From Rebecca billardiae RCC1528 (taxonomy: Eukaryota > Protista > Haptophyta), in contig OZ251225.1 in assembly GCA_965240325.2 (NCBI GenBank), positions 868,001 to 932,000 of the forward strand: a stretch of 64,000 nt of DNA, in the 5' to 3' direction. How positions within the stretch are numbered: the stretch's first letter is position 1; every line of letters begins with the position of its first letter. Below, one piece after another: positions 1-64,000 of this stretch. The notes under the pieces were generated by a model, which was not told where the DNA came from, did not search any database, and worked only from the letters and a program-made list of their open reading frames with translations. The position numbers were made by a program, and so were the translations under genes.

Positions 1-1132
1 CGCCGACGATCGCGTCGGGCACGCCGTCGCCGTCGATGTCGCCCAGCGCCGCCACGGACGCGCCAAAATTGTCGCCGTCCGCCAGGCTCTGTCCGAACCC
101 GCCCTGCGTGTCCGAGATCTTGGCCTGCGCCGCCACCGTCCCGGCGGTGGTGAGGAAGAGGACGTACACGCACCCGCGGTTGGAGCCGCCGTCGTCGTCG
201 TTCGGAGCGCCCACGAGCACGTCGGTCACGTTGTCGCCGTCCACGTCGCCGAGCGAGGCGACGGCATCGCCGAATCTGTCCGAGCCACCGAGCGGGCCGA
301 CAAAGCCGCCCTGCCCGTCGGTGATCCGCACATCCGCCTTCACGCTGCCGTCGGCGTGGAGGAAGAGGATGAACACGTCGTTGTCGGACGAGGCGCCCAC
401 GACGACGTCGGTCACGTTGTCGCCGTCCAGCAGCCCGAGCGAGCTGAGCGCCTTGCCAAAATTGGGCTCACCGCCGAGCGTGTAGCTGAACCCGCCCACG
501 CCTTCGCCGATCTGGACGCGCCCGCGCGCCGAGCCGTCCGCGTTCATGAAGACGGTGTACACGAACCCGCAGCAGTCACCGATGCCGTCGCCGATCGCCA
601 GATCGCCCACACCGTCGCCGTCGATGTCGCCGATCGCCGCCACAGACTCGCCAGGCTCGTGGGACGGCGGCGCGCCGTCGAGCACGAACTTGGTCGCGCC
701 CCGCACGGTGCCGTTGGGCGCGAGCGTGCACAGGTAGAAGTCGTGCCCGTCTGTCACCCCGCCGTCATCAAAGTTGGTGATGATCGCGTCAGGCACGCCA
801 TCCAGGTTGATGTCGCCAATCGGTGCGAGCGCTCGCCCAAAGAAGCCGATTGGGTCGAAGGGGAAGTTGCCCTCTGTCTCGGAGATCACCTGCTCAGCCA
901 CGACCTGGTGAAGGGCCGAGACGCCAGGCGGCGGCGGGCTCGGCGGCGCGCCCGGCGGCGGCGGGCTTGGCGGCGGGCTCGGCGGCGGGCTCGGCGGCGG
1001 TGGGCTCGGCGGGGGCGATGGTGGCGGGCTGGGCGGCGGGAATGGCGCGGCGCGAACACCGACGCAAGCCATTGCGGCGAGTGCGAACAGCCGTAGGCCG
1101 GCACGCCTGGCGCGAGCCGTGCTCACGCCCAT
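1..1132 (-). CDS. Secreted FG-GAP (integrin-alpha beta-propeller) repeat protein with Pro/Ser-rich linker; 3' partial (runs off window)
   Basis: Not in the ORF track because it has no stop in the window. Manual translation from ATG 1132: MGVSTARARRAGLRLFALAAMACVGVRAAPF-(PPSP)n, then repeats such as FGRALAPIGDINLDGVPD, FGDAVASLGDVDGDNVTDVLVGAPNDDDGGSNRGCVYVLFL and FGASVAALGDIDGDGVPDAIVG. Confidence 0.85.
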   Translation of the reverse strand, partial: MGVSTARARRAGLRLFALAAMACVGVRAAPFPPPSPPPSPPPSPPPPSPPPSPPPSPPPPGAPPSPPPPGVSALHQVVAEQVISETEGNFPFDPIGFFGRALAPIGDINLDGVPDAIITNFDDGGVTDGHDFYLCTLAPNGTVRGATKFVLDGAPPSHEPGESVAAIGDIDGDGVGDLAIGDGIGDCCGFVYTVFMNADGSARGRVQIGEGVGGFSYTLGGEPNFGKALSSLGLLDGDNVTDVVVGASSDNDVFILFLHADGSVKADVRITDGQGGFVGPLGGSDRFGDAVASLGDVDGDNVTDVLVGAPNDDDGGSNRGCVYVLFLTTAGTVAAQAKISDTQGGFGQSLADGDNFGASVAALGDIDGDGVPDAIVG

Positions 1133-1237
1133 CCCTCTCCGGCGCCGCGCGACACGCGGCCGCGGCGCCAACGGGCAACGACGGCGTGCGATGCGCGCGC
1201 GATGCTCGAAGTAGCAAGGGCCTTTGGTAGTAGTGTA

Positions 1238-1592
1238 CTTTTAAATTCCCCTTTATAACGGGCTCCGGGTGATCAGACTGGCGGCCGAAGCCTCCAGCCC
1301 TACCCTGGCCAGCCCCCAACCAACCACCACCCTCACCCAACCTCAAACCACTGACCGATACACCGAGTGCCTTGACACCACTCCGCTGTGGACAGCCCGC
1401 CTCCAGAGGGGGCGGGGGTATGCCATTGCCGACAGCATACAAGCCCAACACTGTGGGGTGGTCCCAGGTACCAGCAGTGCACTGCCTTGCAATTCGAGAT
1501 CATCGAGTTTGAGCCGAGTCGGCACGGACTGGGCACCCCCTAGGGCGCCCCAGTGTGGGCTAGTGTGCACGTTAAAACATAAGTAAACTGTA
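1238..1592. repeat. Dispersed repeat family C (other copies ~5577-5650, ~28063-28104); ends in GTAAACTG-TA
   Basis: TAACGGGCTCCGGGTGATCA recurs at all three loci. The extension GAAGCCTCCAGCCC..ACCCTGGCCAGCCCCCAACC is shared with the 5577 copy. Confidence 0.7.
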
Positions 1593-1679
1593 CTAGTACC
1601 GTAATTGCGATTATAGTACGGGTACGCCGGGTGGTGACCAACATTTGAGCCGGGTAAAAGCTGCACCGCTCGAAAAATC

Positions 1680-1835
1680 GAAACTCACCCGCCTCCAACG
1701 GCCCTCAAAATCACCCCGTCCCATTTTTCGTTATTGACACTACTACTATTGCTGATCAAAAGATCTGTTTGACAACGTAGTAAGGGCCCGCGGCGCGGGC
1801 TCCACGCTACGCGCTCCGCCCTGCACCGCGGGCCA
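1680..1835. repeat. Dispersed repeat family D (second copy ~53050-53195)
   Basis: Shared blocks GAAACTC..AAAATCA..CCCCGTCCC..TGATCAAA(A)GATCT..GGGCCCGC..GCGGGCTCC..CGCGCTCCGCCCTGCACCGCGGG. Confidence 0.65.
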
Positions 1836-1968
1836 TAAGAAGGTGCTCAGCCCGCTGTGAGCGCTCTGAGCTAGACTGTGGCGCGGCCCGCCGCCGGTGC
1901 CGTCGGTGCCAGTTCGGCAGCGGCACGTGCACACGCCCACGGTGCACGGGCTGCGCCTCCCTGCGCGC

Positions 1969-3414
1969 TCACTCCTCGCGGCGCACGGGCATGCCATCGA
2001 CGCTCTCCGGCACCATCGACGCGTCGTCAAAGACGAGCGACTTGGGCACGGAGAACTGGCGCCAGCCGTCGAATCCGGAGTGATACCCGAAGCCGGAGCC
2101 CTTGGCCCCGATCCAGGGGCAGCGCGCTGGCGCCTTGGCGAGCGACCAGTTGTTGATGCCCACCTGCCCCGCGCGGATGCGCAGCGCGACGCGCCGCGCC
2201 TTCTCCAGGTCCGTCGTGTACACGTACGCCGCGAGCCCGTACTCGGAGTCGTTGGCGAGCTTAACGGCCGCGTCCTCCGTGCCGTCGAAGACGGAGATGG
2301 CGACCACCGGCCCGAACAGCTCGGCGCGGCTGATCGGCGCTTCGTGGGAGACGTCGGTGAGCACGGTGGCGGGGAAGTACGTGCCGGCCGCCGGCACGCC
2401 CTCCTTGACTGGCGCCTGGCACAGCAGCTTGGCGCCCGCCTTGAGCGCGCCGTCGACCTGCGCCTTGACCGCATCGCGCTGCATCGCCGACACCATCGGC
2501 CCGATCTTCGACTCGGCGTCCATGCCGGGGCCGGCGACGTACGCCTTGGCGGCGTCGGCGCAGAGCGCGTCGAACTTGGGCTTGACCGACTCGGCGACGT
2601 ACACCCGCTCCACCGAGCAGCACACCTGCCCGCAGTTGAGCAGCGAGAACTCGACCGCGTCCTGAGCCGCCTTCTCCAGGTCGGCGTCGGCGAAGACGAC
2701 CATCGGGTCCTTGCCGCCGAGCTCAAGGACGAGCCGCTTGAGGCCCGAGGCGCACGCACCCATGATCTTCTTACCCGTGGCGGAGGAGCCCGTCATCGCG
2801 ACCATCTGCACGTCCGCCTGCGTCAGCGCCGCGCCCACCACGCCGTCGCCCTGCACGAGCTCCAGCACGCCAGCCGGCAGTGCGCTCTGCAGCGCCTCGG
2901 CCACGATCGCGCCGACGAGCGGCGTGACTTCGGAGGGCTTGAGCACGACCGAGTTGCCGGCGGCGAGCGCGGGCAGGCACAGGAGGAGCGGCTCGTCCGC
3001 CGGGAAGTTCCACGGCGAGCACACGGCGACGACGCCATGCGCGTCGCGCACGGTGAGGCCGTTCTCGGTCGCGACCGGAGCGTTCGCCTGGCCGATCAGG
3101 TCGATGTAGGAGTCCTTGTCGACGGCGCCGTTGACCTCGTCCTCGGCCTCGGCGCGCACTTTGCCCATCTCGCGTACCATCGTGCTAACCAGCTCCTCCT
3201 TGCGCGGGCCCAGCGCCGCGCAGCCCTTCTTGAGCGCGGCGAGCCGGTCCGGCAGCGGCGTGGCCGACCACGCGGGCTGCGCGGCGCGCGCGCGCTCCAC
3301 AGCGGCCGTCACCTCGGCCGGCGTCGCTGCCTGGACGTGCGCGATGACCTCGCCCGTCGCCGGGTCGGTGTCCACGATTCGGTTCTGATCATCGATGACG
3401 ACCCCCTGAACCAT
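1969..3414 (-). CDS. NAD(P)-dependent aldehyde dehydrogenase (SSADH-like)
   Basis: ALDH motifs SPWNFP, LKPSE, MTGS, LELGGKDP, catalytic GQVCC, ELFGPV and YGLAAYV. Confidence 0.93.
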   Translation of the reverse strand: MVQGVVIDDQNRIVDTDPATGEVIAHVQAATPAEVTAAVERARAAQPAWSATPLPDRLAALKKGCAALGPRKEELVSTMVREMGKVRAEAEDEVNGAVDKDSYIDLIGQANAPVATENGLTVRDAHGVVAVCSPWNFPADEPLLLCLPALAAGNSVVLKPSEVTPLVGAIVAEALQSALPAGVLELVQGDGVVGAALTQADVQMVAMTGSSATGKKIMGACASGLKRLVLELGGKDPMVVFADADLEKAAQDAVEFSLLNCGQVCCSVERVYVAESVKPKFDALCADAAKAYVAGPGMDAESKIGPMVSAMQRDAVKAQVDGALKAGAKLLCQAPVKEGVPAAGTYFPATVLTDVSHEAPISRAELFGPVVAISVFDGTEDAAVKLANDSEYGLAAYVYTTDLEKARRVALRIRAGQVGINNWSLAKAPARCPWIGAKGSGFGYHSGFDGWRQFSVPKSLVFDDASMVPESVDGMPVRREE

Positions 3415-3952
3415 GATGCGACGAGCACAACGACGTCAGTGGCCGCGGGCGCGAACTTGAACCGCGACGTGGACGCGCGGTCGCGTTGTCGGCCGGGTTG
3501 TCGGTCGGAAAAGCCGGTGAGTCCTGCTGCTCTCATCATCGAATTTTCGGTTTCGTCCGACGATCGTGAGTCGTTTCACGGCCCGCGCAATCGTTCGCCG
3601 GTGGGCGTCTCTTCCAGCCTTGCGCGCGAAGAGGGCGGCGTACACAATGGTGATGTCGGTCGGCGTGGAGCACACGGTGCGTATCTTGCAGTGGCCGTCA
3701 GTGACCGCAGAATCCAGCATCCTCGCCTCGCCGCGCCGGCCGTGGACAACAGACGCGCGTCGGCGAGTGACCCACCACCACGGCGTGCTCGGCGACCCCG
3801 AGCGCTGGCTGGCCTCCCCTTACGGTAATGAGGGGTTGCGTGCGGCCGACTCGGACGAGCGCGCAAGCCGTCCACAGAGGAGCTCAGATGGCGCGCGGTC
3901 GCGCACGCGCGAGCGTGTGGCGCGTGATCTGTCGAGCGCAGCGGGCACGCGC

Positions 3953-4615
3953 ATGCAGAGCAGCCTGAGCCGCGCGTACGGCAGCGGCCTCAGCGAGAGC
4001 GCAGTGCTCGAGCTCGCGATCGGCGGCCTGGCGACGAGCGAGGGCGGCGAGCACCTCGCCGTGTACACGGACGCGTTCGGCACGAACCGGGTGGGTGGGA
4101 AACGTCTGATCCGCGTCGATGCCTCGTCGCTGCCGCAGCTGGGCGTGCGCCGCTTCGAGGACATCCGGCGGATCACCGCACAGCTCGAGCTGCTCGCCGC
4201 TCACGACCGCGCCAAGCTCGACGCGGCGGCGGCGAAGATCCAGGCGAGATGGCGAGGGCTGCGTGCGAGGCGTGTGATGCGGGGCAAGCTGCAGCGGGCG
4301 CGTCTGGTACGGGCGCACCGACGACTCGTCGAGCGCGTCCGCCCGCCGCGCCACGCGGAGCTTCACAGCTCCGTCTTTGCGCTGAGGCGAGCGACGCCGC
4401 TGCCCGGATCGTTCAAGGAGCGGCCCCCGTGGGCTGGGCCAAAAGCGGCCTCGACGGACTGGCCCAGCGTGCCAAAAGGCGTGTTCTACCGCGGCACGTT
4501 CGCGGCGACGCGCCACGCTGAGTCCGAGCTGGCGCGCGTGGCCGGCACGCGCTCTTCGCCGCCGCCTCGTGTGAAGGTGCAGCCGGTACCCGGCTCCCGG
4601 CGGCAGTCCCGGTGA
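3953..4615 (+). CDS. Hypothetical protein with SAM-like segment and IQ motif (start uncertain)
   Basis: IQ motif AAAKIQARWRGLRARR; SAM-like GKRLIRVDASSLPQLGVRRFEDIRRI. Confidence 0.55.
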   Translation: MQSSLSRAYGSGLSESAVLELAIGGLATSEGGEHLAVYTDAFGTNRVGGKRLIRVDASSLPQLGVRRFEDIRRITAQLELLAAHDRAKLDAAAAKIQARWRGLRARRVMRGKLQRARLVRAHRRLVERVRPPRHAELHSSVFALRRATPLPGSFKERPPWAGPKAASTDWPSVPKGVFYRGTFAATRHAESELARVAGTRSSPPPRVKVQPVPGSRRQSR

Positions 4616-4627
4616 TCAGTCTATGCT

Positions 4628-4710
4628 TTATAACGACACGGTAGCACGGCGCAGGTCTCCTGATTCGTGGGCGGCAACGGCCTGCCCGATCGTCGCGACG
4701 AGCAGCATGA
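4628..4710. repeat. Dispersed repeat family B (copies ~34990-35055, ~39040-39118, ~61775-61832)
   Basis: Core ACGAATCAGGAGA(C/G)C, or its reverse complement, at four intergenic loci, usually close to an AT-rich TTAA/TATAA-like end. Confidence 0.65.
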
Positions 4711-6142
4711 CGGCGCGTTGGTCAGGCCGGCGACGCGGTCCCGGAGCCCTGCAGTGACTGCACCCGACACTGACCCGTTCCGGGAGCCCGTGCGGACCAC
4801 CCGACTGTCATCCGCACTAGAATGTCTATCAAGTGTCATCATCCACCGCTGTGTACGGTCGTCTATGTCACGACTACGACATACTATATATACATCTGCT
4901 GCTGCACTGCTGCATGACTGGTAACGGCTTGGTTGGAGAGCACGACTCGCCCTTACACGAGTCACGACTCGGTACCGTGAGTACGGCTCACTCACTGCAT
5001 AGCCTGTGACAGCACCGCTCGATCGAATGGCTTGATATTGAGCGCGCGGCCTTGAGCTGCTGCGGATCGTGCGGATTCGTGCGCGATATCCACCTGCGCT
5101 GCGCAGCTCGCATAGACCTGCTGTGCCCGCAAGGGCTGTCTATAGCGGGGAATTGCATCTGAATGATTTCTCAGAGTCAGATGCCCGTCGTCGATGATAC
5201 GTAAAGTCGAAAGTGTGGCGAATGCACGCTCCTCAGCCCGGCGTGTGTGACCCACTGTGTGGCGCTCGCGTGGTTATCAAAATAACGACATAGCCAAGAC
5301 TACACTGTTTAGGATCGGACGCTGGTAGCTATGAATGTGGGTCTCCGCCAGAGGCAGAGATGTCTGTGGGTGCTCCTATTAGACCCGTTTGAATGAATAA
5401 AGTAAACGGGCTCCCACGTTACGAAGATTGGAGATCGCGCGTGCCAACAATGTCGTCCGGTAGCTTATATTTGCCAATACGGTAAAGGAGTCGCGGGGAG
5501 CATCAGGGTCACTGAGTCACATCAGCAGGTCGGTAGTGTCATTAACTCGTACGTTTAAACTAAGTCTTCAGTGCGTAACGGGCTCCGGGTGATCAATCAG
5601 ACCGGGTGGCGGAAGCCTCCAGCCCCGTACCCTGGCCAGCCCCCAACCCGAATCATCACCAGACACCATGACCACCCCCACCCGCCACCTCAAACAAACC
5701 ACGCCGAGCACGGACCGTCACCGAGACACATAACCTACGGAGTATACGGTGCGGCTGACACGGAGACCACTCCATCCACCGTGGATAGCCCCCCTCCCAC
5801 GAGCAGGGGGCGGAAAAAATGAGGCGCCACGGGCACAGTCGGACGGACTACGGAGCTCTGACAGCCGGGTCTCCGCGGCTCCGCGCGGCTTGATGGCTCA
5901 TGCTGCTGACGATGCTGATTATTCATATCAGAATAATATCAGATATCGGGTGACGATGACCGAGCGCGCCGGCCGCGCCGCCGCGCAGCGCTACATATTC
6001 CTACGGGTCGTGCAGCCTGTTCCACGTATACCCGCATGGATTCTTCGGAACGTGACGTTTCGTTCGACGACAATTTTTGGTAATATCCAACCAGAGTACG
6101 GACTCTCACTCTGCCAGCCAGTCGGTCAGGCGGCAGGCGCGC

Positions 6143-7248
6143 TCACGCAAATGGCGCCGCTTTGGCCTTCACTTCGCGCAGCTTGCTCTCGAGGAACAGC
6201 TCACCTGCCCGGTAGCTCGAGCGCACGAGCGGCCCGGCGGCGACGTACTCGAAGCCGATGGCCTCGCCGTACGCGCGGTACGCGTCGAAGGCCTCGGGCG
6301 GCACGTACTCGACCACGGAGAGGTGGTGCTCGGTGGGCCGCAGGTACTGGCCGAGGGTGAGGATGTCGACGCCCGCGCCGCGCATGTCGCGCATCGCACT
6401 CTCCACCTCGTCCGCGCTCTCCCCCAGCCCAAGCATCAGCGACGACTTGGTGTACAGCCCTGGCCGCGTCGCCTTGGCGTGCTCGAGCACGCGCAGCGAC
6501 TGCGCATAGTTGGCTCGGCGGTCGCGCACGTACGGCTGCAGCCGCTCGATGGTCTCGACGTTGTGCGCGTACACGTCGAGGCCGCTGCAGGCCAGCGTGG
6601 CGACGCTCTCGAGGTTACCTGCGGGGCACCGGGCGCGCGGGCGGGGCGCGCGCTCATTCGTCCAGTCGCGCTCCGGCTGCGCGGCGCGTGCACCCGGCGC
6701 GCCATCGCACCCTGGAAGTCCGAGACGAGGCACTCGACGAGGAGCTCCGGCTTGATGGCTTTCATCATTTGCACCGTGCGCGCGAAGTGACCCGCGCCGC
6801 CATCCGCCAAGTCGTCGCGGTCGACGCTCGTCACGACGACGTAGTCCACGCCCCACTCGGCGACCGCCTTGGCGACGTTCATCGGCTCGTCGTCGTCCGG
6901 AGGCGGAGGCGTCGACTCGGTGTTGACGGCGCAGAACTTGCACCCGCGCGTGCACGTGTCCCCGAGCACCATGATCGTGCCAGTGCCCCCGTTCCAGCAC
7001 TCGCCGATGTTCGGGCACTGCGCCTCCTCGCACACCGTGTGCAGCTCGAGCCCGTGGATGGACTTCCGGAGGTCCTCAAAGCGCGTGTGCCCGCCACCGG
7101 GCGCGGGCACATGCAGCCAGTCTGGCCTGGGCGGCATGGGCGCGCCCACGCGCGGCACGATGGGGCCGCCCGTGCGCGTCGCCACGCCGGCCGCCGACGC
7201 GAGCGCGCCGAGCACGTGGACGAGGCGGCACGCACGCGCGCTCATCAT
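6143..7248 (-). CDS. lipA: Lipoyl synthase (radical SAM), 2 exons: 7248-6711 and 6618-6143
   Basis: Motifs [20 protein letters not shown] and C-terminal RSSY. GT..AG intron 6710-6619 joins DFQG/NLESV. The N-terminal extension resembles an organelle-targeting peptide. Confidence 0.93.
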
Positions 7249-7445
7249 CACGCACCGGCGCCCGGCGGCCCGCCCGATCGACACGGGGGTGCCCACTACG
7301 AGGCGAATCGGCACGATGGCGGCGCGGCTCTCTTGCGAGCGGCTTCCTTGGGGACCCCTCATCCTCTTCAAAGGCATCGCGCCAACGATCGCTCCGCGCC
7401 CCGGCACGCGGTGGAGGAGCCGCGTGCACCCCGCGTCGAGTGGCC

Positions 7446-9677
7446 ATGGGCGTGAGCAGCCCCGCGGGCAGCAGCGAGATCAACGTGGTGGTCCGCGTCC
7501 GCCCGCTCCTGCCCAACGAGCTCCGTGAGAACGAGCGCCCCATCTGCCGCGTGCACGGCACGACGCTTGAGATCGACGAGCCTGACCACCCGGGCGTGCG
7601 CGATGCGATCGTGCGTGACGCGACGGGCTCGGTGGCGAGCACGCCCTTGACGAGCTACGCCTTCTCGTTCGACCACGTCTTCGACACGCCGAGCACGCAG
7701 GCCGAGGTGTACGCGCACACCGCCGAGCCCGCGGTGCGCGCTGTGCTGGAGGGCTTCAACTCGACCGTGATCGCATACGGCATGACGGGCGCGGGCAAGA
7801 CGCACACGATGGAGGGGTACCGCTCGGACTACGAGCAGCGCGGCGTGAGCCCGCGCGCCATGGAGGTGTGCCGCGCGCGCGCGCGCTCGCCGCGCAGCCG
7901 CAGTCCGACCGAGCGGCGCGCGTGTACAGAGCCCGGCGGCGCCCGCGCGCGCACCTCGCGCCGCGCGCGCTCCCCTGCCGCGCAGGCCATCTTCGAGCAC
8001 ATACAGCACCGCGCGGACCCGACGTCGCGCTTCCTCGTGCGCGCGTCCTACCTCCAGATCTACAACGAGTCGATCTCCGACCTGATCAAGCCCGAGCGCA
8101 CCGGGCTGCTTGTGCGCGAGGACAGGCGCCGAGGCCTGTACGTGGACGGGCTGTCCGAGTGGGTGGTGCGCTCGACGGCGGAGGTGAGCCGGCTGATGGC
8201 GCGCGGCGAGTCGGTGCGCGCGACGGGCTCGACGCGCGCGAACGAGCTCTCCTCGCGCTCGCACGCCGTCATGCTCGTCGTCGTCGAGCAGACCGACACG
8301 CCCGGCGGCGCGGCGAACGGCGGCAGCGGCGGCGCGGGCCGCGCGGGCGCGGCGGGCGTGCGGCGCACGCGCGTGGGCAAGCTCAACCTCGTCGACCTCG
8401 CGGGCTCGGAGCGGCTGTCGAGCTCGGGGGTGTCGGGTGCGCGGCTCGAGGAGTCCAAGAAGATCAACACCTCGCTCTCCGCCCTGGGAAACGTCGTCGC
8501 CGCGCTCTCGGAGCGCGCGGTCGGCCGCGCGCGCGCTCACGTACCGTACCGCGACTCCAAGCTAACGCGTCTGCTCGAGGACTCGCTCGGCGGCAACTGC
8601 AAGACGACGCTGATCGCGCTGGTGTCGCCGGCGGCGCACGCGTTCGGCGAGTCGCTCTCCACGCTCAAGTTCGCGACGCGCGCCAAGACCGTGCGCAACA
8701 CGCCCACCCTCAACGTGGGCGTGGGCGTGGACCAGCAGGCGCTGATCAAAGAGTATGAGGCCGAGCTCGCGAGATTGCGATCTGAGCTCTCCGAGCGCAG
8801 CAAGACGCTGGTGGACTCGCGCCGGCTGCTCGAGCTGGAGGAGCTGCGCCGCCGCGCGGAGGAGGACAAGCTCAACGCCGTGCGCGCGCTCGAGCAGCGC
8901 TCCTCCGAGTACCTGCAGGAGAAGTCGCTCAAGCGCGCGCTGCAGGCGCGCATCACCACGCTGCAGTCGCAGCTGCTCACCACGGCCGGCGCGGACGGCG
9001 GCGGCGGCGCGGCTCCGGGCGACGTGCTCGCGCTCGAGCGGCGGTACGGCGAGCGGCTGAGCGAGCTCGAGCGCGAGAAGGCCGCCCTCGAGGAGGACAA
9101 GGCGCAGGTCGACCGGTACAAGGCGCTCCTCGTCAAGCAGCGCGACGTGATGCTCGGGCTGACGATGCGACTGGAGGAGCGAGACTCGGCGCTGCTGGTG
9201 CTCACCGCCGAGCTCGAGGCGGCGGAGCGGAGGACGCAGGAGCTGGAGGACGCGGTGGACGGGCGCACGATGGAGCTGATCACGCTGCAGCGCGTCGCGC
9301 TCGAGCACGGCGTGCCGCCCGCCGCGCTCGCCGAGATCGCCTCGCTCGCATCCGGGTATGCGAGCGGCGCGGACGGCGGCGGCGGCGGGAACAGCGGCGG
9401 CGGCGGCGCCCGCGCCGGAGCCGGCGGCGGCGGCGGCGGCGATGGGTTTTGCAGCACAGGCGATGGTGGTACGCAGGGCACGCCGCGCGCAGGTGCGGGC
9501 GTGGACGGCGACGGCGGGCTGCGCGGCCTCGGTGGCTTCCCCACGCCGCGCCCCTTTGACGAGCACATGCGCGATGAGCTGCTGCTCGTCTCAGCGCACG
9601 TCTCAGCGCACCCTCAGCACCCTCAGAAGGGCGCGGGCGCGCTCGGTGCGGCCGAGGCCGGCGCTCACGCGCACGGG

Positions 9678-9721
<44 letters not shown>

Positions 9722-10874
9722 CAGCGGTGGCGGCGGCTTTCGGCGCGGGGAGCTCTCGCCCCCGCCGTACCTCGCGAGGCTCGGCCCACGCAGCGCCGCC
9801 CTGTACACCTCCGGGCCCACGCCCAAGCCGGCGGCGGGCGCGCACCCGGCCAGCGCGCCCGCCCTCGCCCTCTCGCCTCCCGGCTTTGTCGCCGAGCACG
9901 GCGCGGCGCACGGCGCGGACGAGGACGAGATCGTCGAGATCGCCGCGTCTGAGCTGCTCGAGCTGAGGGACCTGATCGCCACCGAGTCCAGCCGGCGCGG
10001 CGCCCTTGAGGCGGAGCTGCTCCGCGCGCGCGCCGAGCTCGGCGACACGCGCCGCGCCATCGACGAGCTGGTGGGCGAGCGCGTGCAGGCGGAGGTGGCG
10101 CAGGTCGCCGACGACGCGCTCGCCGTGATGGAGGACGCGCGCGAGGCGCACGAGGCGACGGAGCGGCTCGAGGCGGAGCTCGGCGCGGCGCGCGGCGAGC
10201 TCAGCGCGGCGCGCGACGAGCGCGACTCGGCGCGCGCGCAGCTCGACGCCGTCGCCTCGCACGTGGACAGCGCGCTCGCGGACGCGCGCTCCAGGCTCGA
10301 GGGCGGCTCGGCCGCGCAGCCCGCGCTCGCGGCGACGCGCGCGGCGGCGGTGCGCCAGGCCGCGGGCGCGCTCGCCGGCGCGCCGGCGGCCGACGCGTCG
10401 GCCGAGACGCGCGCGGCGGCGCTGCGCTCTGCGTGCGTCGCGCTCGCGACCGCGAGCCGCGCGGGCGCCGGCGTCGGCGTCGAGTGGAGCGCCCCGGCGG
10501 ACGGCTCGCTGCGCGCGCAGCTCGCGAGCCTTCGGCACCGCTGCGCCGCGCAGCGCAAGGAGCGGGCAGCGCTCACGTCGATCATGGAGAACAAGATCAA
10601 GGCGCTCGTGGACGAGGTGCAGCGCTCGCTCGCCGCGGCGCAGCTCGACGCTGACGCCGACGCCGCGCCGACGATGGCGGGCGTGCACGCGGCCGCGCAC
10701 CAAGTGGACGTGCTGCAGAAGCTCGTCAACGCGGCTGTGGTCGCGCTGCACATGCCTGACGACGACGTGCCCGCTGCGCCCGGCACCGCTGCCGTCAGTG
10801 CCGAGGCGGTTCCCGGCTACTTGACGACGAATGGCGCGGAGGCTGCTGCTGATGAATCTGCTGAATATGGCTAG
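7446..10874 (+). CDS. N-terminal motor kinesin with coiled-coil tail; in-frame 120-nt intron 7866-7985
   Basis: GMTGAGKT P-loop, NELSSRSH switch I, LVDLAGSE switch II and [13 protein letters not shown]. The GTGTG...CGCAG intron removes a non-homologous insert. Confidence 0.93.
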
Positions 10875-11602
10875 CGCGCCGTGACTGACTGCTCAGCGAC
10901 AGCAGCTTGCCGTGCGCTATTAAATTACGACTGCTAGCTAGCAGCTTATAATACGTCAACTGTCACTACTGAGACTGTCAGTCCGACAGACGGACAGTCC
11001 GGCCACTCCCGCCACGTTAGTGAGTCCGTCATCGGCGATAATATTAATAATACACATGTCACATCGTCATCGACAAATCGGACAATCGACATCGTCGGAT
11101 CCGAATCTGGCACTTATAATGTCTGATGCTGCTCTAGTAATCGTAATACTGATAGTATCGGACTCGGTCTCGGAGTGAGTGCCGATGACAGACCGTGATG
11201 GCGATGTGATGGCAAATTTTGTCCGAACGGTACTCACTGACTCTCACAGTCACAACGAATGGCAACGTGCCAACGTCGGGTACTGTCACTCACTTAGTCT
11301 AGGGGGGCCAAACCGCCCATTTAAAAATGAAAAGCAAAGTCGCGTCGCATTTTCGCTCCGCCCTCGGCCTTTTAGGGTGGCGCGGAGCCTTTTTCTCGGA
11401 CCCCGCTCGAAAATCGAGCTTCACGCCTTCGGACCAAAGAAATAGAGGGGGTAGAACCGAAAGCTCTCCCGATTAATATGGTTTCAGACTGCTCGCTCCG
11501 GAACACCGGGCTTCAGCTTCGTCACGCCCTCAGGCGCGGAGATGCCCTGGTTGCTCCTCGCCCTGCACCTCGTCGCAGCCGCGCTGACTCTCGGCTCGTG
11601 CA

Positions 11603-12607
11603 GTGCACGCCCGACGTGCAGCCCGGGGCTTGAAGCCATGCGACCACGCAGAAACTCCACCGACCAAACCGACGACGCGAGCGGCGCCGGCGATGGTGTC
11701 TCCAGGTGCGCCCGCGACCGGGCCTGAGCGTCGAGCCCCAAACTTGCCCGCGTGGCGCGCGACTGCCCAACACAGAGATACTGCGCGTAATTTCGTGTCC
11801 CTAAAGTATGGAGCCAGCGGGGCAGTGTGCTTACCCACCGCTCGAACCTTGAGGGACACGAATCTCACCCGTTTTGGCGCCCCCGAACCGCCCTCGTTTC
11901 GTGCGCACTACAGGTTGGCGGCGAACTGGTGGGTTGGGGATATCAACATGGCAAAGGCGCTGGCGGAGCACCTGACGGGCAACGGCACGCCCCACGACAT
12001 CATCAAAGACCGAGCGCGGCATGTCCCCGGTGTCGTAGACGGACGGATGGTGTACTACGTGAAGCCGGCCGGGCAGCCGAGCTATCTATGCCCACCGGCT
12101 CCTGTTTTCCAGCTCGAGCAGTTGTTGGCGCCCCTCTACGAGGATGGGGCTGTCGAGGAGCGCGCGCTCGCTGCATTGCTCGCGCGCGACGAGTTCGCCG
12201 AGGTGCTGCGGTCTGTCGCGCCCACGGTGGGCGTGTCGCTCGATTCGTCGGACGGCGCGCACGGCACGGAGCTCGAGCCTCGGGCGAGAACACTCGGCCT
12301 CATCCTCGCACACAAGCCGTTGCGCGTGAATGACCGGCGAGACGCGGGCGGCGGGCTCGTGAGCGCGTATGCGCTTCTCGAACGAAAGCTCGGCGTCGGG
12401 CACCAACTCGCGCCTCCCGCCCCGCCGCCCCCTGCTCCGGAGGCACCGCCTCCAGGATGGATGAGGGCTGCGGCCGCCTCGCGGCGCGCCAGCGCCCGTC
12501 GTCCTCGCCCCACCGTCGTCCGCCACAAAACGTCGTCCTCCGAACTCGCCGACTGGGCGCCGATGCAACAGCGCGCCGACAGGATGAGGATACGTATAGT
12601 CGCGTAA
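11603..12607 (+). pseudogene. Transposon-internal ORF, 3' end replaced by a MITE-A fragment (12455-12590)
   Basis: The ORF lies inside the TIRs. LPTARTLRD recalls the LPsxRTLR motif of P-type transposases (weak). The tail is translated repeat sequence. Confidence 0.35.
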
Positions 12608-12895
12608 TAATCTGCTATGTAATAAGTACGTACGTAAATTACATACAGTAATCCGGCGGCGAGCGCTGCTACTAGCAGTAGCAGGACTCACAGTGACAGT
12701 GTCACTGCCCCGAGTCATACAGACACAGCAGTGCCCGGCGCCGTGGCGCGCTGCTCACCTATATGTATATATAATATATCTGTGACTACTGATATGATGA
12801 CACGTGACGATATATATATCATCGATGACGCGCTAACTGACAATCATTGATGATACATCGTAGTCGAAGTCACTCGTCGTCAGCATGATCGCCGC

Positions 12896-14557
12896 TCACA
12901 GCAAAGGGGTCTGCACTCTGCCGCCCGCGCTGGCTGCATTGCCGAAGCACGCCTGCACGCCCTTCGTGATCAAGTTGAGGTGCTCGACATCAGCACCGTC
13001 ATTGACCTCGTCGTCGAGCAGGCAGCGCTGCTGCTCGCTCTCGATGTCTGCGAAGAACGAGTCCACCATGCGCTCATCAGCCTTCACCTCCTCTGCTGAC
13101 TGCCCTTCGCCATCAGCCTCGTCGACGTCTCCAAGCGCAATCGCCTTGGCAAGCGACTCACGATGCGTCAGCATCGCCTCGGGCGCCGGCACGCTGAGCT
13201 GGGCGCCGGGCGACTTCGCCGCGACCGTAGCGAGCTTGGTGCGCAGGTTGGCCCGCTGGCTCTCCACGGTGAGCGACGTGAACATGTGATCGAGAGCCGT
13301 GCGTGCAAAGTTCGGGCCGCGCACGCGCATGTACTTGTCCACGAGGAACTCGAAGAGGGCCAGCTGCTCCGCCTCGGCAGGCTTGGGGTCGGGCAGCGTG
13401 GCAGCGAAGAGCGCTGCGCACTCCGCACTAGCCAGGATGAGCTTGGACGCCTCGAGCATGATGTCGCCCCTGACGAGTGCGATGTGGTCCCGAGTGAGGA
13501 CGGCGACGACGTGCTCCTCCATCCTCCACACGAGCATGAATAGCTCCTTGCGTGGGAGGTAGAGGGCAGAGTCGTGCACGTTGCGCCTGAGCGTACGCAC
13601 CGACGGCAGATCCCAGAGGGACACGACATCGCTGCTCGCGAGCCCGTTCGCCTTGAGCCACGCGAGCCAAAAGGGCCCCGCTTCCAGGAGCGCCTTGGTA
13701 CCGTGGCAAGCGGCAGCCTGCACCTTGCGCATGAGCCAGCCGGTGAGGTAGTACAGGAGCTGGGCGCGGAGGTCCTTCACATCCGGCGAGCAGGTCGGTG
13801 GCACCTGGACGGGTGGGTGGGCGGCGAGCTTTTCGCACGTGGCCGCGAAGAGCGCCTCGTCCAGCTCGTCCAGGAGCGCGACGTGCAACATGGGCCGAGC
13901 GTTCACAGCTGACAAGCTCCGGATCGCCTCCTCTGCGCGCGCCGCGTGCTCCTGGATAAACGCCTGTCGTGTCTCACGCAGCTCCGAGTGGAAGGCCGAG
14001 CGCACGTTGCCGATCGCCGTGGTTGACTTCGCGCGGTGAGTCGCCATCACGTCGACCATGGCCCGCACGCGCTCCTCGAGCTCGTCCCCGAGCGCCGAGG
14101 CCAGCTTGTCGAAGCGGGCTGGCGTGGGATCACCCATCAACATCGCCGCATGAGAACTCGTCCGGCAGAACTCGACGGCGCGCTTGACGATGAGCGACCT
14201 GTCGCCTAGCTGCTTCAGCGTCGACTCGACGAAGCCGCTCACCGGCGCCAGCTTCACACGCTGGGGCGGATCGAGGTAGCGCTTGTACGCGAGGGCGATC
14301 TGCCGCTGGCTGAGCTTGTGCCGCACCTTGATGAGCTTCAGCTCCAGCACGCGGTCGATCTGCGGCAAGCCGTTGGCGTTCCCCTTCGTCTTCCTCTTCT
14401 CCCACTCGGCGCTCTTCGCCTGGAATACGGCGACGAGCTCCGCCCGTGCGGCATCGGTGAGCATGGCTGCGGGGATCAGGGGCGGACGACGCCAGTCTTT
14501 GCCAAGTGCGGCGGCGCGGAGCTGGGGCAAGCCGTCCGGACTCTGAAGCCCGGTCAT
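12896..14557 (-). CDS. Transposon-encoded 553-aa protein with P-transposase C-terminal-like domain
   Basis: LLYYLTGWLMRKV ... ALYLPRKELFMLVWRMEEHV ... LVDKYMRVRGPNF resembles the YiaGy..rk / L..Ps..lf..v...E / y.r.R pattern of P/THAP9 C-termini. No DDE core was recognised. Confidence 0.6.
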   Translation of the reverse strand: MTGLQSPDGLPQLRAAALGKDWRRPPLIPAAMLTDAARAELVAVFQAKSAEWEKRKTKGNANGLPQIDRVLELKLIKVRHKLSQRQIALAYKRYLDPPQRVKLAPVSGFVESTLKQLGDRSLIVKRAVEFCRTSSHAAMLMGDPTPARFDKLASALGDELEERVRAMVDVMATHRAKSTTAIGNVRSAFHSELRETRQAFIQEHAARAEEAIRSLSAVNARPMLHVALLDELDEALFAATCEKLAAHPPVQVPPTCSPDVKDLRAQLLYYLTGWLMRKVQAAACHGTKALLEAGPFWLAWLKANGLASSDVVSLWDLPSVRTLRRNVHDSALYLPRKELFMLVWRMEEHVVAVLTRDHIALVRGDIMLEASKLILASAECAALFAATLPDPKPAEAEQLALFEFLVDKYMRVRGPNFARTALDHMFTSLTVESQRANLRTKLATVAAKSPGAQLSVPAPEAMLTHRESLAKAIALGDVDEADGEGQSAEEVKADERMVDSFFADIESEQQRCLLDDEVNDGADVEHLNLITKGVQACFGNAASAGGRVQTPLL

Positions 14558-16645
14558 TTCAGTCCGGGAGGTGAGCTTTCGGTTCTACCCCCTCTATTTC
14601 TTTGTTCGGACGCTCAGAGCTCGGTTCCGCTCCAGCGCGAGCGGCCGGAGGCAGTGGACCGCCGCGCGCTCGCGACCTTTGAGACGCCGAGATGGTCTCG
14701 GGTGCGCGCGCGCGTGACGCTGGTGGGCGCTACTGACCCGTGCCTTTGCGCCACCAGCGGCTCACCACCCGCTTCTTGGCCATCTCGCGCCGTGCGCGGC
14801 GCGCGTCGGCCGGCTTGAATTGGCGCGCTGCGTGCGCCCGTCACGCTACCGCACGGTGTGGCTCATGATCAACTCGCACAGTTGAGATCGATGCTCGCAC
14901 CAAGTGCCCATGTATGTATGTGGATGCCCAGCTCGCCTAACCTGCCCTGCTGCGCCGGAATCGCCGTCAGCAGACCGGCGCGAGCTCGCGCGCAACACCT
15001 CCGCGGAGCTCGCAACTGTCATGTTCCGCTTGTAGGGCCCGTGTTTGCACCTGCCGTGGCACTTGCGATGGTCAGTACGTTGGGTATGGGTCACGTGTGC
15101 CCTCTGATGGCGTCTGGGCGCCTCCCATTCGCCTCTCAGGACGTCGCGGACGTGCTCGCAGGCAGTCAGAGGCAGCGGTTGGCTCATTCGACAGGTCCGA
15201 CGTGCACTCGACCGTGCCTGCAAGCGCGCCCCTGTGACGCTCATGCCTGCAGAAGCAGATGCAGATGGGCCCTCATGCACCCTGGTGCGCCCAAGACCGG
15301 CGGGAGCGTCAGAGACCGTCTCAATCTTGACACCTTGCACACGCCGGCGCTTGCCGTTGGGCTCCGCGCAGCCAGCCAGGAGCGCCGAACAGCGCCGGAT
15401 CAGCCTCTGTAGGCCGAATATCCGCCCCTAAGCCCAGAAATAGCGCGGAACAGGGTAGTGCGTACCTATATGGACCAATCCCATCCAGCCTGGTTTGGTG
15501 CAGACACGCCAGCCACCGCCTGGAGCAGACGTTTGCTGCCGAATCGCATGCTCGGCACTGTGCCGCACTGCGACGACGACAGATTTGACCTGCCTCGTAG
15601 GTCTCGGCCAGGGAGCGGTGACGGTTGGCTCGAGTCACTTTAAACCTTGACTATGACCGAGAGCACTCCCGGGCTAAGGACGTGGGGCCGGTGCTTTGGG
15701 TCTACTATGTCTGCAATACGCCGTACGCGTGGCCGTATACACAGTCTGAAAACGTATCTCGCAGCTCGAGATCAGACGAGGCTGTATTCATCAGCATGGC
15801 GCCTATATACACAGTGGGTATGTAACGATCGGTGGCTTCTAGGAAACTACATATTTGACAGCCTGCCAGTACACAGCCTATATCGCATGTTGGGACCTGC
15901 TGCTGCTGGGGACTCAGAACGATCTCGCTGAGATGCTCTATCAAAGTGAGGTCGACATGGTCTATATGTCACATATAGGACGATCGTTACATACCGTTTC
16001 CAATAAGTTCAGGCTCATTCTAATAAGTAAATATGCTAGCCGTTACGCCCTATATTCAGGGTATGTGCCACCTGATTTTTTTACATGGCCGGCCCAGACC
16101 CCTCCAGAGGGCAAATGATCCAGCCCGAAATCAGCTCTAAACACTCGCTAGGACCCGCGCTCGTGGCCGTCACTCGTCAGTAACGCTACAGTGCCACTTT
16201 GGCCCGGCCCCTACAGTTAGTCACTACCGTCGCGGTCGTCACGCAGCGGTTGCAATCTTCGGAGCGAGTCCGCGCTGGAAGTGAAACGGAAGTGACAGCG
16301 GGTCGAGTGAATATATGTGCGCATGCCCACAGGACAAACGCAGGGGCTCTGGAGTCAGGGCTGCTGCCTGTAGCTTAAGGCTGATGGCAAGCTGACGGCC
16401 TTCGTGAGCCCCTCGGCCTCGGCCTCGGCTCGTCGCACGCCCACCGGGCACCGGCCCAAACCCAGCACCATGCCAGAATGCACGATGCTGCCACCGTAGC
16501 CAGCAGGGCGAGGGCCCAGTGCACCATCTCAGTCCTGCAGGCTCTTGCGCCCATGTCGCCATGTCCTGTGCGCAGGTGGCATGCTCACGCCACGCCACAT
16601 GCTCGCGCTCGAGCGCGCAGCGAGCAGGCGGCGTGCGAGGTCCGC

Positions 16646-17137
16646 TTAATCCTCCCGCTCCGCGCCCGTGTTGATGGTGGTGCCCCTGCAGTTGTACGGC
16701 GTGGGGTTGAGCTTGCACTTGTTCATGTTCTCCGGGCACCAGTCGAGGTACGGGCAGAGCACCTTCGAGTAGACGTTGAGGCGCGCGGTGTAGGCAGCGC
16801 CGGTCACGGCCGCCTGCGCGCGCACACGAGGCGTGGTACCGCAGCAGCACGTTCAACGCAGGGGATGCGTGAGATGGCAGGCGCACGCGCGTGTCATGTG
16901 GCATGCCCCGACTGCCCACCCCGCGTACTCGGCGCAGGCCGTAGCGCACAGGACGCGTGCACGCACCCAGATGGTGCACTGAACCGGGTTGAAGCTGCTC
17001 GGGCAGTTGTGGGAAAGCTGCCGCTCGTTCGTGCGCTCAGCCGACGCCGCCTCCGCCTGCTCTGCCACCGGGAGAGCCTGGCTGAGCGCAAGCAGCAGCG
17101 CGGCCGCCGCGACGAAAAGCAACCGCTTGCTCACCAT
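16646..17137 (-). CDS. Small secreted cysteine-rich protein, 112 aa, 2 exons: 17137-16967 and 16813-16646
   Basis: Signal peptide MVSKRLLFVAAAALLLALSQA. The GTGCGT...CGCAG intron joins in frame to AAVTGAAYTARLNVYSKVLCPYLDWCPENMNKCKLNPTPYNCRGTTINTGAERED*. Strong C/G third-position bias; 6 Cys. Confidence 0.8.
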
Positions 17138-18071
17138 TGTGCTGCTTGGCAGGGAGCGCGCGCAAACGCGAGGGCAGGCGGGGGGCAGCGGGCACGCGCG
17201 CCGGGCGCAGCTCGTGAGCGACGGTGTGCAGGCGACACGCTGGGTGCCGCGTCCATCTGCACTTCCCCACAGTGCTCGCTGGGGCCCGGAGACATCGCTC
17301 CGCCTCCGCTTACAGCGGCCGAGTCCGCGCGCCTCTGGGCCCGCCCGAGCACCCACCTTGCTGCTCCTCGCCTATGCCGAGCCCCTGTGGCGAGCGGCGC
17401 CGGAACCTGGGACGCCCACAACCGGCGCGGTCCGCGCGCCTGCCCAGCGCGTGCCTCCTACCTATCTCATGACCAAGTTTCGCCAGCATAGTTCAGACTG
17501 CTTTCATCTCGACTCTCGAGGCAGCACTTATTTGGTAGCAACCGATTGCTACCCACATGGAGGTGGTGATCCTCGTCGCCAACATTGGTCGGCATGCGGT
17601 TTGCGATCGTGGGGGATACGCTAAAATCGAACTACCATCTTCCTATTGAAACGGGCTCCCTTCTATTCAAAGCGGGTACATTAGTCCGGAGGGGTTTTGT
17701 CGGCCGTGCAGGCACCGCCTGCCCGGGAGCAGCCCGCCGAGGCCGACCTTGCCGTTGGGCAGCAGCCATACATGCAGGCCAGCACAAGCGGTGGGGTGGC
17801 ACCAGTGCCGGCCCCAGCCCGCAAGCGCAAACAGCCGGACGCCCCGGCCCCCGCAGCTGGACTGCTGGTGAGCCAGCGAGCCCTCCGCCGGGCAACAGCC
17901 CCTGCACTGGCTGCAGTGCGCCGGCTTTGAGGCCGACACGCCACACTGGGGCACACATCACCTGAGGGCCAGGCCTTCTGTGTGATAAGCTACCCCACTC
18001 ACCCCAGTCATGTCGCTTGATACACGCCTTCCCCAACCGACAGTGGGGCTCCACATTCCATACTACTACAT

Positions 18072-18352
18072 CCTGTCGGCGCGCCGTCGCATCGGCGCCC
18101 AGTCGGTGAGTTCCGGACGACGACGTTTTGTGGACGACGGTGGGGCGAGGACGACGGGCGCTGGCGCGCCGCGAGGCGGCCGCAGCCCTCATCCAGGCCT
18201 CGCAGGCGGACGGCTGAACGAACCCATTCCGACGGCGCTACGATCGGCGACGGCTTCATGGGCGGTGACAGTTGGCCGGGGCCGCGTTACAATTTCTCGC
18301 CTGCCTAGTGCCTGAGAGCTCTGTGTGCGTCTCTTATTCTTAGTAAACTGTA
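18072..18352 (-). mobile_element. MITE family A (Tc1/mariner-like terminus TA|CAGTTTACT)
   Basis: Core GCCTGGATGAGGGCTGCGGCCGCCTCGCGGCGCGCC is shared with 12455, 26720, 28195-28430 and 59862-60091. The terminal TACAGTTTACTAAGAATAAGAGACGCACACAG also occurs at 23459 and partly at 33695. Confidence 0.75.
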
Positions 18353-18437
18353 CGGGTACGCGTAAGGTACGGCTGTCATATCAGCGTATGACAGCCGTAC
18401 TGCGTGACTAGCTTACAACGGTATACGGGCAACTCAC

Positions 18438-21400
18438 TCAGAGTGTCACGCCTGCGCCCGGCAGAACGCTCGCCGCGACGTGATCAGCCTCCGCCCACGG
18501 GCGGCGCGGGTCGAAGCCGGGGACGGTGTGCACCGCCACCTCGCTCGCCGCGCCAGCGCTGCCGCCATCGTCGGCGGGCGGCGGCGACCGGGCGAGAGCG
18601 ACGAGCCTTTCGAAGACGCCGAGGTCGCGGTACGAGCGCAGCGAGAGCTGCAGCCGCATGAGCCGCTCCGCGTGCGTGACGACCGACTCGAAGAGGTCGT
18701 CGTCGATGATCAGGTCGACCACGGCCTCGGCGAAGGCCTGCGCGTCGGCGCGCGGCACGAGCTTGACCGCGGAGCACGCGTCGGGCATGCAGCGCAGCCC
18801 CGCCACCGTCGTCGTCACCACGGGCACGCGCGCCTCCATCCCGGCCACCACCTTGGTCGAGATGCCCGAGCCAACAAACTGGACCGGGTTGATGAGCACG
18901 CGCGAGCGCTCGAGGAGCTTCGCCAGCGCGTCCGGCTCGACCTGGCCGAAGCACTCGACGGCCTTGAGCGCCTGCGCGTCCGCGCGCGACTGCGCCTCGC
19001 TGAGCAGCTCGTGCACCTCCGACGTCCAGTTGCGCGTGACCAGCTTGCCGCCGCCGCCCGCCGCCATGTTGAGGAACTTGTACCCGCCGACGAGCGCGAC
19101 GTTGGCGCGCATCGGCCGCGGGAGCGCGCCCAGCCGCTGCGCGATCACGGGCAGCACCTTGGTGAGGAACCAGCGCACGTCCTTCTGGTTGGAGCGGTGC
19201 GGCGTGCCCACGAACGTGATCAGCTCGCGCTTCGCCAGCGCGTGCTTCCGCTTCACCGGGTCGAGCCGCGCGGGCGCGGGCGGCGCGTACGACGCGTACG
19301 GCACCGTCTCGACCGTGGGCATGGTCGCGTCGTCAGCATGGCCGCCGCGCAGCTGCATGTACTGGAACTCGTCCTGCTCGGAGACGGTGTACAGGTTGTC
19401 GATGTGCGGGTGCGAGGCGAGCCACGCCTCGAACGCGCGCACGCGCGCCACGCGCTCCGCCGTGTCGCCCACCGACTGGCGGCGCAGCCAGTGGACGTCA
19501 TCGGTCAGGATTGAGAGCGGCAGCCGGCGACCGCCGAGCGCGCGCGCGCCGACCACCGCGTCGATGGCGAGCAGCGGCAGCGGCGTGAGGCCGACGCGGT
19601 AGAACCAGAGCGAGGCGAACACGGCCTCGATGCCGTGCGCCACGATCCAGCTCGCGTTCAGCCCGGACAGCGCGTCGTCCATCGGGTGCCACGTCACGCG
19701 GTGCGCGTGACGCCGCAGCACGTCGCCGCCCGCCGCGTGCAGCTGCTTGATCGACGTCGAGCGGTACACAAAGTGCACCGAGGCGCGCAGCTGGTCGAGC
19801 AGGTAGTGCATGATGGAGAGCAGGCGCACATCGGAGCCCTCCGTCCCCGAGGGCAGCCGCTCGTACACCACGAGGAACGACGGCGCAGCCGCCGCGGCCG
19901 CCGCCTCCTCCGCGCGGCCGGCCGCTGCGCCGGCGCCGCCGTCCCGGCGCGGCCGGCTCGCGCATGAGTCGCGGAGGGCGTCGGCCTCGTCGCTCACCAT
20001 CATGGACGAGGCGAAGAGGCCCTCGGCGGCCGGGCCAAGGCAGCACTCGGGCGTCGCCGCGTCCACCGCCGACGAGCCCATCGCCGCCTCCACCTCGAGC
20101 ATGCCGCCATCCTCGCCGAAGCCCGAGAGGCGCGTGTCCTCCCTCGCGCGCGCGACCGCCGCGCAGCACTGGCCGTGCGCGAGCCCAAACTGCTCGAGCC
20201 AGCCGAGCGCGTGGCGCCAGTTGCGCGCCTCGTACGCTGTGCGCACGAGCGCACCCTGCTCGAAGGACGGGCGCTCGTCGTACCGCAGCGCCCAGTGCGT
20301 GTCGCGCACGATCTCCACCGGGCCGAGCGCGCGCAGTGCCGACAGGACCGCGCAGCCGTGCGGCGCGAGCGCCGCGGCCATGGAGCCCGACCCGGCGGCG
20401 GCCGAGGCGGCGCCCGCGTCCGCGAGGCGGCGCATGTACTCGGCGGGCATGACGAAGAGGTCGTGCTCGTCCACGGGGCCCTTCAGCGTGTGCCGCAGCA
20501 CGTACGTGTCCGCGCGGCCGCGCCCGAGCGCCAGGTCGGGCGTGGCGAGCGTGCGCGTGATCGAGAGGCCGAGCCGGTCGTGTGGCAGCGTGCGGTGCTG
20601 CACGTACGCAAACGCCGCGCGGTAAAACTCGGCGGAGAGCACGCAGTCCGCGGTGGAGAGCACCGCCCAGTTGCCCGAGACGTGCGGCGCCGCGGCGCGC
20701 CACACCGCGCGCGCGTCGGGCAGCAGGCCCTCGCCGAGGAACGAGTCCGGGACCGTGAGCAGGACATCGCCCTCCCCCAGCAGGCGGTGCGAGACGGGCG
20801 GCTGGCCGCCGGCCGCGCCGCCGCCGCCTCGGCCGCCGCCGTGGGCGGCGGTGGTGACGAGGACGAGCTTGACGATGATGCGCTCGTTGAGCGCGTGCGC
20901 CGCGGCACGGCGCCACGAGAGCAGCGCCGACGTCAGCGCCACCCGCGACGTGCCCAGCCCGTACGCCCGCGCCACCTCCTCTGCGTCCCAGAGCGTGACC
21001 ACGTGCGTCAGGTGCGCGTGCGCGGACGTGTCGTACCCCTGCGCGCGCAGCCAGCCGCCGTGGCGCGCGTCGACGCGGGCGAGGTCGGCCTCGAAGTCGC
21101 AGATGGGCAGCCTCCGCGGCGGCGCCACGCCGCTCACGCACGGCCGCTGCGAGCGGAACCACTTGCCCATCCCGTCCCGCTTGAAGACGCAGACCGCCTG
21201 GCCGGGCGCACACGTGCAGTTCACGCGCAGCCGGCCGTTGCCCGACTTGAGGTACGCGAGCACGCCCGCGCGGCGGAAGGCGCCGGGCGCGCGGGTGAAG
21301 GGGTGCGTGTGCGACTCGGAGAGCGCCGTCTTCGAGTCCCAGCGCAGCGCGGCGATCCCCTTCGTCGCGCTCGCGTTCCCACCCGCCGCTTCGACCCTCC

Positions 21401-22109
21401 GCTGCGCATCCGCCACCGCCTCCCTCACACGGCGCGTGGACGAGGCGAGCTCGTCGTCGAGCCGGCGGCGCACGGCGACGACGTCGACGTCCGCGCGGAG
21501 CGCACGCGCCAGCCTGCGCAGCTCGGCCAGCGGGTCCGCCGCCAGGTTGGCGTACGCCATCGAGTAGGCCGCGTGCGCCGCCCACTGCTCAAAGTGGCCA
21601 AACATCGACACGAGCGTGTGGTTGTTCACGTGGTTCATGGCGAAGGGCTGCGCGTCGTAGCACGCGCCAAACATGAGCGCAGTCGAGAGAAGGCAGTCGC
21701 GAAGGTCGCGGTGGCTCACCAGCACCATGTCCGCGCGCTCGAGCACAGCGCGGTCGAACTCGTGCAGCTTGACCACGCAGTGCTCCGCACCCTCGCACGA
21801 CTTGAGCAGTGCAGCGCCGTCGTGGCCGTGGGCCGTGGTGACGGGCTTGCCCGTCGCGGTCTCAAGAATGACGCGCACCGCGTTGAATTGCCAGGTCGAG
21901 CCCGAACGGATGAGGCCGGCACACACCACCAGCCGCGGTGGCGGGGCGGTTGCCACAGCCTGCCAGGCCCGCGCGGCCGCGCGACCGTCCGCGTTGGGGG
22001 CGCCCCCGTCGACGTCTGCTGGCCTGTAACGAGTCGCAATGAGCGCGAGCGCGCACACGACGATGAGCGCGCGGCTGTAACGGCCCGCAGCCTGGCTCCC
22101 GGCGCCCAT
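18438..22109 (-). CDS. Type II membrane sulfotransferase-glycosyltransferase fusion protein (1223 aa)
   Basis: N-terminal TM helix; PAPS-binding-like CAGLIRSGSTW and SHRDLRD; C-terminal GT-B/GT4-like FVGTPHRSNQKDVRWFL...GSGISTKVVAGMEARVPVVTT. Confidence 0.8.
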   Translation of the reverse strand: MGAGSQAAGRYSRALIVVCALALIATRYRPADVDGGAPNADGRAAARAWQAVATAPPPRLVVCAGLIRSGSTWQFNAVRVILETATGKPVTTAHGHDGAALLKSCEGAEHCVVKLHEFDRAVLERADMVLVSHRDLRDCLLSTALMFGACYDAQPFAMNHVNNHTLVSMFGHFEQWAAHAAYSMAYANLAADPLAELRRLARALRADVDVVAVRRRLDDELASSTRRVREAVADAQRRVEAAGGNASATKGIAALRWDSKTALSESHTHPFTRAPGAFRRAGVLAYLKSGNGRLRVNCTCAPGQAVCVFKRDGMGKWFRSQRPCVSGVAPPRRLPICDFEADLARVDARHGGWLRAQGYDTSAHAHLTHVVTLWDAEEVARAYGLGTSRVALTSALLSWRRAAAHALNERIIVKLVLVTTAAHGGGRGGGGAAGGQPPVSHRLLGEGDVLLTVPDSFLGEGLLPDARAVWRAAAPHVSGNWAVLSTADCVLSAEFYRAAFAYVQHRTLPHDRLGLSITRTLATPDLALGRGRADTYVLRHTLKGPVDEHDLFVMPAEYMRRLADAGAASAAAGSGSMAAALAPHGCAVLSALRALGPVEIVRDTHWALRYDERPSFEQGALVRTAYEARNWRHALGWLEQFGLAHGQCCAAVARAREDTRLSGFGEDGGMLEVEAAMGSSAVDAATPECCLGPAAEGLFASSMMVSDEADALRDSCASRPRRDGGAGAAAGRAEEAAAAAAAPSFLVVYERLPSGTEGSDVRLLSIMHYLLDQLRASVHFVYRSTSIKQLHAAGGDVLRRHAHRVTWHPMDDALSGLNASWIVAHGIEAVFASLWFYRVGLTPLPLLAIDAVVGARALGGRRLPLSILTDDVHWLRRQSVGDTAERVARVRAFEAWLASHPHIDNLYTVSEQDEFQYMQLRGGHADDATMPTVETVPYASYAPPAPARLDPVKRKHALAKRELITFVGTPHRSNQKDVRWFLTKVLPVIAQRLGALPRPMRANVALVGGYKFLNMAAGGGGKLVTRNWTSEVHELLSEAQSRADAQALKAVECFGQVEPDALAKLLERSRVLINPVQFVGSGISTKVVAGMEARVPVVTTTVAGLRCMPDACSAVKLVPRADAQAFAEAVVDLIIDDDLFESVVTHAERLMRLQLSLRSYRDLGVFERLVALARSPPPADDGGSAGAASEVAVHTVPGFDPRRPWAEADHVAASVLPGAGVTL

Positions 22110-22319
22110 GGCGCGACGGCGTCACGTTGGAACGCTCGGCGGTTCGACGATGGCGGATCGGCCGCACGGCAGTCGGCACGCTGCTCCTGCTCCCGCCGCC
22201 GTCACTGCGGTGCGCGATCTGAGATCGAGCACCAACCGCAGCGGGGGTGCCCTGCGCCGCGCCTACCAGCCCGGGGCGCCGCGCACCCCACTGTCGTCGC
22301 GATTCCGCCGCCACGGGAG

Positions 22320-23101
22320 ATGCCGATCATCTACGCCGTGGTGGCCCGGGGCCCGCGTGTGCTCTGCGAGTACGCGCTCTCGTCGGGCAACTTTGCCACG
22401 ATCGCGCGCAAGATCTTGGAGAAGCTGCCCGAGCAGCGCGAGGACAGGCACTCGTACGAGTACGACGAGCACGTGTTCCACGTGCTCGTGGATGGTGACC
22501 TTGTCTTCATGTGCATGTGCGATCACGACTTCGGCCGAGTACTCCCGTTCCACTTCCTGAACGAAGTGAGGAAGCGCTGGCTCAACCACGGCTCGGAGCA
22601 GCTTACAGTCTCATTCGGCTCACCCGGCGGCAACGTGCGCGCGCGTGCGACCACTCACTGCGCGCACGGCACACGGCGGCGTCGGACGCGCGCTCGAATG
22701 ACGCGTGCGCCTTCTCCACGCGCGCGTGCGCATCGCAGGGCTTCGAGAACGTGCTGCGAGATCAGATGAACAAGTTCTCGGGCCGCGAGGGCGACGCGGA
22801 CGTCGAGCAGATGCAGAACCAGCTGGGGCAGATCAAGTCGGTGATGGTGGACAACATCGAGAAAGTCCTCGACCGCGGCGAGAAGATCAACCTGCTCGTC
22901 GATAAGACGGACAACCTCCACCAGCAGGCATTCAAATTCTCAAAGGCCAGCACGCACTTCAAGCGTCAGATGTGGTGGCGGAATGTGAAGATGATGCTGA
23001 TGCTTGGAGGTGCCGCGGTGCTGCTGCTCTACCTGATCGGCAGCACGTTCTGCGGCGGGCTCACGCTGCCGACGTGCCGTGCGAAGGCGAGCACGGATTG
23101 A
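22320..23101 (+). CDS. VAMP7: Longin R-SNARE VAMP7/VAMP71, 2 exons: 22320-22634 and 22739-23101
   Basis: Longin start MPIIYAVVARG; SNARE motif VMVDNIEKVLDRGEKINLLVDKT; MWWRNVK followed by a TM helix; GT..AG intron 22635-22738 restores the frame. Confidence 0.93.
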
Positions 23102-23721
23102 ACGGCCACGCATTCGCGGCGCCGGCGTGGTCTTCACGCCAGCGACCGGTCACTGGGTTGCACCGCGCGGCCACTCCCCGCACCCGCCCACCGGGCCCGG
23201 GGCGCCGGGCTGGCCCGGGGCCGGGGGCCTGACTCGGTGACTCCTGAGTCACGGCTAAGTCAGCCTGGCATCAGGTGCCATGGATCGTCATAGCTGATCT
23301 TGCTCACTGCTGGTTGTCTGTGCTGACGACGAGATCTCATCCGGCGGCCGCAGTCGTCCGAGACCGATATACTATATAGGACCGATAGTCCGGATCAGTT
23401 ACTAGACGTTAGTAGTTACGCCTTGACGGCCCGGACAGGTTAATAGTAGCTTAGTACGGTACAGTTTACTAAGAATAAGAGACGCACACAGCTCAGGCAG
23501 ACAGTAATAATTGAAGCAGCGGCAGTTCCGAGTTCGGTAGCATCGAACTCAGGCACTGTCTGCCGCGTCGTCCGACTGGCACCGAGCCAGTCGTCCGACG
23601 CCTCCGACGGCGGCGCACGCGGCCCGTAGTCGTGGCCGTACTCACTCACTCTACAGTCTACGAGTCCGATATATCGTCACTAATCCCGACGAATCCTGAA
23701 ATCCTGAGGCTGCCGCATATG

Positions 23722-25439
23722 TAGGGGGGCCAAAGTGGCACTGTAGCGTTACTGACGGCCACGAGCGCGGGTCCTAGCGAGTGTTTAGAGCTGATTTCGG
23801 GCTGGATCATTTGCCCTCTGGAGGGGTCTGGGCCGGCCATGTAAAAAAATCAGGTGCACATACCCTGAATATAGGGCGTAACGGCTAGCATATTTACTTA
23901 TTAGAATGAGCCTGAATTTATTGGAAACGGCATGTAACGGTCGTCCTATATGTGACATATAGACCATGTCGACCTCACTTTGTTAGAGCATCTCAGCGAG
24001 ATCGTTCTGAGTCCCCAGCAGCAGCAGGTCCCAACATGCGATATAGGCTGTGTACTGGCAGGCTGTCAAATATGTAGTTTCCTAGAAGCCACCGATCGTT
24101 ACATACCCACTGTGTATATAGACGCCATGCTGATGAATACAGCCTCATCTGATCTCGAGCTGCGAGATACGTTTTCAGACTGTGTATACGGCCACGCGTA
24201 CGGCGTATTGCAGACATATTAGACCCAAAGCACCGGCCCCACGTCCTCAGCCCGGGAGTGCTCTCGGTCATAGTCACGGTTTAAAGTCACTCGAGCCAAC
24301 CGTCACCGCTCCCTGGCCGAGACCTACGAGGCAGGTCAAATCTGTCGTCGTCGCAGTGCGGCACAGTGCCGAGCATGCGATTCGGCAGCAAACGTCTGCT
24401 CCAGGCGGTGGCTGGCGTGTCTGCACCAAACCAGGCTGGATGGGATTGGTCCACATAGGTACGCACTACCCTGTTCCGCGCTATTTCTGGGCTTAGGGGC
24501 GGATATTCGGCCTACAGAGGCTGATCCGGCGTTGTTCGGCGCTCCTGGCTGGCTGCGCGGAGCCCAACGGCAAGCGCCGGCGTGTGCAAGGTGTCAAGAT
24601 TGAGACGGTCTCTGACGCTCCCGCCGGTCTTGGGCGCACCAGGGTGCATGAGGGCCCATCTGCATCTGCTTCTGCAGGCATGAGCGTCACAGGGGCGCGC
24701 TTGCAGGCACGGTCGAGTGCACGTCGGACCTGTCGAATGAGCCAACCGCTGCCTGCGAGCACGTCCGCGACGTCCTGAGAGGCGAATGGGAGGCGCCCAG
24801 ACGCCATCAGAGGGCACACGTGACCCATACCCAACGTACTGACCATCGCAAGTGCCACGGCAGGTGCAAACACGGGCCCTACAAGCGGAACATGACAGTT
24901 GCAAGCTCCGCGGAGGTGCTGTGCGCGAGCTCGCGCCGGTCTGCTGACGGCGATTCCGGCGCAGTAGGGCAGGTTAGGCGAGCTGGGCATTCACAGACAT
25001 ACATGGACGATTGGTCCGAGCATCGATCTCATTGGTCCGAGTTGATCATGCGCCACACCGTGCGGTAGCGTAGCGGGCGTACGCAGCGCACCAATTCAAG
25101 CCGGCCGACGCGCGCCGCGCACGGCGCGAGGTGGCCAAGAAGCGGGTGGTGAGCCGCTGGTGGCGCAAAGGCACGGGTCAGTAGCGCCCACCAGCGTCAC
25201 GCGCGCGCGCACCCGAGACCATCTCGGCGTCTCAAAGGTCGCGAGCGCGCGGCGGTCCACTGCCTCCGGCCGCTCGTGCTGGAGCGGAACCGAGCTCTGA
25301 GCGCCCGAAGGCGTCGGAGCTCGATTTTCGAGCGAGGTCCGAGAAAAAGGCTCCGCGCCACCCTTAAAAGGCCGAGGGCGGAGCGAAAATGCGACGCGAC
25401 TTTGCTTTTCATTTTTAAATGGGCGGTTTGGCCCCCCTA
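23722..25439 (-). mobile_element. Non-autonomous TIR DNA transposon, copy 2 (1718 bp, uninterrupted)
   Basis: 13-bp TIR TAGGGGGGCCAAA...TTTGGCCCCCCTA and perfect 7-bp TSD GCATATG (23715-23721 and 25440-25446). No convincing ORF. Confidence 0.92.
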
Positions 25440-25618
25440 GCATATGCCGATCGTCAACTAGTTCTGACGATCGTCAATATGCAGCGGCATGACGGCGGAT
25501 GATATACTATCAGACGGTCGACGGTGTCGAGACTGTTAGACCGTAGTGGGCCCGTAACTTCTGACTTCGGCTCACAGTAGTATAAGACGACTGAGAATCA
25601 GAATCCGTCAAATCTGAT

Positions 25619-26650
25619 TCACAGCCACTGCAGGAGGCTCGCCAGCTTGGACCTCGTGTGCGACGTCTGGCCATCACTGAGGAGCAGAGCTTCTTCGAAG
25701 GCCGTAGAGGAGCGGAACCGGCGTGCGTGCACGCCACAGCTGAGCGTTTCGCTGGAAGAGAAGCGTTCGGTGTGGCGGCTGCGGAGGGCTCTGGTGTCAG
25801 GTAGCACGATGAGCACATCGACGAGGTCCTCGTCGAAGGTGACGGCGCACAGGAACTGGGTGATCTGCGCGACCATGCCACGCAGGGCGGGGTCGTCTTG
25901 CCCCTTGAGCAGTGGCACGTGCAGGTTGTCGACGACGACGAGTGGCCGCAGTCGCAGTCCTGAACCCCGGCCGTCACCGGGTTGTACAACACGGACAGGA
26001 AGCGGGTGGCCGGTTGCACTCGGCGTGCGGCTTGCCGCGAGCTGGAGTGAGCAGCGCAGCTGACGCAGGATCACACTGAGGTTGAGCTTGCGCACGTGGT
26101 CGTGATCCCCCATGACAAAGTCGAAGAGAATCAGCCAGTACACGCCCATGCATGCGATGGTGCGCCTCGCCGCGGGCAATGGCGAGTAGATCGAGTCCAC
26201 AAGCTGGAGAAAGAGCTCATGCGGCGAGGTGGCCTCGCGCAGGGTGACATACACGCACGGGCGGGTAGTCGCATACTCTTTGGCCACACGGGAGGCCTCC
26301 TCGCGGTCGCTGCAAACCACAACGGCTACGCTGCCACCCGGGCGCCCAGCGCCCAGCAGGGCATCCATCTTGTCAGCGTCGGGCGCGGCATCCCGTGATG
26401 ATTGATCGACGAGGCGCGAACGCTCCTCAAGCGCCCAGTAGATGATACGAGGCCCGATAATCACATCAGCAAGCGGCCAAACGATCACGGAGAGGGTGAT
26501 CGCTGAGGCTGTGACACCGAGGCTCACCCCAAGGAACGTGCGCGTGCGTGATGCAGATCCACTGGCCCGCACAGACGTGCAGAGGGCTCGAGCAAAGGCC
26601 GGTCCGAACACGTTGGGCACGAAAGGGCGTGCATGCACAGCATTTGACAT
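25619..26650 (-). CDS. Hypothetical protein: mitochondrial-type presequence, TM helix, degenerate P-loop ATPase-like domain
   Basis: MSNAVHARPF..ARALCTSVRA presequence, a hydrophobic helix, CVYVTLRE and Walker-B-like PLVVVDN; no GKS/T. The upstream ATG at 26701 lies within MITE-A. Confidence 0.55.
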   Translation of the reverse strand: MSNAVHARPFVPNVFGPAFARALCTSVRASGSASRTRTFLGVSLGVTASAITLSVIVWPLADVIIGPRIIYWALEERSRLVDQSSRDAAPDADKMDALLGAGRPGGSVAVVVCSDREEASRVAKEYATTRPCVYVTLREATSPHELFLQLVDSIYSPLPAARRTIACMGVYWLILFDFVMGDHDHVRKLNLSVILRQLRCSLQLAASRTPSATGHPLPVRVVQPGDGRGSGLRLRPLVVVDNLHVPLLKGQDDPALRGMVAQITQFLCAVTFDEDLVDVLIVLPDTRALRSRHTERFSSSETLSCGVHARRFRSSTAFEEALLLSDGQTSHTRSKLASLLQWL

Positions 26651-26659
26651 GCGTGCTGC

Positions 26660-28002
26660 CCACGAAGCCGTCGCCGATGGTAGCGCCGTCGGAAGCTTCA
26701 TTCAGCCGTCCGCCTGCGAGGCCTGGATGAGGGCAGCCGCCGCCTCGCGGCGTGCAAGGCCCGTCGTCCTCACCCCACCGTCGTCCACTCTCCCCTTTCA
26801 CTCCTTTGGTCCACTCAGGGGGTCCGGACCCGCGCGGGTCATGCGCCAATAAAAACTCACGCGCGAAAACAAATAAGCGCGGAAAATGAAAACGCGCTTG
26901 GCGCGAAGGCGCGCTGGCGTCGATGGGCGCTTGGCGCGCGCGCGGCGCGGCGCGCTGCGGCCGTCGAGTTGCCGTGCGAAAGCGGCGCGTTGCTTGCGTG
27001 GCATCGGAACACGACCATGCTCCGCACTGCGCCCCGCAGCTCGCTCCTCGTCGACTTCGCCGCGCCTACGATCAGCGCGCATGCGAGCGTCGCCTCGGAA
27101 TGAGCAGCCCGCGCCGGCCTCAGCCGTGAGCGCCCGCCTGGCGCGCGATGCGATCAACTCGGGGCACGAGCTGCGGCTGGGCGAGGAAGCATGTGCCTGC
27201 GCGCAAGCCGCGCCGCCTTGAGACATCGATCGTGCGCGTTGATGCAGCTTCAGACGGCTGTCGACGAATGCCGATCAGCCTGCCCGAGCCTTGCATGCAG
27301 TGGAGATGAAACAACAGACGAGCGCCCTGAAGTGATGAATAGGAGTCTTCGGGTTGCGTGTGCGCGCAGCGACTCGTGTACATCTGTATGCATCGCCTGC
27401 GCGCGTGGCTGCCGTCATGCCATGCTTAAGTAGTTGCTCTGATGAGGAGTCCTTTCAAGACCGCGACATTCGCAAGGGCAAGAATAGTAGTTGCGTGCAA
27501 GGTGCGTGCCCTGCTCACGATCGGTGTCTCAAGGCGGCGCGGCTTGCGCGCAGGCACATGCTTCCTCGCCCAGCCGCAGCTCGTGCCCCGAGTTGATCGC
27601 ATCGCGCGCCAGGCGGGCGCTCACGGCTGAGGCCGGCGCGGGCTGCTCATTCCGAGGCGACGCTCGCATGCGCGCTGATCGTAGGCGCGGCAAAGTCGAC
27701 GAGGAGCGAGCTGCGGGGCGCAGTGCGGAGCACGGCAGCGTTTCGATGCCACGCAAGCAACGCGCCGCATTCGCATGGCAACTCGACGGCCGCGCCGCGC
27801 CAAGCGCGCGCCAAGCGCTGGTGCGCCGCAGTCCGGGTTGGCGGCCGCCACTGGCGCAGCGCCAGTCCGGAGGGGTTAACCCCCCCAGCCGCAGGGGGGT
27901 TTAACCCCTCGCGGAGCGTGTGGCAGGATCCCGGGAACGCCCTTGAAGACGTCGTCGTGGCGTCCGATCTAACTATGTACTGTTAAATCAGAGTAAACTG
28001 TA
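26660..28002 (+). mobile_element. MITE-A copy interrupted by a fold-back insertion (~26816-27946)
   Basis: The family-A core breaks at GTCGTCCAC (26788), resumes as AAGACGTCGTCGT (~27946) and ends AGTAAACTG|TA (28002). Confidence 0.55.
26926..27819. repeat. ~310-bp long inverted repeat (26926-27237 / 27513-27819) with ~275-bp spacer
   Basis: The arms are near-identical reverse complements; identical spurious peptides appear on opposite strands in the ORF track. Confidence 0.9.
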
Positions 28003-28194
28003 CCCCGCCCATAGGCCCAACTCCTTATATCTCTGACTGCGCGGGGGGCGCCACTGCGACACTTTAAAAATTCCGCCCCTTTATAACGGGCTCCGGGTGA
28101 TCAGACGACTGCGTTTGCTGCGAAAGACGACAGCAGTGGTGAGCACTGAGCAGGAGCAGCCGGACCGAACCGTCAACGACTCAACGAGTCAACG

Positions 28195-28430
28195 TCGTGG
28201 ACGACGGTGGGGCGAGGTCGAGGGGCGCTGGCGCGCCGCGAGGCGGCCGCAGCCTTCATCCAGGCCTCGCAGGCCGGGACGGCTGAATCCGCTGCCAATG
28301 CATCCGACTCTGAGTATCTTCTAGTTAATTGAAAGTTTATTGCGCTACCATCGGCGACGGCTTCATGGACATGGGCGGTGACAGGTGGCGCATCAATTGC
28401 GTGTCTGAGCTGTGTCAGTGTGCGTCTCTA
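28195..28430 (-). mobile_element. Degenerate MITE-A copy
   Basis: Same orientation and core as 18120-18340, with small insertions. Confidence 0.65.
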
Positions 28431-29759
28431 ATAATTATTTTTACTCTTATAGTACATCATAGTGGTGACTGTGTTAGTGAGTTGTATTTAGAAATTTAAA
28501 TACGACTAAGTTACCGTTGTAATGACAACAGTAGCTAGCAGCTAGCTTACTGTACGGTGTCAGTCCGAGCCGACCAGGACGCGGAGGATGCGCCGAGTCC
28601 CGCCAGTCCCGGCACCCCACGCCGCCACGCGCCGCAATCACTTTGACTTTCACTAGTTAGTGGGGTCAGAGCTCCGACCGTTACACTCCCGAGTGACACA
28701 ATCTCCCGAAATCTCGAAATATAAAATATCTCCTCGGTGTATAAAGGTTTGAGTCCGTTTAAGTTCGTTTCAAAGGCTTATTAGTTCCAGGGACAGGGTG
28801 AAGTCTGTAGAATCCGCCTGTGACAATTTAAGACTTGCCAAAATGTTATTGTTACGATCTAGCCGGTGCGATTCTGGTGCAAATACTGCATAGCGAGATC
28901 ACCCTGGAGATCGTGTATCTCCCCTACTAGTGCTGCCGAGATCGCGTCGAGATTGAGGTCGTATATCTCCAGTATTATACATGTGACATGTTTTCGCAAA
29001 ACTTGTCAGCGTGACCCCAGGTGGCAGGTCATTTATTCGAATCAGGCGAATATTGACATCCCGAAGTTTATTAAAATAAGTTAGACTCGTCGTATATATC
29101 CAGCCTCATCTTAAGTCAAGTGCTCAAGACTACGTTACTACGTACCTACGTACGACTCTAGCCTGTACGAGTACGACCGTATTGATTTATTCATTGATTA
29201 CTAATTTACAGAATAAGTTTTATATATAATTATTCATAATTGGATTTTTAATGATGGGCCACACATCCGCCACATCAGTGCCCGCTGTCACTGCTGTCAG
29301 TGGGGCGCTCTGACGACCCCTCGCGGGCTCGATGAGTCGATCTCGGATCTAGCCTCCGCTGCCTCCGGCCTCCGGGGCGCAGCCGCGGACGCCGCCGCGC
29401 CCACCGCGGGCTATACGCCGAATCGGGATAAATATAAATACGCGCTAAGTGCTAGTAACGCGCGGGCGGTCCGCGCGCGAGTGCCGAGTCCGCCGAGTGC
29501 CTGACTGCCTCCGCGACTCCGCCGTCGGAGTGAACCGCGAGTCCTCCGACGACGGTGGCTGATGGACTGAATGGAATCGTCGTGAGCCGGCGCCGGGGCC
29601 CAACGGCCATCCATGTAGCATGGGGAATAAATAATGAGCAGCACGTGATCGGTGATGGAGCCATTGGCATTGGTTGGAGGTCGACGCGTCCTGATGTGTG
29701 TCGCACGGACGCCCAGCACACGCCAACGCCAGCTCAGACAGGCGAGCACGCCTCGCTAC

Positions 29760-32270
29760 TCAGTAGCCACGCACGAACTCGGGGCTCACGATCGTGACGA
29801 GTGCGGCGGCGACATGCTGCAGCGCGTAGGAGAAGCCGTCAATGCGTCCGCACGTCATGCCGCGGTGCCCCTTAACCCGGCCCGTCTGGTCCCACTCGGC
29901 GATGGTCGAGCCTTGCACGTCCTGCGGGGTGAAAGCGCGCGCCGCGGGCCGCGCGTGCCGGGGCTCAAAGCGGGGCCAGGCTCGGCTACGCAACGCGGGG
30001 CGTCCGCACGCAACGCGCGCGCACCCGCACAGCGCCGCGGCCGAGGTCCATCGTCGCAATGTGCTGTTCGTCGGCGTCGGTGATGAAGGTGGTGGCAACG
30101 CTCACCTCGCCGAGGTACTCCATGGCCGCCGAGCCGACCGAGCCGTCCTGCTCAATGTACGCCTTCACCGAGCCGCCGGCGTCGAGGAAGGAGCCGTCGG
30201 AGAGGAAGGTGCCATGCAGGCTGCCATCGGCCGTGTACACGGTGAACATCGTCTCGGGCTTGACGGCCTGCAGCCCGAGGATGGCCGACTTGGGGTCCGC
30301 GCCCACGCCCGCCTTCTCCGTGCGGCCGCACGGCGAGTGCGCAGGGCCGAGCACGCGCTTCAGCTCAAGCGGGTCGAGCGACTTGCGCGAGAAGGACTTG
30401 CGCGTCGTGGACGACTTGCGGCGCTTGGGGGCCGGCTCCGCCGCGCCGCCGTCGGCGGTGCCGGCTGGCGCCGCCGCCGCCGGGGCGCAGCTGCCGGCCA
30501 CGGCCTCGGCCACGACCGAGTGCGAGGCGGCTGCGACGGCCGCGGCAGGCAACTCGGCGAGGGCAACGGCGGGTGACGCCTGGACGTGATCTGCAGCTGC
30601 TGCCATCGACTGCGCAGCGGCGGACGGCGCCGGTGCGGGCGGCGAAGGTGGCTGCTCGCCGCGTGCTGCCGTGCTTGGCGCCGTCGCCGGGGCTGCTGCC
30701 GGCGGGTGCGGCGCCGTGTCCGTGCGCCCCGCCGCCGGTGCACTCTGCCGCGTACCTGCCGGCAACACCGCCGCCGCAGCAACCACTGATGGGTTTGCGC
30801 CCTTTTCGCCCGGAGCGCTGTCCGCTGACGAGCCCGCCGGCACCTCGGCAGCGTCGGCGACCTCCAGACGCTCGCGCACCGGCGCGGGCACCGGGCACAC
30901 GCTGAGCGCTGCCGCGTCGTCTGCCCGGCCCGCGCACAGCCGAGACATGGTCTCGCGCACGAGGAGCTGCAACGAGTTGGACTCTGCGGCCACCGCGCCC
31001 AGGTCTGCCACGCCAACAGACGCCGGGATGAGCTGCGCACGGAGCAGGCGGCGCGAGCGCAGGCGGCGCGAGCGCAGGCGGCGCGAGCGCAGGCGGCGCG
31101 AGCGCACGGCAGTAAGAGGAGCGCGCCGCGCGTGCGAGGCAGTGTGCGCGCTGCCCGGCGCACCCAGCGCGCGGCGGCGGCTGCGAGCGCGCCCGTACCT
31201 GCACCCCACCGGTGAGGCGGCCGTCGAGGTCGAAAGCGGCGGCGAGCTCGTGCGCACCCTCGTGTGCTGCGCCTTTCGGAGCCCTCAGCTCGAGGCGCAG
31301 CGAGCATCCACCATCAGCCGCGTCCTCCATGCTGATGAAGCGGACGCCGCCCAGCGCGCTCAGCTGCTCGCACACATGCTGGTGCCTGCGCGCGCGCCGC
31401 GCGCACGGAGGGCAACGCAGGGAGCGATGAGTGACGGCGATGCGCGCTCGAAATGCGCGTGAGCGACGGGACCCGCCCACGCTCGCCCGCGCGCCAACGC
31501 CCCGCCCGCCCGCGCGCGCACGTCTCTGCGTCCGTCGAGGCGCGCTGCAGGCTCGACGCCTCCTCCAGTCGCCGCCCCAGCTCTGCCTCAGCCTCAGCGA
31601 CGCCGGCGCGCGTGGCTTCGATCTGCTCGCGGAGCTGACGCCGACGGTCGGCGTCGCGCTCGGATTGCGCGCGCAGCCGCGCGAGCTCCTCCTCCGCCAG
31701 CGTCGCGTTCTGCTCCTCGGTCGCCAGCGCGCGCTCGACAGCCTCGAGCTCAGCCGTGGTGGCGACGAGCTGCGCGCGCGCCGCCGTCTCCTGCTCGGCG
31801 TTCTCGGCGAGCGAGTCGGCGCTGCGGGCGAGCGCGGCACCCTCCTCTGCGATCTGCCGCTTCAGCTGCGCGATCGCGCGCGCATGCTCCGCGATCTTCT
31901 CACGCAGCGCCTTGCCCTCCGCCTTGGCGCGCTTGGCTGTCGCCTTGCGCTCGTTCATCTGCGCCTCGGCGAACGAGTCCTGGCTGCCGGCCTTGGCGCC
32001 CTTGGAGAGCAAGTGCTCCAGCAGCCGCTTCTTCGTCTCCTGCTCGAGCAGCTGCAGCTTCAGCCGAGAGAACTCATCCTTGATCCGCGTGCATGCCTGC
32101 GCGTACGCGAGCGGCTCGGCGCCATCGAGCGCCTTCACCATCGACGCGCTCGCGAGCATCGCCTGCTGCTGCTCGACCTGCTTGAGCAGCTGGCGCACGT
32201 CCGCGTGATCGGGTACGGCGTCGCCCTCCATCGAGAAGGACAGCTGCCGCGCTGTCTCGCCTTCCGCCAT
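29760..32270 (-). CDS. Sos7/Zwint-like kinetochore coiled-coil protein with extra C-terminal beta-repeat domain; 4 exons: 32270-31522, 31385-31199, 31032-30025, 29921-29760
   Basis: Three GT..CAG introns join four ORF-track fragments in frame. KDEFSRLKLQLLEQETKKRLL resembles the Sos7 motif (ELFSKLRFSYLEQVTKEKF, recalled from memory). The C-terminus has Gly-spaced short beta-strand repeats. Confidence 0.65.
31044..31106. repeat. 15-bp minisatellite x4 inside intron 2
   Basis: (GCAGGCGGCGCGAGC)4. Confidence 0.85.
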
Positions 32271-32493
32271 GCTCGCTTGCAAGCGGGCTCGCTCGCCCAA
32301 GGAGCGGGCGACGACCGCCACCGTTCCTCCCGGCCCAAGGTGAGTTTCAAAATGTCCGGCTAGGGCTGCACCGGACTTCAGGCTCTTCAGCCCGGCGAGG
32401 CGGCGAGGGCTCGTCACCGTCGTCGTCAGGCCGTGTGGCGTGTCAGCTCATTTTAGCTGACTGACAGCCTCGGCAGCAGTCACAAGCTATACG

Positions 32494-33672
32494 TCACTGT
32501 CCGAAGTGGCCACGCGGTGGTCGCGCTGGCCGCGCTGAACGCCTCGCGCTGACGCGCCGCTCCCCACCTTCACGGCCCGGCGTGTCCCCGCGAGTCGCGC
32601 GACGTCCGACGGCGCCACCGTCGGCACTGTGACTGATGCTGTCGCGCGGTGCGCGTTGCCGACTAGCAGTGTCGGCTTCAGACTCCGTCGCCTCGGAGAT
32701 CGCGCCAGACACGCCGATGCGTGCCAGCTCGTCGGCACGCAGCCACGCCCATTCGCCGGGGCGCGCGCAGCCGCCGAGGGTCAGCCCGGCAAATCCCGTG
32801 CGGTGCAGCCGCACGACCTCCAGCCCCACCGCCGTGCACATCCGCCGGATCTGCCGGTTGCGCCCCTCGGTGAGAACGAACCGCAGCCGCTTCGGCTCCG
32901 CGCGCGTCTCTGCGCGCTCGACGGTGCACGGGAGCGTCGGCGCGGTGAGCGTCTTGGCGGTGCCATCGCGCTGTGCAACGGTGGTGATCGTCACGCCGCT
33001 GGCGAGCCGCGCGATCTGGGCGTCCGACGCGCGCCGGTCCGTGGTCACCACGTACTCCTTGCGCTTGGCCTCTCGCGCGCGCAGCAGCCGATTCACGAGC
33101 TGCCCGTCCGAGGTGAGCAGGATCAGGCCGGTCGAGTCGACGTCGAGGCGGCCGACGGGGAAGATGCGGTCGCGGACGCCAGGCAGGGCGCCCACGCGGT
33201 CGATGATGTTGTTCCGCCGCCGCCGATCCGTCGTGCACTCCACGCCGCGCGGCTTCCAGTACTTGACGTACACAAAGGGCGGCGGTGCGGCGACCGGGGT
33301 GGCGGATGCCCCGCGCACTGGGCTGGGTGCGGCAGGCTCGGGCGAGGCCACGCCGTCAGCGTCGGCCGTCTGCGGCGGGTTGAGACGCTCCCACTCGACG
33401 ACGCGACCGTCGAGCTTCACCACGTCGCCGCGATCGACACGCGCGCCCGCCTGCACGACGTCGCCGTTGACCTGCACGCGGCCCTCATCGATCAGCCGGT
33501 CGGCTGCGCGCCTGCTGTGCGTCGCGCGGAGGCACTTGTTCACGCGGATGCCCGCAGCAGAGCCAAGATTGGCGCAGTACAGCGCGGCCGCTGGCGCGCC
33601 TGGCGGCCAGACGGCCAGCGCAGCGAGCAGCCACACTGCCAGCCACGTGGCCACCCGCGCAGGCGCAGCCAT
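32494..33672 (-). CDS. S4-domain pseudouridine synthase (RsuA/RluB/RluF family), probably plastid-targeted
   Basis: S4 IRVNKCL..SRRAADRLIDEGRVQVNG; KPRGV; catalytic GRLDVDSTGLILLTSDG; LTEGRNRQIRRM; N-terminal signal peptide. Confidence 0.9.
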   Translation of the reverse strand: MAAPARVATWLAVWLLAALAVWPPGAPAAALYCANLGSAAGIRVNKCLRATHSRRAADRLIDEGRVQVNGDVVQAGARVDRGDVVKLDGRVVEWERLNPPQTADADGVASPEPAAPSPVRGASATPVAAPPPFVYVKYWKPRGVECTTDRRRRNNIIDRVGALPGVRDRIFPVGRLDVDSTGLILLTSDGQLVNRLLRAREAKRKEYVVTTDRRASDAQIARLASGVTITTVAQRDGTAKTLTAPTLPCTVERAETRAEPKRLRFVLTEGRNRQIRRMCTAVGLEVVRLHRTGFAGLTLGGCARPGEWAWLRADELARIGVSGAISEATESEADTASRQRAPRDSISHSADGGAVGRRATRGDTPGREGGERRVSARRSARPARPPRGHFGQ

Positions 33673-34234
33673 CGTGCGGTCGCACCGAAACACAAGTAAG
33701 AGACGCACACAGCTCAGGTCTGCAAGGGACCTACAGACCTCCGGCTTGCTTGGCTCACAGGCAATGCCCGAAGCAGCAAGCTGGGATGAAAAGTGGAAAA
33801 CCCAAGCCGTTTTTGCAGCGTCCCCGCCCCGAGCCCCGACCTTGCCCCGACCAGGTTCAAGGTCGACTCGCGGAGGAGCTGCCACAGTTCAGACTTCAAG
33901 ACTCACGCCAACGAAATGTATGGGGTCGGAGCAACCTGGGAGATAGTCATGATCTCCATTTGTTGGACGCATAGAAACGAGAGGAGATTTTTCAACCGCG
34001 GTCTACCCAACGTGCTCGGCAGCAATGCTTTGCAGCTCTCACGTCTACCCGGCGAAATTGGAATGCCTCGTTTGTGCGTGTTCACCCAAACCTAGCTTCA
34101 TTTCGGTTTGTGTCGCGCACGTAGCACAGCCAGTGGCGGTACCGGGAAAGCACCTGAACGTGAACTCGACGCAAGCTTTGAGCGTGTTTTGCCGGCCACG
34201 CCCACCCCGACTCCGCGTGTTTCCGTCGCATCAG

Positions 34235-34663
34235 ATGACGCTCGCCCTCTCCTACCAGGCGCCGGCGTCGCATCGGCCGCGGAGCACGTTCGACGACCTC
34301 ATTGACCACTCATCCGCGTACGGCGACGCGTACCTCGAGCTCGATCCCGCTATCGACGTCGAGCCTAGGCGGAGTGCGCGGTCACGTTCCCTCATCGTCG
34401 AGGAAGATCAGTGGGGCGTCCATGTCGCCGTCGAGGACATGGCCGGCTATGACCATGTGTCGGTGAGCGCCGACGGAAGCGTGCTCGTGGTGCACGCGAC
34501 GCGCGACGATGAAGCTGGTTGGACGCGCAAGACAGTCGTCCTTCCCGCAATGGTGATCGCGTCGCACAAGATTCGATCCATCGTGCGCGGCGGCACGCTG
34601 CACGTGACAGTGCCGACGGAGGCGTTCTCGCCGGAGTATGCGACAACAAGGCTGACATTGTAG
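34235..34663 (+). CDS. Divergent HSP20/alpha-crystallin-like small protein
   Basis: beta-sandwich pattern VSVSADGSVLVVHA..RKTVVLP..IRSIVRGGTLHVTVP. Confidence 0.6.
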   Translation: MTLALSYQAPASHRPRSTFDDLIDHSSAYGDAYLELDPAIDVEPRRSARSRSLIVEEDQWGVHVAVEDMAGYDHVSVSADGSVLVVHATRDDEAGWTRKTVVLPAMVIASHKIRSIVRGGTLHVTVPTEAFSPEYATTRLTL

Positions 34664-35750
34664 AGTGGTCTCCCTGCTCAACGACCCACGCAATCACCCG
34701 TGCTTTGCTGAGCAGGGCAGCAGCACAACTTGCCATCAGGCCCGGCACACGCCGACAGCGTGTCGTCGTGTGACGGGCCCGGCGCCGCAGAGTGCCGCGG
34801 TTCACGTCCAGTGTCCCAGCATGCCATGCGCTAGAACTCACTCGGTGACCCCAGGTCGGCGTTTCCGCCTACCAAGGCTCGCACTGACCCCTTCAACGGT
34901 CAAAGCAGTCGAGCCTGGTAACGCCGTCGGACTGCACTTGATTGTTAGAATTGTTCATCTGTTAAAAATATATTTAGAGACTCATTTACTATGATGACGC
35001 GGGTCTCCTGATTCGTCGGCGGCAGTGCCCGATTGTCGACACGAAGTCGGCGTTGGTGGCAGAGCATAGCCTGCACCGCGATCGTAACTTAGCTTGAGCG
35101 CGGCCTTGATGAGCTGCTGGAGCGCGATCCACAGTCTGCACTGCGCGGCGGCACGCTCGGAATGGCCCTGCTGTGCCCCGAGCGAGGGCGATGGTGCAGG
35201 TCCGGATGTCAGCGACAGCTGGCAGTCTCAGCCGCTGGTAGCAGCTGGTCGAGCCTGCCCCGTGCTCCCCGAGCGGTCGCGTACGCGCCTGCCGCTCGAG
35301 CCAGCTGGCTGGCTGGCGGCGGCTGGCGCTGCGGCGTCGTCCAGCCGGTGCGCTTCGTCCGCGCTGCTGCGGCAGCTCCTCGTCCGGTCCAAGTCGTCGC
35401 CCGGGGGCGAGTCTCGGTCCTCGTGGAGCGGGGCAGCAGGGACTGGCGTGGGTGCAGCGGTCGGTGCCAGGCGCGCCGCCTTGCGCGCCTGGCGTTCCTT
35501 GACGGCGCGGCGCGTCGAGGAGCGATAAACGCGGCATTTAAATTAATTAATTATATTATCAGCACTCAGAGTGACTGCTAATTCAGATGCCAGGGCGACC
35601 GATGGCCGGAGGGCGGCCACAAGACGACGTCCTCATGCCCATGGGCACTGCCAGCATTGAAGTCTGGTGGTGCTGTGGCAGCACCATCAATGATATTATA
35701 TCGTCGTTGATCGAAGTGAATCGGTCAGGCTGACGACGGCGGCAGTCAGA

Positions 35751-36506
35751 TCACGCTGCGGCGGCCGCAGGCTCCTCATCCTCCGCGGCAGCCTCAGCAG
35801 CCGCCTCCGGCTCCGGCTCCGCCGGAGTCTCGTCGCTTGCCTCCTCGGCGGGTGGCGCCTGTGCAACTGCTGTCGCCGCTGTCGGGGCCTTGCGTGCCGT
35901 CGGGCCCGCCTCAATCTTCCTCTGCGGGTCCGGGTTCATTGCGAAGAGGTTGGCGGAGAGGGACACCATGTCGCCGTTCGCCGGGGCTGCTGAGAGGCCG
36001 AGCGAGGTGTACAGGTCGATGCGCTCCTTGTCGGCGGCGGGAACAGTGCATCGGACCTCGGCGCAGCCGTTCGCCTTGAGCATCTTCAGCGCCGCCAGCG
36101 CCGTCGCCTTCATGTACGACTTGCCTTTCGGCTTGCATGCGACGCTCATCAGCTCGCCGTTGGTCTCGATCCCGCCGGCCGCGCCCGCGGCCTTGTCCTT
36201 CACGCGCTTGAAGGTGTTGACAAGCGCAGAGGCAATCACCTCGCCATCCATCGTGGTGGCGACACAGCAGCTCTTGCACCCCACAAAGCTCGTGACAACC
36301 GCGCTCGGGAGCTTGCTCATCATCGCAATCTGCTCAGCATCCTGGGATGACGCCACGCGGAGCTCCCACGCGTCGCTCATGCGCGCGACCGCCGAGCGGC
36401 TGGTGTGGACGAACCGGCTGCGCACTGCCCCGCGAGATGCCACCACCGCTCGCGCCGCGCACGCGCCCTGGGCGAGGAAGGCGGCGAGGAAGAGGAGACT
36501 CCGCAT
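35751..36506 (-). CDS. Plastid-targeted hypothetical protein, degenerate GNAT-like fold with acidic Ala/Pro tail
   Basis: Signal peptide plus Arg/Ser-rich transit peptide; WELRVASSQDAEQI, GELMSVACKP and IDLYTSLGL follow a GNAT-like pattern. Confidence 0.7.
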   Translation of the reverse strand: MRSLLFLAAFLAQGACAARAVVASRGAVRSRFVHTSRSAVARMSDAWELRVASSQDAEQIAMMSKLPSAVVTSFVGCKSCCVATTMDGEVIASALVNTFKRVKDKAAGAAGGIETNGELMSVACKPKGKSYMKATALAALKMLKANGCAEVRCTVPAADKERIDLYTSLGLSAAPANGDMVSLSANLFAMNPDPQRKIEAGPTARKAPTAATAVAQAPPAEEASDETPAEPEPEAAAEAAAEDEEPAAAAA

Positions 36507-37350
36507 GACGACGACGGCGCGCGTGATGACGGAGTGCCAGGAGCCCGAGCAGAATCCTCGCGAAGGCTCCGGAAGCTTGGATTCCGAAGCAACCGTTGGC
36601 CGACGACGTGACGAACTCGATCAAAGGAATCGTTCGCGATCGCTCGACAGACGCTCGTGCTACAGTATTTATGATGGGGGTAGTGCTGCAGTCTGAGAGC
36701 AGCGATACAGAAACGTGAGTGCGGGATCGGCGGGGCGGGCGGGCTGGATCAACGACTACAACCTGCTTGATCGACGACCAAGAAGGCATGCAGCACGCGG
36801 AAGACGCGTGAATCTCAGCCAGATCGCCACGCTGGCGATCTGGCAAAAGATCAGCCCGCGGGACTGAGCGCAGGGTCATCGGCACGCGTTGCACAGCGCC
36901 GATTGTCATCCGGGCCACGTCTCAGTTCGGACCACCCGGCTCCGCTGGGTTCATGGCACCAAGAAGCACTGGTCACGGCTCAGAGCTGCTGTCTCGGCCG
37001 TCAGACATCACCGAGCAGCTACTTACAGCTCGCGCAAACCGGCTGAAGGTGTGCTGCCAGGTTCGGGCTACGGTGGCCGCAGCACGGCGGCAGAGTGACC
37101 GCTGACAGCAAGACAGCGATCAAGTTCACCAGCCCGGCGCAGGTGGCGGGCTTCAGAGTATGCGGACTCTATGCTACTCGAGGATCGACCGCAGAAAGCA
37201 TAGCCGTTCGGCACGCGCAGCAGCTTACCGCGAAGATGCGCGCATGTGCCGCAGTCGTGCGCCGGCCATCGTTCTAGTTGGCGACAATATTATGGGAACG
37301 CGACTTTTATACGAGTTTCAGATCTGGCTGCTCGGCCCGCGATCGTCACG

Positions 37351-37923
37351 ATGACGCTCGGCGCCGTGCTCGTTGCGCTGCTTGGCCTCTCGCCGCCGCT
37401 GCCAGCCGGCGTCAGGGCTGTGCACCCACGGAGAACCAGCCTGAGTAGAGCGCAGCCACGCTCTCTCGCCGATGGCACGAGTGAGCCCTCGCCGCGCCCA
37501 GCAGCGACACCGAGTGTAGACCTTTCACCGGAGGAGGTTGTCAGCACGTGCATGGATGCCCTGGCAGCGAACAACTTCCCGGACATCAACTCGGGGCTGG
37601 CCACATGCTACGCGTTCAGCAATGGTATGTGCCGTGCCGCGGTGGGCGCGTCTGTCGAGGAATTCATCGTGTACGCGCAGAACCCGGTCTTCCAGTCGAT
37701 GGTGGATGCACAGAAGTGGAGGGCGGATCCCATCAACATCCTCGAGTCGACCACCCCGACGCGCGGCGCCATGGCCACGCAAATGGTGCACGTGGTCAGC
37801 CGCCGAGGTGACACGCGCTCTTTCCTCTGGACTCTCCAGCAGGAGCGCCGCCCGCCACTTGCCGGCGCATGGCTCGTGTACCAGTGCCTGGCAAAGGATT
37901 ATGCGATCAGCCTGACCGTCTAG
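37351..37923 (+). CDS. Conserved hypothetical plastid-targeted protein (DUF4864-like)
   Basis: Bipartite presequence; LSPEEVVSTCMDALAANN..SGLATCYAFS and FLWTLQQERRPPLAGAWLV resemble algal and cyanobacterial unknown proteins. Confidence 0.65.
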   Translation: MTLGAVLVALLGLSPPLPAGVRAVHPRRTSLSRAQPRSLADGTSEPSPRPAATPSVDLSPEEVVSTCMDALAANNFPDINSGLATCYAFSNGMCRAAVGASVEEFIVYAQNPVFQSMVDAQKWRADPINILESTTPTRGAMATQMVHVVSRRGDTRSFLWTLQQERRPPLAGAWLVYQCLAKDYAISLTV

Positions 37924-39253
37924 CTCGTGGAGGCTGCGCTCGCCCTGGCCCCTCGGAGCTCGCGTGAGGTACTTGTGTGTGCCGCTGCTGGCGAGCAGCT
38001 TGTGGTGAAGCTTCCATGGCGAGGCTTCCAGGATGTCACTCGATTCGTGAGTCGCGTGCTGGCGTGGGGAGGCAGGGAATCAGGGATGCAAGACGCCAAC
38101 GGTCACTAATTCACACACCTACTACCGGGCTCCTGTGGTCCACGCGGCACGCGAAGCTACGCGGTGTCCTACCGCCTCGCGGCGGCGCCATGCCGCCCTC
38201 TCTGATGACGCAGTTGCTTACGGTCGCGCTCCGCTGCGAGCGGGCGGCCATAATATGTATCCAATATCTGAGCCGCGCCGGCGGCGTTGTCCCGCGTTCC
38301 GCACGGTGACGGCCGCGGCCCGCGCAGCCCCGCAGCGGCCGGCGGTCGCCACCGGTCCTGCCTCCTGGGCCTGGCCGCTTGCGACCAAACGTGAACGGCC
38401 GACCGCCGGCAGCGGCGCCGCCGACCCTGGCGGAACGGCGCGCCGGGCCCCGCTGAGACTCTGAAGTCTGAGCAAGCTCTGAGCTACTCGGACCGCTGCG
38501 GGCCTGCGGCGGCGGGGCCGTGCCCGTGTTGCCCACCGAGTCCGAGTGGGCGTGATACTGGCGGAGCGGGAGTGGCAGTCGATGCCACGGCACGGGCTGC
38601 CACCAGCTGCTACCTACAGGTATGAGCGGCTGAGACTCAGACCGTGCCGCGCCACGCGGCTGACATCCGGACCGCTGCACTTTCGCCCTTGCTCCGGCCG
38701 GGCAACAGACAGCACGGGTCCGCATGCGAGCCACGCAGCGCCTCAGTCAGGTGCGGTCTGGTGGATCGCGCTTGGCAGCACAGGCTGCCTGGCTGGCAGC
38801 ACTACGGAGTCTCACACGCATCTCAGGAGACGGCGGCGGGCTCGGCGGGCTCGGCGGCGGGAACGGCTCCGCGCGTGGCGGCGGCGGCGGCTGGGGCGGT
38901 GGCGACGGGGCGGCGGCGCGGCTGGAGGCGGAGCGGGCGGCCAGGCGACAGTGGCGGCGGTGACGGCGACGGTGGCGGCGGTGACGGGGATGGCGGCCAC
39001 AGCCGCGCCGCTGACCGCTCGCGAGTCGTCGGCCGCGCGTGTCGACGATCAGGCAGATCGGGCACTGCCGCCGACGAATCAGGAGACCCGCGTCGTCCTA
39101 CATGTGGCATCGTTAACTGAGCATAGATCAGAATGAGACCTGAGTAACCAGGAGTGACTTGAGTCTTGACTCAGTCGGTACTCAGTGTGCGGACACACGA
39201 AAATACTGTACTAATATGCTGTTCGAACTGCTGTTTTGAACGTGTTGCGCACT

Positions 39254-39324
39254 GCGCCTTTGGTCTAGTGGTATGATGTTCGCCTCCCACGCGAACGACC
39301 CGAGTTCGATTCTCGGAGGGCGCA
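39254..39324 (+). tRNA. tRNA-Gly (anticodon CCC)
   Basis: Acceptor stem GCGCCTT/AGGGCGC, D-arm TGGTCTAGTGGTATGA, anticodon arm TTCGC-CTCCCAC-GCGAA, T-loop GTTCGATTC, and a T-rich 3' flank. Confidence 0.96.
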
Positions 39325-39676
39325 TTTCTTGCCATTTTGGAGAGATTTTATTGTAGCTAGCTTCTCGCATTGCGGCATCGGCACCATGGCACTCAGCGCA
39401 CTGCCCGGCCGGGCACGCAAACCAGGCGCGTGCGGGGGTGTCACGCGCGCGCCCCATGGTGGGCGGCGGATCAATCCTGGCGGAGTGCGCCGCACAGTCG
39501 CCCAGGGACCGATCCTGGGACCAGAGAGGGATGCACGTTCAATGCTCTTGTGACTGCCGTGCCCCTCCGCGTCGGACTGCGCCCCAGGCCCTGTCAGCCC
39601 TCGGGGCCCCAGCTCGTCGCAGCGGTCGCGCACACACCGTGATTGGGACCGCAGCGACCACAATAGGGGCAGCTCC

Positions 39677-40537
39677 TCAGCCCGAAGCCGGCTCCGCATC
39701 GGTGCCGCCGCCACCCGCGCCCGCGGGCGCGCGTCGCTTCTCCGGCGGCGGCGCGGCCAGTCGGATCCCATCCTCTGGGATCAGCTCTCGCACCCATGTC
39801 TTGAGCGCCCACAGCGTGCCCAGGATCACGCCGATCGTGGCGACGGCCTTGGCTGAGTCGACGGCGTCGTCGGTGAGCTGCTCGCGGTGGGGAATGGCGT
39901 CGCGGACTGCCGTAAGCCCCGCGCTGGACGCCCAAGCGGCGAGCTCGGGCAGCAGTGCGCTCAGGCGTGCGGCCCACGCCGTCGCGCGGGCGCGCGCGTT
40001 GCCCCACGTGCCCGTGGCGGTGAACATGATCGCCTGCACCGCGCAGAAGTAGGCCGCGTACCGCGCGAGGGATGGCTTGCGAGGCGTCCGCGGGACAGCG
40101 GGCGGCGGAGGAGCCGTCGCAGGAGCCGCCGCCTGCACCGGCGGACCCCGTGCGCGCGTGTTGCTCGCGCCTGTGCTGCGCGGAGTTGTGGCGAGCCGTA
40201 TCCCGTCGGCGGGGATGAGAGCGCGGATGCGGTCCTGCAAGGCCCATATGGCGAGCAGCACGACTGTTATCGCCGCGACCGCTGCGAGCGAGTCGTCCTC
40301 GTCGGCGGCGGCGAGCGGTTCGCGGTCGCGCAAGCCAGCGCCCAGCCCGAGAAGCGCGCGCGCGCGCGTTATGCTCGCCGTCGCCCTGGCGTAGGCGCCG
40401 TCCCATCGACCAGTCGCGGTGAGCATGACCACCTGCACCGCGCCAAACATGGCGACATGGCACGTGAGCGCAGACGGCCGCCAGCGCGGCTTTGGCGCCG
40501 ATTCGCCCGCGCGCTCCGTGGCGGCATCGGCAGGCAT
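39677..40537 (-). CDS. Hypothetical membrane protein made of two tandem homologous modules
   Basis: AVQxxMxTATGxW..ARATA..IxVxLxxxWAL..xRxLIPxDGIRLA occurs twice. Confidence 0.65.
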   Translation of the reverse strand: MPADAATERAGESAPKPRWRPSALTCHVAMFGAVQVVMLTATGRWDGAYARATASITRARALLGLGAGLRDREPLAAADEDDSLAAVAAITVVLLAIWALQDRIRALIPADGIRLATTPRSTGASNTRARGPPVQAAAPATAPPPPAVPRTPRKPSLARYAAYFCAVQAIMFTATGTWGNARARATAWAARLSALLPELAAWASSAGLTAVRDAIPHREQLTDDAVDSAKAVATIGVILGTLWALKTWVRELIPEDGIRLAAPPPEKRRAPAGAGGGGTDAEPASG

Positions 40538-40683
40538 ACTGCCGAGATGCGTCCGCCCACCTGATCAAGAGCGAAGCTGCACAGAGCCTGGAAAGTGGAA
40601 AGGCGGAAAGCCGGTCCTGGGCAGGCGGTGGCCGAGCGGGAGCTGGGCGTCCGCGTCAGCGCGTGGCGTCGTCACGACGCAGC

Positions 40684-41285
40684 ATGGACGCGTCTGCGGA
40701 GGAGGCGCTCGCGGCGCACCTGCTCGGCGCGCTGGGCGGCGAGCCAGCGGCGCGGCTGGCGCACGAGCGCGCGCTGCAGGCGGCGCAGGCGCAGCCCGGC
40801 GCGCTCGTCCCGCTCCTATCCGCCGCCTCGCGCGCCTCGCTCCCGCCGGACGCGCGGCTGCTCGCCGCGCTGTGCGCCAAGCACGCGATCGAGCAGCGCT
40901 GGTCGCCGCGCGGCGGCCACGCGGCCGGCGCGGCGGCCGCGCTCAGCCCCGAGGAGAAGGCGGCCGTGCGTTCGCGCCTGCTCGTCCTCGCCGTCGACGC
41001 GGGCGCCGACCCGCGCGTCGCCGCGCACGCCGCGCTCGCGCTCGCGCGGGTGTCGCGCACCGACGGCGCCGCCGCGGGCTTCCCCGAGCTGCTGCCTGCG
41101 CTGGTCGAGGCGTCGCGCCGCGCGGACGACGCGCAGAGCGTGCAGGGGCTGCGCGCGCTGCACCGCGTCGTGAAGGAGCTCGCCTCGCGCCGGCTGCTGC
41201 CGCACAAGCGCGAGCTGTGCTCGCTCGCGCCCGAGCTGTCCGCGGCCGTGCGCTCGCTCTGGGAGCGGCACGCGTCCGCGGCGCT

Positions 41286-41318
<33 letters not shown>

Positions 41319-43920
41319 TCGCGCGCTCGGGCTGGAGGGCGCGGCGCTGTGCGTCAAGGCGATGCGCCAGCTCCTCGTCCACGGCCACGTCTCGCTCCGC
41401 GCCTCCACCTCGGCGCACGCGGACGCGGCGCGCGAGCACGCTGACGCGCTCTCACGCTCGCTCGGCGCGCTCCCGCCGCTGCTGAGCGGCGAGGCGGAGG
41501 AGCGCGCGGCGGCGCTGGCGCGCGCGACGCTCAAGCTCGTGGCGGGGGTGCACGAGCGCCACGGCGCCGCCGCGCTCGGCGAGGCCGGCGCGGCCGCCGC
41601 CGTGCGCTTCGCGCACGGCGTGGTGGTGGGCAGCGGCGACGGAGCGGCGCTCGGGTGGGCGGGCGCGGCCGGCGCGCGCGCGGAGAGACTGTGGGCACGG
41701 TGCGCCACGCTGCTCGCGCGCGTGCTCGGCGCGCCGGACGACGAGGGCGGCGCGCCGAGCGCGGCCGCGCCCGACGCGCCGCCGCCGTGGGGCGCGCGCG
41801 CGCGCGCCGAGCTCGTCGCGAGCGGCGGCGTGGGCGCGCTCGCGCGCGCGCTCGTCACAACCGGGCTGCCGCTGCGCGCCGCCGACTGGGACGAATGGAC
41901 CGAGGAGCCCGAGGAGGTGGTGGGCGCGGAGCTCGCGGCGGCGGCGGCGGCGGCGGACGTCGCGGCCGCCGCGGCGAGCGGCGGCGCCGGCGCGCAGCTC
42001 GACGCGGCCTCCGTCGAGGCGCTCGCCGAGTCGCCCGCGCCGCGCGACGCGGCGCGATTCGGTCTGCTCGCGCTCGGCGGCGCGGCGGACGCGGGCGTGC
42101 GTGGCGCCGCGCAGGCGGCCGTGCTGGCGCTCGCCGAGGCGACGGCGGGCGCGACGGCGGGCGACGAGGGCGAGCACGCGAGCGTCGCGCGCGACGCCGC
42201 GCTCCACGGCGCGCTGCTCGCGCTCGCGCCGGACGCGCGCGCGGCTGACGCGCGGCTGCGCGCGCTGCGCGCGGCGGTGGGCGCGGCCGGCGCGGCGCGG
42301 CGAGGCGGCGCGCGGCGCGCGGCCGCGCTCGCGCGCATGCGCGGCGCGTGGGCCGCGACGATCGCGCTGGGCGGCGGCTGGCTCGGCGACGACGCGGATG
42401 GCGCGGACGCGCGCGCTACGCTCGAGCTCGTCGCCGCGCTCGTCGCCGACCCCGACGCCGCCGTCGCGCTCGCCGCGGTCGCGGCGGTGCGCGCATCTCT
42501 CGACTCGAGGGCGGCCGGCGGCGCCGCGGCCGCGGAGCGCGCGGCCGCGCTCAGCCGCGCGGCGCTGGAGCCGCTGCTGCGCGCGGCGGCGACGGGCGCC
42601 GACGCGGGCGGCCTCGCGCGCGCGGACGCGCGCTGGCGCGTGCTCGCCGTCCTGCCGCGCGCGCTCGAGGCGGCGTGCCCGCCCGGCGCGGCGGAGGCGA
42701 TCGGCGCGGGCGATGCGGCCGCGGCCGACGCGGCCGCGCCCGCGGCGCACGCGTGCGTGCGCGCGCTCGGCGCGCTCTGGGCTGCGGCGGCGAGCGAGCA
42801 GCTGCTGGCCGAGGCGACGGCGGACCTGGCGGCGAGCGCGCTGCGGCTGTGCGGGCCCGCCCTCGCGCACGCCGCCGTCGACGCCGCGACGCCGCTCATC
42901 GCCGCGTCGGTCCACGCCTCCGCCGGCGTCGGGCTCGTCGAGCGCGGCGTCGCGCTGTGGCTTGCCGCGCTGGCGTGTGCAGTGCGAGCGCCCGGCGGCG
43001 GCGCCGCGCTGCTGGGCGGCGGGCTGGGCGCGCTCGCGCCGCGCGCGCTGGCGCTCGCGGCCGAGTCGGCGGGCGAGGCGGAGCACGCGCGCGCCGCGTA
43101 CCACGTCCTCGGCTGGTACGTGCTGCTCGGCGGCTCGGCGGCGGTGAGCGCGCAGCTCGGCGACGCTGTCGCGCGCGCGCTCGCTGTCGCGGCCGACGCG
43201 GCGTCCGCGGGCGACGCGCGCGGGCGGCGCGGCGTGCTCGCCGCGCTCGAGCTCGCGGACGCGTGCCTCCGCGTCGCGCCCGACGCGGCGCCCGGCGCGC
43301 TCGCGCCCGCGCTGGCCGGCGCGCTGCGCGCACTCGCCGCCGCCGCCGCCGCGCCGCCGCGCGCAGGCGCGGACGAGCTCCTGCTCGGCGGGTGCGCGTG
43401 CGTCGCCGCGCGGCTGTGCTGGGCGCGGCCTGACGCGCTGGCCGAGCTGCTGGCGCGCGCGGGCGCGCCGCTCGAGGCGCTCGTGGACGGCTGGCTCGAG
43501 GCGGCCGAGTGCGTGGTCCTCGCGCGCGGCCGCGCGCTCTGCGCCGCCGCGCTGCTGCGCCTCGCCGTGCACACGGATGCGGCGCGCTCGCGCGCGCCGC
43601 CTGTCCTCGCGTACGCTGCCGGCGTCGTCTGCGACGCGCGCGCGCGCGACGCGCGGCCGGGCGGAGGCGGCGGCGGCGCGGCGGCGGCGCGCGCGGGCGG
43701 GCCGTTCGGCGCGGCGCTCGACGCGCGCGCGCCCGACGATCTCGGCAGCGGCGGGGCGGCCTCGCGCGCGCTGCGCGACGCGGTGGATGCGCTGGGCGGC
43801 GAGGCGGCGCTCGCGGCCCTCGAGCCCCACGTCGCGCAACAGCTGAGGCTCGCGCTCAGCGCGCCCGAGGTGGAGGCCGCGACGACGACTGCGACGCCGC
43901 AGGCAGGGGGCGCGCCGTGA
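40684..43920 (+). CDS. Importin-beta family HEAT protein (importin-11-like), extremely Ala-rich
   Basis: IBN_N-like RLLAALCAKHAIEQRW..EEKAAVRSRLL..ARVSRTD..FPELLPAL, ALHRVVKELASRRL and WDEWTEEPEE. Confidence 0.78.
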
Positions 43921-45110
43921 GGGTCACGCCGCACTAGACTCTACGGCCTCTCACACCTGGCCAGGCGTACGGTGACACTAGCGCGAGCTACTGCCACTGG
44001 CAGGCTGGCAGCAGCGCGCGTGCTGCGTCAGAGTCTGCGGTATTGTCATAGTCCGGTAGCCATTAATCATTATGCCTGCCAGGTCAAGGTGTCTATGACT
44101 ACTATGGTCATGGAGCGCTCCGGTTGGAACTTGAGCGGGGGTGGAACTTGACCCCACATTCTGAGCAAGCGCTCGCTTCGCGGTGCGGCAGGCCTTGGAT
44201 AGACCAGGCAGACATGTCGCGACCGCATTACCGGGCCATGCGCGCACCACATCGTCGACAAGCGCAGAGCGGGCGCGCGGGAGTTTGACCAACTCGTGTA
44301 CCTTCTTGCAAGCACCAGCGGCGATGTCGCAAGCCGAACCTTGACCAGCCGTGGAACTTGAGCTGGTCGGCAGCAAAACACCGCATGGCCCCGGATCAAG
44401 TTAGCAGCGTGCGAGGAGGAGGCACGGTGCGCGTCCGCGGCTGGCGAGAGGCGTCCGGATCGTGCCGTTCTCGGCCGCGCCCGCGCGCTTCCCGCCGCCA
44501 CGGGCCCCGTGTACGCCCGTCGTCGCCCTCGCCGCGTGGGCGCCAAACCGGGCTCAAGTTCCAACGAGCGCTCCATATTTATAATTCTGTGTAGACAATA
44601 GATGATGATAGGTAGGGTCAGGGTGAGCAATCTGAGAATCCTCGGAAGATTTGGTTGGTTCGGTTCAGAAAAAAAAACCCTTGGGAAACCCTGGCAAAAG
44701 CCTGAAACGCGGAAGATTGCTGTCCTCGAAGCACTGAACTTGGACATAGGACGTTGAGGCCAAGTTAAAAGCGCCTCGCTATATCTTGCGTGGAATCAGG
44801 CTCGCTCTCAGAGGATTCTGAGCGCTTTTATTGTGGGAAGGTTCGTCCGCCGACAGATCAAACGTGCGACCCGACCCTTGCAACACTCGTCCGGGACAGC
44901 TGGACCAAGCGGTGCAACGACAGTGCCGAGCCACCCTGAACGACCTCTTTGGCCACGAGACCTCCGCGGCGGCGATTCGTTCGCCGCGAGGTCGCCGAGG
45001 GAGAGTCGCCCACGGTTTGCGTGGCGAGCGAGCCCGACGCTGCGCACATCGAGTACGCCGACGCCGCGATCGTCGAGCGGCCCGCGAGCGAAGCGTCGGA
45101 GCTGACGCCG

Positions 45111-46154
45111 ATGCCGGAAGTGTCGGCACCTGCGCCCGCACCGGCCGTCTCGGTGGGCTCGCCTGCCGACGATGCGGCGCTAGCCGCGGGGGTCGCGGCA
45201 GCGCCCGCCACCTCGGATATCATCCCCATAGGTCCTCCAGCCGCGACGTCCCACTCCATCTCCACGCGCGACCCCGACACGGACGCCGGCTCCGAGCCGC
45301 GCGGCAGCACGCGCAAGTACGGCATCAAGTACAAGGGCGTGTACGCGTGCAAGGACTCGGGCGGCAAGTGCTGGCAGGCGCAGATTAGCATTCGCGGCTC
45401 AACGCACCACCTCGGCGTCTTCCACTCCGCCGAGGACGCGGCGCGCGCGTACGACGAGCAGGCGCGCGCACTGCAGCGCCAGCCCAACTTCCCGCTCGCC
45501 GAGGGCGAGGAGCCGCCGCCGCCGCCGCAGCCGCGCTCGGGGCGCAAGCGCAAGCTGCACGGCGTGGGCGCCGACGTGAGTCCGCCTGGCGTGGCCGAGC
45601 GAGGAGCGCTCGCGTGTGGCGCCCACGCCGCGGAGCAGGGGCCGCTCTGGGTGCGCCACCCCATTGACCAGCAGCAGCTCAGCGCCTTCTGGCACGGCAC
45701 GGGCGTCGCTGGCGCGGGCGCCGGCGCCGGCGCCGCGCCGCCCGCTCAGCCGCTCTCGCCGCACAAGTCGAGCAGCGTGGTGGTGTCATCGGCGGCCGCG
45801 CCGGCAAACGGTGCCCTGCCCATGTATGGCGGCATGATGCCCGCTGGGTACGCGCCAGCGCTCAACGCGCTGGCACAGCAGCAGCTCATGCTGCGCGCGC
45901 TCGCGCAAGGAGCAGCTTGCGCGCACGCCGGCGGCGCCTCGGCGGGTCAGAACAGCCCGCGCGAAAGCGCCACAGCGCGTAGTGGCGTCAGCGGCCCAGC
46001 GCCCGTGAGTGCATCCGCCGCGCCAACCGATGGCGCGGCAGCGCTACTCATGGCCGCGGCATACGCCAGGGAGCACCAGGCCCTCTCGGCGGGCCCGTGC
46101 CCACCGGCCGTCATGGGGCACGCGGCGGCGCCGACTCCGAGCCACTTGGCGTGA
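45111..46154 (+). CDS. AP2/ERF-domain transcription factor, paralogue 1 (start uncertain)
   Basis: KYKGVYACKDSGGKCWQAQISIRGSTHHLGVFHSAEDAARAYDEQAR..PNFP. Confidence 0.85.
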   Translation: MPEVSAPAPAPAVSVGSPADDAALAAGVAAAPATSDIIPIGPPAATSHSISTRDPDTDAGSEPRGSTRKYGIKYKGVYACKDSGGKCWQAQISIRGSTHHLGVFHSAEDAARAYDEQARALQRQPNFPLAEGEEPPPPPQPRSGRKRKLHGVGADVSPPGVAERGALACGAHAAEQGPLWVRHPIDQQQLSAFWHGTGVAGAGAGAGAAPPAQPLSPHKSSSVVVSSAAAPANGALPMYGGMMPAGYAPALNALAQQQLMLRALAQGAACAHAGGASAGQNSPRESATARSGVSGPAPVSASAAPTDGAAALLMAAAYAREHQALSAGPCPPAVMGHAAAPTPSHLA

Positions 46155-47042
46155 CCCTAGCTACGCGCGACCGAGGGCTCGTGAGGCGTGCCGGCGTGAC
46201 GCTGTCGACGGGCTCATGGTGAACATTCGGCGCAGCCGCCAGCCGGCGCGGCGGAGCCTGCCGTGCTCGGGATCGGCCGACGAGCACCACGCCATTGCGC
46301 CGGTGCGTTCAACTTCGACTTGGCCAACAGAACGTTCACGTTGTCCAAACGGACGTGGTCTGACTAACAGCTGCGTGATCCGCGCCGCACCGCCTCCGCA
46401 GCCGGGAGCCGTCGCGCCGTCGGGCCTGACTTGGCTGCCCGGTGCCCCGGGCGCGGCCCGAGTGAGTGCCCGAGTCGCCTCGCAGCTCGCCCTGCCGCCT
46501 GCGGCCTGGTGCCTCGGTGACGGTCCGGCGTCATCGCGGTCAGCGGCACTCCGAGGAGTCAGGGTGAGGGTCCGGCACGGCGGGCCACGGACACTCGCAG
46601 GCGGCACTGCTGATTGGAGTTCCGTGCGGGCCGCGCGGTGCCGGCTGCCGCGCGCGGCACGGCTATCTCCACCGCCGCCAACTAGCGGCCGGCAAGACTG
46701 CACGTCACATGATGCTCAAAGCTTGAAACACTTCAGGCGACGGATGGACCAAGGACCCCAGTTTCTCCCGGGTAACAATTCCTCTAACTATTACTCACCC
46801 CCGTCGCGCCCGTGAAAAGTGTTACGGGCCGAGCGTAGCAGTAACATGTAACACTCTCACGCCGGACTCACGCCCGGACTGCGGGTGTCTGACCGAGCCG
46901 CACTCGCCGCCCGTGACTAAACGCCCTGGCTGAGCACACTGTCAGCCATCGTTTTCACTTGAGACCGTCGGTGGCGTCGGTCTCGGATTCTCGCGGCCCG
47001 TTGCCGGCCAGTCCGGGTCCGGGTCCGGGGCCGGGCGGGTGG

Positions 47043-47437
47043 CGTAACACGTAACAAGTCCGGCGCGGCGAGTCCGGGAGCCGACCGGTCCAGGTCCGGG
47101 GCGGGCGGGCCGCCCGGGCCGGGCCCGGGAGGAGGCCCCCTGTAACAGCTGTAACACCGTAACACGTAACACAATGGCGCCGCTCGGCCGCGGCCCGTCG
47201 GCCCGGTGAAAAAATGGCGGCGGGGCGCGCGGCGCGCAGCGTCGCGCTCGGTGCGCTCGGCGGGGCTCGAGGAACGACTGCGGACGGGCGAGCGCGCACG
47301 GGCGCGAGCACGAGTCGCGTCGCCCGCGCCCCTCCCCGAGCGACCTGCCGCCGCGTCTCGCGACGATGGCGCAGTGGCCGCTCGTCCGTGGCCGCGTGAA
47401 AAAATGGCGGCGGGGCGCGCGGCGCGCAGCGTCGCGC
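47043..47437. repeat. Left arm of ~395-bp inverted repeat (right arm 48920-49312)
   Basis: Near-identical reverse complement. Each arm holds two TGAAAAAATGGCGGCGGGGCGCGCGGCGCGCAGCGTCGCGC boxes 190 bp apart plus TGTTAC/GTAACA clusters. Confidence 0.92.
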
Positions 47438-48657
47438 GCCCAGGCGAGGCGTGCACGCACGAGGTTGTGTTCCTGGCAAGTGGCTCGCAGCGTACGTTCG
47501 GCGGCCGGCTGCACGTGCCGAGCAGCCGCCTGCGCGAGCTCGATGCACTCGTGGCCGCGCAGCACTTGGTGCACGGCGCGCGCGCGCCCATGGTGGTCGA
47601 GGCGCTCGGCGCGCGCGCGCGCTTCGTCGTCGATGTGGACTGCGCCTTCAGCACCGCGCCCTCCCCCTCGGACGTGGCCGCACTGCTCGTCGGCCTCTAC
47701 CGCGTCGCGGAGGAGCATCTGCCCGTGCCCGTTCCCGTGGCTGGGCGCGTCGTGTACGTCTCGGCGCGCGCGCCCAGCCCCGCGACCGCCGCCGGCTCGG
47801 CGCCGGGCGTGCGCCGAGCCGGGATTCACGCGACATGGAACGACTCGGCCATCGTCTCGGCCGCTGAGGCGGCGCGCATCGCGCGCGTCCTGCTCGACTG
47901 GGCGCGCTCGCAGCCGCGGCCGCCGTGCTGGCACAAGCTCGAGATCGACTGCAGCATCTACGGGGCGGGCCTGCGCCTGCCGTTCACGGCCAAGTCGGAC
48001 GGCGGCCCGCCCTACCTGCCGGCAGCCGTCGTCGCCGCCGACGAGCACGGCGCCGTGCGCTGCGCGTGGCTCGACGCGCTGCCTGCGCAGCACGCGCTGC
48101 GGCGGCTCGCGGCGGATGGCGCGCGCTGGCTCTCTCGCGCGCGGCTGCGCACCGAGCTGGTCGAGTGGAGCGCGCCGCCGCCCGCGCCCGGCCGACCGGC
48201 TGTGCCGGCGACGAGCGCCGCCGGTCGCGATGCGGCGGCCGGCGCGCGGCGCGCGGCGCTGGTCGGCTGGCTCAACGAGCAGCTGCACGCGCACGCACGA
48301 GTCTCTGGCTCGGCCGAGCGCTGGCCGCGCATCGTGCAGGTGTTTGCTGGGAGCACGGCGCACGGCCCGGTCGCGACGTGCTCGACCGCCAGCAGGTGGT
48401 GCGAGTGCAAGGGCGCCGAGCACGCGCGACGCACCGTCTTCTACTTCGCCAAGTCCGACGGCCTCGACCTGTGCTGCGCCGACGAGGCGTGCGTGCCAGC
48501 GCGCGGCGCCGGGTACGCGCGCGCCGTCTGCCTGCGCAGCATGCTCTTCTGCGCGGGCGGCGGCCGCACGGGCGCGCCGCCCCGCATCGCCGAGTTTGCC
48601 TCGCGCTTCCACGCCGCGTTCGCCAGCGGCCGTGCCGCGATGGGCCCGGCGCGTTGA
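47404..48657 (+). CDS. AEP-superfamily primase-polymerase (NCLDV A468R-like/PrimPol-type) with C-terminal Zn finger, 417 aa, intronless
   Basis: Motif I RFVVDVD, motif II GIHATW, motif III IDCSIY followed by GLRLPFTAK..PYLP, and C-H-C-C Zn ribbon SRWCECKGAEH...LCCADEAC. The N-terminal TH..GGRLHVP..VVE pattern recalls phycodnavirus primases. Confidence 0.82.
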   Translation: MAAGRAARSVARPGEACTHEVVFLASGSQRTFGGRLHVPSSRLRELDALVAAQHLVHGARAPMVVEALGARARFVVDVDCAFSTAPSPSDVAALLVGLYRVAEEHLPVPVPVAGRVVYVSARAPSPATAAGSAPGVRRAGIHATWNDSAIVSAAEAARIARVLLDWARSQPRPPCWHKLEIDCSIYGAGLRLPFTAKSDGGPPYLPAAVVAADEHGAVRCAWLDALPAQHALRRLAADGARWLSRARLRTELVEWSAPPPAPGRPAVPATSAAGRDAAAGARRAALVGWLNEQLHAHARVSGSAERWPRIVQVFAGSTAHGPVATCSTASRWCECKGAEHARRTVFYFAKSDGLDLCCADEACVPARGAGYARAVCLRSMLFCAGGGRTGAPPRIAEFASRFHAAFASGRAAMGPAR

Positions 48658-48919
48658 CGACGCGGCGGCCGTGCAGCGCGCATGCGCCCGCGCGCCGTCG
48701 CCGTCGCCGCCGCCGCCGCCCCGCCGCCGCCGCCGCCGCCGCCGCGCCCACCTCGCGCCGTCGGCCGACGGGCTCGGCAAACGAGGCGGCGTGCAAACAA
48801 GGACTCGGCGCTCGCGCCGGGGTCGGTGCGGCGCGACGCCACGCGAACCGCCGCGGTGCTCGCGCCCGTGCGCGCTCGCCCGTCCGCGGGCGCTCCTCGA
48901 GCCCCGCCGAGCGCACCGA

Positions 48920-49312
48920 GCGCGACGCTGCGCGCCGCGCGCCCCGCCGCCATTTTTTCACGCGGCCACGGACGAGCGTCCACACCGCCATCGTCGCGAG
49001 ACGCGGCGGCAGGTCGCTCGGGGAGGGGCGCGGGCGACGCGACTCGTGCTCGCGCCCGTGCGCGCTCGCCCGTCCGCGGGCGTTCCTCGAGCCCCGCCGA
49101 GCGCACCGAGCGCGACGCTGCGCGCCGCGCGCCCCGCCGCCATTTTTTCACCGGGCCGACGACGGGCCATGGCCGAGCGGCGCCATTGTGTTACGTGTTA
49201 CGGTGTTACAGCTGTAACAGGGGGGCCTCCTCCCGGGCCCGGCGGCCCGCCCGCCCCGGACCTGGACCGGTCGGCTCCCGGACTCGCCGCGCCGGACTTG
49301 TTACGTGTTACG
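48920..49312. repeat. Right arm of ~395-bp inverted repeat
   Basis: Reverse complement of 47043-47437; the 190-bp periodic unit extends further inward to ~48855. Confidence 0.92.
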
Positions 49313-50425
49313 GTGTTACAGCTGTTACAGGGGGCCTCCTCCCGGGCCCGGCGGCCCGCCCGCCCCGGCCCCGGACCGGCCGGCTCCCGGACTCTGCGCC
49401 GCGCCGGACTTGTTACGTGTTACGGCCGTGTTACAGCTGTTACAGGGGGCCGCTCCTCCCGCGGGCCCGGCCGCGGCCGGCCCGCCGGCAGCCCCGGACT
49501 CGGACCGGAGCCGGACTTGTTACGTGTTACGGTGTTACAGCTGTTACAGGGGGCCTCTGACTGGCTCCTCCCGGGCCGCGAGGCCCGGGCCCGCCGGCAG
49601 CCCCGGACCCGGATGACGCGCCGGAGTTGTTACGTGTTACGGTGTAGTACAGCTGTTACAGGGGGCCTCCCGTCCCGGGCCCGGCGCGGCCGGCCCGCCG
49701 GCAGCCCCGGACTCCGGGACGAGCCGGACTTGTTACGTGTTACGGTGTTACAGCTGTTACAGGGGGCCTCCTCCCGGGCCGCGAGGCCCGGGCCCGCCGG
49801 CAGCCCCGGACCCGGACGCGCCGGACTTGTTACGTGTTACGGTGTTACAGGCAATACAGCTGTTGACAGGGGGCCTCCTCCCGGGCCCGGCGCGGCCGCC
49901 CGGCCGGCCCGCCGGCAGCCCCGGACTCCGGGACGAGCCGGACTTGTTACGTGTTACGGTGTTACAGCTGTTCAACAGGGGGCCTCCTCCCGGGCCGCGA
50001 GGCCCGGGCCCGCCGGCAGCCCCGGACCCGGACGCGCCGGACTTGTTACGTGTTACGGTGTTACAGCTGTTACCGAGCCTGGGGCCTCCTCCCGGGCCCG
50101 GCGCGGCCGGCCCGCCGGCAGCCCCGGACTCCGGGACGAGCCGGACTTGTTACGTGTTACGGTGTTACAGCTGTTACAGGGGGCCTCCTCCCGGGCCGCG
50201 AGGCCCGGGCCCGCCGGCAGCCCCGGACCCGGACGCGCCGGACTTGTTACGTGTTACGGTGTTACAGCTGTTACAGGGGGCCTCCTCCCGCCCCCGGGCC
50301 CGGCGCGGCCCGGCCCGCCGGCAGCCCCGGACCGTCCGGGACGAGCCGGACTTGTTACGTGTTACGGTGTTACAGCTGTTACAGGGGGCCTCCTCCCGGG
50401 CCGCGAGGCCCGGGCCCGCCGGCCC
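49189..50425. repeat. Tandem array of 12 units of ~97-117 bp, each with four TGTTAC boxes (some degenerate)
   Basis: CCGGACTTGTTACGTGTTACGGTGTTACAGCTGTTACAGGGGGCCTCCTCCCGGGCC at ~49189, 49292, 49404, 49511, 49621, 49724, 49821, 49938, 50037, 50141, 50237 and 50346. Confidence 0.95.
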
Positions 50426-51282
50426 AGGAGTGCCGCCGCGGACCGACCGCGCCGCTGACTCAGGACGCCGACGGCGTCACGGCGGCGATGCGGCGCGCCG
50501 CCGCGCGGCCGCCGCCGCGCGCGCGCGCCTGACGCGCGCGCTGTCGAGCCGCAGTCCCTCGCGTGCCTGCGCTGGCGGGTGACCGGGGTGTTACCATCGC
50601 TACGGCCGACAGGGCCAAAAATCCCTATAGAAAACATTTCCCCTATGAAGGTAATATGGGTAGCAGAAACTCGGGTCCATACCCGACGGATGCGCAAGCC
50701 GCGCCCGGGCTGCCTGGGCAGTGAATGTGATGAGTGAACATTGGCGCAGGGCCGCAGGCGGTACTCGGTATGATAGTCCGGAGCTTCATACCTTACCCCC
50801 ATATTGCGGATGCGTTTCTGCTAACATGATGATGCATGATTGTAGTCTGGATACTTGATGATTGAAAGTACGTACTTTCATCATAGAATCACTCCAGTGC
50901 TTCCATGGGTGTTGCAAAATAATTCGCATCATTGATGACTTGCTGTTCGATTATTTTGTTTCACAAGCCGGGCGTTCGCTCGCTAGAGTCTATGATAGAG
51001 CTCGGTGTTGGAGTACCCCATAAACATTTAGCTCGGCGTTTGGAGATTCAGGCTCTCGGACTTATCACTCGTCTGAATCCAAGTCAGATATGAATCTCAA
51101 CCGCCAAGGTTGAGATCTGGTGGAGGTGTACGCCGTCCGGAGGAGCGGAGACGGCAGAAAAACGCAAGGACGACGAGACTCTGACGAGGCCAGACGTGGA
51201 ATCGTGGATACGTGCAACCCCCCGGCAGGCGGCCGGGTGGAAACGCGAAGGTGGAACCAGGGGCATCAACGCGGAGCGCGCA

Positions 51283-52431
51283 ATGCTCGCGGCTGCCCCA
51301 GCAGGCGCGAGCCCAGCGGCCGCGGCGCCGCGCTCGGGGGGGCACCCGTGCGCTGAATCGCTCGCGCACACGCGGGAGGCCTCGCCCGCCGGCAGCAGCG
51401 ACGCTCAGAAGGGCCCTGCCCTTGCTGCCCCGGGGGGGACAGTCAACCCGGCGAGCGGGCGGCGGCGCAAGTACGACATCAAGTACAAGGGCGTGTACGC
51501 GTGCAAGGTGTCCGGCGGGAACTACTGGCAGGCACAAATATCGGTCAATGGCACGACCCACCATCTCGGCGTCTTTGCCACCGCCGTCGAGGCCGCGCGC
51601 GCGTATGACGAGCAGGCGCGAATGCTTGGCCGGCGCCTCAACTTTGACACGCCCGCGGAGGCGGAGGCGGCGCTCGCGAGCGCAGGCGTGGGTGCGCGCA
51701 CCACCTCCACTGGGTCAGGAGGCGCTGGCGCTGCCGCCGTCGCCGCCGCCGCCGCCGCCGCCGCCGCGCGCGCCGCCGCCGCCGCCGACGGCGGCGCTTC
51801 TGCGAGCGCGGGGCCAGCTATGGCCTTCTGGTACCCGACACCGGGGCCACTCGCGCAGCCGCCGGTGAGGGCGCACGTGATCGCCGGGCCAGGCATGCCG
51901 CAGCACGCGCAGCCCTTTGGCGCGCGGCCGCAGCCAGTGCTGCCAGGACATCGGCGGGGCGCACACTCGCTGGACCAGCGGCTGCAGCCGCGCCAAGCGA
52001 TGGACGAGGCCCGGGACGACGCGCCGACAGCGCCGCCGACGCTGGCGCACGGCTTCGCCGCGCACCCGTCGTTGCATTCCGCCGCGCACGCAGGCCCCGT
52101 GCCGATGGACGAGGACGCCGTCCTCAACGCGCTCGCAGCGCATGCCGCTGAGAGCCAAGCGCAGGCAGGGGCACTCAGCCCGCCCGCGCACAGCGTCGAT
52201 GCTGAAGCGGGCGCGCGCTGGGTCGGCGTGCCGCTCAAGGCGCAGGAGCTCGCGGCCTTCTGGCAGGGCACGGGCGCGGCGCCGTTCAACCCGGCGCTCG
52301 CGATCATGTCCTCGAGCGGCGAAGAGGAGGGCGTGGCTGGTGGCACCGGCGTCCCCAGCCTCCCCGCCGCCGGGCCGATCTGGGACGCCCTGCGGAGGTG
52401 CGCCACCGAGCCCTCGGACGGCTCCCTCTGA
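51283..52431 (+). CDS. AP2/ERF-domain transcription factor, paralogue 2 (start uncertain)
   Basis: KYKGVYACKVSGGNYWQAQISVNGTTHHLGVFATAVEAARAYDEQAR..LNF. Confidence 0.85.
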   Translation: MLAAAPAGASPAAAAPRSGGHPCAESLAHTREASPAGSSDAQKGPALAAPGGTVNPASGRRRKYDIKYKGVYACKVSGGNYWQAQISVNGTTHHLGVFATAVEAARAYDEQARMLGRRLNFDTPAEAEAALASAGVGARTTSTGSGGAGAAAVAAAAAAAAARAAAAADGGASASAGPAMAFWYPTPGPLAQPPVRAHVIAGPGMPQHAQPFGARPQPVLPGHRRGAHSLDQRLQPRQAMDEARDDAPTAPPTLAHGFAAHPSLHSAAHAGPVPMDEDAVLNALAAHAAESQAQAGALSPPAHSVDAEAGARWVGVPLKAQELAAFWQGTGAAPFNPALAIMSSSGEEEGVAGGTGVPSLPAAGPIWDALRRCATEPSDGSL

Positions 52432-52896
52432 TGAGGGGCCCCGGGGCGGGGCGGGCGGTGGGCGCGGTGGCGCGGCGACCCCTGCGGCCGGGCTGCGCTG
52501 CGCACGCGGGGCCTGCGGCGGCTGGACGGGCTGGTGAGCCGCCAACAGCTGGTGCAGCTGACGCGCACCGCCGTCGTGTCCACCCACGTGAGTGAATGGA
52601 GGGCACTCTTCACGTTCGTCAGTATTTGACGCCCCGGTGTGTATATCCACTTCGGCGAGAGGTCTGGCCTCGGTCGCGCAGAGGACTGGCGCCGGACTTT
52701 TTGCGGAGCGCGCGGAGCGCATGCTGGCTGGCTGGCTGCCGACGTCGCCAGGCTCAGGCCGCACCACTGTCTGTGACTCAACACCGTCAAGACGACCGCG
52801 TCCGCTGCGGCGGCCCGCGTGTGAGTGTCCGGACCGATGCAGGCCCAGCCGCCGCGGCCGGGCGCGCGGGGGCCATACCCGCGCCTACGGATCACG

Positions 52897-52919
52897 ATAT
52901 ATATATATATATATATATA
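52897..52919. repeat. (TA)n microsatellite (another TA-rich tract at ~53497-53537)
   Basis: Read directly from the sequence. Confidence 0.9.
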
Positions 52920-53720
52920 CTACATAGCAGTTAACTAATCTGGCTGACTGCCGCCCGGGTCCCCCACGCGGCCTCAGGCTCAGGTCCAGGAGCCGTCTGA
53001 CGCGCGGGGCCCCAAGCGGCTTCGGGCAAGCGGGCCCGCGCCGGCGCCTCGAAACTCTCGGTCCGTCCACCTCCCTGAAAATCAACCCGGCCCCGTCCCT
53101 TTTTTCTTTGATCAAAGATCTTTTATTTGAAACGTGGTTAGGGCCCGCACTGCGGGCTCCGCACGCTGCGCGCTCCGCCCTGCACCGCGGGCGCCGCCAT
53201 TATATATCGATCTCGTCGGATTCAGAATATATAGTACATATGTGGTGTTATTGGTACAATAACTGAGTGTGTACGAGCTGCATGACGGAGGGGCTCGCTG
53301 TGAGGCCTCTGCACTCCACTTACCTGTTTCGTCGCAGCCGCCCTCGCAGAATTTCACCGGGACTCTTCTGCGGGTACGCCGCGGGTGCACGAGCAAAGTG
53401 CCCTGCCAGAGGGGCGGACGAACCAGCCATGCTGCTGCCCCTGGGCATTCGGCAAGTCATCGGCGCGAGCACCGCCTCGCTTCGTCGGATTCAGAATATA
53501 TAGTACATATATATATATATGTACTATATATATATATGTGTCCTCCTGCATGAAGAGCGACGCGACGCCATTGAGTATGGACGAACATCACCCACAGTCT
53601 GCGTGATGTGCATGCGAGGGCAGGTATTGCAGCATATATGCGAGCATGCAGCAAATGCCGATACACACCATGCCGAAATGGTGATGTATAAATATATACT
53701 TGCGCGTGGTGGGGATTTGT

Positions 53721-53889
53721 CCCTGGCTGAACGGGAAGAGCGACTGAGCCGACGGTGCCAAAGCTGCGCGCAGACTGCGCCAGCGTGTGGCAGCAAGGTC
53801 CCCCTGGCTGAACGGGAAGAGCGACTGAGCCGACGGTGCCAAAGCTGCGCGCAGACTGCGCCAGCGTGTGGCAGCAAGGTCCCTGGCTC
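53721..53889. repeat. ~81-bp tandem duplication (2.1 copies)
   Basis: CCCTGGCTGAACGGGAAGAGCGACTGAGCC...GGCAGCAAGGTC is repeated exactly. Confidence 0.9.
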
Positions 53890-54961
53890 AGGCAAGCGCA
53901 GCACTCACAGGCCTGACGACAAGGTTGTCAACCACAACGGAGGCTGCAGGGGCGGATGGCGGGTTTCGCAACGAGCACAAGCAAAGAACGCAGAGGAGAT
54001 GGCGGGACCTCGGGCTTTGCAGATGCGCAGGCCGAAGCAGGGGCTGCCGAGAGATGAGCAGCTCGGCCCGAAAGGTCGTGTAACCGATGATCGAGCGAGC
54101 CCTGCTAGGTGGGCTGCTTGATATGAACTTTGGTAAGTTGCCACGCCGACTTAAGATGACCTTGTATATGATCTCGAGCGCCGGATAGTGGAGAGGAGCG
54201 GGTACTTACAGAGGAGCCAGTGTGGTTGGCCGATATGAAAGGACCAGCGCCCGCCATGATGATGATAAAGGATAGCTCCGTGGCCGATGAGCTCCGGAAA
54301 TCGACTGCAACTACCTGCAGGACCTAGAAGACGATGGCGGCCCTTGTCCACCAGCTGCGCGTTGCCTTTCCAGCCTCCCGACACACTCGGTTATAACTCC
54401 GTTATAACGCCACATATACTACTCAGCTTATTGATGATGATTCCGCCCCGGCATCGCGAAGAGTTCGTCGATTCAGTATATGTGGACTGTACAGGCCGCG
54501 ACTGTGAAACGGAGTCGGATAGTGTATCATCAGCATCAATCGGCCCGAATCGGGTCCGAGCCCGACATCAGATTATTCATAATTCAGATTCAGTGACAGT
54601 GTCAGTGTCAGCACGGTGTCGACGCCGATTGTGTGGCGGAGTCGACAGTAGTAGTCTATATAATGTAATCGGACCACTCGTCGGATCAGCCCTGCTCGCC
54701 CTCGAGCGGGCCTGAATGCCTGATGCCCTCCTCGAAAGGCCCATGCGCGCGCCATGCGCCCCTGAGGCGGCCCCTGAGCCCCTGAGGCCTTCCTCCGGTT
54801 CCTCCACTTCGCCGCCCTGGCTGATATCATGACCGAACGCAGCTTGGGACGTATCGCATTTCACAGGCAGCGACCATCGGGCCAGCGAGGCCTCCATCGT
54901 CACGGCGGCAGACGCAAACACCGACCGAGGTTCCAGGGTGACCGTCGGCCATCCTCGCTCG

Positions 54962-56611
54962 TCATGACGCGTCGCCGCCATCGAGCTGATCATCCGCCGC
55001 GCGCGATGAGCGCACGCGCTCGAGCAGCTCGTCGACACTCGCGCCCGAGCGGTCGACGACGGCCCTGTCCGCGCCCGCCGCCACGAGGAGCCGCACGAGC
55101 TCGTCCTGGCCGTGCGTGGCCGCGAGGAGGAGCGGCGTGTCCTCGAACTTGGTGCGCGCCTCGAGTGCCGCAGCGAGCTTGGCGGAGCGCTCGCCGCCGA
55201 GCGCGTCGATCAGCATCCGCGCGAGCGACGCGTGCCCGAGTCGCGCGGCCTCGTGGAGCGCCGTCTCGCCCTTCGCGTTGGGCATGTCCGCCGGCGCGTT
55301 CGCGTCGAGCAGCGCGCGCAAGGCCTCCTCGCTCCCCGCGCGCACGGCGCCGATCACCGCGCCGTTGCCGCGCGCGCCCGCCGAGGCCGCGTCCGCGCCG
55401 CTTGCCAGCAGCGCGCGGACGGCCTCGGCGTGCCCGCGGCGCGCGGCGAGCAAGAGCGGCGTGTCTGCGCGCGCGTTGGGCGCGTCGAGTGGCACGCCTC
55501 GCGCGCCGAGGTCCGCGAGCATCGCCGCCTGCCCCGCGAGCGCGGCGTAGTGCGCCGCGCCCATCTGCTCGCGGTTCGTCGCGCTCACGGCCGCGCCCGC
55601 CCCGAGCAGCGCGCTCACAGTCTCAGCATGGCCGCCGCCGATCGCGACGAGCAGCGGGCTCTCGCCGCGGTCGTTGGCCGCGTCGACGGCCGCGCCGCGC
55701 TCGAGCAGCCAGCGCACCATCTCGAGCTGCCCCGAGCGCGCCGCCTCGATCAGCGCCGTCTCCCCCAGCCAGTCCACCGAGTCGACGCCCAGCCCCCCCT
55801 GCCCCACGAGCAGCTGCACGTCTGCCAGCCGGCCGTTGCGCGCGGCCAGCAGCAGCGGCGCGCCCTCGCGCGGGTCGTGCGGGTCGCGGGTGCGCTCGGG
55901 CTCGGGGTCGGTGGCATCGGTGGCGAACGCCGGGCTCAGGTGCGCGCGCACCGAGCCACCGCGCTCGATCAGCGCGCGCACCACCTCCATGTGCCCGTGC
56001 GACGCGGCGTCGAGCGCCGGTGTGACCGAGTCGCCGGCTGCATCTCCGTCGACAGGCGCACCGCGCTCGAGCAGGAAGGTGACGACGGCGAGGTGGCCGG
56101 CGCGGGCGGCGGCGGCGAGGGCGGAGAAGCCACGGCGCGAGCTCAGGCGCACGTCCACGCCCAGCCGCGCGAACTCCTCCAGCACCTCCACACGGCCCGC
56201 GCGCGCGGCGGCCAGCACCGCGTGCCCGTATCCGTGCTCATCCGCGAGGGCCACGTCCGCGCCTGCGCGGATGAGCGCGAAGCAGGTGTCCCACTGCTCC
56301 ATCGTGACGGCCTCGGAGAGGGCAGTAGTGCCTATGCTCGTCCGCTCGTTCACGTCCACGCCGCGCCCGGCAAGCCACTCCACCATCTCGACCTTGCCCG
56401 CGCGCGCGGCCTCGATCAGAATGGTCGACTCGCGCCAGTGCAGGTACACATCGTGGGAGGCGCCGCCCTCGACGAGCTCGCGCGCGCGCGCCCAGTCGTC
56501 GGCGCTGAGCGCGCGCTCGAGCTCCGTTTGCTCGCGCTGCTCGTGCAAGGGGTGCGTGTACGTGTGCTCCTGCGGCCGTGGTTCGCGCGGCGCTGTGTTT
56601 CGCGCGCGCAC
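54962..56611 (-). CDS. Ankyrin-repeat protein (5' end uncertain; possible upstream signal-anchor exon ~56690-56808)
   Basis: Many GxTxLxxAAxxGxxxxVxxLLxxGA repeats (GETALIEAARSG, ADTPLLLAARRGH, GETALHEAARLGH). Confidence 0.88.
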   Translation of the reverse strand: MRARNTAPREPRPQEHTYTHPLHEQREQTELERALSADDWARARELVEGGASHDVYLHWRESTILIEAARAGKVEMVEWLAGRGVDVNERTSIGTTALSEAVTMEQWDTCFALIRAGADVALADEHGYGHAVLAAARAGRVEVLEEFARLGVDVRLSSRRGFSALAAAARAGHLAVVTFLLERGAPVDGDAAGDSVTPALDAASHGHMEVVRALIERGGSVRAHLSPAFATDATDPEPERTRDPHDPREGAPLLLAARNGRLADVQLLVGQGGLGVDSVDWLGETALIEAARSGQLEMVRWLLERGAAVDAANDRGESPLLVAIGGGHAETVSALLGAGAAVSATNREQMGAAHYAALAGQAAMLADLGARGVPLDAPNARADTPLLLAARRGHAEAVRALLASGADAASAGARGNGAVIGAVRAGSEEALRALLDANAPADMPNAKGETALHEAARLGHASLARMLIDALGGERSAKLAAALEARTKFEDTPLLLAATHGQDELVRLLVAAGADRAVVDRSGASVDELLERVRSSRAADDQLDGGDAS

Positions 56612-57199
56612 CGCGCGCGTCGACCGTAGCCGGCGTCAGCAGCGCAGCGCGCTCAACGCGCGCGGGCGACGGGCAACGCACCCATCCATGCGCCACCAAT
56701 GATATTCACGTCGAGTATGAGCATGGTCACGCCATACGCGACCGCCAGCAGCAAGAGCAGCGGCAGAAGGGCCGACGGCCAACGCGGCCCGTCTCGACTC
56801 GCGGGCATCGTGCAGAGGATGAGGGAAGTCGAGACTCCGCCGCGTCCCGCGTGCGTGCCCGCGCGCTCCAGAGCGAGCAGCCGTGCGGTGGGCCCTGCGC
56901 TGTGATGCCTGATCGATGCCTGATCGCGGGACTGTCGGCATCGGCCCTGGCTCGCGTTGAAGTGCAGCCCTCCTAAAGCGTATCGTCTCTCTGACGAGAC
57001 AGCAGCAGATCCTGTGCGTGCTGAGTGAGCAAAGACGATTGCAACACTGTACTGGCAGGCCGTGAGGCTTATGCACGGCCGCCGCATGCTCGCTGTCGCA
57101 CCGACGAGTGGTCCCGTGTATTCTCGGCCATGCCCGTGCAGAGTTGTCCGCACGCGCCGCCCTGCAGGCTGCTGTCTGCCCCCTCTATGCTTAATGAGC

Positions 57200-57837
57200 T
57201 TAGCCCGAGCTCTTCGCCTTGGACTTCTTGAGGCCGCGCAGCTTCTTGAGGCGGTTCTTGAGCTCCTTCTTCTGCTTGCGCGCGCCGCCCTTCTTCTTCG
57301 AGAGGCCAGCCTTCAGCAGCCGGTGCACGGGCTCAAACTTCTTCATCACCGTTGTGTTGTCATAGATCATCCCAAAACCCGTGCTCCGCCCGCCACCGAA
57401 CGCCAGCTTGAAGCCAAAGAGCACAATCGTCGTCGGGTCCGACACCTGCGCGCAGCGCGCACGACAAGCCCCCCCGGCCCCAAGCGCAGTGAGCACAGGC
57501 TGCGCAGGCCGCCGCGTCGCACAGACGATCGTCGGGATCCGCAGCGAACGCACCTTGTACAGCTTCGCCAGCTTTTCGCGCATTTCTGACTTTGGGATGC
57601 CCGCCACGCCAGGGTGCAGCACGTCCACCACCTGTCCACACGCCACGCGCGCGCCACGCACTGTCAGCGCCCACACTCGCCCGCGCGAGCGCGCGATGCA
57701 AGCACAGCCCATCCGCCTGCACCACGGCGCACGAGGTGCGCCCGCAGGGCGGCGCGCACAAATTGGCGACGGCCCAGCAGCGGGTTCGTGATGAACTTCT
57801 TTGTCCGAATCGTGCACGCCTTCGCCGCGTCCGTCAT
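57200..57837 (-). CDS. RPS24: 40S ribosomal protein S24 (eS24), 3 exons: 57837-57760, 57631-57554, 57445-57200
   Basis: [18 protein letters not shown] / [17 protein letters not shown] / ..[30 protein letters not shown], joined by two phase-0 GT..AG introns. Confidence 0.96.
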
Positions 57838-57997
57838 GGCTACGGGCTCCCTGCTGCAAGGAGCTCCCACGCCGAGTTGGCCGCGTGGCGAGCGTATCCG
57901 GGCAAGTCCGGATTGGTGAAAGTCCGGTGAATTGCGGATCATGCAGGTCCGGATCGGCGTTTCGGGAGCCCTTGTTCGGGCGACCGCACGGAGGGCG

Positions 57998-58876
57998 ATG
58001 GCAGCCGCCCGTCAACGGCAGGAGCCGGAGGATGTGGAGGATGTGCTTGTGGCGGCAGCGCGGTCAGGCGACGTGGCGCGCACGCGCGAGCACGCACGTC
58101 TCGATCCGTCCTCTGCGATGCGCGCGCTCATTGCCGCCGCGGTCGGCGGCCATGCGGAAGTCACCGCCGCGCTTGCGCCGCTGCCAGATGCCACTGATGG
58201 TTTGAGCACCGCGCTGCTCCTGGCCGCCCGCCACGGCCACGCAGCGGTAGTGGACGCGCTGCTGGCCGCAAATGCGGAGAACATGGACGAGGCTCTGATC
58301 GAGGCTGCCGCGCATGGCCGTGGCGACGTGGCGCACCGCCTCCTCGCCAAGGCGAGCGCGCACGCTGCAAACCTCGCCCTGGAGATGGCGGCTGAGGGCG
58401 GCCACGCGCCGATAGTGGCGCTGCTGCTCAAGGAGGGCGCGACGTCGCTCAGCGGCGCGCTCAAAGGGGCGGTCGATGGTGGCCATGCGCGCGTGTGTGA
58501 GCAGCTCATGGACGCCGGCGCCAACCCATCTGAGGGGCTGTGCGACGCAGCGGCTGCGGGCAACAGCACCCTCGCACAGCTGTTTATCAGGCGCGGCGCG
58601 GCCACGCTCGACCAGGCGTTCGTGATCGCGGCGAAGACAGGCAACACGGAGACCGTCGTGGAAATCGTGCACGGGCGCGCCCCGGACCAATCCGACAAGG
58701 CTGCCGTACCCCGCGATGGCGCCGTGTCGCGCGCGCCGCCAGAGATCGCAGCTGCTGCCGAGCGCGCACAGAGGCGCGCAGAGCAGGCAGCGCGTCGCCT
58801 CGACGCGGGCGGCTCACGCCCGGCGGCGGCCAAGCCAGTGTTTCACCGCGCCGTGCGCTCAGAGCGCCGCGCGTGA
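57998..58876 (+). CDS. Short-unit ankyrin-repeat protein
   Basis: Repeats [40 protein letters not shown] and [10 protein letters not shown]. Confidence 0.8.
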
Positions 58877-59861
58877 TGCGTGGGGCTGCGATGCCCGGTG
58901 CGCCCAGCTGATCGTGGCCTACCCGCAGCCGAACGATGCACTGCCTCTTCAATGAAGCCAAACCCGGGCTGGCTGCCTGCACAGCAATTGGCGGCCGCCG
59001 AGCACATGCACTCCGGGCACTGTCAGCCGCCGGCAGGCGGCAGCCCCATCATAGATCGCATCATCTACTGGTACTGCCAGCCAGCCAGCCCGAGGGCGAT
59101 GTGCGCACCGTGTCGGCCGGCGCCGCGGGCGGCACTGACGTGAGTGGCACCGTGAGTCGATTGTCAGTGTCAGCAGACATCAGTGAGTCACCCCGGAGTG
59201 ACCAGGTGGCCCGGGCCGGTCCGGCCGTCCGCGTGGCGCGTCTGCGACCGCGCGGCGCCGAGTGAGCCCGAGTGGCTGCTGGCTCCCCGGGACCCGGCGG
59301 CTCCGGTTCGCGGACCCGCGCCGCCTACTACAGGTCACAGGAACGTGAACCGGCCGCGAAGAATCATCGAAGATGCCATCCTCTGTAACCTGCTCGATCT
59401 GTTTTCACGACCCGCATCATACCCGCCTGTGCGTTCTGGCTGCATGCCTCTTTCTGATTTAGGACTCATCAACCAGTGATGGCATCGGCCAACGGCCCCG
59501 GGCACGCGCGCCTCGGGCTTGGACGGCGGAATACTGGTTAATGCGCCGCCAGCCGTCCGCGCCGAATCCCGAGACGGGCATCATGCTGTGGAGTGTGGTC
59601 GTGGAGTCGGTGGATTCTGCACTTTTTCGACGCTGCGCAGGTTCGCCAGCCCCCGCACGTCTGGGTTATGAGAGTGCGTCCGAACAGCCGAGCTGGCGAG
59701 CACACCTCACATGACTGACTAATAATACTGCTACAGTTTATTTGTTTTAACGACGTGCGTAAGGCTCACGGTGGCACGTTGCCGCGCCATCCTTCATCGC
59801 ACGCTCTCCGAAGAGAGACCTGGAAACTGGTTTGAACCCATGACCTCGGACGCGTGTTATC

Positions 59862-60091
59862 TACAGTTTAAGACTAAGATTACTATTTAAAGAGACGCAC
59901 ACAGCTCAGGCAGCCGGCAGGCGAGAGTTGACGCCCGCCAACTGGCAACTGTCACCGCCCATGACGCCGTCGCCGATCGGGTGGCGCCGTCGGAAGATTC
60001 ATTTAGCCGTCCGCCTGCGAGGCCTGGATGAGGGCTGCGGCCGCCTCGCGGCGCGCCATCGCCCGTCGTTCTCGCCCCACCATCGTCCGCA
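59862..60091 (+). mobile_element. MITE-A copy with left terminus
   Basis: TACAGTTTA..CTAAGA..AAGAGACGCACACAGCTCAGGCAG followed by the family-A core. Confidence 0.7.
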
Positions 60092-60311
60092 CTCCTATTG
60101 TAAGGTACCGAGTATTGTACTCTTCTGCTCGTACTGTCGCGTACGTTCTCATCTCAGTGAACAGTCTGAACAGTCTGCCGTGCGAGTCTCGTTCGTCATC
60201 AAGAGTCTCATCATCAGTCTGATTCTCCGCCTGAGGGCCTGACATGACCCGACGACGCCGCGAACGCTGTCGCTTTCCACGTCCGCAGGTCCGCTTGCCT
60301 TGCAACTCGAG

Positions 60312-60784
60312 ATGCCGAACCTCACTCCCAGTGTCGAGTTCGCGCACGTCGCGCGAGAGTGGCGCTGCAAGTGGAGTGAGGATGGGGAGAAGGCATCGCT
60401 CGAGGCGGCACAGCAGGCCTTCAACGGTGATTGCGGGCACGCGCGGCGCCCCTGCGATGGGTTTTGTGCTGTGTGCGCGGCTGCCGCGGCATGACGTTCT
60501 GACCACCGCCCAATCACGCATCCGGCATCGCTGCGCCCCCACATCACCGACACGCACCAGGAATCGTGGGCGACCTGAAGAAGGTCGACGGTGTCGTTAG
60601 CGTGCAGCGCATCGTGTGCGGTGGTTGCCACGACTTCAAGATCATCGCCAAGCTGAATGCGGAGAAATTTGGCGCCTTCGAGGCCAGCGGTCACGGGCCA
60701 GAGGCTGGCTTCCTCGAGAAGCTGCGTGCCGTGCCTGGCGTGACGGACGTCGAGACGCAGACTTACACCATTGAAGAGATGTAA
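60312..60784 (+). CDS. Small conserved algal protein with CGGC motif, 2 exons: 60312-60426 and 60561-60784
   Basis: The GT..AG intron joins VAREWRCKWSEDGEKASL..FN-G-IVGDLKK..VQRIVCGGCHDFK..VETQTYT in frame; strong codon bias. Confidence 0.8.
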
Positions 60785-63021
60785 ACCATGCTGCAGCTGA
60801 CTGCTCGGCAGCAGATGCGCGACGCCAACATGCCAAGCATGCGCGTGGCACACAGACCGGCATCTGCAGTACCATTTATCTATCAGTGCACACGAGCTGC
60901 CCATGCGCATTCGATCCTCAAGTCCACCACTCTCAACAAGGCAGATGGGGTTGGCACATCATTCGCAGGCATGTGTCCACCGGGCACCTGGTCTCCCAAA
61001 TCTACCTATGGCCTGCGGACAACTTACTGATCGGCTGCCCGCCGGGGTGGGCCCGGCGCGGCGGCGCCGCGGTGGCGCTCCGGGCGGCGGGCGCGGCTTC
61101 GGGCGCGGCCGGGACCGCGCGGCGTGGGCCCCGGTCGGGCATCTGCTGACGCCGAAGCCCGAAGGCCCATCATTATGTCGGAGCCGGCCGCTGGGGGGTG
61201 ACCCGTCGGCAAGTCAGCCTGAAGTCGGCAACTGCGGGGGCGGGCCGCCCGAACGGCGAACCGCTCACAGAATAGTGAGCGTAAGTTCGACGAGCCTAAG
61301 CCGGCGGACTCTCCCGCGAGTGCAGATGACTCAGGAGTCGTTCACATGCACTTAGTACACGCCTACAGTAACGGCGGACTTAAGAATGCTACGCGGAGTC
61401 ACGGTTACGGATATTATGATGATGAATAACTTGCTCGTGCACTACTCGGCTCGCGCGGAGTAACTGGCGCAGTGACAGCGTCCGACGGTCCGTGCTGTGT
61501 GACAGCACTACGGACGGGCTGTCAACTCCCGACACAGTCGCCGTCACACTGACACTCTGGTCACTCTGCCGGCGGCGCCCGTCCGGAGGACGAGTAGTAA
61601 GAAGTAATAACTTATTTATAAAATAAAATTGGATGTATGACTGTGTCTGTTAGCCTTCCTGGCGGGCCTGACGACGTCAGTTACCAACGACGACAACAAC
61701 ATCAACCCCAGTGGCAACCAACATCAACGTGCGCTGACACCACTGCCACTGAGCACTGCAAGCTTCGACCAGTACCACGACGTCGACAGACGAATCAGGA
61801 GAGCTGCGCCCTCGTGCCTGTGTCTTTAAATTAATCATATACAGAATTAGCCTCAGTCTCGGACAAACCGTAGAGTCTATGACTACGACTGAGACTACTC
61901 AGTCGCATGCAGCTGAAAGCTGTCAGTGCTAGTCCGTAGTCGGAGAGACTTTTCAGAGCTATAGTGCAGTCGTCAATTGTGCCGCGTCAGCCGCGGAACT
62001 GAGATGGAACTAATTAATTGCGGTACGTCGGATATAACTATATGCTGATGCAACCCGTTGCCTACTTACGGCGACGCGCACCGCGGGCGGCCGGCCTGAG
62101 GCCCGTGCACTCGGGCACTTGGGCCACTAGCTGCGTGTCCCACGTGAGGGGTGGTGACGGTTGTGAGCGAACGTCGAGAGACAAGACACACTGACACAAA
62201 ACAAGTCAGTGTCCACTGAATACCTGCCCCGGTTCACCAACTTAGCCCGTAGTAGTATTAGTAATAGTACGGCACGGCGAATAGTCTGCACTGCGGCCTG
62301 GATGGCCGTACAGAGCGGGTGGGCTCTTGAACTCTCCACGGCGCCGCCCGGTGGCCGGTGGCGCACGCGACACACACGGAGTTCAAAGCTACAGGTACCC
62401 GCTCAGGAGTGCACCGCCGCACAGCGGCTCAGGAGCTACGTGACCATCAAGTGACCAGGATAGCTCCCCGCCAATTCGCGGTGTCTGGTGGTCAGTGACT
62501 GAGCCGTGTCGTCTCGTGGCAGTGGTGCGGCGCACGCCAGGGCGTGCAGACAGAAGAGAGGACGGCATGGAAGCGGCCTCCTCTTGGAGCCGCCCGCGTT
62601 CAGCCGGAGCCACCCGCCATGCTGCTTCGCCATGCAGCGACGCAGAAGACGTGGCGTAGTCACGGAAGTCGTCGTCGCACATTTCGACCGACGACGAAAT
62701 CAATCGTTCACACAAAAAAGACGGACCGACCGTTCGCCAGGCTTCTCAAGTCCCCCCCGCCCAACTCCGGCTAGGGAGCCCCGTAATCAGCAAGCGCTGA
62801 TAGGCTCCGGATTGGGTTCTTGTGGCCAGTGGGCCTCTCAGATGGCCAATCAGCGTGCCGCCTCGCAACCCAAAGACCGCGGCTATCGAGGCCCCACCAC
62901 GCGCGCGGCGCGGCGGCCGCCGCAACAGCAGCCTCGCGAGGCCTGTCTCGGCCGCGAGGGTTTGGCTTCGCTGCCTTCCCCCCCACCGTGGTCGGGCCTC
63001 CGCCCCCAGCCCCCGGCGACA

Positions 63022-64000
63022 ATGTCGTGGCAGCAGCCGCACCACCACCCCGACTCGCTGTACGCGCCGTTCCCGCCGCCCGGTCCGCCGGGCCCGTTCA
63101 TGCCGAGCGCGCCGAACGGCCTCCTCGCGCCGCCGCCTGTCTCGGCCCCAATCCCCCAGATGCCGCCGATGCCGCCTGGCTACCAGGGCGGCGGCCCGTC
63201 GCAGATGCATGCGGGCTCCATGTCTGGCATGGGCGGCGCGGGCAGCCAGCTCGTGCTGCCGCCCGATTTCGTGCCCCCTCCGAGCACGCTGCCGACCAGC
63301 GCGCCCACCTCGCAGCCGACGCCGCCTCCACCCGCCAAGCAGCGGGCGTCGAAGAAGGCGGCGGCTGCGGCCGCCGCGCCAGCGGGCGCGCCGCCGCCGC
63401 AGCGCATTGTGGACGGCAAGCTGCCGCCGGGCACGTACATCGGGCGTACCGTGGTCGAGAACAACCGCGTGATCAAGATCGCGCAGCCGTACACGACCGG
63501 CCACCTCACCTGCCCGTACTACCCCGACTGCGAGCGCACGTTCAAGCATGCCTCGGAGCGCGTCATCCACGTGCGCAAGGTGCACACGGGCGAGAAGCCG
63601 TTCAAGTGCTCGTACGAGGGGTGCGACAAGCGGTTCTGCTCGTCCAAGCAGCTCAAGTCACACGAGCGCTCGCACAGCAACGAGAAGCCCTTCGTGTGCA
63701 CCGAGTGCGGCAAGGGCCTCGGGTGCGCCGCCGAGCGCGAGCGCCGCACGTGCCCCTGCTCGCGCGCGCCCCGGCCTGCGCCATCCCGCCCGTGGCGCGG
63801 CGCGCGCGCGGCTCGCGCGCTGAGCAGGCGGCGCCCCTTCCCTCCCCCCTCGCCCGCCCCGCCGACGCAGCACCTCGTGCGCGCTCGCCTACCACGTGAA
63901 GGCCGTGCACACGAAGGAGCGGCCGTTCAAGTGCGAGCTGGAGAGCTGCGGCCTCACGTACATGACCAAGGCGGACCTCGACCGGCACTACGCCAAGCAC
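63022..64000 (+). CDS. C2H2 zinc-finger transcription factor, Pro-rich N-terminus, intron ~63723-63871, 3' partial
   Basis: CPYYPDCERTFKHASERVIHVRKVHTGEKPFKCSYEGCDKRF..HERSHSNEKPFVCTECGK..HVKAVHTKERPFKC. Confidence 0.88.
   Translation, partial: MSWQQPHHHPDSLYAPFPPPGPPGPFMPSAPNGLLAPPPVSAPIPQMPPMPPGYQGGGPSQMHAGSMSGMGGAGSQLVLPPDFVPPPSTLPTSAPTSQPTPPPPAKQRASKKAAAAAAAPAGAPPPQRIVDGKLPPGTYIGRTVVENNRVIKIAQPYTTGHLTCPYYPDCERTFKHASERVIHVRKVHTGEKPFKCSYEGCDKRFCSSKQLKSHERSHSNEKPFVCTECGKGLGCAAERERRTCPCSRAPRPAPSRPWRGARAARALSRRRPFPPPSPAPPTQHLVRARLPREGRAHEGAAVQVRAGELRPHVHDQGGPRPALRQA

Follow-up and report, generated by a model that had tools for sequence, protein, structure and literature searches.

Pack-MULEs are transposase-less elements with terminal inverted repeats that enclose foreign coding sequence, usually fragments of host genes. 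Transpovirons and virophages, like polinton-like viruses, are small, bear inverted terminal repeats, are linked to giant viruses and are able to integrate; they fall within 7-40 kb and carry several genes, such as those for capsid, packaging ATPase, helicase, polymerase or integrase. The size of polinton-like viruses behind that range has been published (PMC12220804). Among Mutator/Foldback elements, Tm1 of root-knot nematodes makes 9-bp target-site duplications (TSDs) and has asymmetric outermost motifs and variable tandem-repeat arms, and in its non-autonomous members an unrelated gene sits between the arms (PMC3169594). Teratorn, in which an entire herpesvirus is joined to a piggyBac-like element, has its own transposase and ~90 other predicted genes (PMC6431247). 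In E. coli, the insertion-sequence excision enhancer IEE is a PrimPol-based protein of the AEP family (bioRxiv 10.1101/2023.06.07.543989).

Within the 64-kb window (the whole stretch of DNA analysed) we examined a 3,937-bp unit, positions 46747-50683, that is flanked by an exact 9-bp direct repeat (Table 1). On balance, we read this unit as one insertion of a non-autonomous cut-and-paste transposon of the Foldback/Mutator type, whose sole cargo would be an intact, host-adapted primase-polymerase of NCLDV ancestry. A transposase-less transposon with a giant-virus-type primase as its only gene would be an unusual combination, and it is seen here as one copy.

An earlier note on this DNA had drawn the analogy with Foldback/Mutator elements, and comparison with Tm1 and Drosophila FB agrees with it: the unit shares with them the 9-bp duplication, ends that are asymmetric in their outermost bases and then agree over a core, composite tandem-repeat arms that are unequal in copy number, and the arrangement of a transposase-less member with an unrelated gene between its arms (PMC3169594). 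It differs from them in its repeat unit (~104 nt with four hexamers, as against 13-15 nt), in its cargo, which is predicted to be a complete virus-type primase, and in having no known MULE or Phantom-type transposase partner. Classical Foldback elements have repeats almost to their ends, whereas here ~280-300 nt of unrelated sequence lies between each terminus and the repeat arms. With Pack-MULEs the unit has in common foreign coding sequence inside a transposase-less element with terminal inverted repeats, but the cargo is full-length and intact, with its own start in the element's repeat, and our sequence searches found no host parent gene for it.

Small stand-alone NCLDV primases (the clade of the homologues P0006 and P0016, and the N-terminal domain of ASFV PrimPol) resemble the predicted protein in domain order, length (~350-450 aa) and fold, as well as in the DxD, H and D residues of the catalytic site and the C-H-C-C ligands. 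The window ORF is, however, only ~20-30% identical to them, misses the PF23162 'C962R N-terminal AEP domain' model, has no counterpart to the helicase portion of ASFV C962R, and lies in a cellular chromosome within a transposon-like unit and not in a viral replication-gene neighbourhood. Teratorn likewise joins a transposon framework to a virus-type primase gene, but the present element, 3.9 kb long, has a single gene and lacks a transposase. IEE ties an AEP-family protein functionally to transposable elements and so offers a precedent for a primase-polymerase that aids transposon DNA transactions; IEE is bacterial and acts on IS elements from outside, with no demonstrated sequence relation, and serves as an analogy only. 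We also considered a Polinton, polinton-like virus, virophage or transpoviron, and rejected these candidates: at 3.9 kb with one coding region, the element has none of their hallmark genes by Pfam.

The same note had described a 9-bp duplication and short imperfect terminal inverted repeats between two AP2 paralogues, and, inside them, ~395-bp inverted repeats around one intronless ORF followed by a 12-unit TGTTAC array. We located all of these features. Across the 64-kb window the 9-mer CGACGGATG is found exactly twice, and the identity stops at 9 bp on either side, within the 8-11 bp range of Mutator/Foldback elements. Inside the 9-mers, 6 nt in on the left and 5 nt on the right, begins an inverted 14-nt core, GGACCCNAGTTTCT, which matches at 13 of 14 positions and has no copies in the window other than those at 46753-46766 (+) and 50665-50678 (-). 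Outside the core, the two ends are mismatched over their outermost 5-6 nt.

As a chance check, we counted 9-mer direct-repeat pairs lying 0.5-10 kb apart across the window. There were 21,612, of which 79 had an inverted match of at least 13/14 just inside, nearly all of them in GC or TA low-complexity sequence or within the element's own repeats. The chance of a 9-mer with an inverted core within 500 nt either side of the repeat structure is, by rough estimate, ~1e-3. Because of these counts and this estimate, we regard the evidence for the boundaries as good but not overwhelming. The TGTTAC/GTAACA hexamer supports them independently: its outermost copies stand 26 nt inside the left end and 95 nt inside the right one, and past the ends it is missing apart from a single copy in the rest of the window. 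We note as points that count against a Foldback/Mutator assignment that the terminal match is short and the outermost bases differ, that a 9-bp duplication alone does not define a superfamily, and that configurations of a 9-mer with an inverted match are not rare by chance in this GC-rich window.

Table 1. Features of the element and its flanks, in window coordinates.
Feature	Position	Strand	Sequence, make-up or basis
Left neighbour, outside element: AP2-like ORF	44949..46154	+	
Left 9-bp candidate target-site duplication	46738..46746		CGACGGATG; exact-match scan
Left terminus with 14-nt inverted core	46747..46766	+	first 6 nt unlike right end
Left subterminal region	46767..47042		four scattered hexamers; no counterpart at right end
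Left arm of 395-nt inverted repeat	47043..47437	+	repeat comparison
Sole gene: 417-codon intronless ORF, predicted small AEP primase-polymerase	47404..48657	+	
Spacer 3' of ORF	48658..48855		CCG triplet run 48688-48748
Right-hand inverted copies	48856..49312	-	~1.6 190-nt units (48856-49161) and first array unit
Tandem array	49189..50423	+	unit ~104 nt, 11.5-12 copies, two-unit higher order
Right subterminal region	50424..50663		unrelated to left subterminal region
Right terminus with 14-nt inverted core (50665-50678)	50664..50683	-	
Right 9-bp candidate target-site duplication	50684..50692		CGACGGATG; exact-match scan
Right neighbour, outside element: AP2-like ORF, paralogue of left	51196..52431	+	

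Repeat comparison and TRF recovered the coordinates of the internal repeats. The long inverted repeat of 395 nt (47043-47437 against 48920-49312; 381 of 399 columns identical, quoted identity 98%) flanks the 417-codon ORF, its right arm lying within the right-hand inverted copies. In the left arm, ~1.25 array units bearing GTAACA clusters (47043-47171) are followed, after a spacer of 28 nt, by a 190-nt unit present in 1.25 copies (47200-47437), every copy of which contains GTGAAAAAATGG. TRF resolved the tandem array into 11.5 copies with a period of 104 nt and a higher order of 203/417 nt, and we counted 12 cluster starts. Within each array unit as many as four TGTTAC hexamers are clustered, spaced by 7-9 nt; the first unit also contains a perfect 16-nt palindrome (49204-49219). 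The arms are unequal, with ~1.25 array units on the left (inverted, inside the inverted repeat) against 12 on the right. Of the hexamer there are 56 copies in the element but a single one in the remaining 60 kb of the window, and its orientation is mirrored: 9 of the 10 GTAACA copies fall in the left half, and 45 of the 46 TGTTAC copies in the right. The left subterminal region has a less GC-rich outer edge and a palindrome with a 7-bp stem (46961-46984), and degrades to array-like sequence from ~46990; the right has one hexamer at 50589, a palindrome at 50464-50478 and an AT-richer outer edge. No part of the element is repeated elsewhere in the 64-kb window, nor did we find there other inverted-core ends or a MULE-type transposase partner. 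The viral, metagenome and prokaryote collections that we scanned contained nothing related to the element: no further copy with another 9-mer, no empty site, and no extrachromosomal or viral contig bearing its repeats.

Coding periodicity in the element is confined to 47.46-48.63 kb. The first 34 nt of the ORF lie inside the left arm, placing the start codon within the 190-nt repeat unit; its GC3 of 0.92 compares with 0.93-0.95 for host genes, and codon usage is host-like. The element's 10 other ORFs had no Pfam match and no transposase domain, and none matched a Pfam helicase, polymerase, integrase, capsid or packaging ATPase. Rfam had no match in the element.

On transitive and fold evidence, the ORF is predicted to encode a small AEP primase that ends in a zinc finger of C-H-C-C type (C333-H340-C358-C363); its key residues are D77, D79, H142 and D182. 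The DxD, sxH and hD motifs and the finger that the earlier note had read are present, and their columns are conserved in relatives: D77 and D79 of motif I in 12/12 aligned sequences covering both, H142 of motif II in 12/13, and D182 of motif III, followed by an invariant R191, in 14/14. The finger has UL52-type spacing (C-x6-H-x17-C-x4-C), with ligand columns conserved in 13-15 of the covering sequences. The window ORF itself matched nothing in Pfam (including PF23162 AEP_C962R and PF03121 Herpes_UL52) and nothing in PDB by sequence, and we found no record of the exact protein. Two homologues, P0005 and P0006, match PF23162 above the cut-off, and hhalign aligned the window clade with the P0006 clade over 309 columns across both domains (98.4%, E 8e-15). 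As the Pfam match lies with these homologues and the link to them is profile-profile, the ORF would belong to the PF23162 clade by transitivity only.

An AlphaFold model of the ORF from 15 sequences had pLDDT 70-90 in the AEP domain and low confidence in the zinc-finger region. With this model, Foldseek gave 45 PDB matches at E<=1e-3 (best E 4.5e-6), and the best 50 were all ASFV PrimPol or HSV-1 UL52, and normalisation to the ASFV Prim/Pol domain on its own gave TM 0.52-0.60; the BFVD fold matches were NCLDV primases. Profile and model together support the placement first proposed, in which the predicted protein would group with NCLDV/herpesvirus-type AEPs and would not be a widely conserved cellular gene.

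The family is extremely sparse: no more than 6 related clusters came out of 1.84 billion representatives, and no cellular PrimPol appeared among the sequence matches or the best 50 fold matches. The P0006 clade lies on giant-virus-like contigs, those of P0006 and P0016 also encoding a capping enzyme, NUDIX, TFIIS, Rpb10, XRN and PCNA; relatives also occur on GVMAG contigs. Copies in green-algal genomes, which resemble endogenous viral DNA, are among the nearest annotated kin. The few relatives lie on contigs that are short and GC-rich. Several of these relatives are 5'-truncated or frameshifted; intact homologues, such as P0001, exist. An orthologue of cellular PrimPol is made unlikely by the sparse distribution, the truncated and frameshifted members and the NCLDV-type named kin.

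We also compared the settings of these relatives with the element's repeats. In Edaphochlamys (locus L014) a primase relative has no repeat arms. The 12-nt motif GTG(G)A5-6TGG, confined in the window to the 190-nt unit and present in all four of its copies, is found once beside a diverged primase copy (contigs L002, L003 and L012, apparently one locus). This shared motif, and the position of the start codon within the 190-nt unit, weakly hint that the gene has moved along with the repeats. Upstream of its primase copy, locus L005 begins with a cluster of four 9-nt repeats between two copies of a 26-nt motif that are separated by 111 nt; their similarity to the window array is not above GC-rich background.

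Were the primase the core gene of the element, the unit would be an integrated small selfish replicon or a giant-virus-dependent satellite, an explanation that we consider unlikely. The hexamer arrays would then be origin-like iterons and the long inverted repeat hairpin or fold-back ends; the primase-polymerase would initiate replication of the element, with integration in trans, a scheme that we consider similarly improbable. The linear or hairpin self-priming replicon raised in the earlier note drew no support from our results. The intact ORF, with all catalytic and zinc ligands kept, would suit such a replicon, as would a start codon within the repeated unit, the motif shared with the L002/L003/L012 locus, the repeat cluster upstream of the L005 primase, and relatives on short contigs ending in repeats. 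Yet by Pfam the element has no helicase, polymerase, integrase or capsid gene, a 9-bp staggered cut is beyond the ability of an AEP, and the repeats are on no extrachromosomal or viral contig in the collections scanned. The L005 likeness does not exceed background, most of the relatives are truncated or frameshifted, and the codon usage of the ORF is fully host-like. We doubt that the locus represents an undescribed family of eukaryotic mobile elements, built on a giant-virus-type primase-polymerase with its own repeat arms and iteron-like arrays, that would be self-priming, maybe giant-virus-dependent, and integrated by an integrase or transposase in trans.

A kinship with NCLDV genes and endogenous-virus-like algal copies would also be expected of an endogenised remnant of a giant (or other) virus, locally reshaped by inverted duplication and array expansion, with the 9-bp repeat and core arising by coincidence. 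Chance pairs of 9-mers with inverted matches do occur in the window, and the degraded copies on related GC-rich contigs agree with decaying insertions. We nevertheless think this origin improbable: no second viral gene lies within 64 kb, where the Pfam-identified neighbours are cellular, and the 9-mer and core bracket exactly the span that bears the hexamer, for which the rough chance estimate applies. It is very unlikely that the ORF is an ordinary host gene, that is, a lineage-specific or domesticated PrimPol-like repair primase amid local repeats. Its host-like GC3, its intact frame and intact homologues such as P0001 would agree with this, but so few clusters, the 5'-truncated and frameshifted copies among them, and the lack of a cellular PrimPol in sequence matches or best 50 fold matches do not, and the repeat structure and mirrored hexamers are foreign to a normal gene.

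Returning to the transposon that we favour, a transposase encoded elsewhere in the genome would bind the TGTTAC clusters and pair the ends, cut at the termini, and integrate the element via a 9-bp staggered cut. The leader and start codon of the gene would come from the 190-nt repeat, and the downstream inverted copy may have arisen by inverted duplication of the 5' region of the gene, with later expansion of the array on the right. The primase might either aid DNA synthesis linked to the element (priming in gap repair or copying) or be a tolerated passenger.

The unit lies in the spacer between two AP2-like paralogous ORFs. No further viral genes were found within 64 kb among the neighbours identified by Pfam; these are cellular genes of ordinary kinds, namely AP2-like, importin, kinesin, ankyrin and glycosyltransferase. 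The left flanking ORF matches Pfam AP2 weakly, at E 0.0067 and under the gathering score, and the two flanking ORFs share 73% identity across 63 residues (E 2e-28).

The earlier note had placed a transposase-less mobile element, built around a virus-type primase-polymerase, at window positions 46747-50683, and the segment proved to be real: a unique pair of 9-mers and an inverted pair of core sequences bracket it. The 9-mer, CGACGGATG, has only two copies in the 64 kb, and so has the 14-nt core, GGACCCNAGTTTCT, whose copies are inverted relative to each other and lie 6 and 5 nt inward of the 9-mers. At the very ends of the element, the 5-6 outermost nt are not alike between left and right, and for about 280-300 nt inward of the core at each end the left and right sequences are unrelated. 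The insertion site is an AT-richer spacer separating two AP2-like ORFs; these are paralogues, with 73% identity across a 63-residue AP2-like stretch, and the direct match of a flanking ORF to Pfam AP2 is weak. Comparing the two flanks separately with the paralogous spacers in the window revealed no copy resembling an empty site.

Between these ends, the element is dominated by repeats (Table). Each arm of its 395-nt inverted repeat is made up of an array unit bearing four clustered hexamers and, past a short spacer, copies of a 190-nt unit, of which there are 1.25 in the left arm and about 1.6 in the right; the inverted arms are unequal. Counting both strands, the element's 3.9 kb contain 56 copies of the hexamer TGTTAC and the other 60 kb contain one, and its orientation is mirrored: 9 of 10 copies in the left half read GTAACA, and 45 of 46 in the right half read TGTTAC. 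CCG-type low complexity aside, no piece of the element is found again in the rest of the window, and an Rfam search of the region gave no match. A 12-nt motif, GTG(G)A5-6TGG, is also found once beside a diverged, 5'-truncated primase copy on three contigs of relatives (L002:344, L003:78 and L012:498), in the orientation opposite to the gene; perhaps the two loci share a leader or promoter element here. The copy at 47396, in the left arm, contains the start codon of the element's ORF.

Table. Coordinates of repeats in and around the primase element, with two other features of the window
Feature	Window position	Description
9-mer pair	46738-46746; 50684-50692	
395-nt inverted repeat	47043-47437 vs 48920-49312	381/399 columns identical
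Tandem array	49189-50423	outward continuation of right arm; unit ~104 nt, 11.5-12 copies, two-unit higher order
Perfect 16-nt palindrome TGTTAC-AGCT-GTAACA	49204-49219	innermost right-hand array unit; direct repeat there in other units
7-bp-stem palindromes	46961-46984; 50464-50478	one per subterminal region
12-nt motif GTG(G)A5-6TGG	47206, 47396, 48961, 49151	confined, within the window, to the four 190-nt units
Tandem duplication	53721-53883	perfect; 81 nt
tRNA-Gly(CCC) gene	39253-39325	

The primase ORF (47404-48657, forward strand) is open for 417 codons and intronless, and its first 34 nt, the ATG included, are part of the 190-nt repeat. Three-base periodicity within the element is confined to about 47.46-48.63 kb. 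At 0.92, the GC3 of the ORF is on a level with that of the window's ORFs for kinesin, importin and glycosyltransferase (0.93-0.95). A Pfam search with 10 other ORFs of the element, including ones of 1,030 and 612 codons, yielded no match. Two long ORFs, 47366-50458 (+) and 46942-48780 (-), have neither coding periodicity nor domains, and we rejected them as artefacts of high GC.

Queried directly against Pfam, NCBIfam, PHROGs and PDB sequences, the 417-aa product returned nothing usable, and a look-up of the exact product found no record. In two of three word-indexed protein searches, low-complexity words rich in Ala and Arg dominated, and hardly anything was returned. A full phmmer scan, run without a length filter so that fragments and fusions were also visible, identified related clusters, only 6 among 1.84 billion representatives. 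Two of the related proteins, P0005 and P0006, score above the Pfam threshold of PF23162, the AEP domain at the N terminus of ASFV C962R, and P0006 additionally touches PF03121, the UL52 finger. When the profile of the window's clade was aligned with that of the P0006 clade, the probability was 98.4% (E 8e-15), and the 309 aligned columns extend across both domains. In a 15-sequence alignment, the columns of D77, D79, H142, D182, R191, C333, H340, C358 and C363 are conserved in essentially all covering sequences. In an AlphaFold model from this alignment, pLDDT is 70-90 across the AEP domain, and the quality is poor beyond about residue 225. Foldseek with this model returned 45 PDB matches at E<=1e-3, the best 50 hits all being chains of ASFV PrimPol or HSV-1 UL52, with TM scores of 0.52-0.60 (normalised to the ASFV Prim/Pol domain on its own); an earlier, weaker model found the same families in the PDB and NCLDV primases in BFVD. 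These Pfam-linked homologues, profile alignment, conserved columns and fold matches therefore bear out the motifs read in the earlier note, and the ORF encodes a stand-alone AEP, small in size, which has a zinc finger of the UL52 type and lacks a helicase.

The P0006 clade is viral. The contigs of P0006 and of another relative, P0016, also encode an mRNA capping enzyme, NUDIX, TFIIS, Rpb10, XRN and PCNA, and remoter members of the clade lie on IMG/VR contigs, giant-virus MAGs among them. Two giant-virus-like metagenomic contigs, L006 and L016, share a neighbourhood of capping enzyme, NUDIX and small AEP primase, which points to a block of replication/transcription genes conserved within that group of viruses. 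Distant small-primase relatives are also present on two IMG/VR contigs of 70-73% GC, L017 and L022, one of them 127 kb; they may stem from giant viruses of high GC or from endogenous viral DNA in GC-rich hosts. Further copies are found in the green algae Tetrabaena socialis and Edaphochlamys debaryana, and the primase locus of the latter, checked for repeat arms, has none.

The window's own clade is of another kind: it comprises P0001-P0005 and P0007 (31-57% identity), each from a short contig of 1.2-2.6 kb and 70-73% GC. P0001 is intact. L002, L003 and L012 appear to represent one locus in three samples and encode only the C-terminal half of the protein, owing to a 5' deletion; on L012, the truncated copy is a GC-rich island between strongly AT-rich flanks (1-300 and 1530-1620), which resemble the AT-richer spacers around the window's insertion. 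The copy on contig L004 matches in three reading frames, and so has at least two frameshifts, and that on L005 matches in two, and so has at least one. L005 begins inside repeats (1-140): a 26-nt motif occurs twice, 111 nt apart, and between its copies four 9-nt repeats are clustered, about 450 nt upstream of the frameshifted primase copy. Logan run ERR14847148 encodes two host proteins of the window exactly, and two neighbouring runs, ERR14847149 and ERR14847151, are the sources of L004 and L005. Several diverged and partly decayed primase copies are therefore probably present in the same organism or in closely related ones. At the DNA level, the non-coding parts of the element resemble the contigs of the relatives no more than background, and TRF found only short, weak repeats on those contigs. 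Protein-pattern scans for the window's clade found nothing in viral, metagenome or prokaryote contigs; exact scans for hexamer clusters gave 0 viral and 0 prokaryote matches, and four metagenome contigs that are unrelated.

On balance we favour, as somewhat probable, a non-autonomous Foldback/Mutator-like transposon that is moved in trans and carries as cargo a primase of giant-virus ancestry. Its design matches that of Tm1 and related Mutator/Foldback elements, which have 9-bp duplications, asymmetric outermost motifs, tandem-repeat arms that vary in length, and non-autonomous members with an unrelated gene (PMC3169594); for Galileo, long arms with multiple transposase-binding sites are reported (PMC3688188). 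The element would be mobilised in trans, with the mirrored hexamer clusters as putative transposase-binding sites, and the primase would be giant-virus-derived cargo, long resident in GC-rich genomes. Support for mobility is structural only: besides the likeness of design and the unequal arms, the 9-mers and inverted core enclose exactly the span that holds the element-specific hexamer. Some caution is due, since an inverted match of 13/14 accompanies 79 of 21,612 9-mer pairs in this GC-rich window, most of them low-complexity; for a pair to fall by chance within 500 nt on each side of the repeat structure, we arrive at a rough figure of about 1e-3. For now the element stands as one well-formed insertion whose cargo is unusual.

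The primase might instead be the core gene of a self-priming replicon. Hints in this direction are the start codon inside the 190-nt repeat, the recurrence of the 12-nt motif in four 190-nt units and beside a diverged primase copy, and the clustered 9-nt repeats at the repeat-ended start of L005; the layout of the last recalls the window's array unit, but its sequence similarity to that array is not above background, and we regard this reading as improbable. It is similarly unlikely that an endogenous viral fragment was reshaped and its ends are coincidental. A conserved host gene would fit the pattern of diverged, decayed copies less well than a selfish or endogenised gene does, and that the primase is an ordinary host gene seems to us very unlikely.

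Where the literature searched describes a primase in a eukaryotic mobile element, the element is large and virus-like, as with Teratorn and polinton-like viruses; we found there no small TIR element with a primase as its sole gene, and no description of a small DNA transposon of eukaryotes that encodes a replication primase and nothing else. Were the architecture to recur in the host genome, it would provide a compact example of gene flow from giant virus to host transposon, and a test case for whether a primase-polymerase can benefit a transposon in the way that bacterial IEE benefits insertion sequences. If the primase is the core gene, a primase-based type would join the self-synthesising mobile elements, beside polintons and casposons.

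The surrounding window, about 68% GC overall, is eukaryotic and intron-poor; its kinesin and importin are each a single ORF of about 1,140 codons. It also contains a pair of inverted-repeat arms of about 1.6 kb (14605-16205 and 23727-25309), 96-100% complementary, which enclose about 7.5 kb including the glycosyltransferase ORF (18438-22109, reverse strand); they are without TGTTAC clusters and unrelated to the primase element. The region of the importin-like ORF (41000-44000) reaches 83-85% GC, well over the window mean.
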